A program made the position numbers and the translations under genes. DNA of 54,453 bases. It comes from Patescibacteria group bacterium. GTDB taxonomy: Bacteria; Patescibacteriota; Patescibacteriia; XYB2-FULL-38-15. Below, piece after piece: positions 1 through 54,453 of this stretch. The DNA lies in contig JBAZJZ010000004.1 of assembly GCA_041650995.1 (NCBI GenBank), forward strand, positions 1 through 54,453, in the 5' to 3' direction. The notes beneath the pieces were generated by a model. The model did no database searches. It was not told the DNA's origin and worked only from the letters and a program-made list of their open reading frames with translations. How positions within the stretch are numbered: the first letter of the stretch is position 1; the number at the start of each line of letters is the position of its first letter.

Positions 1-1532
<1,532 letters not shown>

Positions 1533-1720
1533 ACAAGAATTGTTAAAACATACATTTCACAATTCTCGTTTATTTTTTTGGTTCTCTTTTTTATGTTGGG
1601 TTTTTAAGATGCTCTTTTATTCAATTGTTAATGAACAATTTTTTTCTGTTTCTCGCCTCTCGTGTTTTTGACACCAGAAGCGGGAGCAAAAAATAATTTT
1701 TAATTTTTGGGAAAAGGACT

Positions 1721-1742
1721 AAAAAACCGCTCTTTCGAGCGG
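1721..1742 (-). terminator. Rho-independent terminator between the cyclase gene and the 23S rRNA
   Basis: On the minus strand the stem CCGCTC/GAGCGG with a 4-nt loop is followed by T6. Confidence 0.6.
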
Positions 1743-1934
1743 CGCGCAAAAGACCAAAAAAATAGGTTAGCCGCTCGGGAACTTAAAAGTTAAAACTCTC
1801 TGTAACATATTTTGTTTATTTTGAGAGAAAATTCTTAGATCGGTCTCGGGATAAAATGTGGATAACTAACCTCTATTTTCTTTTCCATAACCATATTTTA
1901 AACTACTCAGAAAAAGCTGTCAAGGGCTTTTTAC

Positions 1935-3962
1935 TTATTTAAATTTCAAGTGATAAACTCCGTCAAAATCGGCCGGCGGCGAGGTGATAAATTCATCTAG
2001 TCTTTCCTTTAAAACTTTGCTTGGCCCGTCGTCCGGATTGTCCGCCAGAATTTCCTCAAAAACTTTCTTGGCCGCAAGCCAGTCCTTTTTCAAATATAGT
2101 TCGAATCCTTGTTCAAATTTTTCTATCAACTTCGCATAACCCTCTTTCTCTTCGGCAAAACCTAGAACTTCATAAATTTTTACGCCCTGCATTTTTCCCT
2201 TGACGGCCACGCAGTCAATCTGCCGCAAAACAAATTCGCCGCCTACTACCGCGGCAGTCGTTTCGGAAACGATAATCCCTGCTCCGTAAAATTTTGTCAG
2301 GCCTTCTAAGCGCGAGGCGAGATTAACATTGTCGCCGATTACCGTATAATCAAATCTTTCGTGCGACCCGATATTGCCGACCACTGCTTCTCCCGTGTTT
2401 AACCCGATGCCAATTTTAATTTCCGGATAATTTAATTTTTTCCATTCATTGTTGCGCTTTTTAAGTTCGCGCGACATCAAAAGCGCTGTTCGCACCGCGG
2501 CTTCGGCATGGTTTTCCATAGGCAACGGTGCGCCCCAAAACGCCATGATTGCGTCGCCAATAAATTTATCCACCACGCCGCGATTATCCAAAACAATTTC
2601 TGCCATGGCAGTCAAATATTTATTTAAAAGACCAACCAAACTTTGCGCGCCCATTTTTTCCGAGACCGAAGTGAAGCCACGGATATCGGAAAAAAGAATT
2701 GTTAAATTTTTTGTCTCGCCGCCGAGTTTAACTTTTTCCGGGTGGGCTAAAATTTCATTCACAACATCTTTGGCAACATAAAGAGAAAAATATTTTTTTA
2801 ACTTTCTTTTTTCTTCTCTGATTAGAAGATAACGCAAAATTACGCCAAAACCATAAACAAAAATTAAAACGAGAAGCGGATAAAAAATCGGCAAAATTGT
2901 CCCTTCGGAAAAAAATACGGCGGCGGCGACAAGATAGGCTGTAAAATAGACAAAAAATAAAGGCAGGGCAAAACGCAATTTAAAATATGAAACAGAAAAT
3001 GCCGCGACCGCTGCAAGCGCCAAAATAATTAAAAAAATATTTTTAGGATCGCTCTCTTCTCGCAGTGTTTTATTTTGTAAAATCGATTCCACCACATTAG
3101 CATGAATCTCCACTCCGGAAACCGGCCGACCGCCCGAAGAGGATGTGAAATATTCGTCGTGTAGATCAGCCGCCTCGGAACCGACTAAAACAATTTTATC
3201 TCTAAATTGTTCCAAGCTCCCGTCACCCCGAAGGACATCAACAAAAGAATATTTTCTGAAAGTATTAGCTGGGCCGAAGAAGAAAATTCTCGCGAGACCA
3301 AAATTGTCCAACGGATAAATGCTGCCATCCAAAATAATCTCTTGATTAAACTTTTCCGGAATTTCAATTTTTATTTTTTCAGCAGTCTCTAAAATTTTTA
3401 GCGCGAACGATGGCGATAAATTTTCTCCGAGCTGAATCAAAAACGGCGCGCGGCGAACCGTGCCGTCCATATCAGCAATAAAAAGTGAGTGGCCAACCTC
3501 ATGATTCTCTCTAATTTCCGGTAGAGGCAAAAGTGTTTCACGAAAGGCTGGAAACTGGCCAGACCCTAGAGAGATCGACCCCTCAAAAGGAAAAACTAAA
3601 TTTTCATGCGACGCTATATTTCTAAAAAATTCTTCATCACCAATCCCTTTTTCGGCGAAAGTCACATCATACCCAATTACCGCCGCTCCGGCCGCTTCCA
3701 ATTTTTTTATAAGATTGCCGTGAAATTCGCGCGGCCACGGCCAGACGCCTAATTCTTGAATGGAGCGGTTATCTATGCTCACGACGACGACTTCGTCGGA
3801 AATCGGCTCGCGTAAAAATAGCCTGTCAGTCATTTCCAAATCTATCCAATTTAAAATCTGCCAGTGAAAAAGAGCAAAAACAATCGTGGTCGAAGCAAAA
3901 ATTAGCCCCACGGCCAAAATTAATTTACCCCAAACCGGATTTTCTAAAAAAAATTTTCTCAT
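1935..3962 (-). CDS. CHASE2 sensor domain-containing class III adenylate/guanylate cyclase
   Basis: 675-aa ORF. It has an N-terminal TM segment, a periplasmic CHASE2-like region and a 3-TM block. The C-terminal cyclase motifs are FSDIRGFTSVSE, FIGDAIMAFWGAP, IGLNTGEAVVGNIG and DYTVIGDNVNLASRLEG. Confidence 0.9.
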   Translation of the reverse strand: MRKFFLENPVWGKLILAVGLIFASTTIVFALFHWQILNWIDLEMTDRLFLREPISDEVVVVSIDNRSIQELGVWPWPREFHGNLIKKLEAAGAAVIGYDVTFAEKGIGDEEFFRNIASHENLVFPFEGSISLGSGQFPAFRETLLPLPEIRENHEVGHSLFIADMDGTVRRAPFLIQLGENLSPSFALKILETAEKIKIEIPEKFNQEIILDGSIYPLDNFGLARIFFFGPANTFRKYSFVDVLRGDGSLEQFRDKIVLVGSEAADLHDEYFTSSSGGRPVSGVEIHANVVESILQNKTLREESDPKNIFLIILALAAVAAFSVSYFKLRFALPLFFVYFTAYLVAAAVFFSEGTILPIFYPLLVLIFVYGFGVILRYLLIREEKRKLKKYFSLYVAKDVVNEILAHPEKVKLGGETKNLTILFSDIRGFTSVSEKMGAQSLVGLLNKYLTAMAEIVLDNRGVVDKFIGDAIMAFWGAPLPMENHAEAAVRTALLMSRELKKRNNEWKKLNYPEIKIGIGLNTGEAVVGNIGSHERFDYTVIGDNVNLASRLEGLTKFYGAGIIVSETTAAVVGGEFVLRQIDCVAVKGKMQGVKIYEVLGFAEEKEGYAKLIEKFEQGFELYLKKDWLAAKKVFEEILADNPDDGPSKVLKERLDEFITSPPADFDGVYHLKFK

Positions 3963-4007
3963 TATAAATGGCGAAGCTCCGAAAGATCGGAGCTTTATTT
4001 TTATTTT

Positions 4008-5618
4008 TTATTGCATGGCCCCCAAACTCGTGACCTGAATATTAATCGTCGCCTCAAAAGTCTCTTCCTCGGATGAATAAACTCCTCTGATAATTGCCGT
4101 ACCGACTGAACCACTAGAATAAAACATCCCGGCGCTCACATAACCCATCAAACCTCCGGTCACTGATTGATTAACCGACCAAGAAACATCGCCGGTAACA
4201 TCTCTCCTGCTTCCATCGCTCCAGACTGTTTCAGCCACGAGTTTACTTGAACTTTGGGCTGGAATAGAAGTTGGTATGGCAGAAATTTGTAAACTTGTAA
4301 TTGTCGGAGCTGGCGGAGGCGGCGGACAATCGGCATCGCAAACCCCCGAACCCTCGCCCAATTCGCAAACGCCGTCGCCACAAACTGGACCCTGAGGTTG
4401 GTTGGTATTTGAGTTTGTGTTAACGTTTGTATTTGTATTAATATTTTGCGATTCACTGTTCGTATTTACCGAACCCAATGGTTCAATAATAATTTCTTCC
4501 AGCTTTGGTAAAAGGACTGGCGAAAGTTCTAATTTTTGTTTAATAAACTCTAGTTGTCTGGGCAAAAGTGTTTGGTCCAAATATTCCTTGACTGCCTCTC
4601 TGTCGATTCCATTTTTTAAAACCTGAACTTGTGTTTTCAAAAAATCTCGATCGTAATAGTCGGCCCGACGGATTGTGGGCGCAATATCTCTGATATTAGA
4701 AATACTTTTAAAAGTTTGAAGCGCCCGGACTTTTTCACCCTCCGCTAAAAGCAATCTCGCTGCCAAAAATCTTCTAGCTTCAAAATTTTTTATTTTTTCG
4801 GCCCGTGCCGACTTATCAAAAGTTAAAAACGCCGCTGTTCGTTCGCCCAGTCTTTTGGCCGGATAAAATCTTGACCCAGGCAGCGGCCCAATCTGCCGCA
4901 AAATATTTTCTTTTTTCTCTTTTATAAATTCTCGAAACTTTTCATCGCGGGAAAAATTATTTTTAAACCATTCGCTTGCCCGACGCGCTTCAGTGATTTC
5001 AAAAATTTTCGCTTGCCCTAAATTTTTTATCTGACGTAAATCAACTGATAATTCTTCACCCGCTTTCAAAATTTGTCCCGCCTCATTTTCACCTGCCACA
5101 GTAAGAGTCACTGAATTTTCCGTCACGGCCATATTAACATCTCCTTCTGTGCTGGACATATTAAAAATTGTTCCGCGAACCGTTGCCACCACTCCGCCGG
5201 ATTCAACTTCAAAATACGCGTCAGGGTGCAACAATTCCAAAAGCCGGTTCCAAATTTGCCCCTTTTTTAAATTCAATTTTATTTTTGTGAAAAATGGCGT
5301 TTCGGAATCTATAAAACTTTCTTCAATCACGACTTCGGAATTCTTGTCGAGCGACACTTCGTTCGTATCAAACAAAATTATCCGGGCCAAACCAGTTTCG
5401 TCGGTCCGCACCGTATCACCAGCTTTTAATTCCGTCTCCGCAATTGCTTCCTTGAAATCCTCGTCAGCAGATTTTATAAAAACTCCCGACTCTTCTGGCA
5501 CGACCACAATTTTTAATGCGCCAAATTCCAAGGGCTTCGCGTAAACCTGGGCCGCCCAATAAGACAACGCCCCAAAAACCAAAATTAAAATGACCAAAAC
5601 GAGAAGAATTTTTTTCAT
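4008..5618 (-). CDS. Secreted FecR-domain protein with a Cys-rich linker and a C-terminal Ig-like (Big_2-like) domain
   Basis: 536-aa ORF with a signal peptide (MKKILLVLVILILVFGALSYWAAQVYA). It has a FecR-like beta segment (GDTVRTDETGLARIILFDTNEVSLDKNSEVVI), a GPVCGDGVCELGEGSGVCDADCPPPPP linker and a C-terminal beta-rich domain. It is co-oriented with the cyclase and lies 45 bp upstream of it. Confidence 0.75.
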   Translation of the reverse strand: MKKILLVLVILILVFGALSYWAAQVYAKPLEFGALKIVVVPEESGVFIKSADEDFKEAIAETELKAGDTVRTDETGLARIILFDTNEVSLDKNSEVVIEESFIDSETPFFTKIKLNLKKGQIWNRLLELLHPDAYFEVESGGVVATVRGTIFNMSSTEGDVNMAVTENSVTLTVAGENEAGQILKAGEELSVDLRQIKNLGQAKIFEITEARRASEWFKNNFSRDEKFREFIKEKKENILRQIGPLPGSRFYPAKRLGERTAAFLTFDKSARAEKIKNFEARRFLAARLLLAEGEKVRALQTFKSISNIRDIAPTIRRADYYDRDFLKTQVQVLKNGIDREAVKEYLDQTLLPRQLEFIKQKLELSPVLLPKLEEIIIEPLGSVNTNSESQNINTNTNVNTNSNTNQPQGPVCGDGVCELGEGSGVCDADCPPPPPAPTITSLQISAIPTSIPAQSSSKLVAETVWSDGSRRDVTGDVSWSVNQSVTGGLMGYVSAGMFYSSGSVGTAIIRGVYSSEEETFEATINIQVTSLGAMQ

Positions 5619-5684
5619 ATATTTGTTTATTTAACAACGAAAAAGAACAGTCCAATTTTACCAAAATTAAAGGGTTTTGGCAAT

Positions 5685-5716
5685 AAAAAAGCGGGCTGCC
5701 ATTTCTGGTTCCCGCT
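5685..5716 (-). terminator. Terminator downstream of the GC-rich membrane protein gene
   Basis: On the minus strand the stem AGCGGG/CCCGCT with a 15-nt loop is followed by TTTTT. Confidence 0.5.
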
Positions 5717-5725
5717 CTAAGCCTC

Positions 5726-6115
5726 CTAGACCTCGGACCCAGGAAAAGCCCTGAGTCCGATGAGTATGATGAAGAACGCGGCGATCATCCCCCCGACTGA
5801 ACCGTGAACCATCCACCATACGCCGCCGAAATATGCGCCAATGAAAAAGAGCAAAATACTCCCGACGAGAGTCAGGAGACCGACATCCCATGCAACCCTG
5901 TACCAGTCGTCGTATCTTCGTCGACTGACCTTCCAGATGATCGTTACCGCAACGCCACCGAGCGTGACGACTCCAGTAGCGACGCAATAAGGCAGACTCA
6001 TCCCCATGAAGAGCGTGACGACTGCAGCCAAAAAGCCGCCGCCCAAACATGTGAACACCCAGCGGGAGACGATCCAGACGAGCTTCGTGTCGATTTCCTT
6101 TTCCCAAGCCCTCAT
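5726..6115 (-). CDS. Hypothetical 4-TM membrane protein encoded in a high-GC island
   Basis: 129-aa ORF with four hydrophobic helices. A strong SD (GAGGAGGG) lies 6 nt before the ATG. GC is clearly above the flanks. The overlapping 5667..6107 frame translates to Arg/Gly/His-rich low-quality sequence. Confidence 0.7.
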   Translation of the reverse strand: MRAWEKEIDTKLVWIVSRWVFTCLGGGFLAAVVTLFMGMSLPYCVATGVVTLGGVAVTIIWKVSRRRYDDWYRVAWDVGLLTLVGSILLFFIGAYFGGVWWMVHGSVGGMIAAFFIILIGLRAFPGSEV

Positions 6116-6147
6116 CTCTTACCCTCCTCTTCCCCCATTAATCAAAA

Positions 6148-6176
6148 ATATTAATATCATTTTTATTAAAAGTCAA
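6148..6176 (-). promoter_or_regulatory. Sigma70-type promoter for the GC-rich membrane protein gene
   Basis: The minus strand reads TTGACT, a 17-nt spacer, then TAATAT, about 30 nt upstream of the SD. Confidence 0.55.
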
Positions 6177-6234
6177 GATAAAATAAAAACAGAAATTTTT
6201 AGTTTCTATTTTTTAAAATTTTATATTTTTTAAA

Positions 6235-6318
6235 TGCCCGGGGTGGGAGTTGAACCCACAATCTCTTGCGAGAACCAGCTCCTAAGGCTGGCGCGTATGC
6301 CAATTCCGCCACCCGGGC
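6235..6318 (-). tRNA. tRNA-Leu (anticodon TAG)
   Basis: The reverse complement folds as a cloverleaf with a 7-bp acceptor stem GCCCGGG/CCCGGGC. The anticodon stem is CCAGC/GCTGG with loop CTTAGGA. It has a long variable arm and a T arm GTGGG-TTCAACT-CCCAC. No CCA is encoded. Confidence 0.93.
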
Positions 6319-6408
6319 AAAGATAATTTTGTGTTAGTAAAATAATTTGCTAAAATTAAACCGTAGTATCATTTTAATTTATTTTTAACAAAAAATCAAG
6401 GAGGGGCT

Positions 6409-7884
6409 ATGAAGACGAAATTATTTCGTTCTTTCGTAATTTTAATTATCGCGCTGGGGGGATTTTTTATTTTCGGAAAAAATTCTTTGGCGACCACGGC
6501 GGATCATTTGGTAATTAGTGAAGTACAAATATCTGGCGCAACTGTTGATGATGAATTCGTAGAAATTTATAATCCTACAAACCTCTCGGTGAATATTACT
6601 GGTTGGAGATTGTCTAGAAAAACTGCGAGCGGGACACAATCTAATCTCGTAATGTCTTTTTCTTCTATTTCAATCTCTGCACATAGCTATCTCCTTGTAA
6701 TCTCTCCAGAATATAACGCAACCTCACACAACGGAATAACCGGCGACGTAATTTATTCAACAACCCAACATCTTGCCACCGACAACTCTATTCTTTTGTA
6801 TAGCGACGCAGGAATTACGATCGTCGACAAGGTTGGTTTAGGCACAGCTACCGACAAAGAAACATCCTCCATCGCAAACCCCCCAACGAATGGGAGCGTC
6901 GAACGAAAGGCTTCAGAATATTCTACTCTCGCCACTTTGTCGGTCGATGGCATAGAGGAACATTCGGGCAATAGTTATGACAGCGAGGATAATTCTAATG
7001 ATTTTGTCACCCAATCGATATCAAATCCACAAAACAGTTATTCCCCAACAGAGGATAGCCCGCCACTGACCGCACCACTTCCTTCGGGTCCTGTTTGCGG
7101 AAACGCCATTTGCGAAGACGGCGAAGATTATTTGAGTTGTCCCGCTGACTGTGCCGCATCGCCTCCGCTCACAGAAATAAATCCCGGCGACGTGGTCATT
7201 AACGAATTTGTTTCCGACCCGGCCGAGGGCGGAGAATGGATTGAAATTTTTAACAAAAAAAATTTTGAAATTAATTTAACCGGCTGGAAATTAGAGGATG
7301 GCGCGGGCACGATTGCCACGCTCGACACCACAATCACGGCCAACGGTTTTCAAACTATTGAACTATCATCAAGCAAATTAAACAACTCTGGCGATATTAT
7401 TAAATTAAAAACATCAGACGGAACAATTATTGATCAGGTTGCTTATGGAAATTGGGACGACGGAAATATTTCTGATAACGCACCAAAAGCCAGCGACCCA
7501 AATTCCGTGGCGAGAAAAATTGATGGAGACGATACTGACAATGACCTTGCTGATTTTTCCGAGACAACCACTTTAACTAAAAATTCGGCGAACACAATCA
7601 CTGCTCCGCCTTCGGAAGAAACTGGCGGAGTAAGCACGCCCGAAGAAACCACACCGTCAGCTCCGCCCTCGTGGCCGGTCGGTTCTCTTTTGATAAATGA
7701 ATTTGTGGCCGACCCGGCTGATAACGAAGTTGAATGGATTGAAATTTTTAATCCCGGAAACGCTCTTATAAATTTAACCGGCTGGACATTGGAAGACGGC
7801 GGGGAAACCGTGACTACGCTTTCCGGTTCGGTCGGACCGCTCGGATTTTTTTGTTTTAGAGAAACCAAAAGGAATTTTAAATAA
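6409..7884 (+). CDS. Lamin-tail-domain (LTD) repeat surface protein, N-terminal fragment (upstream of a frameshift)
   Basis: The ORF has a signal peptide and three LTD-like repeats (VISEVQISG..DEFVEIYNPTN..ITGWRL; VVINEFVSDP..EWIEIFN..LTGWKLED; LLINEFVADP..EWIEIFNPGN..LTGWTLEDG). The frame ends 30 nt after a T7 run (7846-7852), and the repeat continues in the +1 frame. Confidence 0.85.
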   Translation: MKTKLFRSFVILIIALGGFFIFGKNSLATTADHLVISEVQISGATVDDEFVEIYNPTNLSVNITGWRLSRKTASGTQSNLVMSFSSISISAHSYLLVISPEYNATSHNGITGDVIYSTTQHLATDNSILLYSDAGITIVDKVGLGTATDKETSSIANPPTNGSVERKASEYSTLATLSVDGIEEHSGNSYDSEDNSNDFVTQSISNPQNSYSPTEDSPPLTAPLPSGPVCGNAICEDGEDYLSCPADCAASPPLTEINPGDVVINEFVSDPAEGGEWIEIFNKKNFEINLTGWKLEDGAGTIATLDTTITANGFQTIELSSSKLNNSGDIIKLKTSDGTIIDQVAYGNWDDGNISDNAPKASDPNSVARKIDGDDTDNDLADFSETTTLTKNSANTITAPPSEETGGVSTPEETTPSAPPSWPVGSLLINEFVADPADNEVEWIEIFNPGNALINLTGWTLEDGGETVTTLSGSVGPLGFFCFRETKRNFK

Positions 7885-7924
7885 CTCCGGCGATGAAATT
7901 ATTATAAAAGATCCTGCTGGTCTT

Positions 7925-9988
7925 GTGATTGACCAAGTTTCTTACGGCAATTGGGATGATGGAGAAAAATCTGATAACGCCCCTGCCGCCTCTGACCCAA
8001 ATTCCGTGGCCCGCAAAACCGACGGACAAAATTCCACAAACGACTTTAACGACTTCGTCGTAGCCACACCAACCAAGAGCACGTCAAACTCTGGCGGTGT
8101 GCAACAAAACCTGAACGACGCGTATTCCAAAGATATTATTGTGAATGAAATTTTTCCAAATCCGAAAGGCGACGACAGCCAAGGAGAATTTATTGAATTA
8201 AAAAATATCGGCACCGCAGATATTGATTTGACCGGCTGGAAAATCGGCGACGCGAGCTCTAAAAGATATGTCATAAAGGCGGCTGACCTCCCTTTCATAA
8301 TTTTAAAACCAAAAGAATTTTTTGTTCTTTATCGCAAAACAACTGGCATCGCTCTAAATAATTCCGGAACTGAATCAGTAAAATTATTTTCGCCTGACGG
8401 CGCGCTTGTCCACTCGATTGAATGCTCCGGCACAGCACCCGAGGAACAATCTTACTCCCGCGAAACGGAAAATTATTTTTGGACTTCCACTCCCACGCCG
8501 GGAAAAGAAAATATTATCACCCGCGAAAATCAAACGCCTTCTGCATCTATCTCTGCGCCTGACGAAGGCGAAATCGGCCAAGTAATCTCTTTTGACGGTT
8601 CTGATTCAATTGATCCCGACGGCGGCGAATTAATTTTTTCCTGGAATTTTGGGGACGGAACCGAAGCCGCCGGAGCAAACGCAAACCACATCTATTCCGC
8701 GGCGGGAAAATTTAAAATTATTTTAACCGTAAAAGATGCGACTGGCGCCGGAAATACCGCCGAACAATTTATTAAAATATCAAATCCCGACAGCGCGGCT
8801 GATAATTTTCCAATTGACGAACAACTAATTTTTATAAACGAAATTTTGCCCAACCCCGAGGGTTCGGATGAGGGCGAGTGGATTGAACTTAAAAGCATTG
8901 ATATTAAGCCAATTGACCTTTCTGGCTGGAAATTGGACGACGACGAAGGCGGTAGCCGGCCATATAAAATTCCCGACGGCACAGTTATCAATCCTGGCCA
9001 GTTTCTACTTTTTAAAAAAGAAGTGACAAAATTAGCGTTCAATAATACTTGCGACGCGACGCGGCTTTTAGACACCGACGGGGAAATATTTTTTGAAACA
9101 AGTTATGATGAAGTTCCGGAGGGCGCGTCTTGGGCACGAGGCGAGGATGGAAATTTCAAGTGGACGACGAAATTAACTCCAGGGGCGGAAAATATTTTTC
9201 AATTTCAAGAAAAAATTGTGGCGAAAAAATCCAATTCAACCTCTGCAAAAAAATCAGCGACCTTTTCCGCAACCACACTTGAAGAAATTAGAAATCTTGA
9301 TTTGGGCGACGGCGTAAAAGTTACGGGCCAAGTAATTGTTGATCCAGGCGTTTTGGGCAGCCAAATTTTTTATATTGCAAACGCCGAAGCTTGTCCGGGA
9401 ATACAAATATATATGTATAGTAAAAATTTTCCTGAATTAAAACTCGGCGACCTCGTGGAAGTGACCGGCATCTTAGCCGAATCCGGCGGCGAAAAAAGAA
9501 TTAAAGTTTCAGCAAAAGAAGATATCAAAATTTTAGAGAGCCAAGAGGCTCCGTCGCCGGCTCCCATTAAACTTTCGGAAATTGAGGAAGGTCTTGAAGG
9601 ATGTTTGGTCTCGGCTTCTGGCGAACTCACGGAAAAAAGTGGCAGTAATTTATATTTTGCCGACGATGACGGCGAATTGAAAATTTATTTAAAATCCACT
9701 TTGCCTTTTCCAAAACCAAAAATGAATATCGGCGACCAAATTGAAACTGTTGGAATTGTGAGCCAAACCAAAACCGGCTTCCGACTTTTGCCGCGCTACA
9801 TTGATGACATAAAAATAAAAACGCCGGCAGCCGAACCAACTACGCTGGAAATCCCGCCAGAAAATAGTAGTGGAAATATAAATCTTTATTTAGGGGCGGC
9901 CACAGGAATTTTAGGACTGACACTCGTTGGCCTCGGAATTAAATCCGGAGCTTTTGCTAATTGGTGGAAAAAAATAGAGGGAGTTTAA
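7925..9988 (+). CDS. LTD repeat / PKD-domain / OB-like surface protein, C-terminal fragment (continuation of 6409..7884)
   Basis: It contains two further LTD repeats and a PKD-like domain (ISFDGSDSIDPDGGELIFSWNFGDGT..HIYSAAGKFKIILTVKD). It also has an OB-like barrel segment and a C-terminal TM anchor (LYLGAATGILGLTLVGLGI). The same frame is open upstream of 7925 and reads GFFVLEKPKGILNNSGDEIIIKDPAGLVIDQVSYGNWDDG, which matches the earlier repeat unit. Confidence 0.85.
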   Translation: MIDQVSYGNWDDGEKSDNAPAASDPNSVARKTDGQNSTNDFNDFVVATPTKSTSNSGGVQQNLNDAYSKDIIVNEIFPNPKGDDSQGEFIELKNIGTADIDLTGWKIGDASSKRYVIKAADLPFIILKPKEFFVLYRKTTGIALNNSGTESVKLFSPDGALVHSIECSGTAPEEQSYSRETENYFWTSTPTPGKENIITRENQTPSASISAPDEGEIGQVISFDGSDSIDPDGGELIFSWNFGDGTEAAGANANHIYSAAGKFKIILTVKDATGAGNTAEQFIKISNPDSAADNFPIDEQLIFINEILPNPEGSDEGEWIELKSIDIKPIDLSGWKLDDDEGGSRPYKIPDGTVINPGQFLLFKKEVTKLAFNNTCDATRLLDTDGEIFFETSYDEVPEGASWARGEDGNFKWTTKLTPGAENIFQFQEKIVAKKSNSTSAKKSATFSATTLEEIRNLDLGDGVKVTGQVIVDPGVLGSQIFYIANAEACPGIQIYMYSKNFPELKLGDLVEVTGILAESGGEKRIKVSAKEDIKILESQEAPSPAPIKLSEIEEGLEGCLVSASGELTEKSGSNLYFADDDGELKIYLKSTLPFPKPKMNIGDQIETVGIVSQTKTGFRLLPRYIDDIKIKTPAAEPTTLEIPPENSSGNINLYLGAATGILGLTLVGLGIKSGAFANWWKKIEGV

Positions 9989-9993
9989 AATTA

Positions 9994-10022
9994 TTGACAG
10001 CAAAAAAATTGACTGCTATATT
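9994..10022 (+). promoter_or_regulatory. Sigma70-type promoter upstream of tRNA-Gly
   Basis: TTGACA, a 17-nt spacer, then TATATT. The -10 element ends 25 nt before the tRNA 5' end. Confidence 0.6.
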
Positions 10023-10047
10023 TTAAGAATAAATTTCCGACCAGCAA

Positions 10048-10119
10048 GCGGGCGTCGTATAGTGGCTATTATGTGTCCTTGCCAAGGACAAGACGGCAGT
10101 TCGATTCTGCTCGCCCGCT
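10048..10119 (+). tRNA. tRNA-Gly (anticodon GCC)
   Basis: Acceptor stem GCGGGCG/CGCCCGC. Anticodon stem TGTCC/GGACA with loop TTGCCAA. T arm GGCAG-TTCGATT-CTGCT. Confidence 0.93.
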
Positions 10120-10159
10120 TATTGTCCGGAAGTTATGAATTACTTTTGATTCTAATCAT

Positions 10160-10720
10160 ATGTCTGTTGAAACCTCCTGGTGGGAAGAAGAAAAACAAAG
10201 GGAAGAGTCTTTAAAAGTGGAAGCTCCAAAAATCGCCGACGAAATTGAAAAGCGCGCTAAGAGCGCTAGCTTAAAAGTTAAAAAAGCCATGGAATTTCAG
10301 GCTAAACGACTGCGCAGTTCAGAGAGTGCCATGTGGCTTGATACTCTTCAAAGATACATAAAGCCGGATATTCTTAAGTTGATAAATAATATAGACTGGG
10401 ATGGCCGTTGGATTGTGGAAAGTTCTTACCCCGGATGGACTACGGAGGATTTTAAAGAATTATATCGGGGCTATTTTGGGGAAGAGCCAGAAATTTATGA
10501 AGAAGCTGAGGGGGCTCCGCTTGTTGAGGGCGCCGAAGATGATTGGGTAAAAGAAAAACTTGAAGAAATAACATTGGAACGAACAACTCTCTTGGAATTT
10601 CTTGAAAATACTACTGATGAAGGAGAACGCGCAGACCTCATAAGCCAAATGGATGAAGTAGATAAAAGATGGAAGGAAGCTTGGGATTTATACAAAAAAA
10701 CCATCAGGGAAGTACACTAA
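10160..10720 (+). CDS. Hypothetical acidic protein
   Basis: 186-aa ORF rich in Glu/Lys and Trp, with no recognisable motif. It is followed by a bidirectional terminator. Confidence 0.6.
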   Translation: MSVETSWWEEEKQREESLKVEAPKIADEIEKRAKSASLKVKKAMEFQAKRLRSSESAMWLDTLQRYIKPDILKLINNIDWDGRWIVESSYPGWTTEDFKELYRGYFGEEPEIYEEAEGAPLVEGAEDDWVKEKLEEITLERTTLLEFLENTTDEGERADLISQMDEVDKRWKEAWDLYKKTIREVH

Positions 10721-10743
10721 AAATAAACCTCATTTTTATAATT

Positions 10744-10767
10744 AAAAAAGACCGCGCGGTCTTTTTT
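10744..10767. terminator. Bidirectional terminator between convergent genes
   Basis: AAAAAAGACCGCGCGGTCTTTTTT: a GC-rich palindromic stem flanked by an A-run and a T-run. Confidence 0.65.
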
Positions 10768-10823
10768 AATTATAAACTTTGTTAATAAAATTAGCGGAAG
10801 CAAAGCAACAGATGCCTTCCCGC

Positions 10824-11456
10824 CTATTCTTTATCAGTAAATACCACCAACCTCCTAGGATAACTTTTGGAAATTTTATTCCAAGTTCCTTCACAAGTGA
10901 TGAGATTGAGGTGGACTTTCCCATCAGTTGAAACAAACACGCCTGAAGCCTTTGCCTTCGGATCATACGTCCGAAATTCACGCACCACAAAAGTAGCAGT
11001 CACTCCTTTTTCATCTTCAACGTACAGCTTGTCTCCCTTACGTAATTTATACAAATTATTAAAGACTCCTACTTTACCATTTTTCCAATAACCATAGTGG
11101 CCGGTAATAATTGCGCTACCCTTATCTCCGGGACGCGGTCCGAAATTAAACCAGGCAGCGCTGGTGGGATCTTTCGGCACGCCCACTGCTCCCTTGGTTG
11201 TAAGACCAACGTGCTCGAGAGTAGTGTCAATATTAATCTTAGGAATTTTAAGACGCACAGGTAACCCATAAACTGCTTGTTCTTTTTTCTGAAGAACGAC
11301 TGCATTTTGAATAAGCGGCGCCGAACCGCTCTGGGTTGAATTTATGGGAACAATATAAAAAAGAAGTGCCAAAGAGAGAATAAACCCCAAGAGAACAAAC
11401 TTGAACAACGTTCCCTTTGGTAATATTTTTAATTGTGAACTTTTCAAGGAGGTCAT
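10824..11456 (-). CDS. Sortase family transpeptidase (class E/F-like)
   Basis: 210-aa ORF with an N-terminal TM anchor. It has a catalytic-His region (AIITGHYGYW), the TLxTC-type motif LITCEG and a downstream Arg (YPRRLVVF). Confidence 0.85.
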   Translation of the reverse strand: MTSLKSSQLKILPKGTLFKFVLLGFILSLALLFYIVPINSTQSGSAPLIQNAVVLQKKEQAVYGLPVRLKIPKINIDTTLEHVGLTTKGAVGVPKDPTSAAWFNFGPRPGDKGSAIITGHYGYWKNGKVGVFNNLYKLRKGDKLYVEDEKGVTATFVVREFRTYDPKAKASGVFVSTDGKVHLNLITCEGTWNKISKSYPRRLVVFTDKE

Positions 11457-11526
11457 AGCGTAAATGGCCCCGCCAAAGACGGGGCCATTATTTTGGCAAA
11501 TTTTTTAATCTTCTCGAGCGCCTAAA

Positions 11527-13389
11527 CTAAATTGTGCCTTTTTTTAGAACTGCAGTAAATGAGATTACGGCCAAGATAAAAATACCAGAGAGTATAATGA
11601 TGTCCCACGGAATGTTTTTCCCTTCAGAAGAAAGCCCCGTGCTGGGCAGTGCCGGAACAGCGGTAGCCACAGTAACCGTGGCGATCGCTAAATCTCTCAC
11701 GGTCATACCGTTAGCAACACCCTCTGCGATGGCCGTGTTCAGTGTGGTTTCCGTGAGATTCGTCCGACAAGTGTAGGTCCAGGTTTCCGTAATATCAAGT
11801 TTTGAATCGCCATTCGTGTCGCCGGAAATATAATTCATAGGACTGCACTTGTCATCAGAGAGAATAACATTGCTTAACGCAACCGTTCCAGGATTCGTAA
11901 TTTTTTCGGTGTAGGTAACCATCCCACCTCCCGCGGAGAGAGTGAGCGGATTCGGAACTTTTGTCACGTGGATCAAAGGCGGCACTGTCGGCAAACCAAC
12001 AACAACCGTAGCACTCGCAATGTCAGTTGCGCTTATGCCATTGGCCCATCCTGTCGCAACAACGGTGTTCGTATGAGTTTCCGAGAGCGTCGTCGAGCAG
12101 GTGTATGTCCATGTCTCACTTACTTGGAGGATGGCGTCTGCGTTAGTGTCCCCGGAAACCAAGGTTATGGGACTGCAAGTATCGCCGATCATCGTCACGT
12201 CGGTCACCGGGACTGTTCCGATATTACGAAGTGTATAGGTATACGCCACGGAGCCAGAACCAGCCGGCAGGGCCAGCGGGCTTGGGACTTTTACCACATC
12301 GATCAGGGGCGGCACGGGCGGGACAACCACGGCCGGGCCGATGTCGTTATTCGTAACAATGCAAAATTTGTGTTCACCCGGACCAAGATTTATGTGACCG
12401 GTCGCGTCGCAATCGCCTGAGAATGTTTGGGTGTAATTTGGATCGGTAGTTTCAGTCACGGCGTGCGTAGGACTCGCCGTGAAAGAATTATTTTCCCCGG
12501 AGGAAACTTGCCTACCGCTAACAAACAGCGGAAAGTCAGCAACTGTTTTGGTCCCGCCATTATCGTTAATGACTGTTTTAACAACGTTAATTGTTCCGAT
12601 TTGTGTCGACCCTCCCGAAGTGGGCGGAGGCGTGACTGCGCATATCGGTACGGTAATGGTGTCTGTATCAGCCGTAACCGTTCCGCCGTATGCCAAAGCT
12701 TGTCCTAGCCATGATACAGTGCTGCCGATGGTAATGCCTGCGGCATCAATGACCGTTCCTACAAACGTAGAATTGGCGCCAATTGTTGTGGCCGCAGCTG
12801 GAGCCCAAAATACATCACACTCTGATGCGCCACCAGTTAATGCAATAGTTGAATTGGCTGCTGGATTAAGCTCAGCGGGCGTCCTGAAAATGTAGGTTCC
12901 AGTGCCTTGGAGAGTCACTGTCGTGCCTGTGGTTATATTCATTGCGCCAGTACTAGAATAACAGCCAGGAGTAAAAGTTCCGGGAGGAAGAGGTCCGGCA
13001 CCATCAATATCAATTGCATTAAGAGCAACAATAGCACCGATAGATGTACAGGTTTGAATATTGAGACCGTCAACGGCATTATTTAGAGCAGCGTTCTGAT
13101 CTAACCCTGCTTGGGCATATGCGGCATTGTTCACTTGTGTTGTGCCAGTAACTGCGAGTGTTGCACCACCGCCTGGGAATGCTCCAACATATCCGAGAGC
13201 TGCTGTTCCAGCAACTCCGGTAATTGTTGTTAGCCCGGTGTTATAGTTAAAGGTGTCGGCAAGAACACCGTAGGTTGACGCCGTCCCAAGAGATGGTGAC
13301 GTTGCCGCTAGCGCAGGAATCGGCCCGACCAGACCGAGCACAAAGGCAAAACCCAACACAACTACTAAAATCTTACTAGATGTTTTCAT
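11527..13389 (-). CDS. LPXTG-anchored surface protein with an ice-binding-like (DUF3494-type) N-terminal domain and two DUF11-like repeats
   Basis: 620-aa ORF with a signal peptide. The N-terminal region is a Thr/Gly/Ala-rich beta-solenoid type (LGTASTYGVLA ... IGANSTFVGTVIDAAGITIG). There are two repeats of ~115 aa (VPPLI.V.KVP.PL.L.AGGG.V.YT..I.N.GTV....V...D.CSP). The C-terminal sorting signal is LPSTG, then a TM segment, then KKGTI. The gene sits directly upstream of the sortase. Confidence 0.85.
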   Translation of the reverse strand: MKTSSKILVVVLGFAFVLGLVGPIPALAATSPSLGTASTYGVLADTFNYNTGLTTITGVAGTAALGYVGAFPGGGATLAVTGTTQVNNAAYAQAGLDQNAALNNAVDGLNIQTCTSIGAIVALNAIDIDGAGPLPPGTFTPGCYSSTGAMNITTGTTVTLQGTGTYIFRTPAELNPAANSTIALTGGASECDVFWAPAAATTIGANSTFVGTVIDAAGITIGSTVSWLGQALAYGGTVTADTDTITVPICAVTPPPTSGGSTQIGTINVVKTVINDNGGTKTVADFPLFVSGRQVSSGENNSFTASPTHAVTETTDPNYTQTFSGDCDATGHINLGPGEHKFCIVTNNDIGPAVVVPPVPPLIDVVKVPSPLALPAGSGSVAYTYTLRNIGTVPVTDVTMIGDTCSPITLVSGDTNADAILQVSETWTYTCSTTLSETHTNTVVATGWANGISATDIASATVVVGLPTVPPLIHVTKVPNPLTLSAGGGMVTYTEKITNPGTVALSNVILSDDKCSPMNYISGDTNGDSKLDITETWTYTCRTNLTETTLNTAIAEGVANGMTVRDLAIATVTVATAVPALPSTGLSSEGKNIPWDIIILSGIFILAVISFTAVLKKGTI

Positions 13390-13463
13390 ACGTTTTACTA
13401 AGCATTTATTAATTATTATATTTTAAGCGAATTATTTATCAATTATCACCGAGCTGAAATTGA

Positions 13464-13604
13464 TTATTTTCCCCTGATAATCCTCAACAGAATCATAATA
13501 ATGGCAATGACAAGAAGAACATGGATAAACCATCCTATTACTGGAAAAGCGATGAGCCCGACAAGCCACAGAATTAGGAGCACAATTCCAATAGTTACAA
13601 GCAT
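13464..13604 (-). CDS. lmo0937-family small membrane protein
   Basis: Sequence is MLVTIGIVLLILWLVGLIAFPVIGWFIHVLLVIAIIMILLRIIRGK, a 46-aa two-helix protein typical of this family. The track ORF extends to a TTG at 13676, and the start is uncertain. Confidence 0.65.
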   Translation of the reverse strand: MLVTIGIVLLILWLVGLIAFPVIGWFIHVLLVIAIIMILLRIIRGK

Positions 13605-13753
13605 AGGATTAGTGTTAAACGTTAGAGTCTCTTTATTTATATATCTTACCACACCCTTAACTTTTTGTGATGTCAACCCTGTGGATAAAATATCGCCACT
13701 TTAAAAAATACTGAGGTCTTTTTTGTTATAGTTTGATATAATAATACAATATG

Positions 13754-13879
13754 CCCCGTTAGAAGTCCTTGGCAGAAAAAATAATTTTTTTCTGATTCAG
13801 AGAGCAGGGTAAATTACATAAAATACACTCTTTTATTTATGCTTATAATTTATAACAATTACATAGACTTCTAACGGGG
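13754..13879. repeat. 126-bp segment bounded by perfect 14-bp inverted repeats, immediately upstream of polX
   Basis: CCCCGTTAGAAGTC (13754-13767) and GACTTCTAACGGGG (13866-13879). The interior holds a nested 9-bp hairpin CAGAAAAAA/TTTTTTCTG and an extended -10-like TGCTTATAAT. Confidence 0.7.
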
Positions 13880-13880
13880 T

Positions 13881-15629
13881 ATGACAAATTTAGAAATTGC
13901 CAAAATTTTCCGGGAAATGGCGGCGCTTTATGAAATGAAGGAAATCCAATTTAAACCACGCGCTTACGAAAGAGTGGCGCGAAGTTTAGAATCGCTTGGA
14001 AAAAGCGCGACAGATATTTACCGTGAAGGCGGACTTTCGGCTTTGGAAAAAATTCCCGGCGTTGGCCGCGGAATCGCTTTACACATTGAAGAACTTTTAA
14101 AAACCGGTAAATTAAAAATTTATAAAAAATTAAAAAAATCTATTCCTGTTGATTTAGACGAGCTGCTTTCCATTGAAGGCATCGGTCCAAAAACTATTCA
14201 GATTTTGTATAAAAAATTAAAAATTAAAAACATTGCCGATTTGGAATCTGCGGCACTTTCCGGAAAAATCGCAAAGCTCCCCCACTTCGGCGCCCAAAGC
14301 CAGGAAAAAATTTTAAAGGGATTGGAATTTCATAAAAAAAGCCATGGCCGATTTTTGCTTGGCCACGTTCTGCCCATCGCCCGGGAAATCGAAGCCCGTC
14401 TTCGAAAAATTCCCGGAGTGGATAAAGTCCAAACCGCGGGCTCAATCCGCCGCCGACAGGAAACCATCGGCGACATTGATACTTTGATTACAGCCAAACA
14501 TCCAAAAAAAGTTATGGAAATTTTCACGCGCATGCCTGAAGTTGACGAAGTGCTATTGCGCGGCCCAACTAAAACTGCTGTTCGCCTAAAATTTGGCATT
14601 CAAGCTGATGTTAGAATTCTTCCGCCCGAAGATTATGGCGCGGCTCTACAATATTTTACCGGCGACAAAAACCATAATATTGAAACCAGAAAAATCGCCA
14701 TCAAAAAAGGTCTGAAACTTAGTGAGTATGGAATTTTTCGCGGCAAGAAAAAAATCGGAGGAAAAACCGAAGAAGAAATTTATAAAATCTTAGGAATGGA
14801 ATGGATGGAGCCTGAGCTTCGGACCGCGAGCGGCGAAATTGAGGCGGCCTTTCGACAAGCTCAGGGTAAACCTAACGGATTGCCAAAAATTGTCGGCTAC
14901 AAAGATATTCGCGGCGATTTACATGCCCATACAAAATGGAGCGACGGATCAAACACAGTCGAGGAAATGGCGCTCGCCGGAAAAAAATTGGGCTATGAGT
15001 ATATTTCTGTTTCTGACCATGTTGGCACTTTGCACATTGCCCACGCCATGGATGAAAAAAAATTTTTACAACAAATTAAAAAAATTGATAAATTGAACGC
15101 CGATTTTGCCAAGAAAAAAATTGGGATAAAAATTTTAAAAAGCGCTGAAACAAATATTTCCGTGGACGGGGATATTGACTTGCCCCACAACATTTTAGAA
15201 AAATTAGATATTGTTTTGGCTGGCGTCCATGATCATTTTAATTTACCCAAAGAAAAAATGACCGCGAGAATTATCCGCGCCATAAAAAATCCAAATGTCA
15301 ATATTATTGTCCATCCGACCGGACGAGTAATTTTTCAAAGACCGGCATACGAAATGGATTTGGATAAAATTTTAAAAGCGGCAAAAGAATTTGGCGTAGC
15401 TATGGAAATTAATGCGTTTTTTGATCGTCTGGATTTGCGCGATGAAGATATTAGAAAAGCTGTTAGGCTCGGAGTAAAAATGGTAATCTCAACTGATGCG
15501 CACAATAAAAACCAACTTAATTTAATGGAATATGGCATTGCTCAGGCGAGACGCGGTTGGGCGACGAAGAAAGATATACTAAATACTTGGCCGCTAGAGA
15601 AACTCCTTGATTGGTTTAAAGGAAAGTGA
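13881..15629 (+). CDS. polX: DNA polymerase X family protein with a C-terminal PHP phosphoesterase domain
   Basis: 582-aa ORF with N-terminal HhH motifs (IPGVGRGIALHI, IEGIGPKTIQ). The pol-beta catalytic region is GSIRRRQETIGDIDTL. The PHP motifs are GDLHAHTKWSDG and SDH. Confidence 0.92.
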   Translation: MTNLEIAKIFREMAALYEMKEIQFKPRAYERVARSLESLGKSATDIYREGGLSALEKIPGVGRGIALHIEELLKTGKLKIYKKLKKSIPVDLDELLSIEGIGPKTIQILYKKLKIKNIADLESAALSGKIAKLPHFGAQSQEKILKGLEFHKKSHGRFLLGHVLPIAREIEARLRKIPGVDKVQTAGSIRRRQETIGDIDTLITAKHPKKVMEIFTRMPEVDEVLLRGPTKTAVRLKFGIQADVRILPPEDYGAALQYFTGDKNHNIETRKIAIKKGLKLSEYGIFRGKKKIGGKTEEEIYKILGMEWMEPELRTASGEIEAAFRQAQGKPNGLPKIVGYKDIRGDLHAHTKWSDGSNTVEEMALAGKKLGYEYISVSDHVGTLHIAHAMDEKKFLQQIKKIDKLNADFAKKKIGIKILKSAETNISVDGDIDLPHNILEKLDIVLAGVHDHFNLPKEKMTARIIRAIKNPNVNIIVHPTGRVIFQRPAYEMDLDKILKAAKEFGVAMEINAFFDRLDLRDEDIRKAVRLGVKMVISTDAHNKNQLNLMEYGIAQARRGWATKKDILNTWPLEKLLDWFKGK

Positions 15630-15651
15630 TAGGATTTTAAAAACAAAACAC

Positions 15652-15737
15652 GCCCGGGTGGTGAAATGGTATACACGCAAGACTTAAAATCTTGTGACCG
15701 AAAGGTCGTGAGGGTTCGAGTCCCTCCCCGGGCACCA
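15652..15737 (+). tRNA. tRNA-Leu (anticodon TAA), CCA encoded
   Basis: Acceptor stem GCCCGGG/CCCGGGC. Anticodon stem CAAGA/TCTTG with loop CTTAAAA. It has a long variable arm (GACCGAAAGGTC), a T arm GAGGG-TTCGAGT-CCCTC and a 3' ACCA. Confidence 0.93.
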
Positions 15738-15897
15738 GAATTAAACTCAGGCTTTGACCTGTTTTTTTTGTTTCATAATTTTATTGCCAAAAAAAGGAAA
15801 ATAAGATAAAATGAATTAACTAATTATATTCTTCGAGCGAGCACAGCGAGTCGAGAAGCCGACCAAATTTTAACTTCTCGACGGGCAAATTTGGCCT

Positions 15898-16920
15898 ATG
15901 TCTGATGACCGAATAATTGAACCCAAAGAACAAAATGAAGACCAAGTGTTTGATATGACACTTCGGCCCAAAGTTTTGTCTGAATATATCGGCCAAGAAC
16001 AGATTAAAAAAAATCTGGAAATTTTTATTTCCGCGGCAAAAAAAAGAAAAGAACCGATTGAACATGTTCTTCTTTACGGCTGCCCTGGCCTTGGGAAAAC
16101 CACGCTTGCCCACGTCATCTCAAACGAAATGGGCGCCCAAATCCGCATTACTTCCGGTCCGGCGATTGAACGAGCCGGCGACCTCGCGGCAATTCTCACA
16201 AACCTCGGCGAAGGCGATATTTTATTTATTGATGAAATCCATCGCCTAAATAAAGTGATCGAAGAAGTTTTGTATCCGGCGATGGAAGAATACGCGCTGG
16301 ATCTTGTAATCGGGAAAGGTCCGGGCGCGCGAACGGTTCGTCTGGATTTACCTCGTTTCACGATCATTGGCGCCACGACAAAAGTCAGTATGATTTCTTC
16401 GCCGCTCCGCGACCGCTTTGGCGCGACATATCATTTAAATTTTTATGAAGACGAAGACATCGGAAAAATTATTAACCGTAGCGCGAAAATTCTAAACATT
16501 AAAATTGACGACAACGCCGTAGAGCTTTTAGCCAGCCGTGCCCGAAAAACTCCGCGCGTCGCGAACCGCATTTTAAAACGCGTCCGCGATTACGCTGAAG
16601 TCAAAGCAAATGGTATAATAACAACGGAGCTGGCGGAGGAAGCGTTAAAAAATTTAGGCGTTGACCAGTTTGGTTTGGATCAAATTGACCGACGCATTCT
16701 TGAATCAATCATTAAAAAATTTCAAGGTGGCCCAGTCGGTTTAAATACTCTTTCCGCCGCAACCGGCGAGGAGCAGGCCACGATCGATGAAGTTTATGAA
16801 CCGTATCTTCTTCAGCTTGGTTTTATAAATCGCACCCCACGCGGCCGAATTGCCACCGAAGCGGCATATAAACATTTAGGTATTGATATTCCAAAAAATT
16901 TGCAAGAAAAATTAGTTTAA
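15898..16920 (+). CDS. ruvB: Holliday junction branch migration DNA helicase RuvB
   Basis: 340-aa ORF with a Walker A motif ([11 protein letters not shown]) and a Walker B motif ([10 protein letters not shown]). The RuvB-type C-terminal winged helix includes PRGRIAT. Confidence 0.95.
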
Positions 16921-16927
16921 ATTTCTT

Positions 16928-17158
16928 ATGACCCTTTCCGTTTTTCTTATCGTCTATTACGTTTTCCTTGGGCTTTTTAGTTTGTTTGCACTTTTCGCAA
17001 TTTATCACTTGGTGCGTTTTATCCCGCCGACTTCCGCGGCCTTTTTTACTTTATATATTTTTTTGGCGGGTGCGGCCATAATTATTTTTGCTAGCTGGCA
17101 GGAAATCCGGCTGATCGACTGGACACAACCATTTTTTACTTTGGATTTTTCTTTATGA
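16928..17158 (+). CDS. Small hypothetical membrane protein
   Basis: 76-aa ORF with two hydrophobic helices. Its stop overlaps the next start (ATGA). Confidence 0.55.
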   Translation: MTLSVFLIVYYVFLGLFSLFALFAIYHLVRFIPPTSAAFFTLYIFLAGAAIIIFASWQEIRLIDWTQPFFTLDFSL

Positions 17159-17721
17159 GTATTTATGTAAAAAAATTCATCGCGCAAAAATCTTACGAAA
17201 AAATAATTTATTTTTTGCGGCGGGATACAATTGTTTATATAAAACAATTAATCCTTTTTGTTTTTCTCTTGGCAATCCCCATTGGCCTTTATTTCTTTTT
17301 CCAAAATACTTTTCCTTCGCTTTTTCTAAATACCATAATCTATCCGCTGCTCATGCTCCTCGCGAGCATTTACTATTTAACTGTCTGGCTCGTGGCCTTT
17401 ACCGCTTTTATTGATTATTATTTAGATTTTTGGGTTGTCACAAACGACAGAATAATCAATGTTGAGCAGCGCCTTTTTTCCCGAACTATTTCCGAACTGG
17501 ATCTATATAAAATTCAAGACGTCACTGGCCAAAGCAAAGGATTTTTACAAACGATGTTTGATTATGGAAATGTTTATGTCCAGACGGCCGGGGCAACGGG
17601 ACGTTTTAATTTTGAGGAAGTTCCCGGTCCGCGAGAAATAGCGAGTAAGATTATTATCTTAGCTGAAGAAGATAGAAAATATCATATTAAAGAATCTCAT
17701 CCGACGGGCGGAACAATTTAA
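17155..17721 (+). CDS. Membrane protein with a bacterial PH (YdbT/DUF304-like) domain
   Basis: 188-aa ORF with two TM helices, followed by LDLYKIQDVTGQSKGFLQTMFDYGNVYVQTAG. Confidence 0.7.
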   Translation: MSIYVKKFIAQKSYEKIIYFLRRDTIVYIKQLILFVFLLAIPIGLYFFFQNTFPSLFLNTIIYPLLMLLASIYYLTVWLVAFTAFIDYYLDFWVVTNDRIINVEQRLFSRTISELDLYKIQDVTGQSKGFLQTMFDYGNVYVQTAGATGRFNFEEVPGPREIASKIIILAEEDRKYHIKESHPTGGTI

Positions 17722-17731
17722 AAACATATTT

Positions 17732-17762
17732 AAAACACTCCGAACAAAATCGGAGTGTTTTT
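17732..17762. terminator. Bidirectional terminator between convergent genes
   Basis: A 10-bp stem AACACTCCGA/TCGGAGTGTT with a 6-nt loop, flanked by an A-run and a T-run. Confidence 0.8.
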
Positions 17763-17782
17763 ATATCTTTATAATTTGTTGA

Positions 17783-19612
17783 CTAATAAATTGTCTTCAG
17801 TTCCACGCCAGTATAATAATGTTTTAGTATCTGCTCAAAGGTACTGCCGGCAAGAGCCATGCCGCGCGCGCCGCGCGCTGAAAGCCCGACACCATGACCG
17901 AAAAGATTCATCCCGGCGCAATTTGGATCCGGCCGCGAAACAAGCCAAGCTTTTCCTGTTCCCCACCAAACTTCTTCCCAGGCTCTCGTTCGTCCATCAC
18001 TTTGGGAAAAATACGGCGTAACAACAATTTCATTATTATAGGTAACCACTATACCGCGCGTGTCTTCTACTGCTTTCACAAAATTCGGCAAACGAATTTC
18101 CGAGTTGTAGCCGCGGTATACTTGATCGTAAGAACTGGCGTTCAAGTGAAAATTTCCTGCCGGATGTTTTCCGCCAATATTAATGTTATATTGGGCGAAA
18201 GTGCGAGCGGCAATGGCAAGCGCCCGGTGATATTCAGCCGGATTATTATTTGATGATTCAGCCAAACCTTTCAAATATGTTTCAAGAGGTAATTCATTAA
18301 TCATGTAAAGTTTTTCCCGATCTTCACTCCAGCGCAATTCTAGGTTACCACGAAATTTATTGTCGTTTAACGATGTATTCCACGCCGGACGATCTTCAAA
18401 ACTCGTAATTTCAAAAATTGTATTTAAATCCGGCGCGACAAATTTAAGATAAGAAAGATTATCTCTAATTACGCCGCCAAGCGCCACCGAATAAGTTTTT
18501 GCCGTAAAATTGAAAGCGGCGGTAACCGTAGCCCCGGCCGGAACGGAAAAAATTAAATTGTTTTCAGCGTCACGAACTTCAAAGGCGGTATTGGCGCGAA
18601 GAGTTTCCGCGGTCGTTGTGTTATAAAGCCCTACTCTCATTACCGACTCTGGAATGGCGACAACCGTCGGGGCAATAACCGGCGTTTCCACCGTTCCAGA
18701 AATTTTTATCGGTAAAATTACCTCTCCACCCGTAATTATTTTTTCACTATTCATTAAAACAAAGCTTGGGTTGTAATCGCCACCTAAATTCCCGACTAAA
18801 GAAAAACTAAAATATCCGATCTGTCCCGGCAGCGTTGTCCCGGAAACAGTTGCCGGACAACTTGCTGAAAGCCAATTTGTATCGCGGAAAGGTTCGGTCG
18901 CGGTCGTTCCTCCGACGCAAATTTTTACCAAATTAGCACCGCTTGTTTCCCAAGCATTTTGCCCAATATTTTTAAATCCCACTATAAAATTATTTTTCCC
19001 TCCGCCGGCCAGGGCGACCGCCTGGCTGCTTTGAATCAATTTTACGGCCGCGAAATTTTCTGCCGTAGTCGTGGCTGCGGAAGTTGGACTGCTTACGACT
19101 GGAGTTTGCACGGAAGCTGTTCCGTTTGTCACATTAACTGGCAAATCGATTACGCCGCCGGGAATCCACGTCAAATTTTCCGCCGCCAATTTTAATCTGA
19201 TGGTGTAAAATCCCAAAAGCTCCGGAGCTTTGAGCGCGAAACGAAAATGAGCTGTTTCACCAGGTAAAATTTTTGTTTCTAACATTTTTCCCGGCTGTTC
19301 AATCGTATACCAATAAGGATGATACAATTGCCGGCCGGCGCTATCCACATAAAGAGAAATATAATTGCTGCTGGAATTTGACCAAGCCACCGTACCAATA
19401 TTTTTAAAAGCCGCTTCAAAAGTTATTGCTTTGCCTGGAGCCAAAGTCAACGAACCAAAACTCTGAGAAATTTTTTGTGCGGTATATCCGGCTACTGCCG
19501 CCTCCGCGCCGCCGGGCATTAAATTAAAAATAAAAGCCAGGACCGCCGCCAGCAGAAATCCTGACAAAAACTTTTGCCCTCGATTTATTTTTTTATTTTT
19601 TCTTTTTTCCAT
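17783..19612 (-). CDS. SpoIID/LytB domain-containing protein with N-terminal Ig-like repeats
   Basis: 609-aa ORF with a signal/anchor sequence. It has two repeats carrying FKNIG..AW. The C-terminal SpoIID region includes ETYLKGLAES, ALAIAARTFA, YDQVYRGY and TPYFSQSDGRTRAWEEVW. Confidence 0.88.
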   Translation of the reverse strand: MEKRKNKKINRGQKFLSGFLLAAVLAFIFNLMPGGAEAAVAGYTAQKISQSFGSLTLAPGKAITFEAAFKNIGTVAWSNSSSNYISLYVDSAGRQLYHPYWYTIEQPGKMLETKILPGETAHFRFALKAPELLGFYTIRLKLAAENLTWIPGGVIDLPVNVTNGTASVQTPVVSSPTSAATTTAENFAAVKLIQSSQAVALAGGGKNNFIVGFKNIGQNAWETSGANLVKICVGGTTATEPFRDTNWLSASCPATVSGTTLPGQIGYFSFSLVGNLGGDYNPSFVLMNSEKIITGGEVILPIKISGTVETPVIAPTVVAIPESVMRVGLYNTTTAETLRANTAFEVRDAENNLIFSVPAGATVTAAFNFTAKTYSVALGGVIRDNLSYLKFVAPDLNTIFEITSFEDRPAWNTSLNDNKFRGNLELRWSEDREKLYMINELPLETYLKGLAESSNNNPAEYHRALAIAARTFAQYNINIGGKHPAGNFHLNASSYDQVYRGYNSEIRLPNFVKAVEDTRGIVVTYNNEIVVTPYFSQSDGRTRAWEEVWWGTGKAWLVSRPDPNCAGMNLFGHGVGLSARGARGMALAGSTFEQILKHYYTGVELKTIY

Positions 19613-19797
19613 CGCGGGCTTCTTTTAAAAATTAACTATATACTATATTATACTAAAAAAATCTCGCGCGGTCAATTTCTGGCCATTGACGGCCTCCTAC
19701 TATTATAGACGAATATTACGCTAAAAAATTACACGCTATTATCCGCCTGGTGAAAATGATATAATAGAGTAATCGTAATTTTTAATTTTGATCTTTC

Positions 19798-21216
19798 ATG
19801 TCTCTTACGCGCCAGGTCGCGCACAACATGTTTTATCAAGTCGGTGGAAAAATTCTTTCCACAATTTTAGGTTTGGTCGCGCTCGCCATGATGACGCGTT
19901 ATCTTGGCCAAGACGGCTACGGTGGATATACGACGATCATCTCTTTTTTACAATTTTTTGGAATTTTAGTTGACTTTGGTCTAACCTTAACCACGGTGCA
20001 GATGATTTCCGAACCAAATGCCAACATAAATAAAATTACGAGCAATATTTTTACTTTAAGATTTTTTTCTGCGGTAATTTTTCTGGGTCTCGCGCCGCTC
20101 GTTGTTCTTTTTTTTCCATACAGCTCTACTTTAAAAATTGGCGTAGCCGTCACCTCCATTTCTTTTCTTTTCATCGCCTTAAACCAGGTTCTAATCGGCC
20201 TCTTTCAAAAAAATCTCCGCATGGAAAAAGTCGCCATCGCAGAAAATCTCGGCCGAGTAGTCCTCGTTGCCGGAGTTACCGTAGCGATTTATATGAAAGC
20301 CGGCCTGCTAGCCATAATGCTCGCGGTAATTTTAGGAAGCTTTGCCAATTTTCTGGTTAATTTTCTTTTTTCCCTAAAATACGTTCGTATCAGATTTGTT
20401 TTTGATTGGCCAATCTGGAAAGAAATTTACCGCCGTTCCTGGCCCATCGGCCTTTCCATTGTTTTTAACCTTATATATTTGAAAGCTGATGTAATTGTTT
20501 TATCCCTTTTTCAAAATCAAGCCACAGTCGGCCTTTACGGCGCTTCCTATCGTGTCCTTGACGTCTTAACCACCCTCCCGATGATGTTTGCCGGGCTTGT
20601 TCTGCCTGTTTTAACTTCTTCCTGGGCAGAAAAAAATCTAGAGAGATTTTCGCGGGTTATTAAAAAATCTTTTGATTTTTTAATGATCATTATTATGCCA
20701 ATAATTTTTGGTACGATGCTTTTGGGTGAACGAATTATGAGTGCGGTAGCTGGCGAGGATTTTGGGGGCTCCGGAACGATTTTAAAAATTTTGATTCTGG
20801 CGGCCGGAGCGATTTTTGTTGGCACGCTTTTCGGCCACGTTATTGTCGCTATTAAAAAACAAAAACAAATGATCTGGGGATACGCCTCGGTTGCCCTCCT
20901 TTCTCTCGCTGGATATGTTATTTTTATTCCACTCTATACTTACTGGGCGGCGGCTTGGATCACTTTTCTTTCCGAAGGTGCGATTGCTCTTCTGACATTT
21001 TTTGTCGTTTGGAAAAATACCCGCCTGCTTCCATCGGGAAAAGTTCTTTGGAAGTCGATTTTCGCAAGTCTGTTTATGTGCCTCGCTCTTTATTTCTTAA
21101 TTGATATGAATCTTCTGTTTCTGATTTTTTGTGGCGCAGTTATTTATTTTGCTGTACTATATCTATTCCGCGGATATAATAAAGAAACTATCATGGAAAT
21201 TACTAAATTAAAATAA
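19798..21216 (+). CDS. Oligosaccharide flippase (Wzx/MOP superfamily)
   Basis: 472-aa polytopic membrane protein. Its N-terminus is typical of polysaccharide biosynthesis flippases (GGKILSTILGLVALAMMTRYLGQDGYG). Confidence 0.8.
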   Translation: MSLTRQVAHNMFYQVGGKILSTILGLVALAMMTRYLGQDGYGGYTTIISFLQFFGILVDFGLTLTTVQMISEPNANINKITSNIFTLRFFSAVIFLGLAPLVVLFFPYSSTLKIGVAVTSISFLFIALNQVLIGLFQKNLRMEKVAIAENLGRVVLVAGVTVAIYMKAGLLAIMLAVILGSFANFLVNFLFSLKYVRIRFVFDWPIWKEIYRRSWPIGLSIVFNLIYLKADVIVLSLFQNQATVGLYGASYRVLDVLTTLPMMFAGLVLPVLTSSWAEKNLERFSRVIKKSFDFLMIIIMPIIFGTMLLGERIMSAVAGEDFGGSGTILKILILAAGAIFVGTLFGHVIVAIKKQKQMIWGYASVALLSLAGYVIFIPLYTYWAAAWITFLSEGAIALLTFFVVWKNTRLLPSGKVLWKSIFASLFMCLALYFLIDMNLLFLIFCGAVIYFAVLYLFRGYNKETIMEITKLK

Positions 21217-22523
21217 TGCTTTGGCCAATTTTATTAATTTTATTTTTTTCTGCTTACGCCTACCTCGCTTGGCGAAATTTGCTTTGGGCGACTGCCGTCC
21301 TCCTCGCTCTCTTGCCAACATACTTAATCAGATTTTCTCTGGGACCAATGCCCATGACCGCTCTTGAGGCAATGATTTTTATTCTTTTTGTGGTTTGGGT
21401 TATAAAATTAAAAATCAAAAAAGAAAAATTCAACCATCCTTTAAAAATTTTAGAAAATAAAAAATGGGCGTGGCTTATATTTGCCTGGCTAACCTTCGCC
21501 ATTATTTCACTTTTAATTTCTCCCGACCTACGCGCCGCCGCGGGAATTTTTAAAGCCTATTTTTTTGAACCGATTATTTTTTTATTTGTTCTCCTGAGTA
21601 TTGTCAAAACAAAAAAAGATTTGGAAATAATTTTTTACGCTCTGGGGATTTCCGCGCTTTATGTTTCCGCTTTTGCCATTTACCAAAAATTTACCGGCTT
21701 CGCTATTCCAAACCCCATTTGGCAAGCGGCTGAAACACGCCGCGTTACAAGTTTTTATGGTTTCCCTAACGCTATTGGGCTTTATCTCGCGCCGATCATC
21801 GTGCTTTATGTCGGCTGGCTAATCTCAAAGTTTCAAGTTTCAAGTTTCAAGTTTAAAAAAATTATAATCACAAATCTTAAGCCGTTGATTTTCCAATTGT
21901 TTGTTATTATCTCTTCTCCCGCAGCTGTCGTCTTCGCCCGCTCCGAAGGTGCTTACGTTGGAATATTAGCTGGCTTATTTTTCCTTGGCATTCTTACAAA
22001 AAAATTGCGCAGGTCAACCATAGTGCTCGCGATTATTTTTGTTATGGTTGTTGCGCTCGTGCCGCAATTTAGAAATTATGCCGTGGAACAAATAACTTTT
22101 AAAAATGACTCTGGAAAAGTTCGGTTAATTATGTGGCAAGAAACGTGGCAGATGATCCGCGGCCGGCTTTTTTCCGGAGCGGGTTTAGCCGGCTACCAGG
22201 AAACTTTCGCGCCATACCACAAGGCAAAATATATTGAAATTTATCTTTATCCGCATAATTTATTTTTAAATTTTTGGAGCGAACTTGGCCTCGGCGGTTT
22301 GCTTGTTTTTTTACTGATCATCATAAAATTTTTTAAAGATAATATTAAAAAATTCTTTGCGCCTAATCCTGCGCTCTTTGTCACCCTCTCTGCTGCCATG
22401 ATTACAATTTTTGTTCATGGCCTTGTTGATGTTCCTTATTTCAAAAATGATTTAGCAATTTTATTTTGGTTAATTATTGGCCTCTCACTTTTAGAACTTA
22501 AAAAAATGCCGAAAAAAACGTAA
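21216..22523 (+). CDS. O-antigen ligase/polymerase-like (Wzy_C) membrane protein
   Basis: 435-aa polytopic membrane protein with a Wzy_C-like loop (RSEGAY) and YPHNLFLNFWSELGLGG. Its start overlaps the flippase stop (TAATG). Confidence 0.8.
   Translation: MLWPILLILFFSAYAYLAWRNLLWATAVLLALLPTYLIRFSLGPMPMTALEAMIFILFVVWVIKLKIKKEKFNHPLKILENKKWAWLIFAWLTFAIISLLISPDLRAAAGIFKAYFFEPIIFLFVLLSIVKTKKDLEIIFYALGISALYVSAFAIYQKFTGFAIPNPIWQAAETRRVTSFYGFPNAIGLYLAPIIVLYVGWLISKFQVSSFKFKKIIITNLKPLIFQLFVIISSPAAVVFARSEGAYVGILAGLFFLGILTKKLRRSTIVLAIIFVMVVALVPQFRNYAVEQITFKNDSGKVRLIMWQETWQMIRGRLFSGAGLAGYQETFAPYHKAKYIEIYLYPHNLFLNFWSELGLGGLLVFLLIIIKFFKDNIKKFFAPNPALFVTLSAAMITIFVHGLVDVPYFKNDLAILFWLIIGLSLLELKKMPKKT
21829..21854 (+). 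repeat. Heptanucleotide tandem repeat (AGTTTCA x3 plus a partial unit) inside the O-antigen-ligase-like CDS, followed by an A7 run
   Basis: It reads AGTTTCA AGTTTCA AGTTTCA AGTTTA then AAAAAA, and encodes KFQVSSFKFKK. Confidence 0.85.
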
Positions 22524-22539
22524 AATAAAAAATAAGCCC

Positions 22540-22564
22540 ACCCCTGCTAAACAGGGGCTTTTTT
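22540..22564 (+). terminator. Terminator after the flippase/ligase operon
   Basis: Stem CCCCTG/CAGGGG with a 5-nt loop, followed by CTTTTTT. Confidence 0.7.
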
Positions 22565-22575
22565 GTTAAAAGGGG

Positions 22576-22627
22576 TTGACATTTTCTTCAATTCATGTAA
22601 GAATATAATGTTTGGAACGTTCCAAAC
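22576..22627 (+). promoter_or_regulatory. Promoter-like region plus an 18-bp perfect palindrome upstream of the GC-rich lipoprotein gene
   Basis: TTGACA lies at 22576-22581. There are two candidate -10 elements: TG-n-AAGAAT (17-nt spacing) and TATAAT at 22604-22609 (22-nt spacing, too long). The palindrome GTTTGGAAC|GTTCCAAAC at 22610-22627 lies between the -10 region and the SD AGGAGAGGAGGGG. Confidence 0.55.
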
Positions 22628-22646
22628 TAGAGGAGAGGAGGGGTAG

Positions 22647-23351
22647 ATGGAAACCAAGCTGGCAACGATCGCGGTTGCTCTCGTGACGTTCGTGGCGATG
22701 GGCTGCGGCCTGAGCACTGAAGGCATGGGCATGGACGACGGGTCCGCTCCCGATGTCGAGCCCGACGAGATCGAGCCCGACATTTCCGAGGCCGACGCGG
22801 CCGAGGACGATGCCGAGCCAGACGAGACAACGCCGGACGAGACGGCCGAGGATGCTGAGGAAGACCTGCCCGAAGTCACGGACGACGTGGCCGAGGACGG
22901 CGAACCCGAGGATGTCGGCGGAGACGAGGCAGACGGCGACGAAGCCGAAGATGGCGGAGTTGTCGATCCTTGCGAACGTCCCGACATCCCGGCGCTCGGG
23001 ATCTACCTATTCTACTGCTTCACTGACGATCTCCACTCCGACATGACGCTCTGGCTCCAGATTGAACGAGGCGGACTGCCGATTGTCGGCTGGAGTGAAG
23101 TGACCGGTTGCACGGCAACGGGAGTGCGCTCGATGTTCTGCGAGCTGCCGCTCTACTACAACGCGGTCTATTTCTTCAACATTGAGACCCCCGGCGTCGG
23201 CATCGGCTGGTCCTGCGGACCAGGAACCGACGTGCTCTGGGGTACCCCAAGAATCTGGGTCAACCACGCCGAGCAGACAGTTAGGGTGGTCCCAAACATG
23301 GATGGGGGGTGCAATCATCAATTCACCACCCCGCCCTCCGGACCGCTCTAG
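22647..23351 (+). CDS. High-GC putative lipoprotein with an acidic low-complexity linker and a Cys-containing C-terminal domain
   Basis: 234-aa ORF with a signal peptide ending in the lipobox-like VAMGC. A ~90-aa Asp/Glu/Pro/Ala linker follows, then a ~130-aa domain with 7 Cys. It has a strong SD and a clean terminator. GC is far above the flanks. Confidence 0.75.
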   Translation: METKLATIAVALVTFVAMGCGLSTEGMGMDDGSAPDVEPDEIEPDISEADAAEDDAEPDETTPDETAEDAEEDLPEVTDDVAEDGEPEDVGGDEADGDEAEDGGVVDPCERPDIPALGIYLFYCFTDDLHSDMTLWLQIERGGLPIVGWSEVTGCTATGVRSMFCELPLYYNAVYFFNIETPGVGIGWSCGPGTDVLWGTPRIWVNHAEQTVRVVPNMDGGCNHQFTTPPSGPL

Positions 23352-23360
23352 GCGGTCATC

Positions 23361-23398
23361 CCCCGACGAGAGTTCACTCTTTCGTCGGGGCTTTTTTT
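23361..23398 (+). terminator. Terminator of the GC-rich lipoprotein gene
   Basis: A 9-bp stem CCCCGACGA/TCGTCGGGG followed by CTTTTTTT. Confidence 0.85.
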
Positions 23399-23409
23399 AA
23401 ATCTAAACC

Positions 23410-23438
23410 TTTACAAAATCATCAAAATGTGATATACT
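23410..23438 (+). promoter_or_regulatory. Near-consensus promoter with no annotated gene for ~200 nt (the next plus-strand feature is tRNA-Ser)
   Basis: TTTACA, a 17-nt spacer (ending TGTGA), then TATACT. Confidence 0.45.
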
Positions 23439-23647
23439 ATAATAATGTAAAAGAAAATCGGCTTTTTTATTTTTGTTAGCTGAAATTATAAAGCATACAA
23501 AATAGAAAAGAGGGGGACCTTTTGCGAAATTCGTTCTTTTTTCAAATTAACCCGCCGTCCAGGCGGGGTAAAAATTAAAACAAAAACAAAAATAAGGAGC
23601 CGCTGAGCTCTTTATTTTATTTTATGAAAATGTTAAGTTAAAAAAAT

Positions 23648-23734
23648 GGAAGGGTGGCTGAGTGGCCGAAAGCGCCGCACTCGAAATGCGGTATACCGGA
23701 AACGGTATCGTGAGTTCGAATCTCACCCCTTCCG
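23648..23734 (+). tRNA. tRNA-Ser (anticodon CGA)
   Basis: Acceptor stem GGAAGGG/CCCTTCC. Anticodon stem CCGCA/TGCGG with loop CTCGAAA. It has a long variable arm (TACCGGAAACGGTA) and a T arm GTGAG-TTCGAAT-CTCAC. Confidence 0.93.
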
Positions 23735-23760
23735 TTTTGACAAATCTTAAATATAAATTT

Positions 23761-24381
23761 ATGAAACTCCGCGGAACAAAACTGAGATATTATTTTTTGC
23801 AGGATATCAATCCTGTCATCCGTTTTCTTATTATTTCAGACACAGTCATTATGGGAGCGGCCGGTTTGCTTGGCCCGATTTTTGCGCTTTTTATCACCGA
23901 TTTCATCCGCGGCGGCAACGAAGCAGTCGCCGGTCTTGCTGCGGGCATCTATCTTTTAACAAAAAGCATTTTTCAAATTCCTATCGCTCACTTGATTGAT
24001 AGAATCCGCGGAGAAAAAGATGATTTTTGGCTCATGTTTATTTTTTCAATTTTTATTGCCATTATTCCCCTTCTGTATCTTATAATTGATACGCCGATTG
24101 AACTTTACGCCGTGCAATTTGTTTTAGGCCTTTTCACTGCTTTCACCTTTCCAACTTATATGGCAATATTTACCCGTCATATTGATAAAGAAAAAGAAGG
24201 AACAGAATGGGGCGTTTATTTTACCTTGACTGATTTGACTGGCGCGGCGCTCGCGGCTCTCGGCGGATATATTGCCGCCATAAGCGGTTTTCCTATTCTT
24301 ATTTTTACGGTTGTGATTGTTTCTACCCTGGGGGCGCTCTTGCTTTTGCCGATTAAATCTTACATTAAAACCTCAACTTAA
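23761..24381 (+). CDS. Six-TM membrane protein (half-size MFS-like)
   Basis: 206 aa from the ATG at 23761. The track ORF start at 23662 would overlap tRNA-Ser. The hydrophobic helices have MFS-like loops (HLIDRIRGEKDD). Confidence 0.65.
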   Translation: MKLRGTKLRYYFLQDINPVIRFLIISDTVIMGAAGLLGPIFALFITDFIRGGNEAVAGLAAGIYLLTKSIFQIPIAHLIDRIRGEKDDFWLMFIFSIFIAIIPLLYLIIDTPIELYAVQFVLGLFTAFTFPTYMAIFTRHIDKEKEGTEWGVYFTLTDLTGAALAALGGYIAAISGFPILIFTVVIVSTLGALLLLPIKSYIKTST

Positions 24382-24400
24382 AGCCCCCCCCGCACCGAAC

Positions 24401-24501
24401 TGAGTTGACAAAATCATTTTTTGGTATTATAATTCTGGATTGAAGAACTTAATTTTTCTGCTCTTACCGGCGGAATTTTTGTCTAAATCAATTTAAATTA
24501 T
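24401..24501 (+). promoter_or_regulatory. Copy 1 of a ~100-bp promoter-leader repeat (duplicate of the typA upstream region)
   Basis: TTGACA (24405-24410), a 17-nt spacer, then TATAAT (24428-24433). The leader is about 80% identical by eye to 29295-29394, including the AAATTATG at its end. Confidence 0.75.
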
Positions 24502-24512
24502 GTCTGCTCAAT

Positions 24513-25529
24513 ATGAGTGAACATTATAAATTCTCGGCTGAGACTGAATCATTTGAAAAAATAACATTAACCAAAGAAGAGGAAAGGGTCATTACAGGGC
24601 TAGGTATCGCGCCAGAAGACCTGCGTAAGCTTCTTGCTACCGACCCTTTTGCAGAAGGTAGCTATGCTTTGATTTTCGAATTACATGATAGGGCATCAAA
24701 TCTCGTTGTAAAGGCATGGAAAAATCGCAGACGTGATTCCGGGAGAGGGGCAAATGAAAACATAGCTCTACGTTTATTAAGGGCTCGTAATTTTAAACAC
24801 GCGCCAAAATTAAAGGGCTATTTACAACCGTCGACTATTCTTTTCGAAGAAAAAATTGAATGTGAGACTGTGGAACAGTTTGACAAAGATCATATTGAAC
24901 GGTTAGCGTTGGCGCTAGCTGACCTTCATTCTATAAAGCTTAATGCCTACGGCAAGCCCTTTACAAAAAGGAAGGAGGGTACTCACATGGACTATCTACT
25001 TGATGGAATTGAAACTCTCCAAAAAATTTCAGAACCCTTTGTGGATCAAACTGAAGCAATGTACCTTATCCATCGGTCGTTTGACAAGATGAAAGACATG
25101 GCAAATGATTCCAGCGATGCTTTTTCGTCTACAACTTTTACTCTGATCCACTTTGACTTAAACAAAAATAATATTCTATATTCTAAAAAAGACGGTGCTC
25201 CTGTTATTGTTGATTGGGAACAAGCTTCTGCCGGTGATAATGCAATGGATATAGCTAAGTTGTTTTTGAAATTGAATTTTAATATAAATCAAAAACAGGA
25301 TTTTTTGAAAATATATGAAAGTTGCCAAGTAAACCAGGATCCGCACTTTCGAGAGAGACTAAAAATTTATGAACCTTTTGTTCTTATTAATTCAATTATT
25401 TGGAGATTAGAAGTTTTACGTGATATGCCACAACAAATGTCATCAGACAACGAGAGTCAATTCTATGGTCGCGTTAAATCTAATCTTGATAAAGAAATCA
25501 AAATACTTACAAAGTTTATATCAGAATAA
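24513..25529 (+). CDS. APH/choline-kinase-fold phosphotransferase
   Basis: 338-aa ORF with the catalytic loop IHFDLNKNNIL and the metal-binding segment VIVDWEQASAGD. Confidence 0.8.
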   Translation: MSEHYKFSAETESFEKITLTKEEERVITGLGIAPEDLRKLLATDPFAEGSYALIFELHDRASNLVVKAWKNRRRDSGRGANENIALRLLRARNFKHAPKLKGYLQPSTILFEEKIECETVEQFDKDHIERLALALADLHSIKLNAYGKPFTKRKEGTHMDYLLDGIETLQKISEPFVDQTEAMYLIHRSFDKMKDMANDSSDAFSSTTFTLIHFDLNKNNILYSKKDGAPVIVDWEQASAGDNAMDIAKLFLKLNFNINQKQDFLKIYESCQVNQDPHFRERLKIYEPFVLINSIIWRLEVLRDMPQQMSSDNESQFYGRVKSNLDKEIKILTKFISE

Positions 25530-25539
25530 GTATCTATCT

Positions 25540-26418
25540 ATGGCGAAATTTGATTTACATTTTCATTCAACCTATTCTGACGGAAAATTATCTGTTCCGG
25601 CGCTTGCCGCAATTATCAAGCTAGAAAAACTAAAATTTTGCGCCCTCGCTGATCATGATAGTATTGACGGTGTTCGAGAACTAGAAATGTCCCTTGATGG
25701 CTCTGGCGTCAAAGTGATTACCGGAGTTGAGCTCACTGCAAAATATAACGATAATGAGGTGCATATTTTGGCTTATGATTTTGATGTCGACGCAGTAACG
25801 GAAATATTAAAGGAGCGTAATGAAATCGTACGACATAAAAAGATAGAGGAAATGGAGACCGCAATTAAGCTTTCCCGAAAAGAAGGACTTGAAGTTACTC
25901 GTGGTTTAATGCCGTTTGAAAAACAGCCAGTCAGTCTAACAGTTGCACTTGATATTTGCGCAAATAGTTTAAATCAAAACCTTTTTCTAAAAAAATATGG
26001 AAAGTATTTTATGCCAGAGGATGTATATTACGAGTATCAAGCACCGGGTAAATCTTGCGCCGTAGAAAGAAGTGGCGTTACCGTTACGTGGCTGGTGGAT
26101 AAATTTAAGGAAGTAGCGCGAGATTTGATTATCGCGCATCCATTCGTGTCAGAAAGCGTTGTTATGAAGCCGCTTGATGAGACGCGTATCAATGATTTAC
26201 TGATGATGGGAATCACCGGAATTGAAGTGTATCACAATAAAACTTCTGACGAACAAATTTCATTGTTAAAAAAAATAACTAACGAGCGGGGAATTCACTA
26301 TACTGGCGGATCTGATTTTCATGGAAAAAAAACAGATACACCTATCGGCCAGTATGGTCACGATCGAGATATCCCTGATTTTTATCTTTCAAACTATCGC
26401 TCAACCAGAGGGGGGTAA
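25540..26418 (+). CDS. PHP-domain metal-dependent phosphoesterase (TrpH/YciV-like)
   Basis: Starting from ATG 25540 it reads MAKFDLHFHSTYSDGKLSVPALA, then ALADHDSIDG, ITGVELTA, VHILAY and GGSDFHG. The upstream extension to 25420 overlaps the kinase gene. Confidence 0.85.
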   Translation: MAKFDLHFHSTYSDGKLSVPALAAIIKLEKLKFCALADHDSIDGVRELEMSLDGSGVKVITGVELTAKYNDNEVHILAYDFDVDAVTEILKERNEIVRHKKIEEMETAIKLSRKEGLEVTRGLMPFEKQPVSLTVALDICANSLNQNLFLKKYGKYFMPEDVYYEYQAPGKSCAVERSGVTVTWLVDKFKEVARDLIIAHPFVSESVVMKPLDETRINDLLMMGITGIEVYHNKTSDEQISLLKKITNERGIHYTGGSDFHGKKTDTPIGQYGHDRDIPDFYLSNYRSTRGG

Positions 26419-26427
26419 ATAAAAAAT

Positions 26428-27111
26428 ATGCCGAATACTCTATTGATTCAAGAAGTTACAAAAGTATTGAGGAATAAATACAAAAAATTTAAGGCTATCC
26501 GATCAGCTTATATTTTTGGAAGTCTATTAACAGACAATTTTCATAAAAAAAGTGATGTAGATATATTGTTTATTGTTGAGGATGTTAAAGATCGCTGTGA
26601 ATTTTTGAAAAAAATTAAAGCTGTGCGCACCACAGTGAAGGATTTAAAATTAGATATTAATATTGTATTTGAAAGAGAGTTTCGCCATCTTTGGCATATT
26701 TTTAGACCACCAACATTCTTTATCTGGATTAAACAGCAAAATATATTATTATGGGGCAAAGACTCTCTGCGTGATCTTAGAAAAGAAAAAATTACCGTAA
26801 AGACTATATACAAACGCGCCGTCGATTTATCCCAAGGCTGTAGGTCTGTATATTTGAATGATAAAGATGTGGCATTTTGGGAAACTAGATATATCAGATG
26901 GCTACGCGAGTTGCAATACGGAATATTATATCTTTATGGGGAGATTGAGTTAGATTCAAAATTATGCAGTAAAAAACTAGGCACAGCTCTCCCTGAAATC
27001 AAAAAACAAACACAACTTTTGTCAAAAAAAACATTGCCCATTAAATCCCTCTCTGAAATAGCTGAAAAATTTGTACTCTGTGTTTACAAAAATTTTGTCA
27101 AAAAAACATGA
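26428..27111 (+). CDS. Pol-beta-superfamily nucleotidyltransferase with a helical C-terminal domain
   Basis: 227-aa ORF with the motif GSLLTDNFHKKSDVDILF (GS-x10-DxD). Its stop overlaps the next start (ATGA). Confidence 0.75.
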   Translation: MPNTLLIQEVTKVLRNKYKKFKAIRSAYIFGSLLTDNFHKKSDVDILFIVEDVKDRCEFLKKIKAVRTTVKDLKLDINIVFEREFRHLWHIFRPPTFFIWIKQQNILLWGKDSLRDLRKEKITVKTIYKRAVDLSQGCRSVYLNDKDVAFWETRYIRWLRELQYGILYLYGEIELDSKLCSKKLGTALPEIKKQTQLLSKKTLPIKSLSEIAEKFVLCVYKNFVKKT

Positions 27112-28271
27112 AGATACTAATGCTAACATCCCGGTTTGGCTTTGGCTATGGTATGGGTTATTCGGCCTATAAAGAGGCGACTGCCCTCATCTCACTTGGT
27201 CATTCAGTGACCGTAGTGCATTGCTATAGTAGTCCTGAAATTACTAGTTTTTACGATCCGCTGATTACCTTCATCTACTTACCGATTAAAAGAATACCCC
27301 TTATTGGTTTTTTAATGTATTTTTTTCAACTTAAAAAATTTATTAACAAGAGAATAAACATAAAAAATTTTGATTCCGTCTACATTCAATCTCTAGAATT
27401 CGGCTTATTAGATTTAGCGAAAATAAAGATACCGATATTTTATTTTGCTCGGAGTACAATGCTAGGCATGCACCAAGCACTTCAAAATGGAAAGATAAAA
27501 ATTTCACTCCTTCCAAGAATAATCAATTTGGTTCTGGCGGCTCTTGAACGGAGGTGTATGCATTATAGCAAAATGATTTTTGTAAAATCCTGTAAAATGG
27601 CTAGCGAAGTTTCTAGTCTTTATGGTATAAATTCCAACAAAATCGCGGTTATCATAGGGGGCATAGATGATAAAGATTTCCAGATACAACCGGAATTATC
27701 TTGTATGGAATTTCGGCACAAATTTAAAATACCCCCAAATGTTCCGGTCGTGCTCTATGCCGGACGCATTGTGCCGCAAAAGGGATTAATCTATTTGATT
27801 GAAGCATCGTTAAATCTACTTCGAGAAATAAATTTTGTTGTCGTTATTGCAGGTGCTATCATAAACGAGGCATATTACGCAAAAATAAAACGCCTATTAG
27901 ATAATACCACGTACCAAAAATCTTTTTATTTTCTCGGGCATATTAATCAACTAGACATGTCTTTAGTTCTCAATGTAGCAGACTGTCTCGTAACGCCCTC
28001 GTTTTATGAACCCTTTGGCATGGTTAATTTGCAAGCAGCTTTTCTAAATAAAAAAATTATTACAACCGAGATAACTGGTTCTGTTGATGTATTAGCTAAC
28101 TATGAAAAAATGAAAGTTGTTAAAGCCAGATCTTCAACGGCCATTAAGCTAGCTCTACGGGAAGTATTGTTTTGGAAAAACAAAAAAAATCAATCATCTA
28201 TTGATTTTCAAATGTATTCATGGCGTAATGTGGCAGAATATCTTCTGCATTATTTTTCGGAAACTGCTTAA
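27108..28271 (+). CDS. Glycosyltransferase family 4 (GT-B fold)
   Basis: 387-aa ORF. The C-terminal region has YAGRIVPQKG and the E-x7-E motif YEPFGMVNLQA. Confidence 0.85.
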   Translation: MKILMLTSRFGFGYGMGYSAYKEATALISLGHSVTVVHCYSSPEITSFYDPLITFIYLPIKRIPLIGFLMYFFQLKKFINKRINIKNFDSVYIQSLEFGLLDLAKIKIPIFYFARSTMLGMHQALQNGKIKISLLPRIINLVLAALERRCMHYSKMIFVKSCKMASEVSSLYGINSNKIAVIIGGIDDKDFQIQPELSCMEFRHKFKIPPNVPVVLYAGRIVPQKGLIYLIEASLNLLREINFVVVIAGAIINEAYYAKIKRLLDNTTYQKSFYFLGHINQLDMSLVLNVADCLVTPSFYEPFGMVNLQAAFLNKKIITTEITGSVDVLANYEKMKVVKARSSTAIKLALREVLFWKNKKNQSSIDFQMYSWRNVAEYLLHYFSETA

Positions 28272-28325
28272 TAAATTTGGTAATAGTTATAAAAAATTTA
28301 TTAAAGATAACTAGAATATAAATAA

Positions 28326-29264
28326 ATGAGAAAAAAAATACTAGTGACGGGCGGAGCGGGTTTTATTGGATCACATCTTTGCAAAAAGCTACTTCGTGAA
28401 AAAAATGATGTGTTTTGTTTGGATAATTTTTATACGGGAACAAAAGATAACATATTGGATTTGATAGAAAATAAAAGATTTAAACTCTTGCGTCATGACG
28501 TGACACTTCCTCTCTATATTGAAGTTGACCAAATTTATAATTTAGCCTGCCCGGCATCCCCCATTCACTATCAACGCGACCCAGTACAAACAACAAAAAC
28601 ATCCGTGTACGGTGCAATCAATATGCTTGAACTCGCAAAACGTACAAAGGCTAAAATTTTACAAGCTTCGACATCTGAGGTCTATGGGGATCCGGAGGTC
28701 CATCCACAGCCGGAATCATATTGGGGAAAAGTAAATCCAATCGGACTTCGTTCTTGTTATGATGAAGGAAAACGTTGTGCGGAGACTCTTTTTTTTGACT
28801 ATTATCGACAAAACAAAGTTGATATAAGGGTGATTAGAATTTTTAATACTTATGGTCCGAATATGTATCCGAATGATGGCAGGGTTGTTTCAAATTTTCT
28901 CGTTCAGGCGTTGAAAAATGAAGACATGACAATTTATGGTGATGGATCGCAAACACGAAGTTTTCAATATGTTGACGATCTCGTAGATGGCATGATAAAA
29001 ATGATGAATAATGAAGATAATTTTGTTGGGCCAGTTAACATTGGAAGTCCTGAAGAGTTTACCATAAAACAACTTGCAGAAATGATTCTTAAGCTAATTC
29101 CCGAAAGTAAGAGTAGAATTATTTATAAAAAATTACCCCAAGATGATCCGAAACAAAGAAAACCGGATATTACCCTAGCTCGTAAAAATTTAAATTGGCA
29201 ACCTAAAATAAAACTAAAAGACGGCCTCAAAAAAACAATAAAATATTTTGAGAGAATATTATAA
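28326..29264 (+). CDS. UDP-glucuronate decarboxylase (UDP-xylose synthase), SDR family
   Basis: 312-aa ORF with [19 protein letters not shown], the YDEGKR catalytic motif and the [16 protein letters not shown] block typical of UXS enzymes. Confidence 0.88.
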
Positions 29265-29294
29265 ATTTATATAAGTCGCTTGTATAAAGATTGA

Positions 29295-29394
29295 TCAGTT
29301 GACAAAATCATTTTTCTATATTATAATTCAAGATTGAAGAAATTAATTTTCTGCTTTCCGGCGGATTTTTTATTTAAACCGGTTATAAATTATG
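29295..29394 (+). promoter_or_regulatory. Copy 2 of the promoter-leader repeat: the typA promoter and 5' leader
   Basis: TTGACA (29299-29304), a 17-nt spacer, then TATAAT (29322-29327). The leader ends at the typA ATG (29392). Confidence 0.75.
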
Positions 29395-31206
29395 AATAAC
29401 ATAAGAAACGTTGCCATTATTGCGCACGTTGATCATGGCAAAACAACCCTGGTTGACGCGCTGCTCCACCAGTCGTCCACCAATGTCGGTAAAGATAATA
29501 TCGGCAGGATTTGTATTATGGATTCAAACGAATTGGAGCGTGAACGCGGCATTACTATTTTTTCCAAAAATGCGTCGGTGCAATGGGGCGAGACAAAAAT
29601 AAATATTATTGATACTCCCGGCCACGCCGACTTTGGCGGCGAAGTGGAACGAGTTTTGAATATGGCCGACGGCTGTCTTTTACTCGTTGACGCTAAAGAA
29701 GGGCCAATGCCTCAAACCAGATTTGTTTTGAAAAAAGCCTTGGAGCTTGGTCATAAAATAATTGTCGTCGTGAATAAAATTGACAAACCGCACGCCCGGC
29801 CGGATTTTGCTCTGGATAAAACTTTTGATTTGTTTGTTGAGCTCGGCGCCTCGGATGACGCTCTAAATTTTCCCGTAATTTACGCTTCAGCAAAACTTGG
29901 GCTTGCAGGAACCGAACCAGACATTTCTAAAATGAAAAATATTTCACCGATTTTTGAAAATATTTTAAAACACATCCCTGCACCAACCGGCAATCCAAAC
30001 GCACCGCTTCAAATGCTTGTGGCCAATATTTCCGGCGACACTTTCAAAGGAAGAATTGGCATCGGCCGAGTTTATAACGGCACGCTAAAAGTCGGCCAAG
30101 AAGTCGCGCACATCAATCGCCAGGGACAAATGGCAAAATACCGCCTGGTATCTTTGATGACTTTTTGCGGACTGGAGCGGGTGGAGACAAAAGAGGTAAC
30201 GGCCGGCGACATCGCGGCCATTTCTGGCGTGCCGAATTTAACCATTGGCGAAACAATCGCCGACGCAGAAAATCCAAAAGCTCTACCGGTTTTGAGTATT
30301 GAGGAGCCGACCGTCAAAATGACTTTTATGATTAATGATTCTCCTTTCGCCGGGCAGGAAGGGCAATTCACCACTTCGCGACAAATTCAAGAACGTTTGC
30401 AAAAAGAACTAGAAAACGACATGGCGCTAAAAGTTGAAGATTCTCCAGATGGCGGATGGATTGTTTCCGGACGAGGCGAATTACATTTATCAATTCTAAT
30501 TGAAAGGATGCGCCGCGAAGGTTTTGAACTTCAAGTTTCCCGGCCAAAAGTTATTGAAAAAGAAATTGACGGAAAAAAAATGACGCCATACGAACGCGTC
30601 TTTGTTGAAGTACCCGAAGCACACTCCGGAATTGTTATTCAAAAATTGGGCAGCCGAAAAGGCGAATTAAAAGATATGAAAACTATTGATGGAATTACTT
30701 ATTTAGAATTTTTAATTCCGACGCGCGGACTTTTTGGTTATCGCAGTGAATTTTTAACTGACACGCGAGGTTTGGGAATTATAAATACAAATTTTGCCGA
30801 GTATCTTCCTGATCCGGGCAACTGGCGCGAACGCGACCAAGGATCTCTCGTGGCTCACGAAACCGGAACGACCAATCTTTACGGCATGATCAATATTCAG
30901 GATCGCGGCGTACTCTTTATCGGTCCTGCCGTTAAAGTATACGAAGGCCAAGTTGTCGGACAAAATGCGCGAAGCGGCGACATCCGCGTTAACGTTTGCA
31001 AGGCCAAAGAGCTTTCTAACATGCGCTCCAAAGGTGACGGTTCAGCTGAACACTTTAACGCGCCAAAGACCATGTATCTTGAAGACGCTCTGGAATATAT
31101 CGGCGATGATGAGCTGGTTGAGGTAACTCCCAAAAACACTCGCATCAGAAAAATTCATTTGGATGAAATTACGGCAAAAAGAATGGCGAGAGCGAATCGG
31201 GAGTAA
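29392..31206 (+). CDS. typA: Translational GTPase TypA/BipA
   Basis: 604-aa ORF with the G motifs AHVDHGKTT, DTPGH and NKID. The overall layout is EF-G-like and matches BipA. Confidence 0.95.
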   Translation: MNNIRNVAIIAHVDHGKTTLVDALLHQSSTNVGKDNIGRICIMDSNELERERGITIFSKNASVQWGETKINIIDTPGHADFGGEVERVLNMADGCLLLVDAKEGPMPQTRFVLKKALELGHKIIVVVNKIDKPHARPDFALDKTFDLFVELGASDDALNFPVIYASAKLGLAGTEPDISKMKNISPIFENILKHIPAPTGNPNAPLQMLVANISGDTFKGRIGIGRVYNGTLKVGQEVAHINRQGQMAKYRLVSLMTFCGLERVETKEVTAGDIAAISGVPNLTIGETIADAENPKALPVLSIEEPTVKMTFMINDSPFAGQEGQFTTSRQIQERLQKELENDMALKVEDSPDGGWIVSGRGELHLSILIERMRREGFELQVSRPKVIEKEIDGKKMTPYERVFVEVPEAHSGIVIQKLGSRKGELKDMKTIDGITYLEFLIPTRGLFGYRSEFLTDTRGLGIINTNFAEYLPDPGNWRERDQGSLVAHETGTTNLYGMINIQDRGVLFIGPAVKVYEGQVVGQNARSGDIRVNVCKAKELSNMRSKGDGSAEHFNAPKTMYLEDALEYIGDDELVEVTPKNTRIRKIHLDEITAKRMARANRE

Positions 31207-31220
31207 CAAAATTAAAATAA

Positions 31221-31250
31221 AAAAACCGCGGAGATTTTTCCGCGGTTTTT
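31221..31250. terminator. Bidirectional terminator between typA and a convergent gene
   Basis: AAAAACCGCGGAGATTTTTCCGCGGTTTTT: an 8-bp stem with flanking A and T runs. Confidence 0.85.
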
Positions 31251-31264
31251 AAATATATTCAATT

Positions 31265-31627
31265 TCAGAACTTGAACATGTCAGCAAATTTTCCAACCAA
31301 AGGAACTGGCTCTTGTTTGCCTCCTGCGGCGTTCACAATTCCCAAAATTACAAGAACTAACAAACCCAACTGCAACAACCTAATGACCCAATAAAAACTA
31401 AACCACCAATACCAGGGAATCAACATTCCAATAAGCCAAATAATTATGCCTATGCAAAAAAGGACCAAACCTTGTTTCACGTGATATTTCACAAACGAAT
31501 CCTTGTGTGCTCCAACTAAAAGCGGGATGAAAAACAGGATGTAGGCTACGATTGCCATACCCGTATTTTTCTCTCCGCCCGCCGGTTTTGGATTTTCTGC
31601 CGGCGCTTGCGGTTTTTGTTCATCCAT
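31265..31627 (-). CDS. DUF4870-like small membrane protein
   Basis: 120-aa ORF with a Pro/Ala-rich N-terminus followed by AIVAYILFFIPLLVGAHKDSFVKYHVKQGLVLF and three TM helices. Confidence 0.65.
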   Translation of the reverse strand: MDEQKPQAPAENPKPAGGEKNTGMAIVAYILFFIPLLVGAHKDSFVKYHVKQGLVLFCIGIIIWLIGMLIPWYWWFSFYWVIRLLQLGLLVLVILGIVNAAGGKQEPVPLVGKFADMFKF

Positions 31628-31656
31628 AATTTTTTAAATTAATTCAAAAAATAATT

Positions 31657-32271
31657 TTATTCGACGCTTACTTCACTAAATATGACAACTCCAACCTCCT
31701 GTCCACCAACCGTATAGGTCACGGTGTATTGAGAGTTATCCTTACTCATCATTAAAGATGCTTCCCCACTACTAACGCCACTCGTGATAACTGAAAAACC
31801 CCGAGAAGAAAAAGCCGAGGTTAATTTATTTAAATCGCCGGCTGTTGTAGTCTTCTTGGTTATAAATTCAACCATGCCCGTTCCCTCGCCCATTCCAAGA
31901 TAATTATTCAAATAACTTGATACTTTTACGCCTCCAAAAACATCGCCAATAACTTCTCCAATATCATTTTTCACCTCACTGACAAAAGGAGTATCCACTC
32001 CAATCTCTTCAGTCGCGCTAAATTTTTCTTCTGGTGTTAGCTCTCTCTCTTCCTCGCCGGTTTCTTCATAATTTTCCATTCCACCAAGTGCCTCCATACT
32101 TTCTGCCCACTTTTGTAAATCACTGGCGTTACCGCCGCCTAAACCTGCGAAACCCGATAAAAATTGCCTGGCCAGACGTTGCTGCTCATATCTTTGCCAC
32201 GCCCAATAGCCGCCGGCCAAAACCGCCACGGCCAAAACGACGATGACCGGGACAAGAACCTTTTTGTTCAT
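31657..32271 (-). CDS. Hypothetical membrane-anchored protein
   Basis: The likely start is the internal Met (MNKKVLVPVIVVLAVAVLAGG). The track ORF extends to 32370. No recognisable motif. Confidence 0.55.
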   Translation of the reverse strand: MNKKVLVPVIVVLAVAVLAGGYWAWQRYEQQRLARQFLSGFAGLGGGNASDLQKWAESMEALGGMENYEETGEEERELTPEEKFSATEEIGVDTPFVSEVKNDIGEVIGDVFGGVKVSSYLNNYLGMGEGTGMVEFITKKTTTAGDLNKLTSAFSSRGFSVITSGVSSGEASLMMSKDNSQYTVTYTVGGQEVGVVIFSEVSVE

Positions 32272-32445
32272 AATTTTAAACTTTAATTCCCCAAAATATT
32301 TAGGGCTGTTTATTAATATTCCTCCTAATCCTATTATACCAAAAAACAAAAGAAAAAACCATAAACCCAATTCTCTTGACCGATAATCTATGCTATAATG
32401 AATTAATTAAATAAAGAACCAAAGTTAATCTTGTTTCTTTTTAAT

Positions 32446-33318
32446 ATGACTCAAAAAATTCGTAAAGTTATTATCCCCGTAGCCGGTTATGGCACCAGAT
32501 TTCTTCCGGCGACCAAAGCCCAGCCAAAAGAAATGTTGCCTATCGTTGATAAGCCTGTTATCCAATATATTGTTGAAGAAGCCGTGGCTTCGGGAATTAC
32601 TGATGTAATTCTTGTGACCGGCGCTTCCAAACGCGCCGTGGAAGACCATTTTGATTATAATTTTGAATTACAAAATTGGCTAAAAAAACAAGGCAAAGAA
32701 GAAATCCGACAGGAGCTAAAAAACATCGCTGATATGGCAAATTTTATTTATATCAGGCAAAAAGGCCCTTACGGTAATGCCACGCCGGTTATGAATTGCC
32801 GGCAAGTTGTGGGAAATGAACCATTCGCTGTTCTCTCGGGCGACGATTTAATTTTAAATGGCGCAAAACCCCGATTAAAACAATTGATTGAAGCTTATGA
32901 AAAATATACTGATCCAGTAATGACAGCTATCAAAGTTACCAGAGAAGAAACAAAAAAATACGGCATGCTTGACGCGCAAAAAATTGAAAAAAATATTTAT
33001 CAAGTTAAAAAAATCGTGGAAAAACCAGGTCCGGAAAAAACTCCGTCGCTTTTAGCCACGCTTTACGGCTATGTTTTAACTCCGGATATTTTTGACGAAT
33101 TGGAAAAATTAAAACCCGGCGCCGGCGGAGAATTTTGGCTCCCAGAAGCCATCGCCGGACTTCTTAAAAAACGCCCTGTTTACGCGTGTGAAATAGACGG
33201 AACTTATTACGACGCCGGTTCAAAAATTGGCTGGCTTAAAGCTAATGTTGATTTGGCCTTATCGCGAAAAGACTTAAAACCGAACTTCTCTAAATATTTG
33301 AAAAAATTAAAGTTTTAG
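32446..33318 (+). CDS. galU: UTP--glucose-1-phosphate uridylyltransferase
   Basis: The first ATG is at 32446 (MTQKIRKVIIPVAGYGTRFLPATKAQPKEMLPIVDKP). Further GalU signature blocks are VEDHFD and YGNATPV. Confidence 0.92.
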   Translation: MTQKIRKVIIPVAGYGTRFLPATKAQPKEMLPIVDKPVIQYIVEEAVASGITDVILVTGASKRAVEDHFDYNFELQNWLKKQGKEEIRQELKNIADMANFIYIRQKGPYGNATPVMNCRQVVGNEPFAVLSGDDLILNGAKPRLKQLIEAYEKYTDPVMTAIKVTREETKKYGMLDAQKIEKNIYQVKKIVEKPGPEKTPSLLATLYGYVLTPDIFDELEKLKPGAGGEFWLPEAIAGLLKKRPVYACEIDGTYYDAGSKIGWLKANVDLALSRKDLKPNFSKYLKKLKF

Positions 33319-33402
33319 TAATTAGTAATTTGTAACTAGTAATTGCGGCTCTTCTTCTCAATTTCTATAAATTACTCAATTACCTAATTACTTAATTACC
33401 AA
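33316..33402. repeat. Gene-less pair of inverted GTAATT/AATTAC short-repeat arrays
   Basis: The left arm is GTAATTA GTAATTT GTAACTA GTAATTG. A 24-nt spacer follows. The right arm is AATTACTC AATTACCT AATTACTT AATTACC. Confidence 0.8.
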
Positions 33403-33412
33403 CGATAATATT

Positions 33413-34804
33413 ATGAAATCAAAATTCCTGCCACTTTTTTTACTTTTTACTTTCATCATCACCGCCGGCCCGATTTGCAAAGGAACGTCGCAAGAAGCTC
33501 AGGAAGCAATGAAGCCAATAAACCTTGTCTACTGGCGGGTTTTTGACGACCAAGACGCTTTTGATGAAATCATCACAGCTTACAAGGCAATCCATCCGAA
33601 TGTTTCTGTCTCTTATCGTAAATTGCGCATGGAAGAATATGAAAAAACTCTTCTAAACGCCCTGGCCGAAGATCGCGGGCCAGACTTATTTTCCATTCCA
33701 AACACTTGGGTGCGCGAATACCAAACCAAAATTCTGCCAATGCCCAAAACTATCACTCTGCCTTACCAGATAACTACAGGCACCGTTAAAAAAGAAACTA
33801 CTATCCAATTGCAAACTACATCGACTCTTTCTCTCCGGGCGCTCAGAACCGATTTTATGGATCAGGTGGCAAAAGATGTCGTTTTAAAATATCAGGCAGG
33901 AGATCAACCGGCCGAAGACAGAATCTATGGCTTGCCCCTTTATCTTGATACTCTGGCACTTTTTTACAATCGCGATATTTTAAATGCCTCCGCTATTCCC
34001 GAACCGCCCCGAACTTGGGCGGAATTTTCAGAGGATGTTAAAAAAATCGCTAAAATTGATAAACAAGGAAATATTTTACAATCTGGCGCGGCGATTGGCA
34101 CGGCAAACAATGTCGAACGAGCGCCGGATATTCTTTCGCTTTTGATGATGCAAAATGGAACAATTATGGCTGATGAAAATGGTAACGCCACTTTTGCCGC
34201 GATGCCCGCGGGAGCAACTCTCATAAACCCTCCCGGCGAAGATGCCTTGGGTTTTTATACTGATTTTGCCTCACCTTATAAAGAGGTTTACACCTGGAAT
34301 AACAATATGCCCAACTCGCTTGAAGCGTTTAGTACCGGCCGCGCGGCTTTCTTCTTTGGCTACTCATATCATATTCCGCAAATCAAAAACCTCGCGCCAA
34401 AATTAAATTTTGCCATCGCAAAAATGCCTCAAATTGAAGGCAGCCAAGAAATAAATTTTGCCAACTATTGGGTGGAAACAGTTTCCACAAAAACTAAAAA
34501 TCAAAATGAGGCCTGGGACTTTTTACAATTTGCCGCTAAAGCCGAGAATGCCCAAAAATATTTGGCTAAAACAAAAAAACCGACCGCACTTCGCTCCCTT
34601 GTGGCGAGCCAGATTGAAGATCTTGATTTAGCAGTCTTTGCTTCCGAACTTTTAACGGCCAAATCTTGGTACCAGGGAATGGACGCTCTAGCCATGGAAA
34701 AAATTCTGAATGAAATGATTGAAAATGTAGTTGCCGGCACGCAAACTCTAAAGGAAGCAATCGGCTTGGCCCAGGGAAGAGTTAATCAAACAATACGGCA
34801 GTAA
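33413..34804 (+). CDS. ABC transporter extracellular solute-binding protein (family 1, sugar type), orphan
   Basis: 463-aa ORF with a signal peptide. It has SBP_bac_1-like blocks (YWRVFDD, GPDLFSIPNTW, YGLPLYLDTLALFYNRD). No permease or ATPase gene is adjacent. Confidence 0.8.
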   Translation: MKSKFLPLFLLFTFIITAGPICKGTSQEAQEAMKPINLVYWRVFDDQDAFDEIITAYKAIHPNVSVSYRKLRMEEYEKTLLNALAEDRGPDLFSIPNTWVREYQTKILPMPKTITLPYQITTGTVKKETTIQLQTTSTLSLRALRTDFMDQVAKDVVLKYQAGDQPAEDRIYGLPLYLDTLALFYNRDILNASAIPEPPRTWAEFSEDVKKIAKIDKQGNILQSGAAIGTANNVERAPDILSLLMMQNGTIMADENGNATFAAMPAGATLINPPGEDALGFYTDFASPYKEVYTWNNNMPNSLEAFSTGRAAFFFGYSYHIPQIKNLAPKLNFAIAKMPQIEGSQEINFANYWVETVSTKTKNQNEAWDFLQFAAKAENAQKYLAKTKKPTALRSLVASQIEDLDLAVFASELLTAKSWYQGMDALAMEKILNEMIENVVAGTQTLKEAIGLAQGRVNQTIRQ

Positions 34805-34830
34805 TTAGGTAATTTGGTAATTAAGTAATT
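34800..34830. repeat. Left arm: four tandem GTAATTnn octamers directly abutting the start of the four-helix-bundle gene
   Basis: GTAATTAG GTAATTTG GTAATTAA GTAATT, followed immediately by the ATG. Confidence 0.8.
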
Positions 34831-35199
34831 ATGGAGCTGGAAGATTTGGAAATTTATAAATTAGCAAGGGAGATTGGCAAAGACGCTTGGAAAATTTATA
34901 ACATATTAAATTGGCAAGACAAAAAGATAATGGGCGATCAATTTATTGCCGCCATAGACTCAATCGGCGCCAATATCTCGGAGGGCTTTGGCCGTTATCA
35001 TTTTCTTGATAAAAATAAATTTAACTACAACTCAAGGGGCTCTTTATTGGAAAGTGTATACTGGCTAAACTTGCTATCTGAAAGAGAAAAAATAACCAAA
35101 GAAACGGCAAATATTTTGCAAAATAAACTTTCAAAATTACACCTGAAATTAAATAATTATATAAATTCAACTAAGCAGCAAGTCAATCGACCCAAATAA
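34831..35199 (+). CDS. Four-helix-bundle protein (family historically annotated as 23S rRNA intervening-sequence protein)
   Basis: 122-aa ORF. The blocks LEIYKLAREI, QFIAAIDSIGANISEGFGRY and SRGSLLESVYWL are characteristic of this family. Confidence 0.85.
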   Translation: MELEDLEIYKLAREIGKDAWKIYNILNWQDKKIMGDQFIAAIDSIGANISEGFGRYHFLDKNKFNYNSRGSLLESVYWLNLLSEREKITKETANILQNKLSKLHLKLNNYINSTKQQVNRPK

Positions 35200-35229
35200 T
35201 TACCTAATTACTTAATTACTCAATTACCC
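35197..35229. repeat. Right arm: four tandem nAATTACn octamers between the four-helix-bundle stop and the first pilin-like gene
   Basis: TAATTACC TAATTACT TAATTACT CAATTACC. Its reverse complement matches the left arm at 25 of 30 positions, with mismatches at the two non-core positions of each octamer. Confidence 0.8.
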
Positions 35230-35658
35230 ATGACATTCAAAAATAAAATTGCTTTAATTTTACTATTTACTGTTTGTTTGTCATTACTCGTTACGCTGCC
35301 GGTTTACGCTTCCTGGCCGGCGACGCCGCTTCTACCACCGTGCACTTCAAGCGGTAACTGCGGATTTAACGATTTTATTTTACTCGGCATTAATTTAACT
35401 AAATTAATTTTAGGAATGGTTGGCTCACTTGCCCTGCTTTTCTTTATTTATGGAGGCGTTGTATTTCTAATAGCCGGAGGAAAATCAGAAATGATTGACA
35501 AAGGAAAAAAGATTATCACGAACGCCGTAATTGGCGTGGCGATAGTGCTTGGCGCCTGGATAATTGTTAACTTTGCTATTGCTGCTATGACTGGCACGCC
35601 GGTTAGTAACGTTAAAATATTTGGCACACAAGATTGGTGGAAAACCCCAGGAGAATAA
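35230..35658 (+). CDS. TrbC/VirB2-like (T4SS-pilin-like) small secreted membrane protein, paralog 1 (divergent)
   Basis: It has a signal peptide and a short Cys-containing head. The two-helix module reads LILGMVGSLALLFFIYGGVVFLIAGGKSEMIDKGKKIITNAVIGVAIVLGAWIIVNF. Confidence 0.7.
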   Translation: MTFKNKIALILLFTVCLSLLVTLPVYASWPATPLLPPCTSSGNCGFNDFILLGINLTKLILGMVGSLALLFFIYGGVVFLIAGGKSEMIDKGKKIITNAVIGVAIVLGAWIIVNFAIAAMTGTPVSNVKIFGTQDWWKTPGE

Positions 35659-35706
35659 ACGACTACTTCGCCTTCCGGAGAAAGTACAACTCCATAATTT
35701 AAAAAT

Positions 35707-36408
35707 ATGAACCCAAAAAAATATTTTAAATTTGTGATTTATATCTGGTCGATTTTATTAATGACCCTGATGTCTACCCAAATGACTTTTGCCGTGACTC
35801 TAGAAGAATTGCGTGCTTTGTCCGGAAGAATGGAAGCTGATTGCGCGGGGATTGAACCAGCAACTCGAATACTAACCGATTTAAATAATCGCATAACCGC
35901 CCTGGAAGAAACAAAAAATAGAAATCAAGAAGTATATGATCGTATGCGACCAGATTGTGGAACTACCATAACTATAGAAGATTGCGAAGCTCAACTTGAC
36001 TTAATTTCAAGCCAGATAACCCAACTTCTTGATTTAATTTCACAACGAAACACTGAAGTAGAAAAAGCTCAGATAGAAATTGACAAATGCCGAGCCGCAA
36101 CTGAAGCCTCTCAAGCGACAACGGGAGCAATAACTGGGACTACTGGCCCAATAGAATGGACTTCGCCAATCGGCGCTGTTTCTCCGACTCAACTTATCGG
36201 TAAGGCTATCAAAACTGTTTTAGGAATTCTCGGCGCGATTGCCCTTTTAATTTTTGTCTACGGCGGTTTTGTCTGGATGACTTCCGGCGGCAGTCCGGAA
36301 AAAATAAAAACGGCGCGCATGACTTTGGTTTGGGCGGTTCTTGGCATGGCCGTAATTTTCTTAAGTTATGCCGCGGTTGATTTTGTCCTTAAAGCTTTTG
36401 GCGTTTAA
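35707..36408 (+). CDS. TrbC/VirB2-like protein, paralog 2, with a coiled-coil/Cys head
   Basis: It has a signal peptide and a ~130-aa helical head with 4 Cys. The module reads LIGKAIKTVLGILGAIALLIFVYGGFVWMTSGGSPEKIKTARMTLVWAVLGMAVIFLSYAAVDFVLKAFGV. Confidence 0.75.
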   Translation: MNPKKYFKFVIYIWSILLMTLMSTQMTFAVTLEELRALSGRMEADCAGIEPATRILTDLNNRITALEETKNRNQEVYDRMRPDCGTTITIEDCEAQLDLISSQITQLLDLISQRNTEVEKAQIEIDKCRAATEASQATTGAITGTTGPIEWTSPIGAVSPTQLIGKAIKTVLGILGAIALLIFVYGGFVWMTSGGSPEKIKTARMTLVWAVLGMAVIFLSYAAVDFVLKAFGV

Positions 36409-36409
36409 A

Positions 36410-37054
36410 ATGAAAAAATCTATCAAAAATTTATTTTTCTTTTCTCTGGCGGTATCTTTCTTTTTGACAAGTTTTTTTCCTTTGTCAGTGCTTGCCTTCA
36501 CGACTTGCAGCACAGACGCGGACTGTGGCGGAGAAGCTGGCTCTTGCGCCACTTATGGCATAATTGTCTCCTGTTTTGATTCAAGCGGAAACGAAGCACC
36601 CAGCTTCATCGGAAATTGCCGTTTAGTTGCCTGCCCTTCTGGGTACACCTGCCAAACTCGCCCGGCAGGTAATTATTGTTCTTCGCCCACCCCCACCATG
36701 GCCGCCACAACGTGTCCAGAAGGTCAAGAATTTAGAGATGGCCGATGCCAAATTATTACTGGAACCGATGGCGCGCCGGAAAAAGTTGAATTGGAAAATC
36801 CTCTTGGCGGCGGAACGGGAATAACTTCTGTCCCGCGCCTTATCGGCAACATTATCAAAACTATTTTGATGGTTGTCGGCGCTTTGGCGCTTGCGATGTT
36901 TGTTTATGGCGGCTTTACTTGGATGACCTCTGGCGGCAGTTCGGAAAAAATACAAAAAGGAAAAAATATTTTAATATGGGCAGTGATTGGGCTTGTAGTA
37001 ATTTTTTCTAGCTATACTTTAGTAGATTTTTTATTAACAGCCTTTGGATTATAA
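36410..37054 (+). CDS. TrbC/VirB2-like protein, paralog 3, with a Cys-rich head
   Basis: The ATG is at 36410 (MKKSIKNLFFF). The head has 12 Cys. The module reads LIGNIIKTILMVVGALALAMFVYGGFTWMTSGGSSEKIQKGKNILIWAVIGLVVIFSSYTLVDFLLTAFGL. Confidence 0.75.
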   Translation: MKKSIKNLFFFSLAVSFFLTSFFPLSVLAFTTCSTDADCGGEAGSCATYGIIVSCFDSSGNEAPSFIGNCRLVACPSGYTCQTRPAGNYCSSPTPTMAATTCPEGQEFRDGRCQIITGTDGAPEKVELENPLGGGTGITSVPRLIGNIIKTILMVVGALALAMFVYGGFTWMTSGGSSEKIQKGKNILIWAVIGLVVIFSSYTLVDFLLTAFGL

Positions 37055-37056
37055 AA

Positions 37057-37728
37057 ATGTTTTTACCGCAAAAAATTTTTATCTTCAAAACCTGGACTAT
37101 TTTTTCTATTTTTTTCCTTTTTCTCCTACTACCACTTTCCTTAGTCGAAGCGGCCGAAGAATGCCGTTGCTACCTCACCTCGCCATACTTCCATGATGAT
37201 CGTGACAGATGTTTAACCGACTGCGCTATAACTTGCCGCGATCTCGGCCCGGAATGGGCCAGAGAAGCAGGCGTTGAAGGGGCATCGGCCATCCAATTTT
37301 TGCCTACATGCGAATCTTTTGATAGGCAGTGGCAATGCCAATGTTTTATCCGCCAACCAGGTATAGAAATATCTGCTTGCGAAGATTATTGTGAATCAAT
37401 GGGATTGACATACCTTACTAAGGAAGAAGAAACCGAGATACCGCCCACCGAAGAAGAGCTTTTCCCGACTTATAAAATAAAGTCTCCCATTGGCGAGGTA
37501 ACCGGACCAGAGCTTATTGGCAGAATCATTAAAACAATTCTTGGTGTTGTTGGCGCCCTGGCGCTCGCGATGTTTGTTTTTGGCGGATTTACTTGGTTGA
37601 CCTCGGGCGGAAGCCCTGATAAAATAAAGAAAGGCAAAGATATTTTAATGTGGGCAGTAATTGGTCTTATTATAATTTTTACAAGTTACACATTGGTTGA
37701 TTTTATCCTTACAGCATTTGGATTATAA
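37057..37728 (+). CDS. TrbC/VirB2-like protein, paralog 4, with a Cys-rich head
   Basis: The head has 12 Cys and is unrelated in sequence to the paralog 3 head. The module reads LIGRIIKTILGVVGALALAMFVFGGFTWLTSGGSPDKIKKGKDILMWAVIGLIIIFTSYTLVDFILTAFGL. Confidence 0.75.
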   Translation: MFLPQKIFIFKTWTIFSIFFLFLLLPLSLVEAAEECRCYLTSPYFHDDRDRCLTDCAITCRDLGPEWAREAGVEGASAIQFLPTCESFDRQWQCQCFIRQPGIEISACEDYCESMGLTYLTKEEETEIPPTEEELFPTYKIKSPIGEVTGPELIGRIIKTILGVVGALALAMFVFGGFTWLTSGGSPDKIKKGKDILMWAVIGLIIIFTSYTLVDFILTAFGL

Positions 37729-37773
37729 TCTTCTACAAAATATTTGTAGAAAACCTGAAAGGGGGTGAAGAAA

Positions 37774-38142
37774 ATGTTAAAAAAAGTATTTTTCTGCTTA
37801 ACCATCCTGAGTCTTTTGACTCCAGTTTTGGTCTCCGCGCAAACCAATGATATCTTGGGCCTGAATATCATTAACAACGCGAATATCGGCTTGCAAGCTT
37901 CAGATCCGAGAGCTGTTGCCGCGAGAATCATTAACGTGGCATTGGGCTTCTTGGGCATCATTGCCGTGGTCATTGTTCTTTACGGCGGCTTTATGTGGAT
38001 GACGGCGGCTGGCAACGAGGAAAGAATTTCCAAAGCGAAACAAATCCTCACTGCCGGTATTATCGGCTTGGTCATTATTGTAATGGCCTGGGCAATCGCT
38101 TCGTATGTTGTCAGAACTTTGATGAACGTTACAAATACCTAA
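37774..38142 (+). CDS. TrbC/VirB2-like protein, paralog 5 (short head)
   Basis: The ATG at 37774 follows the SD AAGGGGG. The module reads ARIINVALGFLGIIAVVIVLYGGFMWMTAAGNEERISKAKQILTAGIIGLVIIVMAWAIASYV. Confidence 0.75.
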   Translation: MLKKVFFCLTILSLLTPVLVSAQTNDILGLNIINNANIGLQASDPRAVAARIINVALGFLGIIAVVIVLYGGFMWMTAAGNEERISKAKQILTAGIIGLVIIVMAWAIASYVVRTLMNVTNT

Positions 38143-38151
38143 TTTAGAAAG

Positions 38152-38175
38152 TGGGGTGGGGTTTTCCCCACCCCA
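38152..38175 (+). terminator. Strong GC-rich hairpin inside the pilin-like array (internal terminator or processing site)
   Basis: A 10-bp stem TGGGGTGGGG/CCCCACCCCA with a TTTT loop. The 3' tail is T-poor (TTCTCG). Confidence 0.45.
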
Positions 38176-38196
38176 TTCTCGATTATCCCGAAGTTT

Positions 38197-38619
38197 ATGT
38201 TTTTAAAAATAGGAAAAGTAAAAATTTTTAAATTTATCTGTGTCGCGGCAGTTCTTTTTACGATTTTTAGCGCGAATCTTGCTCTCGCCCAGCCGGCTGA
38301 CGGAGAAGACGCTGGAGACACAAGCGGCGTTCGTTCCGGACTTGGCGAGGCGGCCGAAGTTGCTGGCATTCCCCAAGAAGGAGAGAGTTCAATTCCCGCG
38401 CGCATTGGCAGCATTATTTCTTACGCCTTGGGTTTTGTCGGAGTTGTCTTTTTAATTTTAATGATCGCCGGCGGCTTGATGTGGATGACAGCGGCGGGCA
38501 ACGATGAACGAGTTAACAAGGCAAAAAGCTTAATAACGAACGCCGTGATTGGCATGGTAATTGTTTTTTCCGCTTACGCCATTACTTATTTTGTCACGGA
38601 AACTTTACTCGGCGACTAA
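38197..38619 (+). CDS. TrbC/VirB2-like protein, paralog 6
   Basis: The module reads RIGSIISYALGFVGVVFLILMIAGGLMWMTAAGNDERVNKAKSLITNAVIGMVIVFSAYAITYFV. Confidence 0.75.
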   Translation: MFLKIGKVKIFKFICVAAVLFTIFSANLALAQPADGEDAGDTSGVRSGLGEAAEVAGIPQEGESSIPARIGSIISYALGFVGVVFLILMIAGGLMWMTAAGNDERVNKAKSLITNAVIGMVIVFSAYAITYFVTETLLGD

Positions 38620-38697
38620 TAAAGGGTATTCACCCTGTACTTGCTTGCTCGTTCGAAAATTAAAATTTAATTTTCATTTAACTCCCCCACTGCGCGA

Positions 38698-39189
38698 ATG
38701 AAAAAATATCAAAAAATTTTAATTGTCTCTGTTCTGCTGCTCGTCGGATTTTTTATTTTTTATCAAGCAACTTCAGCGGCAGTTTTCGGCGGCCTTGAAA
38801 GCGCGCGGAAGTCAGCCGGGTTTTCCGAAGAAACAAGTCTGGAAGCGAGAATCGGATCAATTATTTCCATTGTTTTAGGCTTTGTCGGGGTAATTTTTTT
38901 AGGGCTTACTCTTTATGGCGGATTTATTTGGATGGTGGCGCGTGGCAATGAGCAGGAAATTGAAAAAGCAAAAAAACTTATTGAAGCGGCTGTTATTGGT
39001 TTAGCGATTGTCTTTGCCGCTTACGCCATTACTTATTTTGTAACTTCCCGTTTGTTGCCGACCGAGGGCGGCGGCGAAGTAACCTGCGCGGAAACGGAAA
39101 CCCCCTGCTCTTGTCCGGGAGGAACATTTTGTATGGATCCCACTGTTTGGAGCGGCTGTGACGCTTTTTGTGCCGGCGAAGAACCGTAA
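38698..39189 (+). CDS. TrbC/VirB2-like protein, paralog 7, with a C-terminal Cys-rich tail
   Basis: The module reads RIGSIISIVLGFVGVIFLGLTLYGGFIWMVARGNEQEIEKAKKLIEAAVIGLAIVFAAYAITYFV. It is followed by EVTCAETETPCSCPGGTFCMDPTVWSGCDAFCAGEEP. Confidence 0.75.
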   Translation: MKKYQKILIVSVLLLVGFFIFYQATSAAVFGGLESARKSAGFSEETSLEARIGSIISIVLGFVGVIFLGLTLYGGFIWMVARGNEQEIEKAKKLIEAAVIGLAIVFAAYAITYFVTSRLLPTEGGGEVTCAETETPCSCPGGTFCMDPTVWSGCDAFCAGEEP

Positions 39190-39206
39190 ATTATTAAATT
39201 ATAAAT

Positions 39207-39620
39207 ATGTTTAAATTCCAAAAAATCTTTTTAATCTGTTGCGTTATTTTTGCGTTGGCCTCTCTTTTAACTCCTCTTTTTTCCCAAGCCGCGCCTTCTG
39301 ATGCTCTAGAAAAATTAAAATCAGTCGGCGGTGAAGCTTACGGAGTCGGCGCCGAAGAACCACGGAGCCTCCCCGAAATTATCGGAGGAATTATTCAAAC
39401 CGCCCTTAGTATTTTGGGGATAGTCGCCGCGCTTCTAATTATCTACGCGGGCTATATTTGGATGACGGCCCGCGGCAAAGAAGAGCGTGTTACAAAAGCA
39501 AAAGAAACTTTGGAAGCGGCAATTATCGGTTTAATTATTATTATGGCTGCTTATGCCATTACTTATTTTGTCGTGGACCGCTTGATGCAAGCTTCAAGCA
39601 CTCCAACCGTAGCGCCTTAA
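39207..39620 (+). CDS. TrbC/VirB2-like protein, paralog 8
   Basis: The module reads IIGGIIQTALSILGIVAALLIIYAGYIWMTARGKEERVTKAKETLEAAIIGLIIIMAAYAITYFV. Confidence 0.75.
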   Translation: MFKFQKIFLICCVIFALASLLTPLFSQAAPSDALEKLKSVGGEAYGVGAEEPRSLPEIIGGIIQTALSILGIVAALLIIYAGYIWMTARGKEERVTKAKETLEAAIIGLIIIMAAYAITYFVVDRLMQASSTPTVAP

Positions 39621-39631
39621 TTTAAAAAAAT

Positions 39632-40036
39632 ATGAAAATTATTTCTAAAAAATTATTTGTCTCAACTGTCCTTGCTTCAATTCTCATTCTTTCTGCTCTG
39701 CCTGTTTTTGCTCAAGTGGAAGAACTACAAAATTTTGGCAAGGCAGCTTATGGCGAAGCTCAGGCTCAGTATGCCGAAGAACAGGGGCCACTCATCATTG
39801 CCGGTAAAATCATAAATATCGCTCTTGGAGCAATAGGCACAATCGTGGTAATTCTCTTTATTTTTAGTGGATTTCTCTGGATGACGGCGGCGGGCAACGA
39901 AGAAAAAATTACTAAAGCCAAAAGAATTCTTACCAATGCGATCATTGGAACCGTGATTGTCGTGATGGCCTATGCCATTTCCTACTTTGTTATTAATCAA
40001 TTACTCCGAGCCTCTGGCGCGCCAGTTACTCCGTAA
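39632..40036 (+). CDS. TrbC/VirB2-like protein, paralog 9
   Basis: The module reads IAGKIINIALGAIGTIVVILFIFSGFLWMTAAGNEEKITKAKRILTNAIIGTVIVVMAYAISYFV. Confidence 0.75.
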   Translation: MKIISKKLFVSTVLASILILSALPVFAQVEELQNFGKAAYGEAQAQYAEEQGPLIIAGKIINIALGAIGTIVVILFIFSGFLWMTAAGNEEKITKAKRILTNAIIGTVIVVMAYAISYFVINQLLRASGAPVTP

Positions 40037-40051
40037 ATTGCAAATTATAAA

Positions 40052-40082
40052 ATCCCCCGCGAGATAGTCGGGGGATTTTTTT
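40052..40082 (+). terminator. Terminator closing the pilin-like array
   Basis: An 8-bp stem ATCCCCCG/CGGGGGAT followed by T7. Confidence 0.85.
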
Positions 40083-40084
40083 AT

Positions 40085-40120
40085 TAAAAAAGAGGCGCCC
40101 CAGTTTGCACTGAAGCGCCT
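40085..40120 (-). terminator. Putative terminator of the GC-rich two-gene operon
   Basis: On the minus strand the stem AGGCGC/GCGCCT with a 16-nt loop is followed by CTTTTTT. Confidence 0.45.
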
Positions 40121-40144
40121 TACCCCCTGAATCGGCCGACCCGT

Positions 40145-40678
40145 TTAGAACGGGCTGCCGATATTCACCTCCTGGCTCTCCCATCCGACACAGAACTGGC
40201 GTTCCCGGTCGGAACGAATCACCGGCCGTTCGAAGTTCGGGGCGAGGTACGCCTCGAACTCGAAGTGGTGTGTCTCGCAGCCAGACCGGAGGTTGGTCTC
40301 GGCGAGCGGAGCGTAGAACTGCCCCTCAACGCGCGGCGGGAGGAGTGGCAGTCCCGCGTAGAGGTCGGAAAAGGACAAATCCACTCCGTCCATCCTGACG
40401 CGAACGTACCAGTCCGTGTTGTTGACGACACGGACGAGGTGGGCGTCACGCCACTGGTTCGGGTACCCGTGGCCCTCAACGAAGGCCAGACCCTCCGGCG
40501 GAGGCGGGGGAATGAAGTATCCGCCGCCGTAGCCGCCACCGTAGCCCATGGCTCCTCCCATCGAAGTGCCGTAGGCTGCCGGCGGAACGTAGCCCGAGAA
40601 CCCCGGGGCGTAGCCGCCCCAGATGCCGCAGCCGACCGGCAGGATCGCGAAGAGAACCGCGAACACGTACTTCGTCAT
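40145..40678 (-). CDS. High-GC putative lipoprotein with a Gly/Tyr-rich segment
   Basis: 177-aa ORF with a signal peptide ending in the lipobox LPVGC. A GYGGGYGGGY/Pro-rich stretch follows, then a ~110-aa domain. Its start overlaps the upstream stop (ATGA). Confidence 0.7.
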   Translation of the reverse strand: MTKYVFAVLFAILPVGCGIWGGYAPGFSGYVPPAAYGTSMGGAMGYGGGYGGGYFIPPPPPEGLAFVEGHGYPNQWRDAHLVRVVNNTDWYVRVRMDGVDLSFSDLYAGLPLLPPRVEGQFYAPLAETNLRSGCETHHFEFEAYLAPNFERPVIRSDRERQFCVGWESQEVNIGSPF

Positions 40679-41073
40679 GGCTGCCTCCCCTCGAGGGCGT
40701 CCAAACGCCTCTCGAAATCAGTTGCCTGGTCTTCGAGTCCACGCGCTCGCTCTTCGAGAGCTGGCGTTGATACCGGGCGACCATAGGCCGGGTAGTAGTA
40801 GGACGGATCCACCCGTCCGTAACTCCCGTACCCGTAATAGCCGCTGTAGCCGCGCCAGCCCATGAAAAACTCGGGGTGAGCTTCGAGCGCACGACCTTCG
40901 GCCCGAACGCGATCAGCTTGAGCTGACATGAGATCGGCCGAAGCCGCCTCCATGGGACCCGGCCCCATGAAACCGCTGGCGGAGTACTCGAGCCCGCCAC
41001 TTCGAAGTCCCGTATGGGACGTGAAGCAGCCAGACATCAGGAACGCCACGAACGTCACGAGAGCAACCCTCAT
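40675..41073 (-). CDS. High-GC putative lipoprotein with a Tyr/Gly-rich segment and a C-terminal coiled coil
   Basis: The ATG at 41073 lies 6 nt after GGGAGG (a GTG at 41076 is also possible). The signal peptide MRVALVTFVAFLMSGC has a lipobox. It also has a GYSGYYGYGSYG..YYYPAYG segment and a heptad-like LEERARGLEDQATDFERRLDALEG. Confidence 0.7.
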   Translation of the reverse strand: MRVALVTFVAFLMSGCFTSHTGLRSGGLEYSASGFMGPGPMEAASADLMSAQADRVRAEGRALEAHPEFFMGWRGYSGYYGYGSYGRVDPSYYYPAYGRPVSTPALEERARGLEDQATDFERRLDALEGRQP

Positions 41074-41155
41074 CACGCACCTCCCTGGGGCCCAAAGCCC
41101 CTTGTTTTAGCGAAAAAATGAACTTCCGTACCCCCATTCAGAGGCAGGACATTTT

Positions 41156-41184
41156 ACTTTAGCATAAAAAACTATTTTCGTCAA
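41156..41184 (-). promoter_or_regulatory. Sigma70-type promoter of the GC-rich operon, located in AT-rich DNA
   Basis: The minus strand reads TTGACG, a 17-nt spacer, then TAAAGT, about 80 nt upstream of the start codon. Confidence 0.55.
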
Positions 41185-41293
41185 GAGCTTGAAAAACTTT
41201 ATAATTAGCCAAAATTTTAACTTTCGCTAAGTTATTTTTTCACTTTTCCACAACTTTTTGTGGATAAGCTGTTTATAACCACCTTAAAAATAC

Positions 41294-41322
41294 TTGACAA
41301 GCCTAAAATACCCTGCTAAATT
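41294..41322 (+). promoter_or_regulatory. Sigma70-type promoter ~270 nt upstream of rpoB
   Basis: TTGACA, a 17-nt spacer, then TAAATT. Confidence 0.55.
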
Positions 41323-41503
41323 AAAGGTAATAACAAAAGTCCCCTACTTTACTTGTTGTAAAATTACGCAAGGAACACCCAGGCGAATCGTCCTGGAAGT
41401 TCAAAAAAAGTGAGGGATAATCCTGCCAAATCCGCCTTAAGAATGCGGAGCAAAATATTAAATGCATACAAGGCAGTGGAAAAAATTTGATTTATCCTCT
41501 TAA

Positions 41504-41545
41504 AGCTCACCCAAAAAGAGGAGGGAGCTCTTTTTGTGTTTTTTT
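41504..41545 (+). terminator. Terminator-like hairpin in the rpoB leader (possible attenuator)
   Basis: Stem AGCTC(A)CCC/GGGAGCT followed by CTTTTTGTGTTTTTTT, ending ~50 nt before the rpoB ATG. An alternative pairing, TCCTCTT (41495-41501) with AAGAGGA (41516-41522), would compete with it. Confidence 0.5.
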
Positions 41546-41592
41546 GTCAAATATTAAAAATTATTAAAAATATTTAAAATAATTTTATAAAT

Positions 41593-44500
41593 ATGCCAAC
41601 CGAAGTTGCCCCGCGAAAATTTTTTACCAAACTAAGAGAGGTTATTCCTCTGCCCGATTTGATTGAATTGCAAAAAAAATCTTACGAATGGTTTTTTAAA
41701 AAAGGTCTGGCCGAACTTTTTGAAGAAATTTCTCCCATCCGGGACATCATGGGCCGGGATCTTGAACTTTATTTTACCGATTACTATCTTGATGAACCAA
41801 AATTCGACGAGATTACGAGCAAAGCAAAAAATGTAAATTTTGAAGCGCCTCTTCGCGTAAAAGTGAGATTGACCAACAAAAAAACAGGAGAACTCAAAGA
41901 ACAAGAAATATACCTCGGCGACATGCCTCTGATGACCGACCGGGGAACTTTTATCGTGAACGGCATTGAACGCGCGGTTGTTTCTCAACTCGTCCGTTCG
42001 GCCGGTGTTTTTTTTACTTCGGAGGTACATCACGGCAAAAAATTCTATGGCGCGAAAATTATTCCGAACCGCGGCGCATGGCTTGAAATTGAAACAGACC
42101 AATCCGGAGTTATTTGGGTAAAAATTGACCGTAAAAGAAAAGTTGCCGTCACCTCCCTCCTCCGCGCCTTTGGTTATGGAATTGACGAGGAAATTATTTC
42201 TCTTTTCAAGGACGTTGATACCGATAAAGAAATGAGTTTTATCAAAAATACCTTGGAAAAAGACATTGCCCATTCGGAAGACGAAGGCTTAAAAGAAGTT
42301 TATAAAAGAATTCGCCCGGGAGACCTTGCTACCGTAGATAATGCTCGCTCTTTAATTTACGCCATGTTTTTCCGTTTTGACCGCTATGATTTTAGCATGG
42401 TCGGCCGTTATAAATTTAATCAACGTTTCGGCGTCCAGGGTGAAGTGGAAGACACAAAAGAAAATCGAATTTTCCACCGCGAAGACTTGGTAACTATTAT
42501 TAAAGAAATCATTAGATTAAATATCACCCAAGAACCGGCCGATGATATTGACCACTTGGGCAATCGCCGCATCAGGGCGGTCGGCGAATTAGTGCAAAAC
42601 AGATTCCGTATTGGTTTAGCCAGAATGGAACGTATTGTAAAAGACAGAATGAGCACGATTGACATTACCGCGCTTACTCCAAACAAACTGACAAACGCCA
42701 AACCGGTTATCGGCGCAGTCAAGGAATTTTTTATGTCCTCCCAGTTGTCCCAGTTTATGGATCAAACAAATCCCTTGGCCGAACTGGAGCACAAACGCCG
42801 CCTTTCATCCATGGGTCCGGGCGGTCTTTCCCGCGAGCGAGCTGGGTTTGAAGTGCGCGATGTCCATCCAACCCACTACAGCCGCATCTGTCCAATCGCT
42901 ACTCCGGAAGGTCCGAATATTGGTTTGGTCGGTCACCTTTCTTCTTACGCGCGCGTAAACGAATATGGATTTATTGAAGCGCCTTACCGCAAAGTGATTC
43001 GCGAAGTGCCAAACGACGGAAAATCCGCAATTGGAGAAATTTTACGGGAAGAAGTTGCGGGAGAAAAAGCTGAAACAAAAATTACCAAAGAAATTGCCGC
43101 GAAACTAGCCAAGGATAAAAATTTAAAAACTATCCAAGTTAAGCCTCGCGCGACAGACGAAGTAGTTTATTTAAACGCTTTCACTGAAGAAAAAGCTGTC
43201 ACTACTCCGGCGACGACTCCGATTGACGAGAATGGTTATTTTTTAACTGAAAAAGCAGGCGTCAGAAAATACGGTAAACCTAGCATTGAATATGCCTGGA
43301 ATATTGATTACATGGATGTTTCACCAAAACAAATTGTAAGTGTTGGCACTGCCTTAATTCCATTTTTGGAACATGATGACGCTATCCGCGCCTTGATGGG
43401 AACAAACATGCAACGGCAGGCAGTGCCAGTCATCAATCCCCAGGCGCCAATTGTTGGCACTGGTATTGAAGCTCGCGCCGCGAGAGATTCTGGCCACGTA
43501 AAAATTGCCGAGGAAGACGGAAGAGTCGTGGAAGTGGAAGGAGATAAAATTCATGTTTTAGAAAAAAATGATAAATTTAAAATTTATCGCTTAAACAAAT
43601 TTGCTCGCTCCAACGCGTCCACTTGCATTAATCAACGACCGATCGTGGACAAGGATCAAAAAATAAAAAGGGGTGACGCCCTAGCCGACGGTCCGGCGAC
43701 AGACGGCGGCGAACTTGCTCTCGGACAAAATATGCTTGTGGCTTTCATGGCCTGGGAAGGATACAACTACGAAGATGCCGTAATTATTTCAGAAAAAGTC
43801 GTCCGCGATGACCGCTTCACTTCAATCCATATTGAAAATTATCAAATTGACGTTCGCGATACAAAACTCGGACCAGAACTTGTAACCAACGACATCCCAA
43901 ACGTCAGCGAAGAAAAACTTAAAAATCTTGATGAAAATGGCATCATTAGAATCGGCGCCAAAGTTTCTTCTGGCGATATTTTAGTTGGTAAAATTACTCC
44001 TAAAGGAGAAACCGAACTTTCCGCGGAAGAAAAACTACTCCGCGCCATTTTTGGAGAAAAAGCCCGCGACGTTCGCGACACTTCTCTCTATCTTGAACAC
44101 GGTGAACACGGAAAAGTAGTTGACATTAAAATTTTCTCCCAGGAAACCGGCGACAAATTGCCGCCTGGCGTTATCAAATCAATCCAGGTTTCCGTGGCCG
44201 ACATGAGAAAACTTCAGGTCGGCGATAAATTGGCCGGCCGCCACGGCAACAAAGGTGTCGTTTCAAAAATCGTTCCTATTGAAGATATGCCTTTCCTGCC
44301 AAACGGCGTACCGATTGATGTCATTCTCTCCCCGCTCGGCGTTGTCTCTCGTATGAATATCGGGCAAATTTTGGAAACTCACCTTGGAATTGCCGCGAAA
44401 ACTTTGGGATACAAAACCGTGACGCCGATTTTAGACGGCATCCCGGAAACAATCATTAAGGAAGAATTGGTAAAAGCCGGCTTCCCGGAAAATGGAAAAA

Positions 44501-44949
44501 TTACGCTTTACAATGGCAAGACTGGTGATCCATTTGATAAAAAAACAACTGTTGGTCAAATTTATATGTTGAAACTGAACCACATGGTGGAAGATAAAAT
44601 TCATCAACGCTCCATTGGTCCATACTCGCTTATAACCCAGCAGCCGCTCGGCGGTAAGGCGCAATTCGGCGGCCAACGTTTTGGTGAAATGGAAGTCTGG
44701 GCGCTAGAAGGTTATGGCGCGGCTCACACATTGCAAGAAATTCTGACCATCAAATCCGATGATGTTCCAGGTCGCTCCAAAGCGTACGAATCAATTGTTA
44801 AAGGTGAAGCGATTAAAAATCTTAACATTCCTGAATCGTTCAATGTTTTGGTTCGCGAATTAAAGGGCCTCTGTCTTGATGTAGAACTACTGAAGAAAAA
44901 AAATGGTGGTGAAGAGATGTCTCCCGTTACCAATGAAGAAAAAAAATAA
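41593..44949 (+). CDS. rpoB: DNA-directed RNA polymerase subunit beta
   Basis: 1118-aa ORF with conserved blocks [69 protein letters not shown] and [16 protein letters not shown]. Confidence 0.98.
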
Positions 44950-44972
44950 TTTTATAACTTTTCTCATTTGAT

Positions 44973-47900
44973 ATGTACACTCCTCAAAAACCAATTGAAT
45001 TTGACGCGATAAAATTAAAACTCGCGTCTCCGGAAGAAATCCGCTCCTGGTCATACGGCGAAGTGACAAAACCCGAAACTATTAATTATCGCACTCAAAA
45101 ACCGGAAAAAGATGGCTTATTTTCCGAAAAAATTTTTGGTCCGACGCGGGACTGGGAATGTTATTGCGGAAAATACAAAAAGATCCGCTACAAAGGAATT
45201 ATTTGCGACAAGTGCGGAGTGGAAGTAACACACTCTCTTGTTCGCCGGGAAAGAATGGGACACATTGACTTGGCCGTCCCGATTTCTCATATTTGGTTTT
45301 TGAGAGGTGTGCCCTCTAAGATTGGGTTGATTTTAGATTTGTCAGTCCAAAATTTAGAAAAGGTTATTTATTTTGCTAACTTCATCGTAACCTCGGTCAG
45401 GGAAGATTTGAAAGAACAGACAATCCTCGGTCTAAAACAGGAGTTCAAAAACAAGAAAAAAATGATTATGAACGAGGTGGAACGCCAGGTTGCTGTTCTT
45501 CGAAACCAAAAATCGGAAGAAGAAGATGCTTCCAAAATTGAATCTAGAATTGTCCAGGCTACTTTGGACCGAGACGAACGAATTCAGGAACTGGAAGAAG
45601 AATTTAACGGCGCGGAAAAAGAGTTGAAAGAATTAAAAGCGATGAAGATTATTTCAGAAATGACTTACCACGATTTATCTTTGAAATATGGCCATCTTTT
45701 TGAAGCTGGCATCGGCGCCGAGGCTATCCGCCAATTATTGGAAAAAGTTGATCTTGAAAAAGAAATTAAACCCCTGGAAGAAGAATTAAAAACCGCTCAA
45801 GGTATTAAGAAGGATAAACTTATCCGCCGAGTAAAACTTTTCAAGAGTTTGAGGATTAACAAAATCAAGCCAGACTGGATGATTTTAAAAAATGTTCCGA
45901 TTATTCCGCCAGACCTCCGCCCAATGGTGCCATTGGATGGCGGCCGCTTTGCAACATCCGATTTGAATGACCTTTATCGCCGTGTCATCAACCGAAATAA
46001 TCGTTTAAAACGATTAGTGGAACTAAATGCTCCCGAAGTTATTTGTCGCAACGAAAAAAGAATGCTCCAGGAAGCGGTTGATGCTTTAATTGATAACTCC
46101 GCTCGCCACAGCAAAACCGTGGTTGCCTCAACCGGACAGAAAAGAATGTTAAAATCTATTGCTGATGTCTTAAAGGGAAAACAAGGCCGCTTCCGCCAAA
46201 ATCTTTTGGGCAAAAGAATTGATTATTCTGGCCGTTCAGTCATCGTTGTCGGCCCAAGTTTAAAATTACACCAATGCGGTTTGCCAAAAAGAATGGCTCT
46301 CGAACTTTTTAAACCATTTGTCATTCATCATCTAATCGGGCGCGAACTTGTCCACAATGTCCGTTCCGCTTCCCGCTTTATCGAGTCCGGCCGCCCGGAA
46401 GTTTGGGATATTTTAGAAAATATTGTTAAAGATGCTTTTGTTCTCCTAAACCGCGCTCCGACCTTACACCGCTTGGGTATCCAAGCTTTTCAACCAATTT
46501 TAATAGAAGGTAAGGCTATTCAAATTCATCCGCTCGTTTGTACCGCTTTCAATGCCGACTTTGACGGCGATCAAATGGCCGTGCACGTACCGCTCACCGA
46601 AGGCGCCAAAGAGGAAGCAAAAAACCTAATGCTTTCAACCCACAATCTTTTGAAGCCGGCGACCGGCAATCCTATCGCCACGCCGAATAAAGATATTGCC
46701 TGGGGATGTTATTATATGACTGATGCCGGCGAGCCGACGGAAAAAATAAAATTTTTCTCTTCCGCGAAAGACGCCCTGATGGCGCACAATTTTGGACAAA
46801 TTACCCTGCAACAAACAATAAAAGTTAAATGCGACGAAGCGCTTTTGGATAAAGCCAAAAAAGAAAAAATTGAAAATGGGTTTTTGGAAACGACTCTCGG
46901 CAGATTAATTTTGAATCAACACCTGCCGCCTCTTATTCCCTACATTAACGAAGTTACTAACGTAAAAAAGTTAAGTGAGGCCATCAAACTTTGCCTAGAA
47001 TTTTACGGCGAAGAAAAAACCGCTGAAGTTTTGGACGTGCTCAAAGAAACCGGATTTAAATATTTAACTCTTTCCGGCTATTCCTGGGGCATGGATGATC
47101 TCCCAGTCATGGCCGACCGCGAAAAACTTATCAACCGCGGCGACGAAGAAGTTGACACGGTTCAAAAACAATTTGAATCCGGCCTTCTCACTCAAAATGA
47201 ATATCATAATAAAATTATCAGTATCTGGACCACGGTCAAAGATGACATCATTAAATTAACTAAAGAAAGTTTGGATAAACGCGGTCCGGTTTTCTCCATG
47301 ATTGATTCCGGCGCCCGCGGTTCTTGGGGCCAGGTTACTCAGATGATGGGCATGAAGGGTTTGGTGTCTAACCCGGCTGGCGAAATTATTGAATTGCCGG
47401 TGAAAGGAAATTTCAAAGCCGGTTTTGACGTGTTGGAATATTTTATTTCCACGCACGGTACAAGAAAGGGTTTATCCGATACAGCACTCCGTACCGCGAA
47501 CGCCGGTTATTTAACTCGACGCTTAGTGGACGTTGCCCAAGATGTAATCGTTATTCAAGAGGATTGCAAAGATAGTGAGGGTGTCTTGATGACAAAAAAA
47601 GAAAGTGAGGAAATGGGTGAAACTCTGCTTGCGAGAATTTTGGGACGCTTTGCCGCGGAAGACGTTATGGATGAAAAAGGCAAAAAAATCATAGTAAAAA
47701 AGAATGAACTCATCACTGAAGAAATCGGAAGAAAATTAGAAAAACTTGATTTGGAACAAATTCATGTGCGTTCAATTTTGTCCTGCCGCCTCAAAAAGGG
47801 CGTCTGTCAAAAATGTTATGGCTACGATTTAGGCTACAACAAACTTGCGAAACTCGGCTCGCCTGTCGGCGTAGTTGCGGCTCAATCCATCGGCGAACCA

Positions 47901-48875
47901 GGCACCCAGCTTACGATGAGAACCTTCCATACTGGCGGCGTGGCCGGCTTGGATATTACCCAGGGTTTGCCGCGTGTTGAAGAACTTTTTGAAGCGCGCG
48001 CACCAAAACGCAAAGCTTTTATCTCCGATGTTACCGGCGTAGCACAAGTTGAAGAAGACGCAAAAACAATTATCGGCCCAACCGGAGAAATTATTACCAA
48101 AGGAATTCCGGGGCAAAGAAATATAAAAATTAAATACCTTGAAAAAGAAGAAACAAAATATTCAGTCAGTAAAAATAAAAAAACGACCTTCAAAAAAGGA
48201 GACAAGATTGTAGGGGGCGAGCTTCTGGGCTTAGATAAAAACGGAAAAGAAGTTAACGCAGAGCGCGACGGCATGGTTGTGTCTGCCGAAGAAAATTTAG
48301 TGGTCGTAGAAGCTGAAGCGGAAAAAGTTAAAGAATATATTATCCCGCCAGGCTATGTCCTCTGGATAAAAGATGGCGCTGCCGTGGAACGCGGCGATCA
48401 ATTAACTGAGGGCGATTTGGACTTACACCAACTCTTCAGCTTAAAAGGCAAGGAGGCTGTCCAAAAATATTTAACTAAAGAAATTCAACATATTTACACG
48501 TCACAGGGCCAGAAATTAAATGATAAACATATTGAAGTAATGGTCCGACAAATGTTCTCTCGCGTTTATATCAAAGAATCTGGCGATACAGATCTCTTGC
48601 CCGGAGAAATTGTGGAGAAATCACAACTTGAAGAGGCCAATAAACTCGCCAAAGAAAATAAACTTGAACCGGCTGAAGGCGAAGAATTACTTTTAGGCAT
48701 TAGCAAAGTATCTCTCTCCACAGAAAGTTTCTTGTCTGCCGCTTCTTTCCAAGAAACCGCCCGCGTTTTGATTAACGCGGCTATCACCGGAAAAATAGAC
48801 CGCCTTGAAGGCTTAAAAGAAAATGTTATTATCGGCCGCCTCATTCCGGCGGGGACAGGGTTCAAAAAAGAATAG
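44973..48875 (+). CDS. rpoC: DNA-directed RNA polymerase subunit beta'
   Basis: 1300-aa ORF with the zinc motif CYCGKYKKIRYKGIICDKCGVEV, the catalytic NADFDGDQMAVH motif, the trigger-loop region and the C-terminal block ENVIIGRLIPAGTG. Confidence 0.98.
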   Translation: MYTPQKPIEFDAIKLKLASPEEIRSWSYGEVTKPETINYRTQKPEKDGLFSEKIFGPTRDWECYCGKYKKIRYKGIICDKCGVEVTHSLVRRERMGHIDLAVPISHIWFLRGVPSKIGLILDLSVQNLEKVIYFANFIVTSVREDLKEQTILGLKQEFKNKKKMIMNEVERQVAVLRNQKSEEEDASKIESRIVQATLDRDERIQELEEEFNGAEKELKELKAMKIISEMTYHDLSLKYGHLFEAGIGAEAIRQLLEKVDLEKEIKPLEEELKTAQGIKKDKLIRRVKLFKSLRINKIKPDWMILKNVPIIPPDLRPMVPLDGGRFATSDLNDLYRRVINRNNRLKRLVELNAPEVICRNEKRMLQEAVDALIDNSARHSKTVVASTGQKRMLKSIADVLKGKQGRFRQNLLGKRIDYSGRSVIVVGPSLKLHQCGLPKRMALELFKPFVIHHLIGRELVHNVRSASRFIESGRPEVWDILENIVKDAFVLLNRAPTLHRLGIQAFQPILIEGKAIQIHPLVCTAFNADFDGDQMAVHVPLTEGAKEEAKNLMLSTHNLLKPATGNPIATPNKDIAWGCYYMTDAGEPTEKIKFFSSAKDALMAHNFGQITLQQTIKVKCDEALLDKAKKEKIENGFLETTLGRLILNQHLPPLIPYINEVTNVKKLSEAIKLCLEFYGEEKTAEVLDVLKETGFKYLTLSGYSWGMDDLPVMADREKLINRGDEEVDTVQKQFESGLLTQNEYHNKIISIWTTVKDDIIKLTKESLDKRGPVFSMIDSGARGSWGQVTQMMGMKGLVSNPAGEIIELPVKGNFKAGFDVLEYFISTHGTRKGLSDTALRTANAGYLTRRLVDVAQDVIVIQEDCKDSEGVLMTKKESEEMGETLLARILGRFAAEDVMDEKGKKIIVKKNELITEEIGRKLEKLDLEQIHVRSILSCRLKKGVCQKCYGYDLGYNKLAKLGSPVGVVAAQSIGEPGTQLTMRTFHTGGVAGLDITQGLPRVEELFEARAPKRKAFISDVTGVAQVEEDAKTIIGPTGEIITKGIPGQRNIKIKYLEKEETKYSVSKNKKTTFKKGDKIVGGELLGLDKNGKEVNAERDGMVVSAEENLVVVEAEAEKVKEYIIPPGYVLWIKDGAAVERGDQLTEGDLDLHQLFSLKGKEAVQKYLTKEIQHIYTSQGQKLNDKHIEVMVRQMFSRVYIKESGDTDLLPGEIVEKSQLEEANKLAKENKLEPAEGEELLLGISKVSLSTESFLSAASFQETARVLINAAITGKIDRLEGLKENVIIGRLIPAGTGFKKE

Positions 48876-48892
48876 AATTTATCGGACTTAAT

Positions 48893-49624
48893 ATGTCCAG
48901 ACATTCTAAGTGGTCAAAAATAAAACACCAAAAGGGCGCCGCAGATGTAAAAAGGAGCGCCCTTTTTACGCGCCTTTCTAAAAACATTACGCTTGCGGCG
49001 CGTGAGGGAGGAAATGGCGATCCGAAAATGAATTTTAAACTACGCCTCGCGATTGATCAGGCCAAAGCAGTTAATCTTCCGAAAGACACTGTTGATCGGG
49101 CGATTCAAAAAGGAATTGGCGGCGGAGCGGAAGGACAGATTGAACGCGTCCAATATGAAGGATTTCTCCCCGGCGGGGCGGCGATTATTATCGAATCTTT
49201 AACCGACAACCGCAATCGAACAAGCGGCATCGTAAAAAACATTCTCGGAAAAAATGGCGGCAACATGGGTCTGCCAAATTCCGTGGCCTGGATGTTTTCA
49301 CGGAAGGGTGTGATAAAAATTTCAAACTACAAAAATTTTATCCCAAATCTTGATGAGTTTCAGTTGAAGATGATTGACCTCGGTGCCGATGATTTTGAAA
49401 CCGAGGAAGAAGATTTAATAATTTATACCGCGCCGGAAAATATGGAAAATTTGCGCGAAGGATTGGAAAAAGAACAAATCACGCCTGAGGAAATAGAAAC
49501 TGAGTTCGTAGCGAAAGAAAAAATTAACGTCGCCGATCCGACGCAAAAAGAAAAAATTGAAAATTTATTGAACGAACTGGATGAAAGTGAAGATGTTGAT
49601 AATTACTACACCAATCTCGAATAA
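48893..49624 (+). CDS. yebC: YebC/PmpR family DNA-binding transcriptional regulator
   Basis: 243-aa ORF starting MSRHSKWSKIKHQKGAADVKRSALFTRLSK, with the block YEGFLPGGAAIIIESLTDNRNRT. Confidence 0.93.
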   Translation: MSRHSKWSKIKHQKGAADVKRSALFTRLSKNITLAAREGGNGDPKMNFKLRLAIDQAKAVNLPKDTVDRAIQKGIGGGAEGQIERVQYEGFLPGGAAIIIESLTDNRNRTSGIVKNILGKNGGNMGLPNSVAWMFSRKGVIKISNYKNFIPNLDEFQLKMIDLGADDFETEEEDLIIYTAPENMENLREGLEKEQITPEEIETEFVAKEKINVADPTQKEKIENLLNELDESEDVDNYYTNLE

Positions 49625-49727
49625 AATTAAATTCGCAAAAATAAAAATTCCATCCGACGTGGTGGAATTTTTTGTTGCTATCAAGTTGTCATCCCCGACC
49701 TGATTGGGGATCCGGAAGTTTTTCAAC

Positions 49728-49922
49728 CTACTCCAAAATTTCTTGTACTCGCCCGACCTGACCGTCTTCTAATCTAACTTTTATTCCGCGCGGATGATGC
49801 GACGAAGGCGTCAAAACCTCTCCCACAACACCTTCAGTCAACTCTCCGGTCGGCTGATCTTTTTTTAAAACAACTTTTACGCGCAGTCCTGGTTTTATAT
49901 CGTCTCGATTAGTTGGATCCAT
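49728..49922 (-). CDS. ywbE: YwbE family protein
   Basis: 64-aa ORF: RDDIKPGLRVKVVLKKDQPTGELTEGVVGEVLTPSSHHPRGIKVRLEDGQVGRVQ. Confidence 0.85.
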   Translation of the reverse strand: MDPTNRDDIKPGLRVKVVLKKDQPTGELTEGVVGEVLTPSSHHPRGIKVRLEDGQVGRVQEILE

Positions 49923-49930
49923 ATAAACTT

Positions 49931-50137
49931 TTATTTTGAATATTTTTTTATAGTGTTCTCAAGAGTTTTTTTGGCTCCTGGGTCTTGTATTGTGTCCAAA
50001 GCTTTTTTTGCTTCTTCTATATAAAACTCCCTTATATTATTTTTACTCAAATCTTCGCAGGGATTTTCAATGTGGTTAATCAGAAATAAAACTAATTCTA
50101 GGTCTGTCGCCTCTTCTTTTCTTTCAAAATTTTCCAT
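49931..50137 (-). CDS. Hypothetical small protein
   Basis: 68-aa ORF, helical and charged, 8 nt upstream of ywbE on the same strand. Confidence 0.5.
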   Translation of the reverse strand: MENFERKEEATDLELVLFLINHIENPCEDLSKNNIREFYIEEAKKALDTIQDPGAKKTLENTIKKYSK

Positions 50138-50161
50138 ATTAATTTTTTTCTCTAATTGGGT

Positions 50162-50581
50162 TTATTTATGTTTTAATTTTTTCGTGATCCAACTTGCGCA
50201 AACCGCGACGATCGCGCCAAGCATGATATTTTCTAAAATTATAATTGCTATTGTCAAAAAATATGAAACCCCAAAAGGAACTGAAATTCCAAGAATGGAT
50301 TTTTTAAAGTATGTGCTACTGATAAAAGCTGCTAAAGAAAAAATTGATGACGATGTAAGTCCCAAAATGCCCCCATAAAGCGCTGATTTTCCCAGTCCTT
50401 TTTCATAAAAAGCTACTCCCATCCAAATAATCACCGCTAATTTTACCAAAGTAAAAAAAATACCGCCAAGCGAATATGATGATAGCGGCGGCAATATCTC
50501 AAAAAAGATTAGAGCAGATTCGATTAAAGACAAAACCGCGACGAGCAAAACAAAATGTACGATGGTTAGTTTTCTTTTCAT
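50162..50581 (-). CDS. Hypothetical 4-TM membrane protein
   Basis: 139-aa hydrophobic ORF with no recognisable motif. Confidence 0.6.
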   Translation of the reverse strand: MKRKLTIVHFVLLVAVLSLIESALIFFEILPPLSSYSLGGIFFTLVKLAVIIWMGVAFYEKGLGKSALYGGILGLTSSSIFSLAAFISSTYFKKSILGISVPFGVSYFLTIAIIILENIMLGAIVAVCASWITKKLKHK

Positions 50582-50643
50582 AACTGTTTACTTTCTTTAT
50601 ATATTGATAGTTTTAAATTATGTAACTATTTCAGCTAACGTTT

Positions 50644-50757
50644 CGGCATATACGATGTTTGCTTGCGAGTCTGCCTGTATAATATTTCTTACAGGCAAAG
50701 CGAGCAAGCAAATATGGGCGAAGCGACGAGGTACGAGGAGCGTAGCCGTATATGCCG
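50644..50757. other. ~115-nt nested-hairpin element (candidate structured RNA or DNA element)
   Basis: The perfect 11-bp outer stem is CGGCATATACG (50644-50654) / CGTATATGCCG (50747-50757). The inner hairpin has TTTGCTTGC/GCAAGCAAA and TGCCTGTA/TACAGGCA helices around a TAATATTTCT loop. Confidence 0.5.
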
Positions 50758-50758
50758 T

Positions 50759-50807
50759 GTTATGTGATGTTGACTTTTCATTTCTATCAATTTTCAGGGC
50801 TATTTTT
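50759..50807. repeat. Left arm of an inverted repeat flanking the MFS gene (overlaps its last 7 codons)
   Basis: TGTTATGTGAtgTTGACTTTTCATTTCTatCAATTTTCAGGGCTATTTTT. The reverse complement of 51956-52015 matches in blocks of 10, 16 and 20 nt, with one ~10-nt indel. Confidence 0.8.
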
Positions 50808-51947
50808 CCTTGTGAATAATAGATAGAACAATCCTACAAACATCATAATTATCCCAAATACAATAAAGCTGTTGCGGTAATCGCTGGTCTGAGCAATAAA
50901 ACCTACAGCGAAATAAATTACCAAAGCTTTTGTTTCAAGAAAAAAACCTTTTACAGAGGAAATGGTGGCGCGCGTTTCTGAAGGAATTGCATGTTGCAAT
51001 TTACCCTCAAAGATTGTTTGGACAATGCCGTTTGGTAATGCAAACAGAATTATGAGAAGGAGTGCTGGCACAGTGAATAAATAACCGGCGAGCAAGAGCA
51101 ATAGTCCACTAAGTATAAATAGAAAATAGAACCATTCAGTTTTTAGGCTTTCGAAACGATAGGCGACAAAACTTGCGAGCCCCTCTATTCCAGTAATAAG
51201 TGCGATAAATATTCCAATGCCATATGTGGGCAAACCAGCACGATCTGCAAAAATAGAATAAAATTCCTCTAGCGCGCCACCAAAAGCGAAGGCCAGCGAT
51301 GTAAAAAATAAAAGTTTGAAGACAACAGCATTTTTAAAGACATCACTTAAACCTTTTTTAAGAATAGAAAAATATTCTTTTTCGTGAGTTGATTCGGTTT
51401 TGTGCGCTTTGGGAAGAAAAACAATTATTAGTCCAGCGAGCAAAACAGCAATACTGCTTAGAATGAGAATGAAGTGATAGCCAAGTAATATAGCAGGTGA
51501 TGCAAGTACAGATGCTGAAAGAATTGCGATAAATGACAATGTGCGAGTTCTGCCGTAGATTTTGGTAAACTGTTTTTCTTCCCCAAACTTTTTCAATTCG
51601 TCGTATAATAACGCTTCATATGTTCCGGAACTTAATGCGCTTTCTATGCCCCAAAGCACAAAACCGATAAGGAAGCCGATAAAATTGGGGAATAAAATCC
51701 ATGTGATAAAAGCAAATGTGCGTATGAATTGCCCCACGAAAAGAATATTTTTTCGTGAATATTTATCAGCCAAAACTCCTGAAGGAACTTCTAATAAAAA
51801 TGCTGTTGTCGACCAGACCGCAAGCAGTGTTGCAATTTGCCACGGTTCCATTCCGAAGTCAGAAAACATTACCGCATACAGCGGATAAATCAGCACAAAG
51901 TCAGCGAAGAAAGTGTAAGCGTAGATTTTAGCAAGAAATTTTTTCAT
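50787..51947 (-). CDS. MFS transporter
   Basis: 386-aa ORF with about 11-12 TM helices and an MFS loop motif (GVLADKYSRKN). Confidence 0.85.
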   Translation of the reverse strand: MKKFLAKIYAYTFFADFVLIYPLYAVMFSDFGMEPWQIATLLAVWSTTAFLLEVPSGVLADKYSRKNILFVGQFIRTFAFITWILFPNFIGFLIGFVLWGIESALSSGTYEALLYDELKKFGEEKQFTKIYGRTRTLSFIAILSASVLASPAILLGYHFILILSSIAVLLAGLIIVFLPKAHKTESTHEKEYFSILKKGLSDVFKNAVVFKLLFFTSLAFAFGGALEEFYSIFADRAGLPTYGIGIFIALITGIEGLASFVAYRFESLKTEWFYFLFILSGLLLLLAGYLFTVPALLLIILFALPNGIVQTIFEGKLQHAIPSETRATISSVKGFFLETKALVIYFAVGFIAQTSDYRNSFIVFGIIMMFVGLFYLLFTRKNSPEN

Positions 51948-51955
51948 GTTGTTAG

Positions 51956-52015
51956 AAAAATAGCCCTGAAAATTGGTTTTTACAAAAAGAAATGAAAAGT
52001 CAATGTCACATAACA
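51956..52015. repeat. Right arm of the inverted repeat flanking the MFS gene (in its 5' upstream region)
   Basis: AAAAATAGCCCTGAAAATTG...AGAAATGAAAAGTCAA..TCACATAACA. Confidence 0.8.
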
Positions 52016-52095
52016 GGTGTTATCTAAACTAGACAGTTTTTATTTTAAACTTAGCCAAAAATTATTAAAGATTATACAATCAGAAACATTCTTGA

Positions 52096-54453
52096 TTACA
52101 ACACCGTCACGGAAATGGGACGGCTGCGGGAGGTGGAGCCGGATTTATCTGTCACTTCGGAATAAAGTTGATACGAGCCTGGCGTGGGAGTGGCGCTCCA
52201 GCGGAAAGTGAAAATGCCTTCGGCTGGGGTGGAATATGTTTTTAATAATTCCGGTTCGCCAGAGCTTTTGGCGTAAAAAGAAATTTCCGTGATATCGGCA
52301 ATGTCCGGAGTTTCGGCAGTGACTGAGAGCGGGAACATTGAAGCGTAGAAGCTCGCGCCGTTTCGTGGAGCGGTAAAAGTAATTTGCGGCGGTAATTCTT
52401 CTGCCAAAAGATTAAAATTAATTTCCGCGGAATTGAAATCGTCAATATCGTCGTAAGCCGTGGCGCGCAGAGTATGAAATCCATTTGAAATGGAATTCGG
52501 GATTATGAGATTCGCGGTGAACGGCGCGGTGTTGGACATCCCCACCTTTTGTTCGTCAACAAAATATTCCACGCGGGAAATTATTCCTCGCGGGGCGGAG
52601 ACAGTTACAGAGGCGGTGGCTTCGCGCGAATTAATCGTGCCGTTCGGAGCGGGATAGGTAATGGAAATAGTTGGTTTGTTTTGCGGCAAATGGATATCGT
52701 CGTAGCCGGTTGGAAGTTCCTGAGTATTAATTGTATATCCTTGCTCCTCGGCCCATTTGGCAATTGGCGCTTCCCAATTGGCAAATTGCGGATCGGACGC
52801 GGGGTTTTCCGGCGGCGGGCCCTTTGGGTTTTCTTTATTTACATAGAATAAAATTGTATGGACTTCACGGAACTTTTTTTCTTCAATCGTGGTCGGCGGG
52901 GTATTTTCCGTCGCCAGTTTTCCCGAAATTCGGTCAATTTTTACTACTGTTTCCGCGCCAAGTTCGCCTTTTAAAATCGGTTTATCGGTTTCGGTCGGTT
53001 CTGGCGCAGTAAAATATTCCACGGGCGTATCTTTTAGCGCTTTTTTCATAAAGGAATTCCAAATCGGAGCGGCGACAAAGACTCCGTCAGCGCCGCGTTT
53101 CATTTCCTTGTTATCGTTATTGCCTGCCCAGACTCCGGCGACGAGCGATGGAGTATAACCCATTGTCCAGCCGTCGCGCCAGTCGTTTGTCGTACCAGTT
53201 TTTGCCCCAACCGGCCGGCCAGGCAAAGTGAGCGGACCGCCCGCACCGAAAATATAAGAGCGCGCCGCGTCATCAGACATTACGCTTTGAATTTGCCGCG
53301 CGGTTTGCCGAGACACTACCTCTTTTCCTTTGTCTTCTTTCCATTCTTCAAGCACTTGGCCTTTGGCATCTTCAATTTTTAAAATCAGAGTAGTATCATG
53401 CAGCACTCCGTCGGCTGCAAAAACGCCGAAAGCGGCGGTATGTTCCAGGAGTCGCACTTCGCCACCGCCCAAAACGAGAGACAAGCCAAAACGAGAACGA
53501 TCATTTAAAGTTGTATAGCCCATGGCTTGCGCCAAATTTAAGACATTGTCAATTCCCGCGAGATATAAAGTTTTGACCGCAGGAATATTTAAGGATCCCG
53601 CCATCGCGCTTCGCATGGAAACCGGCCCGTGTTCTTTATCATCATAATTGTGTGGGACATAATCTTTAGTGTCAGTTTTAAAAGTCGTAACCAAATCAAA
53701 AAGCGTGGTTTCCGGAGTGAAACCTTTCTGAAAAGCCGTGGCATAAGCGATCGGTTTGAAAGAGGAGCCGGGCTGGCGGAGCCGAAGCGAGACATTTACA
53801 TTTGGTTCGAATTTACAATTTTTTCCGGGGTCGCATCCTTCAGGTTCGGGATCGGCAAAATAATCTTTTGAACCAACCATAGCCAGAACTTGTCCGGTTT
53901 TTGGATCAATGGCCACAAGCGCGGCGTTCCAAGCGTTATATTTAGTGGAATTTTTTTCCGCGTTTTCATCAATTGCCTCTTCAGCAAATTTTTGTTTGTC
54001 AAAATCAAGCGAGGTGTAAACTTTTAAGCCGCCCTGTTCCACAATTTTTTCGCCGTATTTTTCCGTAAGTAATTCTTTAACATACATTACAAAATGCGGA
54101 GCAGTGATTGATTCTTTTTTAGCAACGACTCTACTTAAGATGTCAATTTTTTTTGCTTCTTCGGCTTCTTCTTCTGTGATGTATCCTTCCTCCGCCATGC
54201 TATCTAAGATATATTTTTGGCGGTCGAGAAGATCGTCTGTGTGACTACCGTGGGGAGAATAATAAGTTGAGGCTTTGGGCACGGCCGCCAAAGTTGCTGC
54301 TTCAGCGAGATCTAAATCCTCGGCGTTCTTGCCAAAATAAGTTTGAGCCGCGGATTGGATGCCATAAGCGGTTGAGCCGTAAGGAATTTCATTAAAGTAC
54401 ATTTTTAAAATTTGGTCTTTGGAAAATTTTCTTTCGATTTGGATAGAGAGGGC
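52096..54453 (-). CDS. Penicillin-binding protein 1A family (GT51 transglycosylase + transpeptidase) with C-terminal Ig-like extensions; the N-terminus lies outside the window
   Basis: The frame stays open to the window end (ALSIQIERKFSKDQILKMYFNEIPYG). The transpeptidase motifs are SSFKP, SLN and KTGTT. The C-terminal ~200 aa is beta-rich and repeat-like. Confidence 0.9.
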   Translation of the reverse strand, partial: ALSIQIERKFSKDQILKMYFNEIPYGSTAYGIQSAAQTYFGKNAEDLDLAEAATLAAVPKASTYYSPHGSHTDDLLDRQKYILDSMAEEGYITEEEAEEAKKIDILSRVVAKKESITAPHFVMYVKELLTEKYGEKIVEQGGLKVYTSLDFDKQKFAEEAIDENAEKNSTKYNAWNAALVAIDPKTGQVLAMVGSKDYFADPEPEGCDPGKNCKFEPNVNVSLRLRQPGSSFKPIAYATAFQKGFTPETTLFDLVTTFKTDTKDYVPHNYDDKEHGPVSMRSAMAGSLNIPAVKTLYLAGIDNVLNLAQAMGYTTLNDRSRFGLSLVLGGGEVRLLEHTAAFGVFAADGVLHDTTLILKIEDAKGQVLEEWKEDKGKEVVSRQTARQIQSVMSDDAARSYIFGAGGPLTLPGRPVGAKTGTTNDWRDGWTMGYTPSLVAGVWAGNNDNKEMKRGADGVFVAAPIWNSFMKKALKDTPVEYFTAPEPTETDKPILKGELGAETVVKIDRISGKLATENTPPTTIEEKKFREVHTILFYVNKENPKGPPPENPASDPQFANWEAPIAKWAEEQGYTINTQELPTGYDDIHLPQNKPTISITYPAPNGTINSREATASVTVSAPRGIISRVEYFVDEQKVGMSNTAPFTANLIIPNSISNGFHTLRATAYDDIDDFNSAEINFNLLAEELPPQITFTAPRNGASFYASMFPLSVTAETPDIADITEISFYAKSSGEPELLKTYSTPAEGIFTFRWSATPTPGSYQLYSEVTDKSGSTSRSRPISVTVL

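Follow-up and report, generated by a model that had tools for sequence, protein, structure and literature searches.

A chromosomal operon of nine VirB2-like T4SS_pilin paralogs in a member of the Patescibacteria, a candidate subunit set for a surface filament

The nine-gene array and its neighbours

The window analyzed here, the whole stretch of 54,453 nucleotides of a Patescibacteria contig, harbors, in one chromosomal operon, nine VirB2-like paralogs of the Pfam family T4SS_pilin, g1 to g9. As described in the first-pass annotation, these genes are consecutive, co-oriented and separated by short spacers, and they fill positions 35230 to 40036 of the + strand (Table 1). The spacers measure 48, 1, 2, 45, 54, 78, 17 and 11 nt in order, the fourth being 45 nt when the corrected start of g5 is applied. 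Two start positions were revised: translation of g3 most likely begins at 36410 and not at 36368, and that of g5 most likely at the ATG at 37774 (122 aa) and not at the GTG at 37765, since the orthologs of g5 start there. The array is closed by an intrinsic terminator, and a comparable hairpin followed by a T-run was found 3' of g9 in three relatives (L002, L006 and L012).

Table 1. Positions of the pilin genes and associated features in the window.
Feature	Position	Strand	Description
Orphan SBP_bac_1 solute-binding protein gene	33413..34804	+	Pfam SBP_bac_1 3e-28; weak GanS/MalE-like NCBIfam matches
g1	35230..35658	+	class-1 pilin, 142 aa; PF18895 40.6 bits
g2	35707..36408	+	class-A pilin, 233 aa, 128-aa coiled-coil head with 4 Cys; PF18895 37.1 bits
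g3	36410..37054	+	class-A pilin, 214 aa, 10-Cys head; PF18895 50.8 bits, TrbC 22.5 bits
g4	37057..37728	+	class-A pilin, 223 aa, 10-Cys head unlike that of g3; PF18895 48.2 bits
Strong Shine-Dalgarno site of g5	37760..37767	+	AGGGGGTG; anti-SD duplex -15.3 kcal/mol
g5	37774..38142	+	short class-5 pilin, 122 aa, candidate major subunit; PF18895 38.9 bits
GC-rich stem-loop directly 3' of g5	38152..38175	+	GGGGTGGGG/CCCCACCCC, TTTT loop; without T-run
g6	38197..38619	+	class-B pilin, 140 aa, short acidic head; PF18895 35.6 bits
g7	38698..39189	+	class-B pilin, 163 aa, 41-aa C-terminal tail with 6 Cys; PF18895 32.2 bits
g8	39207..39620	+	class-B pilin, 137 aa; PF18895 45.5 bits
g9	39632..40036	+	class-B pilin, 134 aa; PF18895 33.5 bits
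Array-closing intrinsic terminator	40050..40083	+	ATCCCCCG...CGGGGGAT then T7; read from sequence

In each product a signal peptide is followed by an N-terminal region that varies and by a common module. The module aligns over about 76 aa, with Gly invariant at four positions and Leu at one, and is also visible at the DNA level as repeats D1-D3. The signal peptides, read from the sequences, are predicted to be of the Sec type, each opening with a Lys-rich stretch that leads into a hydrophobic core and ending at an AxA/VxA-type site, as in ..PVYA|S, ..LVSA|Q and ..PVFA|Q. The paralogs are only distantly similar, with 22-31% full-length identity to g1 and 32-78% module identity to g3. In g1 the loop of the module is divergent and a C..G.CGFNDF motif is conserved ahead of the module.

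The RpoB and SBP proteins of the window are 95-96% and 89% identical, respectively, to those of a Candidatus Falkowbacteria MAG (JACRNW01, L008/L011) and of other 'Patescibacteria group' MAGs. These identities and the names of the homologs agree in placing the window within the Patescibacteria (CPR). Its source is an ultrasmall, Falkowbacteria-like and probably host-dependent bacterium.

An SBP homolog is encoded inside the array or no more than 400 nt ahead of it in 41 of the 50 informative arrays, even where its identity has fallen to about 30-35%, and within about 500 nt in three further arrays; the SBP gene is a conserved 5' partner of the pilin genes. This raised the idea that SBP and pilins cooperate as an uptake device, in which the SBP captures sugars or other molecules of host origin and the filament forms the bridge to the host. 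The orphan state of the SBP gene, with no permease nearby, would suit such a role, and reviews have speculated that the CPR T4SS pilus is an uptake conduit (PMC12857230, PMC11665869). However, the evidence is entirely that of gene context, and the synteny with galU and housekeeping genes may partly reflect conserved gene order in reduced genomes. In addition, no transporter component, ABC permease or ABC ATPase, was identified either in the window or within the 10 kb flanking the arrays of the relatives, and the SBP is absent from three Saccharimonadia arrays (L072, L075 and L076). We consider an uptake device very unlikely.

An Avd-like gene is present at 34831-35199, and the array was hence considered as the target of a diversity-generating retroelement. 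This candidate was rejected, as no reverse transcriptase domain was found in any ORF and the repeats of the array are paralogous modules only.

Family membership, predicted fold and secretion machinery

In HMM searches all nine proteins scored above the gathering cutoff of PF18895 (T4SS_pilin; 26.6 bits), with 32.2-50.8 bits and E-values from 1e-7 to 2e-13, well outside chance expectation, which bears out the family assignment made earlier; the 56 members of alignment A4 were all matched as well. The proposed resemblance to TrbC/VirB2 (PF04956, gathering cutoff 27.9 bits) stood for the relatives, 31 of 56 of which matched at E<=1e-3 (best E 2.5e-8), whereas the window paralogs stayed under the cutoff, with scores of 13.5-22.5 bits for those matched and no match at E<=1 for two of the nine. 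These profile matches indicate that both families are linked, with the window proteins being non-members of PF04956 by threshold. A further link was obtained with NCBIfam NF045849, the Mbov_0395/MMCAP2_0565 pilin-like conjugal transfer proteins of Mycoplasma ICEs, which aligned across the whole two-helix module of g5 (36.4 bits, E 3e-9) and g3 (26.8 bits, E 3e-6). Both scores are below the curated cutoff of 40 bits, indicating that the window proteins are related to this family but no equivalogs of it. Mycoplasma is monoderm like the window host; its pilin-like protein is encoded by one small gene in a mobile element, whereas the window harbors a chromosomal array.

Two long hydrophobic helices with a short Lys/Glu loop between them can be read from each sequence. 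AlphaFold2 monomer predictions support this two-helix topology, already proposed in the first-pass annotation: a helix-loop-helix hairpin was predicted for the g3 module (helices 141-173 and 178-211, pLDDT 80-86) and for g5 (helices 45-77 and 82-120, pLDDT about 90). The g3 head was poorly predicted, the module hairpin confidently. Both ends of the mature proteins are predicted to lie outside with the loop in the cytoplasm, and the Cys-rich extensions would be confined to these two outer ends. The TrbC/VirB2/TraA pilins (PF04956; F, RP4, Ti; archaeal Ced/Aeropyrum), to which 31 of the 56 relatives are linked by sequence, have the same layout, in which a signal peptide precedes two hydrophobic helices joined by a short polar loop. 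In Foldseek searches against the PDB with the g3 and g5 models nothing was retrieved at E<0.001, the matches being generic helical hairpins, ATP-synthase subunit c among them. The best pilin for g3 was the Aeropyrum conjugative pilus 8dfu, onto which the modeled module superposes with a target-normalised TM of 0.61 (rank 19, E 3), and the top 50 matches of g5 contained no pilin. Unlike the TrbC/VirB2/TraA pilins, the window proteins are under the PF04956 cutoff and matched no solved pilin in profile searches of PDB sequences, the mature proteins are longer, some with Cys-rich heads or tails of 100-130 aa, and classical pili are homopolymers of one pilin while the window encodes nine paralogs.

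The PF04956 pilins also differ in being encoded alongside T4SS machinery such as VirB4 and VirB6. As had been claimed, VirB4, VirB6, VirD4 or relaxase domains were found in none of the ORFs of at least 100 aa on the 54-kb contig, and the 10-kb flanks of orthologous arrays contained no T4SS machinery domains either. An ortholog of the T4SS ATPase in a related complete genome (OZ246416.1) was not among the best 120 of more than 2,895 matches. One CPR MAG (L029) has a T4SS ATPase locus together with one class-A pilin. To our knowledge, T4SSs of the Gram-positive (monoderm) type normally lack a pilus, and we know of no CPR T4SS pilus that has been visualised. VirB4 is present in 2,417 of 3,035 (80%) Patescibacteria assemblies according to a recent survey (PMC12102498).

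The module might instead serve as a membrane anchor or display module that holds extracellular domains at the cell surface, or as part of a membrane-embedded channel, in either case without polymerising into a filament. Such a role would agree with the lack of linkage between array and T4SS genes, the generic nature of the Foldseek hairpins, the usual absence of pili from monoderm T4SSs and the fusion of pilin modules to adhesin-type Big_5, TIG and fn3 domains in other CPR, two of these fusions being giants of 2,105 and 2,212 aa. However, five of the nine proteins (g5, g6, g8, g9 and g1) have almost nothing to anchor, and both the highest conservation and the strongest translation signals belong to g5, which has no head. 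Moreover, conservation of the module, loop motif included, roughly matches that of RpoB, which would be unusual for a passive anchor, and the module is homologous to TrbC/VirB2 and to the Mycoplasma ICE protein. Saccharibacteria carry arrays of such genes inside an essential T4SS cluster (PMC10633639). An anchor without filament formation is regarded as unlikely.

Conserved order, exchanged heads and the signals around g5

At least five related species (L002, L004, L006 with its complete 886-kb genome, L008 and L012) carry one-to-one orthologs of all nine genes in unchanged order, with the SBP gene on one side and rpoB on the other. Over many CPR lineages the module classes keep the order 1-A-5-B, which was perfect in 31 of 45 arrays (879 concordant versus 73 discordant pairs), and g1 always takes position one in ordered arrays. 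Module dN/dS compared with L002 and L004 was 0.00-0.09 wherever it could be estimated (g9 against L004 was saturated), pointing to strong purifying selection. The g5-g9 subfamily of the first-pass annotation was retained for g6-g9 (class B), while g5 is a separate class (class 5).

Hypervariability of the large heads between lineages was confirmed. The g2 head is 17% identical to that of the L002 ortholog and the module 99%, a mosaic also visible in the DNA (head 17-47%, module 92-98%), and the same head is 80% identical in L004. The g3 head is 92% identical to L002 and 39% to L004 next to a module that is 93% identical to both, and for g4 all five relatives compared show 33-42% identity in the head and 76-99% in the module. 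This pattern indicates that the Cys-rich heads of g2-g4 are swapped as cassettes between close relatives with modules remaining 92-99% identical. The earlier Cys count held for g2 (4 Cys), and the Cys-rich tail of g7 has 6 Cys; the heads of g3 and g4 have 10 Cys each and not 12. In all, 139 heads fell into 95 clusters. Of the large heads 98 of 104 contain Cys, a residue nearly absent from the modules.

Strong expression signals were detected at g5. Its Shine-Dalgarno duplex reaches -15.3 kcal/mol in the window as well as in four relatives, whereas in the same five arrays all other genes are weaker than -10 kcal/mol and seven of the eight other positions never go beyond -5.6, the outlier being g4 of L006 (-9.6). 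In distant arrays a strong site precedes 46% of class-5 genes versus 0-1% of the other classes. The internal hairpin noted previously is also real, the g5-g6 spacer that contains it folding at -27 kcal/mol, and it is conserved in L002, L004, L006 and L008. In distant arrays hairpins of unrelated sequence follow 27% of internal class-5 genes versus 0-4% of other classes. We propose that the stem-loop acts as a partial terminator or mRNA-stabilising element. Across relatives g5 is 94-100% identical, head and module alike, compared with 88-96% for RpoB and 76-93% for the SBP, and the family is uniformly 119-135 aa long (735 matches). Since g5 has the only strong Shine-Dalgarno site, a conserved hairpin 3' of it, a short length and this degree of conservation, it is probably the major subunit, an assignment of major and minor roles built entirely on sequence signals.

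The first-pass annotation had suggested a repertoire of interchangeable subunits, that is, alternative versions of one subunit used singly or in varying mixtures, which would serve evasion of recognition or adaptation to different hosts. The same has been put forward for the tandem trwL genes of Bartonella and virB2 genes of Anaplasma. It was also suggested for CPR (PMC12102498). Here, the divergence of the paralogs, the replacement of class-A heads between close relatives and the very large head diversity speak for it. One-to-one orthology with an order kept across species, four module classes in conserved order over CPR lineages, strongly constrained modules and translation signals that are strong at g5 only argue for a fixed set instead. 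Furthermore, all nine genes are intact with signal peptides and lie in one operon with 1-78-nt spacers, and no invertible elements, silent cassettes or diversity-generating retroelement were found in the window. An interchangeable repertoire is thus unlikely.

Comparison with known arrays and proposed roles of the subunits

Bartonella Trw (tandem trwL/virB2 and trwJ) and the Anaplasma/Ehrlichia virB2 arrays arose by tandem amplification and divergence of VirB2, thought to diversify surface interactions. The window array likewise contains tandemly amplified, diverged pilin genes; those of the diderm pathogens differ in lying inside or beside the virB operon, in encoding small pilins without added domains and in having copies that are more alike. 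We know of no four-class ordered architecture reported for them. The operons for type IV pili, T2SS pseudopili and chaperone-usher pili combine a gene for the abundant subunit, marked by strong expression signals and followed by a stem-loop, with genes for several low-abundance subunits, some of which bear adhesin domains. The window operon is similar in logic, by analogy only: its proteins are not homologous to those of these systems, and neither the folds nor the assembly machines are related.

VirB2-like arrays are a kind already known, published in 2025: Quinonero-Coronel et al. 2025 (PMC12102498) describe 441 arrays of 2-11 genes in Patescibacteria, with a mean mutual identity of 25% (maximum 54%), and draw the Bartonella Trw and Anaplasma-Ehrlichia comparison. 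The window array shares the defining Pfam families (PF18895, PF04956), the tandem co-oriented arrangement with a gene number inside that range, a low paralog identity of about 25%, the CPR host and the lack of a relaxase. Unlike these arrays and the essential six-pilin cluster of Southlakia epibionticum (Wang et al. 2023, PMC10633639; also PMC12102498, PMC12857230), it lies outside a T4SS cluster, between the orphan SBP gene and rpoB. Term checks in the survey found no mention of signal peptides, or of Cys or N-terminal domains in connection with the pilins, and in the same limited check the 1-A-5-B order, a strongly translated member with hairpin, cassette-like Cys-rich heads and SBP linkage were not found (PMC12102498). 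The nine-gene synteny, the 1-A-5-B order, g5 as probable major subunit and the cassette heads are added here.

Taken together, we favour, with moderate confidence, a set of co-expressed subunits that differ in role and serve a surface filament of the T4SS type over an interchangeable repertoire. The differentiated, co-expressed roles follow from one-to-one orthologs in fixed order, the 1-A-5-B order and expression signals at g5 only. Counted against a filament are the absence of machinery on the contig, the sub-threshold TrbC scores, the lack of a pilin sequence match in the PDB and the generic Foldseek hairpins. Heads of 100-130 aa, and the fusions of about 2,000 aa elsewhere, would also be hard to fit as regular subunits into a VirB2-type helical lattice.

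On comparative evidence, the nine proteins would form a fixed, co-expressed set with divided roles. Homology and the literature suggest that the hairpins would be drawn out of the membrane to polymerise as a surface filament or conduit, with a monoderm-type T4SS (VirB4-family ATPase), as encoded by most Patescibacteria, as the motor, which here would have to be encoded in another part of the genome. As a headless and almost invariant protein with strong translation signals and a stem-loop after its gene, g5 would supply the bulk of the filament, and g6-g9 and g1 would be accessory subunits of low abundance. The class-A proteins g2-g4 would display disulfide-rich domains on the outside, swapped between lineages like cassettes, and these domains probably set host-surface specificity.

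The pilin array and its family

The nine pilin genes (g1 to g9) are co-oriented with spacers of 1-78 nt, and a canonical terminator follows g9 at the end of the operon. As read from the sequence, each product opens with a hydrophobic, Lys-rich signal peptide that has an AxA-type site at its end. Behind it come a variable region (the head, 18-128 aa) and a ~76-aa module, in which a short Lys/Glu loop joins two long hydrophobic helices. In Pfam searches all nine paralogs scored above the gathering cutoff of PF18895 T4SS_pilin (32-51 bits vs 26.6), and seven of the nine gave sub-threshold matches to TrbC/VirB2 (best 22.5, cutoff 27.9). The nine-gene array with a shared T4SS_pilin-type module described in the first-pass annotation was therefore real and its family level right; the 12-Cys heads reported there had to be revised, as g3 and g4 carry 10 Cys each. 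A broader HMM built from 410 modules detected no additional pilin genes in the window. Known Pfam domains were found neither in the heads of the window genes nor in those of several large relatives, the exception being giant Big_5/TIG/fn3 fusions. Features with their coordinates are collected in the table.

Coordinates of the array, its surroundings and features of related loci (window positions unless a locus is named)
Feature	Position	Strand	Description
Nine pilin genes	35230-40036	+	g1 to g9
g3	36410		probable start
g5	37774		probable ATG start, giving 122 aa, the same as the orthologs
Hairpin	38152-38175		perfect GC stem with TTTT loop
Promoter-like site	37597-37625		TTGACC-17-TAAAAT with extended TG, inside the g4 3' end, ~150 nt upstream of g5
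54-nt element	24403-24456; 29297-29350		repeated with 89% identity; perfect TTGACA-17-TATAAT promoter; upstream of a kinase-like gene at 24513 and of typA at 29392
SBP_bac_1 gene	33413-34804	+	orphan solute-binding protein
Small gene	34831-35199		122 aa, four-helix-bundle/23S_rRNA_IVP family, between the SBP gene and g1
Repeats	34801-34830; 35196-35229		AT-rich TAATTA(G/C)(G/C)TAATT, inverted, flanking the small gene
Two overlapping small genes	40145-41076	-	177 and 133 aa; lipoprotein-like signals (..LPVGC, ..LMSGC); Gly/Tyr-rich regions; GC 0.51 vs about 0.42; long ORFs on both strands
Probable surface-protein cluster	6409-13389		two Lamin-tail-domain proteins (one with PKD), sortase, 620-aa ice-binding-like/DUF7507 protein
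Sensory module	1935-5618	-	CHASE2-domain adenylate/guanylate cyclase adjoining a FecR/DUF5667 protein
Penicillin-binding protein, class A	52096-54402	-	reaches the contig end; transglycosylase domain cut (profile positions 110-177 only)
Single-pilin loci	L029 2858-14000; L052 746-10929		single short class-A pilin in a comF/alr/recG neighbourhood, with unannotated 255-400-aa and 896-aa proteins
Giant fusion proteins	L069 9824-16141; L083 9824-16462		2,105 and 2,212 aa; N-terminal signal peptide and T4SS_pilin module, then Big_5, TIG, DUF1554 and fn3 domains

The modules of g3 and g5 were predicted by AlphaFold2 as confident helix-loop-helix hairpins, and the g3 head was poorly predicted, with small beta-hairpins. 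Foldseek searches of the PDB with both models gave no significant match and returned generic helical hairpins; an archaeal conjugative pilin ranked 19th (TMt 0.61). The modelled fold is compatible with a pilin but does not discriminate. PDB sequence profiles of the module and the g5 family yielded chance-level matches only. A sequence link to classical pilins came from Pfam TrbC, which matched 31 of 56 relatives (best E 2.5e-8). In addition, g5 showed a near-threshold match (3e-9) to NCBIfam NF045849, a Mycoplasma ICE pilin-like conjugal transfer protein, as did g3, also near threshold. The family name points to a related, small pilin-like protein in some monoderm conjugation systems. Both matches are hard to reconcile with the published view that VirB2-like pilins are missing from monoderm MPF_FATA systems.

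Tandem pilin genes of this type have been described before. Quinonero-Coronel et al. (2025; PMC12102498) used PF04956 and PF18895 to search 3,035 Patescibacteria genomes. They report 441 VirB2 arrays, in which 2-11 pilin genes stand in tandem and share 25% identity on average, find pilin genes near virB4 in only 1,135 of 1,948 assemblies, and liken the CPR arrays to the virB2 arrays of Bartonella and Anaplasma. In S. epibionticum, Wang et al. (2023; PMC10633639) found several essential pilin genes within the T4SS cluster, and a 2025 review names this system as the only Gram-positive-type T4SS with VirB2-like pilins. Because of the two former reports, the array as such belongs to a published kind and no new kind of system is established here; its comparative features sharpen the question of CPR T4SS pilin function.

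Gene order, modules and heads across CPR

Homolog look-ups showed that at least five relatives at species level, one of them with a complete 886-kb genome, share this architecture, in the order galU, SBP gene, nine pilin genes, two small minus-strand genes, rpoB and rpoC. In these relatives the gene lengths match one to one and the best matches of the modules run from g1 to g9 in order. The first-pass annotation had read the array as a repertoire of interchangeable surface filament or tip subunits, a reading that is weakened by this fixed orthology and order and by the packing into a single operon.

A scan that covered one genome per GTDB species and was seeded with the g2-g4 modules yielded 76 loci, almost all from CPR, with arrays of 2 to about 15 pilin genes; this seed biases the loci toward genomes containing class A. 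Each module was assigned to the class of its best match among g1 (class 1), g2-g4 (class A), g5 (class 5) and g6-g9 (class B). With these references, which are the window's own paralogs and give a first approximation rather than a phylogeny, the order 1-A-5-B was perfect in 31 of the 45 arrays with at least four genes, in which 879 gene pairs were concordant and 73 discordant with it. Minimal arrays hold exactly one gene per class, and the main exceptions to the order are Saccharimonadia arrays.

Modules and heads differed strongly in their conservation. Relative to the two closest relatives, module dN/dS was 0.00-0.09 wherever it could be estimated. Between g2 and its ortholog in the related array L002, protein identity is 99% in the module vs 17% in the head, and DNA identity 92-98% vs 17-47%. 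Compared with a second related array (L004), the g2 head is conserved and the g3 head replaced. For the g4 head, each of the five relatives compared shows 33-42% identity. Over all loci, the 139 heads that reach 70 aa or more fell into 95 BLAST clusters. Cys residues occur in 98 of 104 large heads, with an even number in 83, and only 28 were counted in 410 modules; the Cys-rich extensions are confined to the N- and C-termini, both of them predicted to lie outside the cell. Class-A heads would be expected to track host identity, with recombination breakpoints at the NP(L/I)G/SPIG junction between head and module. Elsewhere in the CPR, the module forms part of 2,000-aa Big_5/TIG/fn3 adhesin-type proteins. 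Two such giants, from one Kuenenbacteria MAG and one other MAG, in effect join a pilin module to adhesin-type repeats.

Signals around g5

g5 is the shortest paralog, and its family has a uniform length of 119-135 aa. Its identity across relatives is 94-100%, vs 76-93% for the SBP. Among the array genes of the window and four relatives, g5 alone is preceded by a strong Shine-Dalgarno site (duplex -15.3 kcal/mol); the other genes have duplexes of -9.6 kcal/mol or weaker, most of them weaker than -5.6. In distant arrays, where ORF starts are our own calls, strong sites preceded 46% of class-5 genes vs 0-1% of the other classes. The hairpin noted in the first-pass annotation was confirmed; a GC hairpin lies directly 3' of g5 in the window and four relatives, and of the internal class-5 genes in distant arrays, 27% are followed by stable hairpins (0-4% in the other classes), with unrelated sequences. 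We read these signals as marking a probable abundant main subunit, with less read-through into the genes that follow. If so, g5-type proteins would dominate transcripts and proteome, and transcript 3' ends would accumulate at the post-g5 hairpin. That the module serves only as a membrane anchor is weakened by the same gene, which is headless, the most conserved and, judged by its predicted ribosome-binding site, the best-translated.

The promoter-like site inside the g4 3' end could give g5 a transcript of its own; it overlaps the conserved coding module, so its conservation is uninformative. The repeated 54-nt element exemplifies a strong promoter in this genome, and none like it precedes g1.

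Surroundings of the arrays and proposed function

The window, which is an entire contig, is ordinary chromosome, with galU, the SBP_bac_1 gene, typA, rpoB, rpoC, ruvB, polX, a penicillin-binding protein, glycosyltransferases, sortase and LTD surface proteins; the surface-protein cluster is possibly another cell-surface or attachment locus, and the sensory module is notable for a reduced genome. RpoB shares 95-96% identity with the proteins of one Candidatus Falkowbacteria MAG and several 'Patescibacteria group' MAGs, which places the organism among Falkowbacteria-like CPR bacteria. Many CPR MAGs, including OZ246416.1 and L014, are titled 'uncultured Gammaproteobacteria bacterium', which is misleading, as gene content and similarity place them in Patescibacteria. 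Behind the array, the two small minus-strand genes are kept at the same place in close relatives (50-79% identity); neither matched Pfam or NCBIfam. The small gene before g1 is missing from all five related arrays and so looks like a small insertion. Its four-helix-bundle/23S_rRNA_IVP family is of the kind to which the DGR accessory protein Avd belongs. A DGR acting on the heads directly behind this gene was rejected, since neither a reverse transcriptase nor template/variable repeats were found and relatives lack the gene.

In 41 of 50 informative arrays an SBP_bac_1 gene lies inside the array or no more than 400 nt upstream, an association that holds even at about 30-35% identity; in three further arrays such a gene is found within about 500 nt. 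No permease is encoded near the SBP gene. Among single-pilin loci, 18 of 20 lack it. From this genomic context, an uptake role of the pilins together with the SBP is possible; the orphan SBP is predicted to interact with, or depend on, the pilins.

Domains of VirB4, VirB6, VirD4 or a relaxase were not detected in the 54,453-bp window. Several single-pilin loci are found in a comF-recG context, which matches the ABY1 T4SS context described in PMC12102498, and one of them (L029) encodes an 856-aa VirB4/VirD4-family ATPase whose family is 60-90% identical across more than 2,895 CPR proteins. The complete genome OZ246416.1 (GCA_965231095.1), whose pilin array lies at about 662-667 kb, contributed no copy to the best 120 of these more than 2,895 matches. 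In ORFs flanking related pilin loci, the first Walker A candidates turned out to be RecG, ClpB, ChlI and PilB-type proteins and not a T4SS ATPase.

The operon most likely encodes a differentiated, co-expressed set of subunits for a T4SS-type surface filament or conduit. Here g5 would be the main building block, classes 1 and B would supply accessory subunits, class A would carry exchangeable host-recognition heads, and the ATPase and channel would be encoded elsewhere in the genome. The analysis shows the family, topology, conservation pattern and expression signals, and we infer polymerisation, T4SS dependence and host binding. It is conceivable, though less likely than not, that the SBP-linked arrays of Falkowbacteria, Magasanikbacteria and related CPR specify a heteropolymeric VirB2-type pilus in a monoderm, with class 5 as major pilin, classes 1 and B as a fixed minor set, and class-A adhesin pilins with recombination-swapped disulfide-rich heads, working with the orphan SBP. 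The VirB2-family pili known so far are built from a single pilin and have VirB5 as a separate tip protein, so that a division of labour among VirB2 paralogs would be a new T4SS pilus architecture.

Reviews call the role of T4SS and pilin arrays in Patescibacteria "completely unknown", yet the system is essential in the one species tested. The comparison replaces the vague picture of many divergent pilins by specific, testable predictions. If these hold, there would be T4SS-type pili with a major/minor/adhesin organisation otherwise familiar from the unrelated type IV and chaperone-usher pili, and a heteropolymeric pilus, if true, would offer a concrete handle on host recognition by uncultivated CPR.

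Follow-up and report, generated by a model that had tools for sequence, protein, structure and literature searches.

In Patescibacteria, VirB2-like pilins (PF18895/PF04956) are encoded in gene arrays, and such an array is essential in Ca. S. epibionticum; accompanying lipoproteins are not described in that study, and no profile exists for VirB7 (PMC12102498). The two-gene pair described here (genes A and B) is physically linked to an array of this kind and shares its fast, mosaic evolution, but neither A nor B is a pilin, and neither matches the profile of any T4SS component. VirB7-type accessory lipoproteins are small, are encoded with T4SS genes, and bind and stabilise a core protein of VirB9 type; A–B, for its part, constantly adjoins VirB2-like pilin genes. 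The Vsp/Vlp proteins of Mollicutes are small, lipid-anchored, low-complexity, fast-evolving surface proteins that are shuffled by recombination, and their genes are not known to be compositional outliers; the A–B pair has no sequence relation to them, and has neither a multigene locus for phase variation nor switching driven by repeats. A sharp, gene-precise jump in GC content and codon usage is common to A–B and transferred genomic islands. In contrast to such islands, A–B occurs in all relatives, lacks an integrase, tRNA, att site or donor homologues, and has a composition that is stable over synonymous saturation. GC-biased gene conversion in bacteria also resembles the present case, with high GC3 at a recombining locus and a tilt towards W→S changes. 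However, the A–B effect (around +0.35–0.4 GC3 in around 1 kb) is far beyond the reported genome-wide effect: Lassalle and colleagues reportedly found in 2015 that recombination-linked GC3 differences in bacteria are a few points, genome-wide, and not 40.

The window, that is, the whole stretch of 54453 nucleotides analysed here, has a GC content of 42.2%, and the most GC-rich of all its 1-kb segments is the block 40085–41100 (63.8%; z = 4.8). A 100-nt scan runs from ~0.47 to 0.59–0.72 in the block and drops to 0.24–0.35 at ~40090 and ~41100. The original prediction had described about 1 kb of 63% GC against about 42%, with borders precise to the gene, containing two minus-strand genes with an ATGA overlap, a TTGACG-17-TAAAGT promoter and a terminator; all of these features were recovered by our scans and open reading frames. 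The positions of the features are given in Table 1.

Table 1. Features of the A–B locus and its surroundings in the window
Feature	Position	Strand	Description
VirB2-like T4SS_pilin (PF18895) array	35230..40036	+	Nine genes; Pfam matches
Pilin-array terminator	40043..40085	+	Inverted repeat I1; back to back with A–B terminator
A–B intrinsic terminator	40083..40120 (scan match 40120->40093)	-	12-bp stem and T run
Gene B	40145..40678	-	177 aa predicted lipoprotein
ATGA stop/start overlap	40675..40678	-	Couples A and B
Gene A	40675..41073	-	132 aa predicted lipoprotein; alternative GTG start at 41076 gives 133 aa
25-nt stretch	41044..41068	-	Within the codons for the A signal peptide; repeated identically at 22673-22697
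5' leader	41077..41150	-	Two hairpins; conserved in alignment of 8 loci
A–B promoter	41156..41184	-	TTGACG, 17-nt spacer, TG and TAAAGT, in AT-rich DNA; consensus scan

The GC contents at the three codon positions are 0.65/0.55/0.66 in A and 0.65/0.48/0.82 in B, compared with 0.55/0.35/0.42 in rpoB. The proposed comparison of GC3 and codon usage thus shows a block that is strongly atypical (GC3 0.66–0.82 versus 0.42), in composition and codon usage alike, as a genomic island would be: AAG makes up 95% of the Lys codons versus 11%, and the usage of TTC (86% versus 24%) and CAG (84% versus 29%) is similarly shifted. Codons ending in C and those ending in G are both raised across all amino acids, pointing to a general GC pressure. 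Lys is almost fully replaced by Arg in the block proteins (0.7% of residues versus 8.3%), and the 30 nt 3' of the stop codon have a GC content of 0.53–0.73 in all loci. GC3 is equally high in the codons for the signal peptide, for the disordered region and for the folded domain. Amino-acid bias alone was therefore rejected as the cause, since GC3 reaches 0.8–0.9 outside the Gly/Tyr stretches too, in the folded domain as in the signal peptide. Furthermore, GC richness is not a property of lipoprotein genes only: two genes for small polytopic membrane proteins are GC3 outliers as well.

The predicted signal peptide of A ends in ...FLMSGC, and S14, G15 and C16 are invariant in 14 sequences. Conserved motifs of A are the invariant SGCF and a helix (PMEAA.ADLTSAQADRVRAE..EAHPE); residues 71–100 are Gly/Tyr-rich and disordered (MGWRGYSGYYGYGSYG...), and the C terminus is predicted to form an acidic helix. 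Where a C-terminal coiled coil was originally proposed for A, only a low-confidence helix is predicted (residues 106–128, pLDDT ~60–70), in a model of A that is itself of low confidence. Lys, Ile and Asn are absent from A, and no family in Pfam, NCBIfam or PHROG reaches threshold. The best weak Pfam matches are the sulphur globule protein PF17228 (E = 0.79; 11 bits versus a gathering threshold of 26.7) and DUF5320 PF17253 (E = 0.05; 15.2 versus 27). A has a Gly/Tyr-rich stretch followed by a helix as these Gly/Tyr structural proteins do, but it scores far below both thresholds, and the resemblance is compositional.

In B, the lipobox is the non-canonical LPVGC, with Pro at −3, in the window and VSGC, SLGC or SFGC in orthologues, and Cys17 is invariant across the orthologues. 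A disordered Gly/Tyr/Pro-rich linker (residues 18–77; Gly/Tyr-rich part 18–60, GIWGGYAPGFSGYVPPAAYGTSMGGAMGYGGGYGGGY) leads to a predicted beta-sandwich (residues 78–177) with a conserved cysteine pair, Cys134/Cys163. Searches of Pfam, NCBIfam and, by sequence profile, the PDB assigned B to no family (0 matches in the PDB), and Foldseek comparison of the B model with the PDB returned only generic beta-sandwiches, none significant (best E = 0.013, TM ~0.3). The lipobox signal peptides (LMSGC in A, LPVGC in B) and the Gly/Tyr-rich low-complexity segments anticipated for both proteins are present: relative to the pattern [LVI][ASTVI][GAS]C, each has a positively charged start, a hydrophobic core and a Cys that is invariant in its family, and lipidation is predicted for both. 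The dN/dS ratios (0.16–0.64 in A and 0.17–0.41 in B) reveal purifying selection, so A and B are real proteins. In one protein (P0017), an A-like helix (E = 4e-4, a weak match of 29 residues) is fused to a B domain (E = 2e-17), which suggests that A and B are likely partners.

The same 4-nt overlap of A and B is found in nine of nine GC-rich loci, based on gene coordinates. In relatives, both the leader and the −10 region of the promoter are conserved. Immediately 5' of the Shine-Dalgarno sequence GGGAGGTG is the second leader hairpin (41087–41101, GGGGC-N5-GCCCC). Its stem remains paired in the variants GGGTC/GACCC and GGCC/GGCC, and covariation in two of 10 pairs lends the pairing weak support. 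On its left, the GC-rich block is bounded by the A–B terminator itself, and relatives have an equivalent hairpin and T run.

Analyses with tblastn and gene tables located the A→B pair in at least 14 independent loci of Patescibacteria, always tail-to-tail with the final gene for a VirB2-like pilin; in the window, B and this pilin gene (39632..40036) converge. Genes for VirB4/6/9 are absent within 10 kb of the pair. The relatives carrying the pair have RpoB identities of 88–96%, and one is named Ca. Falkowbacteria. In every relative locus sampled the block has 61–65% GC and a GC3 of 0.66–0.82, with flanks of 41–47% GC. One locus (L005) is identical to the window, and in another (L014) the other neighbour of A–B is the gene for trigger factor, not rpoB; the conserved link is thus with the pilin array. 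The presence of the pair is not patchy, as that of a genomic island would be, but extends to the same site in every well-flanked relative (at least 13 loci). Sister genomes had been proposed as a check on acquisition, and the presence of a syntenic and equally GC-rich pair in each relative sampled speaks against a recent import.

The block might instead be an artefact (a chimera or contamination) or conceal a structured RNA or a further gene, overlapping or antisense, and long open frames do exist on both of its strands. However, at least 14 independent assemblies, produced by different projects and assemblers, show the same junctions, which bears out the earlier argument against contig chimerism; among them are a second contig, 100% identical to the window over 20.5 kb, and an 886-kb chromosome (OZ246416.1). 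The alternative-frame open lengths fit the expectation from codon resampling and are not consistently open in orthologues, an Rfam scan of the block gave no structured RNA match, and close alleles differ mainly at third codon positions of the A and B frames as annotated. We regard the chance of an artefact or a hidden feature as close to negligible.

Synonymous sites in the block are saturated or nearly so: pS is 0.5–0.68, where ~0.67 would mark saturation given its base frequencies, and dS in the flanks is 0.8 to >2. Protein identity declines to ~44% in B and to undetectable levels in A while the block is still GC-rich, and across at least 11 lineages GC3 does not fall as divergence grows. 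A block that stays GC-rich and syntenic everywhere in spite of saturation has a composition that is maintained, and is not the decaying scar of an import.

This bears on the original explanation of the composition, acquisition from a high-GC donor followed by domestication. In this model, a single ancient transfer from such a donor, perhaps the host, would have reached the ancestor of the clade, and the present GC content would be a remnant that has not yet ameliorated. The codon and amino-acid usage of the block does resemble that of a high-GC organism, its GC borders are gene-precise with a promoter and terminator of native type, and a 904-bp contig with the fused homologue (L010) has 64–66% GC up to both ends. 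However, a two-state estimate with flank dS of at least 1–2 predicts that a passive deviation decays to ~20–45% of its start, so that a passive remnant would need an impossible starting GC3. The suggested comparison with high-GC taxa also gave nothing in favour of a donor: searches of 5.8 and 1.84 billion sequences revealed no homologue in a demonstrably high-GC genome, the exhaustive search of 1.84 billion proteins yielded only 13 family representatives, and a lone Kitasatospora match was spurious, with the search pattern in non-coding, out-of-frame DNA of 75% GC. Homologues of normal, AT-rich composition throughout the lineage would have pointed to an ancient native gene with unusual amino-acid bias; none occur among the clade members sampled, and one distant homologous pair, in a contig of 32% GC, is near-normal (GC3 0.34–0.44). 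No att-like direct repeats beyond shuffled controls were detected at the block borders in nine loci, no tRNA or mobility genes lie there, and no relatives of the block were found among the viral contigs searched; a mobile element was ruled out on these grounds. A diversity-generating retroelement was also rejected, because there is no template-repeat copy elsewhere in the window and the close-allele differences, at third positions, are not adenine-specific. We consider a single ancient transfer an improbable cause of the composition; an ancient foreign origin of the pair as such is conceivable, but leaves the persistence of its GC unexplained.

The A–B cassette is hypervariable: where RpoB is 96% identical, B is 54% and A only 32% identical. 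Between the window and locus L003, the rpoB spacer is 99–100% identical, the block 71–90% and pilin4 95–97%, whereas between L004 and L008 gene B is 94–97% identical, rpoB 80–85% and gene A 55–70%. The allelic types of A track neither B nor rpoB, and the histories of A, B and rpoB are incongruent. By these alignments, lineages exchange the cassette, the breakpoints lying at or within the GC block. The 25-nt stretch of A has its twin in the window's other GC-rich lipoprotein gene, again among the codons for the signal peptide; this identity gave 0 matches in 100 shuffles, is missing from all other loci, and indicates ectopic gene conversion. The divergence jump confined to the block, the B genes of L004 and L008, the incongruent histories and the 25-nt tract point to locally elevated allelic exchange, as a gene-conversion tract would show.

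Replacement of alleles, with breakpoints at the borders of the block, would also be expected if the block were continually re-imported from an unsampled high-GC reservoir, either a relative or a mobile element, without time to ameliorate. Many homologues lie on contigs of ~1 kb that consist of the block alone, and L010 is GC-rich to its ends. However, the median contig of the collection is ~1 kb anyway, every contig long enough to judge is that of a Patescibacterium with 41–47% GC and the same synteny, and viral matches are absent. Homologous replacement requires Patescibacteria flanks, so that the clade itself is the simplest candidate for the exchange pool, and we find re-import from outside very improbable.

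The block also has a distinct substitution regime, with a per-site S→W/W→S ratio of 0.5–0.7 compared with 1.0–1.3 in the pilins and rpoB, a roughly 2-fold tilt towards W→S, as estimated by parsimony counts from saturated data; the same counts on saturated data imply a GC3* of 0.59–0.65, below the observed 0.73–0.77. Outside the block, divergence correlates with GC as well (rho = 0.26, p = 0.011). The hypervariable segments of the pilins recombine yet locally reach only ~0.45–0.64 GC, and recombination alone may thus be insufficient for a GC3 of 0.8.

Selection on the nucleic acid itself, in which GC-rich coding tunes the expression of envelope genes, is a tenable though rather unlikely alternative. 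It might act through mRNA stability against AU-directed RNases, through slow translation of rare codons aiding the export of disordered lipoproteins, or through avoidance of spurious AT-rich signals. Maintenance of GC3 over saturating divergence would fit such selection, as would the conserved structured 5' leader, which suggests post-transcriptional control, and the retention in the genome of a tRNA-Ser(CGA) that reads only UCG. Furthermore, all four genes of the window with a GC3 of at least 0.66 encode small envelope proteins and have strong promoters and Shine-Dalgarno sequences. However, codon-level translational selection does not predict the shift at non-synonymous sites (Lys to Arg; Ile and Asn absent from A) and in the non-coding 3' end, the joint rise of C- and G-ending codons everywhere is that of a general GC pressure, and the well-expressed rpoB and rpoC have a GC3 of only 0.42.

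The explanation that we hold to be somewhat probable is that A–B is a native, pilin-array-linked, polymorphic lipoprotein pair with a GC equilibrium of its own, kept by GC-biased fixation that is likely to be linked to recombination. The pair would be a lineage-specific two-gene operon of a Falkowbacteria-related clade of Patescibacteria, and the ATGA overlap would deliver A and B in fixed proportion as membrane-anchored surface lipoproteins. Protein A would be composed of a lipid anchor, the conserved helix, a disordered Gly/Tyr spacer and the acidic helix, and protein B of a lipid anchor, a disordered Gly/Tyr/Pro spacer and a Cys-containing beta-sandwich. From the constant tail-to-tail arrangement with the pilin array we infer a joint, pilus-associated role in the envelope; acting together, A and B would form a surface-exposed module associated with the pilus array, and a function in surface contact or in the envelope is the most likely one given the gene context.

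Under the native-pair explanation, deeply divergent alleles would persist, and homologous recombination would swap them among lineages by way of the conserved flanks. Recombination of divergent alleles would produce heteroduplexes, and GC-biased repair of these (biased gene conversion) is the most likely process behind the GC content of the cassette, selection on GC being the alternative. Such GC-biased fixation, confined to the cassette, would keep GC high and give it a separate compositional equilibrium (GC3 ~0.75–0.8 versus ~0.42) that extends to all codon positions, to the amino acids and to the short untranslated ends. More tentatively, the clade may harbor bacterial "mini-isochores", in which single transcription units for hypervariable small envelope proteins, at least three of them in the 54-kb window, are held at a GC3 of ~0.7–0.8, in a genome of ~0.4, by unusually strong biased conversion; this would involve balanced inter-lineage alleles in an organism that naturally imports DNA, with GC held past synonymous saturation. 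We think this possible, but doubtful. Bolder still is the speculation that the cassette is written in the codon dialect of a high-GC host, in which it might be expressed, or with which it might be exchanged, via the adjacent pilus system.

Atypical GC content is routinely read as recent horizontal transfer, and the A–B pair counters that reading: a gene-precise GC jump that is conserved clade-wide past saturation shows that composition alone misleads, and that a local force holds GC3 near 0.8. Whether bacterial GC content exceeds its mutational equilibrium through selection or through biased gene conversion is a long-standing question, for which the A–B block provides a compact natural test bed, combining a length of 1 kb, a 40-point GC3 contrast, sharp borders, many alleles and recombination. 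Our literature search found no description of such GC-rich local gene units in Patescibacteria, and if mini-isochores are real, no prokaryote would offer a sharper known case of base composition driven by recombination. The A–B pair, not described before, constantly accompanies VirB2-like pilin arrays, and because such an array is reported to be essential in Ca. S. epibionticum (PMC12102498), the pair is a candidate surface-contact component of episymbiotic Patescibacteria.

The block at 40085-41100 has a GC content of 63.8%, compared with 42.2% over the whole 54,453-nt window, and is the highest in GC of all 1-kb stretches (z = 4.8), with steps at ~40090 and ~41100 that each span ~50-100 nt. 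The GC-rich block placed by the original prediction between the pilin array and rpoB was therefore recovered, together with its two minus-strand genes joined by an ATGA overlap (A and B), and a consensus scan found the proposed promoter and terminator again. An alternative GTG lies one codon upstream of the ATG of gene A, and the terminator of the pair stands back to back with that of the pilin array.

Features of the island and of further GC-rich genes in the window
Feature	Position	Strand	Properties
Gene A	40675..41073	-	ORF; ATG start; 132 aa; N-terminus MRVALVTFVAFLMSGC
Gene B	40145..40678	-	ORF; 177 aa; N-terminus MTKYVFAVLFAILPVGC
Promoter of A-B	41184->41156	-	TTGACG-17-TG-TAAAGT; consensus scan
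Terminator of A-B	40120->40093	-	12-bp stem + T run; consensus scan
Lipoprotein gene	22647-23351	+	234 aa; …VAMGC; 62.7% GC; GC3 0.75
Promoter of lipoprotein gene	~22577-22612	+	
Terminator of lipoprotein gene	23360-23397	+	
Polytopic membrane protein gene	5726-6115	-	129 aa; 55% GC; GC3 0.68; flanks 0.28-0.30

The 5' leader of the pair (41077-41150, minus strand) is conserved in seven homologous loci (L001, L004, L007, L008, L014, L017 and L022). It carries one hairpin close to the predicted start of the transcript, with a U-rich run behind it, and a second hairpin, GGGGC-N5-GCCCC (variants GGGTC/GACCC and GGCC/GGCC), that abuts the Shine-Dalgarno sequence. This structured leader, for which covariation support is weak, may serve as a stabiliser or in translational control.

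Comparison of codon usage upheld the contrast: GC by codon position is 0.65/0.55/0.66 in A and 0.65/0.48/0.82 in B versus 0.55/0.35/0.42 in rpoB, and third-position GC (GC3) is 0.36-0.45 in the pilin genes. Amino-acid bias alone is ruled out as the cause, because GC3 is also high beyond the Gly/Tyr stretches; it is 0.81-0.94 in signal-peptide codons, 0.79-0.80 in the low-complexity regions and 0.82 in the folded domain of B. Synonymous families all move to C or G (island versus comparison: Lys AAG 95% versus 11%, Phe TTC 86% versus 24%, Gln CAG 84% versus 29%). Amino-acid usage is shifted as well (Lys 0.7% versus 8.3% and Ile 2.4% versus 8.5% of residues, with no Lys, Ile or Asn at all in the gene A product), as are the first 30 nt 3' of the stop codon (GC 0.53-0.73 in every locus), and the pressure toward GC therefore works at the DNA level. 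Overlapping or antisense coding, structured RNA as the content of the block, an att-flanked mobile element and a diversity-generating retroelement target were each tested and rejected.

The prediction had argued against a chimeric contig, and this holds: a second contig (ENA ERZ27247363 k141_617373) shares 20.5 kb of sequence with the window at 100% identity and encodes exactly its B protein, and the same arrangement occurs in many relatives. Homologues form 13 clusters for B and 17 for A, none with an informative name, the few named ones all being 'hypothetical protein'. Their contigs share one gene order: a VirB2-like T4SS_pilin (PF18895) array whose last gene faces B and A tail to tail, and then usually rpoB-rpoC-yebC. 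The island is thus not specific to one strain, the order recurring in the 886-kb chromosome OZ246416.1, the MAGs JBGSRW01 and JAHIRI01, GCA_016214745.1 (named Candidatus Falkowbacteria by NCBI) and several JGI, Logan and ENA contigs. At one locus (L014) trigger factor replaces rpoB as the far neighbour, so that linkage with the pilin array is what has been conserved. RpoB identities of 88-96% among loci place the window in a Falkowbacteria-related clade of Patescibacteria. The record of the complete chromosome OZ246416.1 (L001/L006, 886,192 nt) bears the title 'uncultured Gammaproteobacteria bacterium'. Its RpoB, however, shares 95.8% identity with that of the window, and the chromosome carries the pilin array and island as in the window; the label looks wrong, and the genome is patescibacterial. 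A Ca. Falkowbacteria locus (L022, 8405-8938; P0013) has a second gene with a B-type N-terminus (…SLGCGLWGG…; GC3 0.80) and a Cys-rich C-terminal domain unlike that of B, which looks like a domain replacement inside the cassette.

In each of the 11 loci whose flanks could be measured, block GC is 61.5-64.5% versus 41-47% in the flanks; five additional metagenome loci show the same step, and island GC3 is 0.66-0.82 across relatives. Close alleles differ mainly at third positions. With dN/dS in the annotated frames of 0.16-0.64 (A) and 0.17-0.41 (B), both genes are under purifying selection. The synonymous sites of the island are near saturation (pS 0.5-0.68, saturation being estimated at ~0.67 from island third-position base frequencies; dS of flanking genes 0.8 to above 2), and have therefore turned over while GC3 held. 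Given this turnover, most of the GC deviation of a passive import should have disappeared, a two-state estimate leaving ~20-45% over the shallower splits and less over deeper ones. Crude parsimony counts gave per-site ratios of G/C-to-A/T over A/T-to-G/C changes of 0.5-0.7 in the island versus 1.0-1.3 in the pilins and rpoB, which indicates a different substitution regime.

Import from a high-GC donor with subsequent domestication, as originally proposed, lacks support as an explanation of the composition, and no donor was found. A profile search across the full set of 1.84 billion representative proteins yielded just 13 family members, each a small protein with a lipoprotein-type N-terminus; none was found on viral contigs, and the sole match in a high-GC genome, Kitasatospora, was rejected because the search peptide falls in a non-coding frame. 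The one candidate for a GC-rich genomic context is L010, which has 64-66% GC up to both ends but, at 904 bp, is too short to judge genome GC. A distant relative lies on a 32% GC contig (L011), where a B-like gene precedes an A-like/B-like pair and GC3 is 0.34-0.44 versus 0.25-0.31 in neighbours; the family thus has AT-rich members too, which remain slightly shifted toward GC. Legacy or repeated import is an improbable cause of the bias; very probably the cassette is native and conserved, and its composition is maintained.

Sequence comparisons show this cassette to be hypervariable and recombining. At L027, RpoB is 96% identical, while B is 54% and A 32%. The window and L003 are 99-100% identical in the rpoB-island spacer, 71-90% in the GC block and 95-97% in the adjacent pilin gene, the drop coinciding exactly with the block. 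L004 and L008 share 94-97% identity in B, 80-85% in rpoB and 55-70% in A. Gene A falls into two or more allelic types, and these track neither B nor rpoB. A perfect 25-nt match, absent from all relatives, joins signal-peptide codons (VALVTFVA) of gene A (41044-41068, minus strand) to those of the lipoprotein gene 22647..23351 (22673-22697, plus strand) and suggests that ectopic gene conversion took place recently. Beyond the island, too, local GC rises with local divergence (rho = 0.26, p = 0.011). In the pilin genes, short segments at ~39366-39466, ~38366 and ~36666 differ by 20-27% from the close relative L003 (surroundings 1-5%) and are locally richer in GC (0.44-0.64).

The allelic exchange, the 25-nt tract and the correlation point to a GC bias linked to recombination, and recombination-linked biased conversion is, among the possible causes, the one that we tentatively favour. 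Recombination alone may not suffice, because the hypervariable pilin segments reach only ~0.45-0.64 GC; selection on GC is a less likely cause. On the reading that the evidence favours, the island would be a native, polymorphic, pilin-array-linked lipoprotein cassette held at its own GC equilibrium by a GC-biased fixation process. Our literature search found no account of such a GC-rich cassette in publications.

The A-B island belongs to a wider pattern of GC3 outliers. Just four window genes have GC3 >= 0.66, namely A, B, 22647..23351 and 5726..6115. The product of the lipoprotein gene, a second GC-rich block with gene-precise borders, has an acidic low-complexity region as well as a Cys-rich C-terminal domain. 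In the relatives L019, L020 and L021 the gene likewise follows a Wzy_C gene and is equally GC-rich (GC3 0.64-0.74), even where identity is as low as 49%. The third GC-rich block is 5726-6115, whose product received no family assignment. With a further small membrane-protein gene in L004 (18782-19360, GC3 0.71), it extends the outliers from lipoproteins to small envelope proteins.

The A and B proteins had no matches in Pfam, NCBIfam, PHROG or PDB sequences, and none significant in Foldseek. AlphaFold2, run on the family alignments, gave a low-confidence model of A in which a disordered Gly/Tyr stretch separates a signal helix and a conserved helix (40-65) from a C-terminal helix (106-128). For B it predicted a disordered region (13-77) ahead of a six-strand beta-sandwich (pLDDT about 80-89), in which Cys134 and Cys163 are conserved. 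On L010, a single 254-aa lipoprotein (P0017, 77-841) matches both the A-like helix (E = 4e-4) and the B domain (E = 2e-17); it appears to be a fusion of the two, a hint that A and B interact. Just upstream of the pilin array lies a 23S rRNA intervening-sequence protein gene (PF05635; 34831-35199, plus strand), and the contig begins within a 23S rRNA gene (1-1534, minus strand; model positions 1-1381). VirB2-like pilin arrays occur widely among Patescibacteria, one of them reportedly being essential in a cultivated species (PMC12102498). The lipid anchor and disordered spacers, together with an ATGA coupling that never varies, the probable fusion and a position always next to the pilin array, lead us to infer that A and B may form a two-component, surface-exposed module tied to the VirB2-like pilus system.
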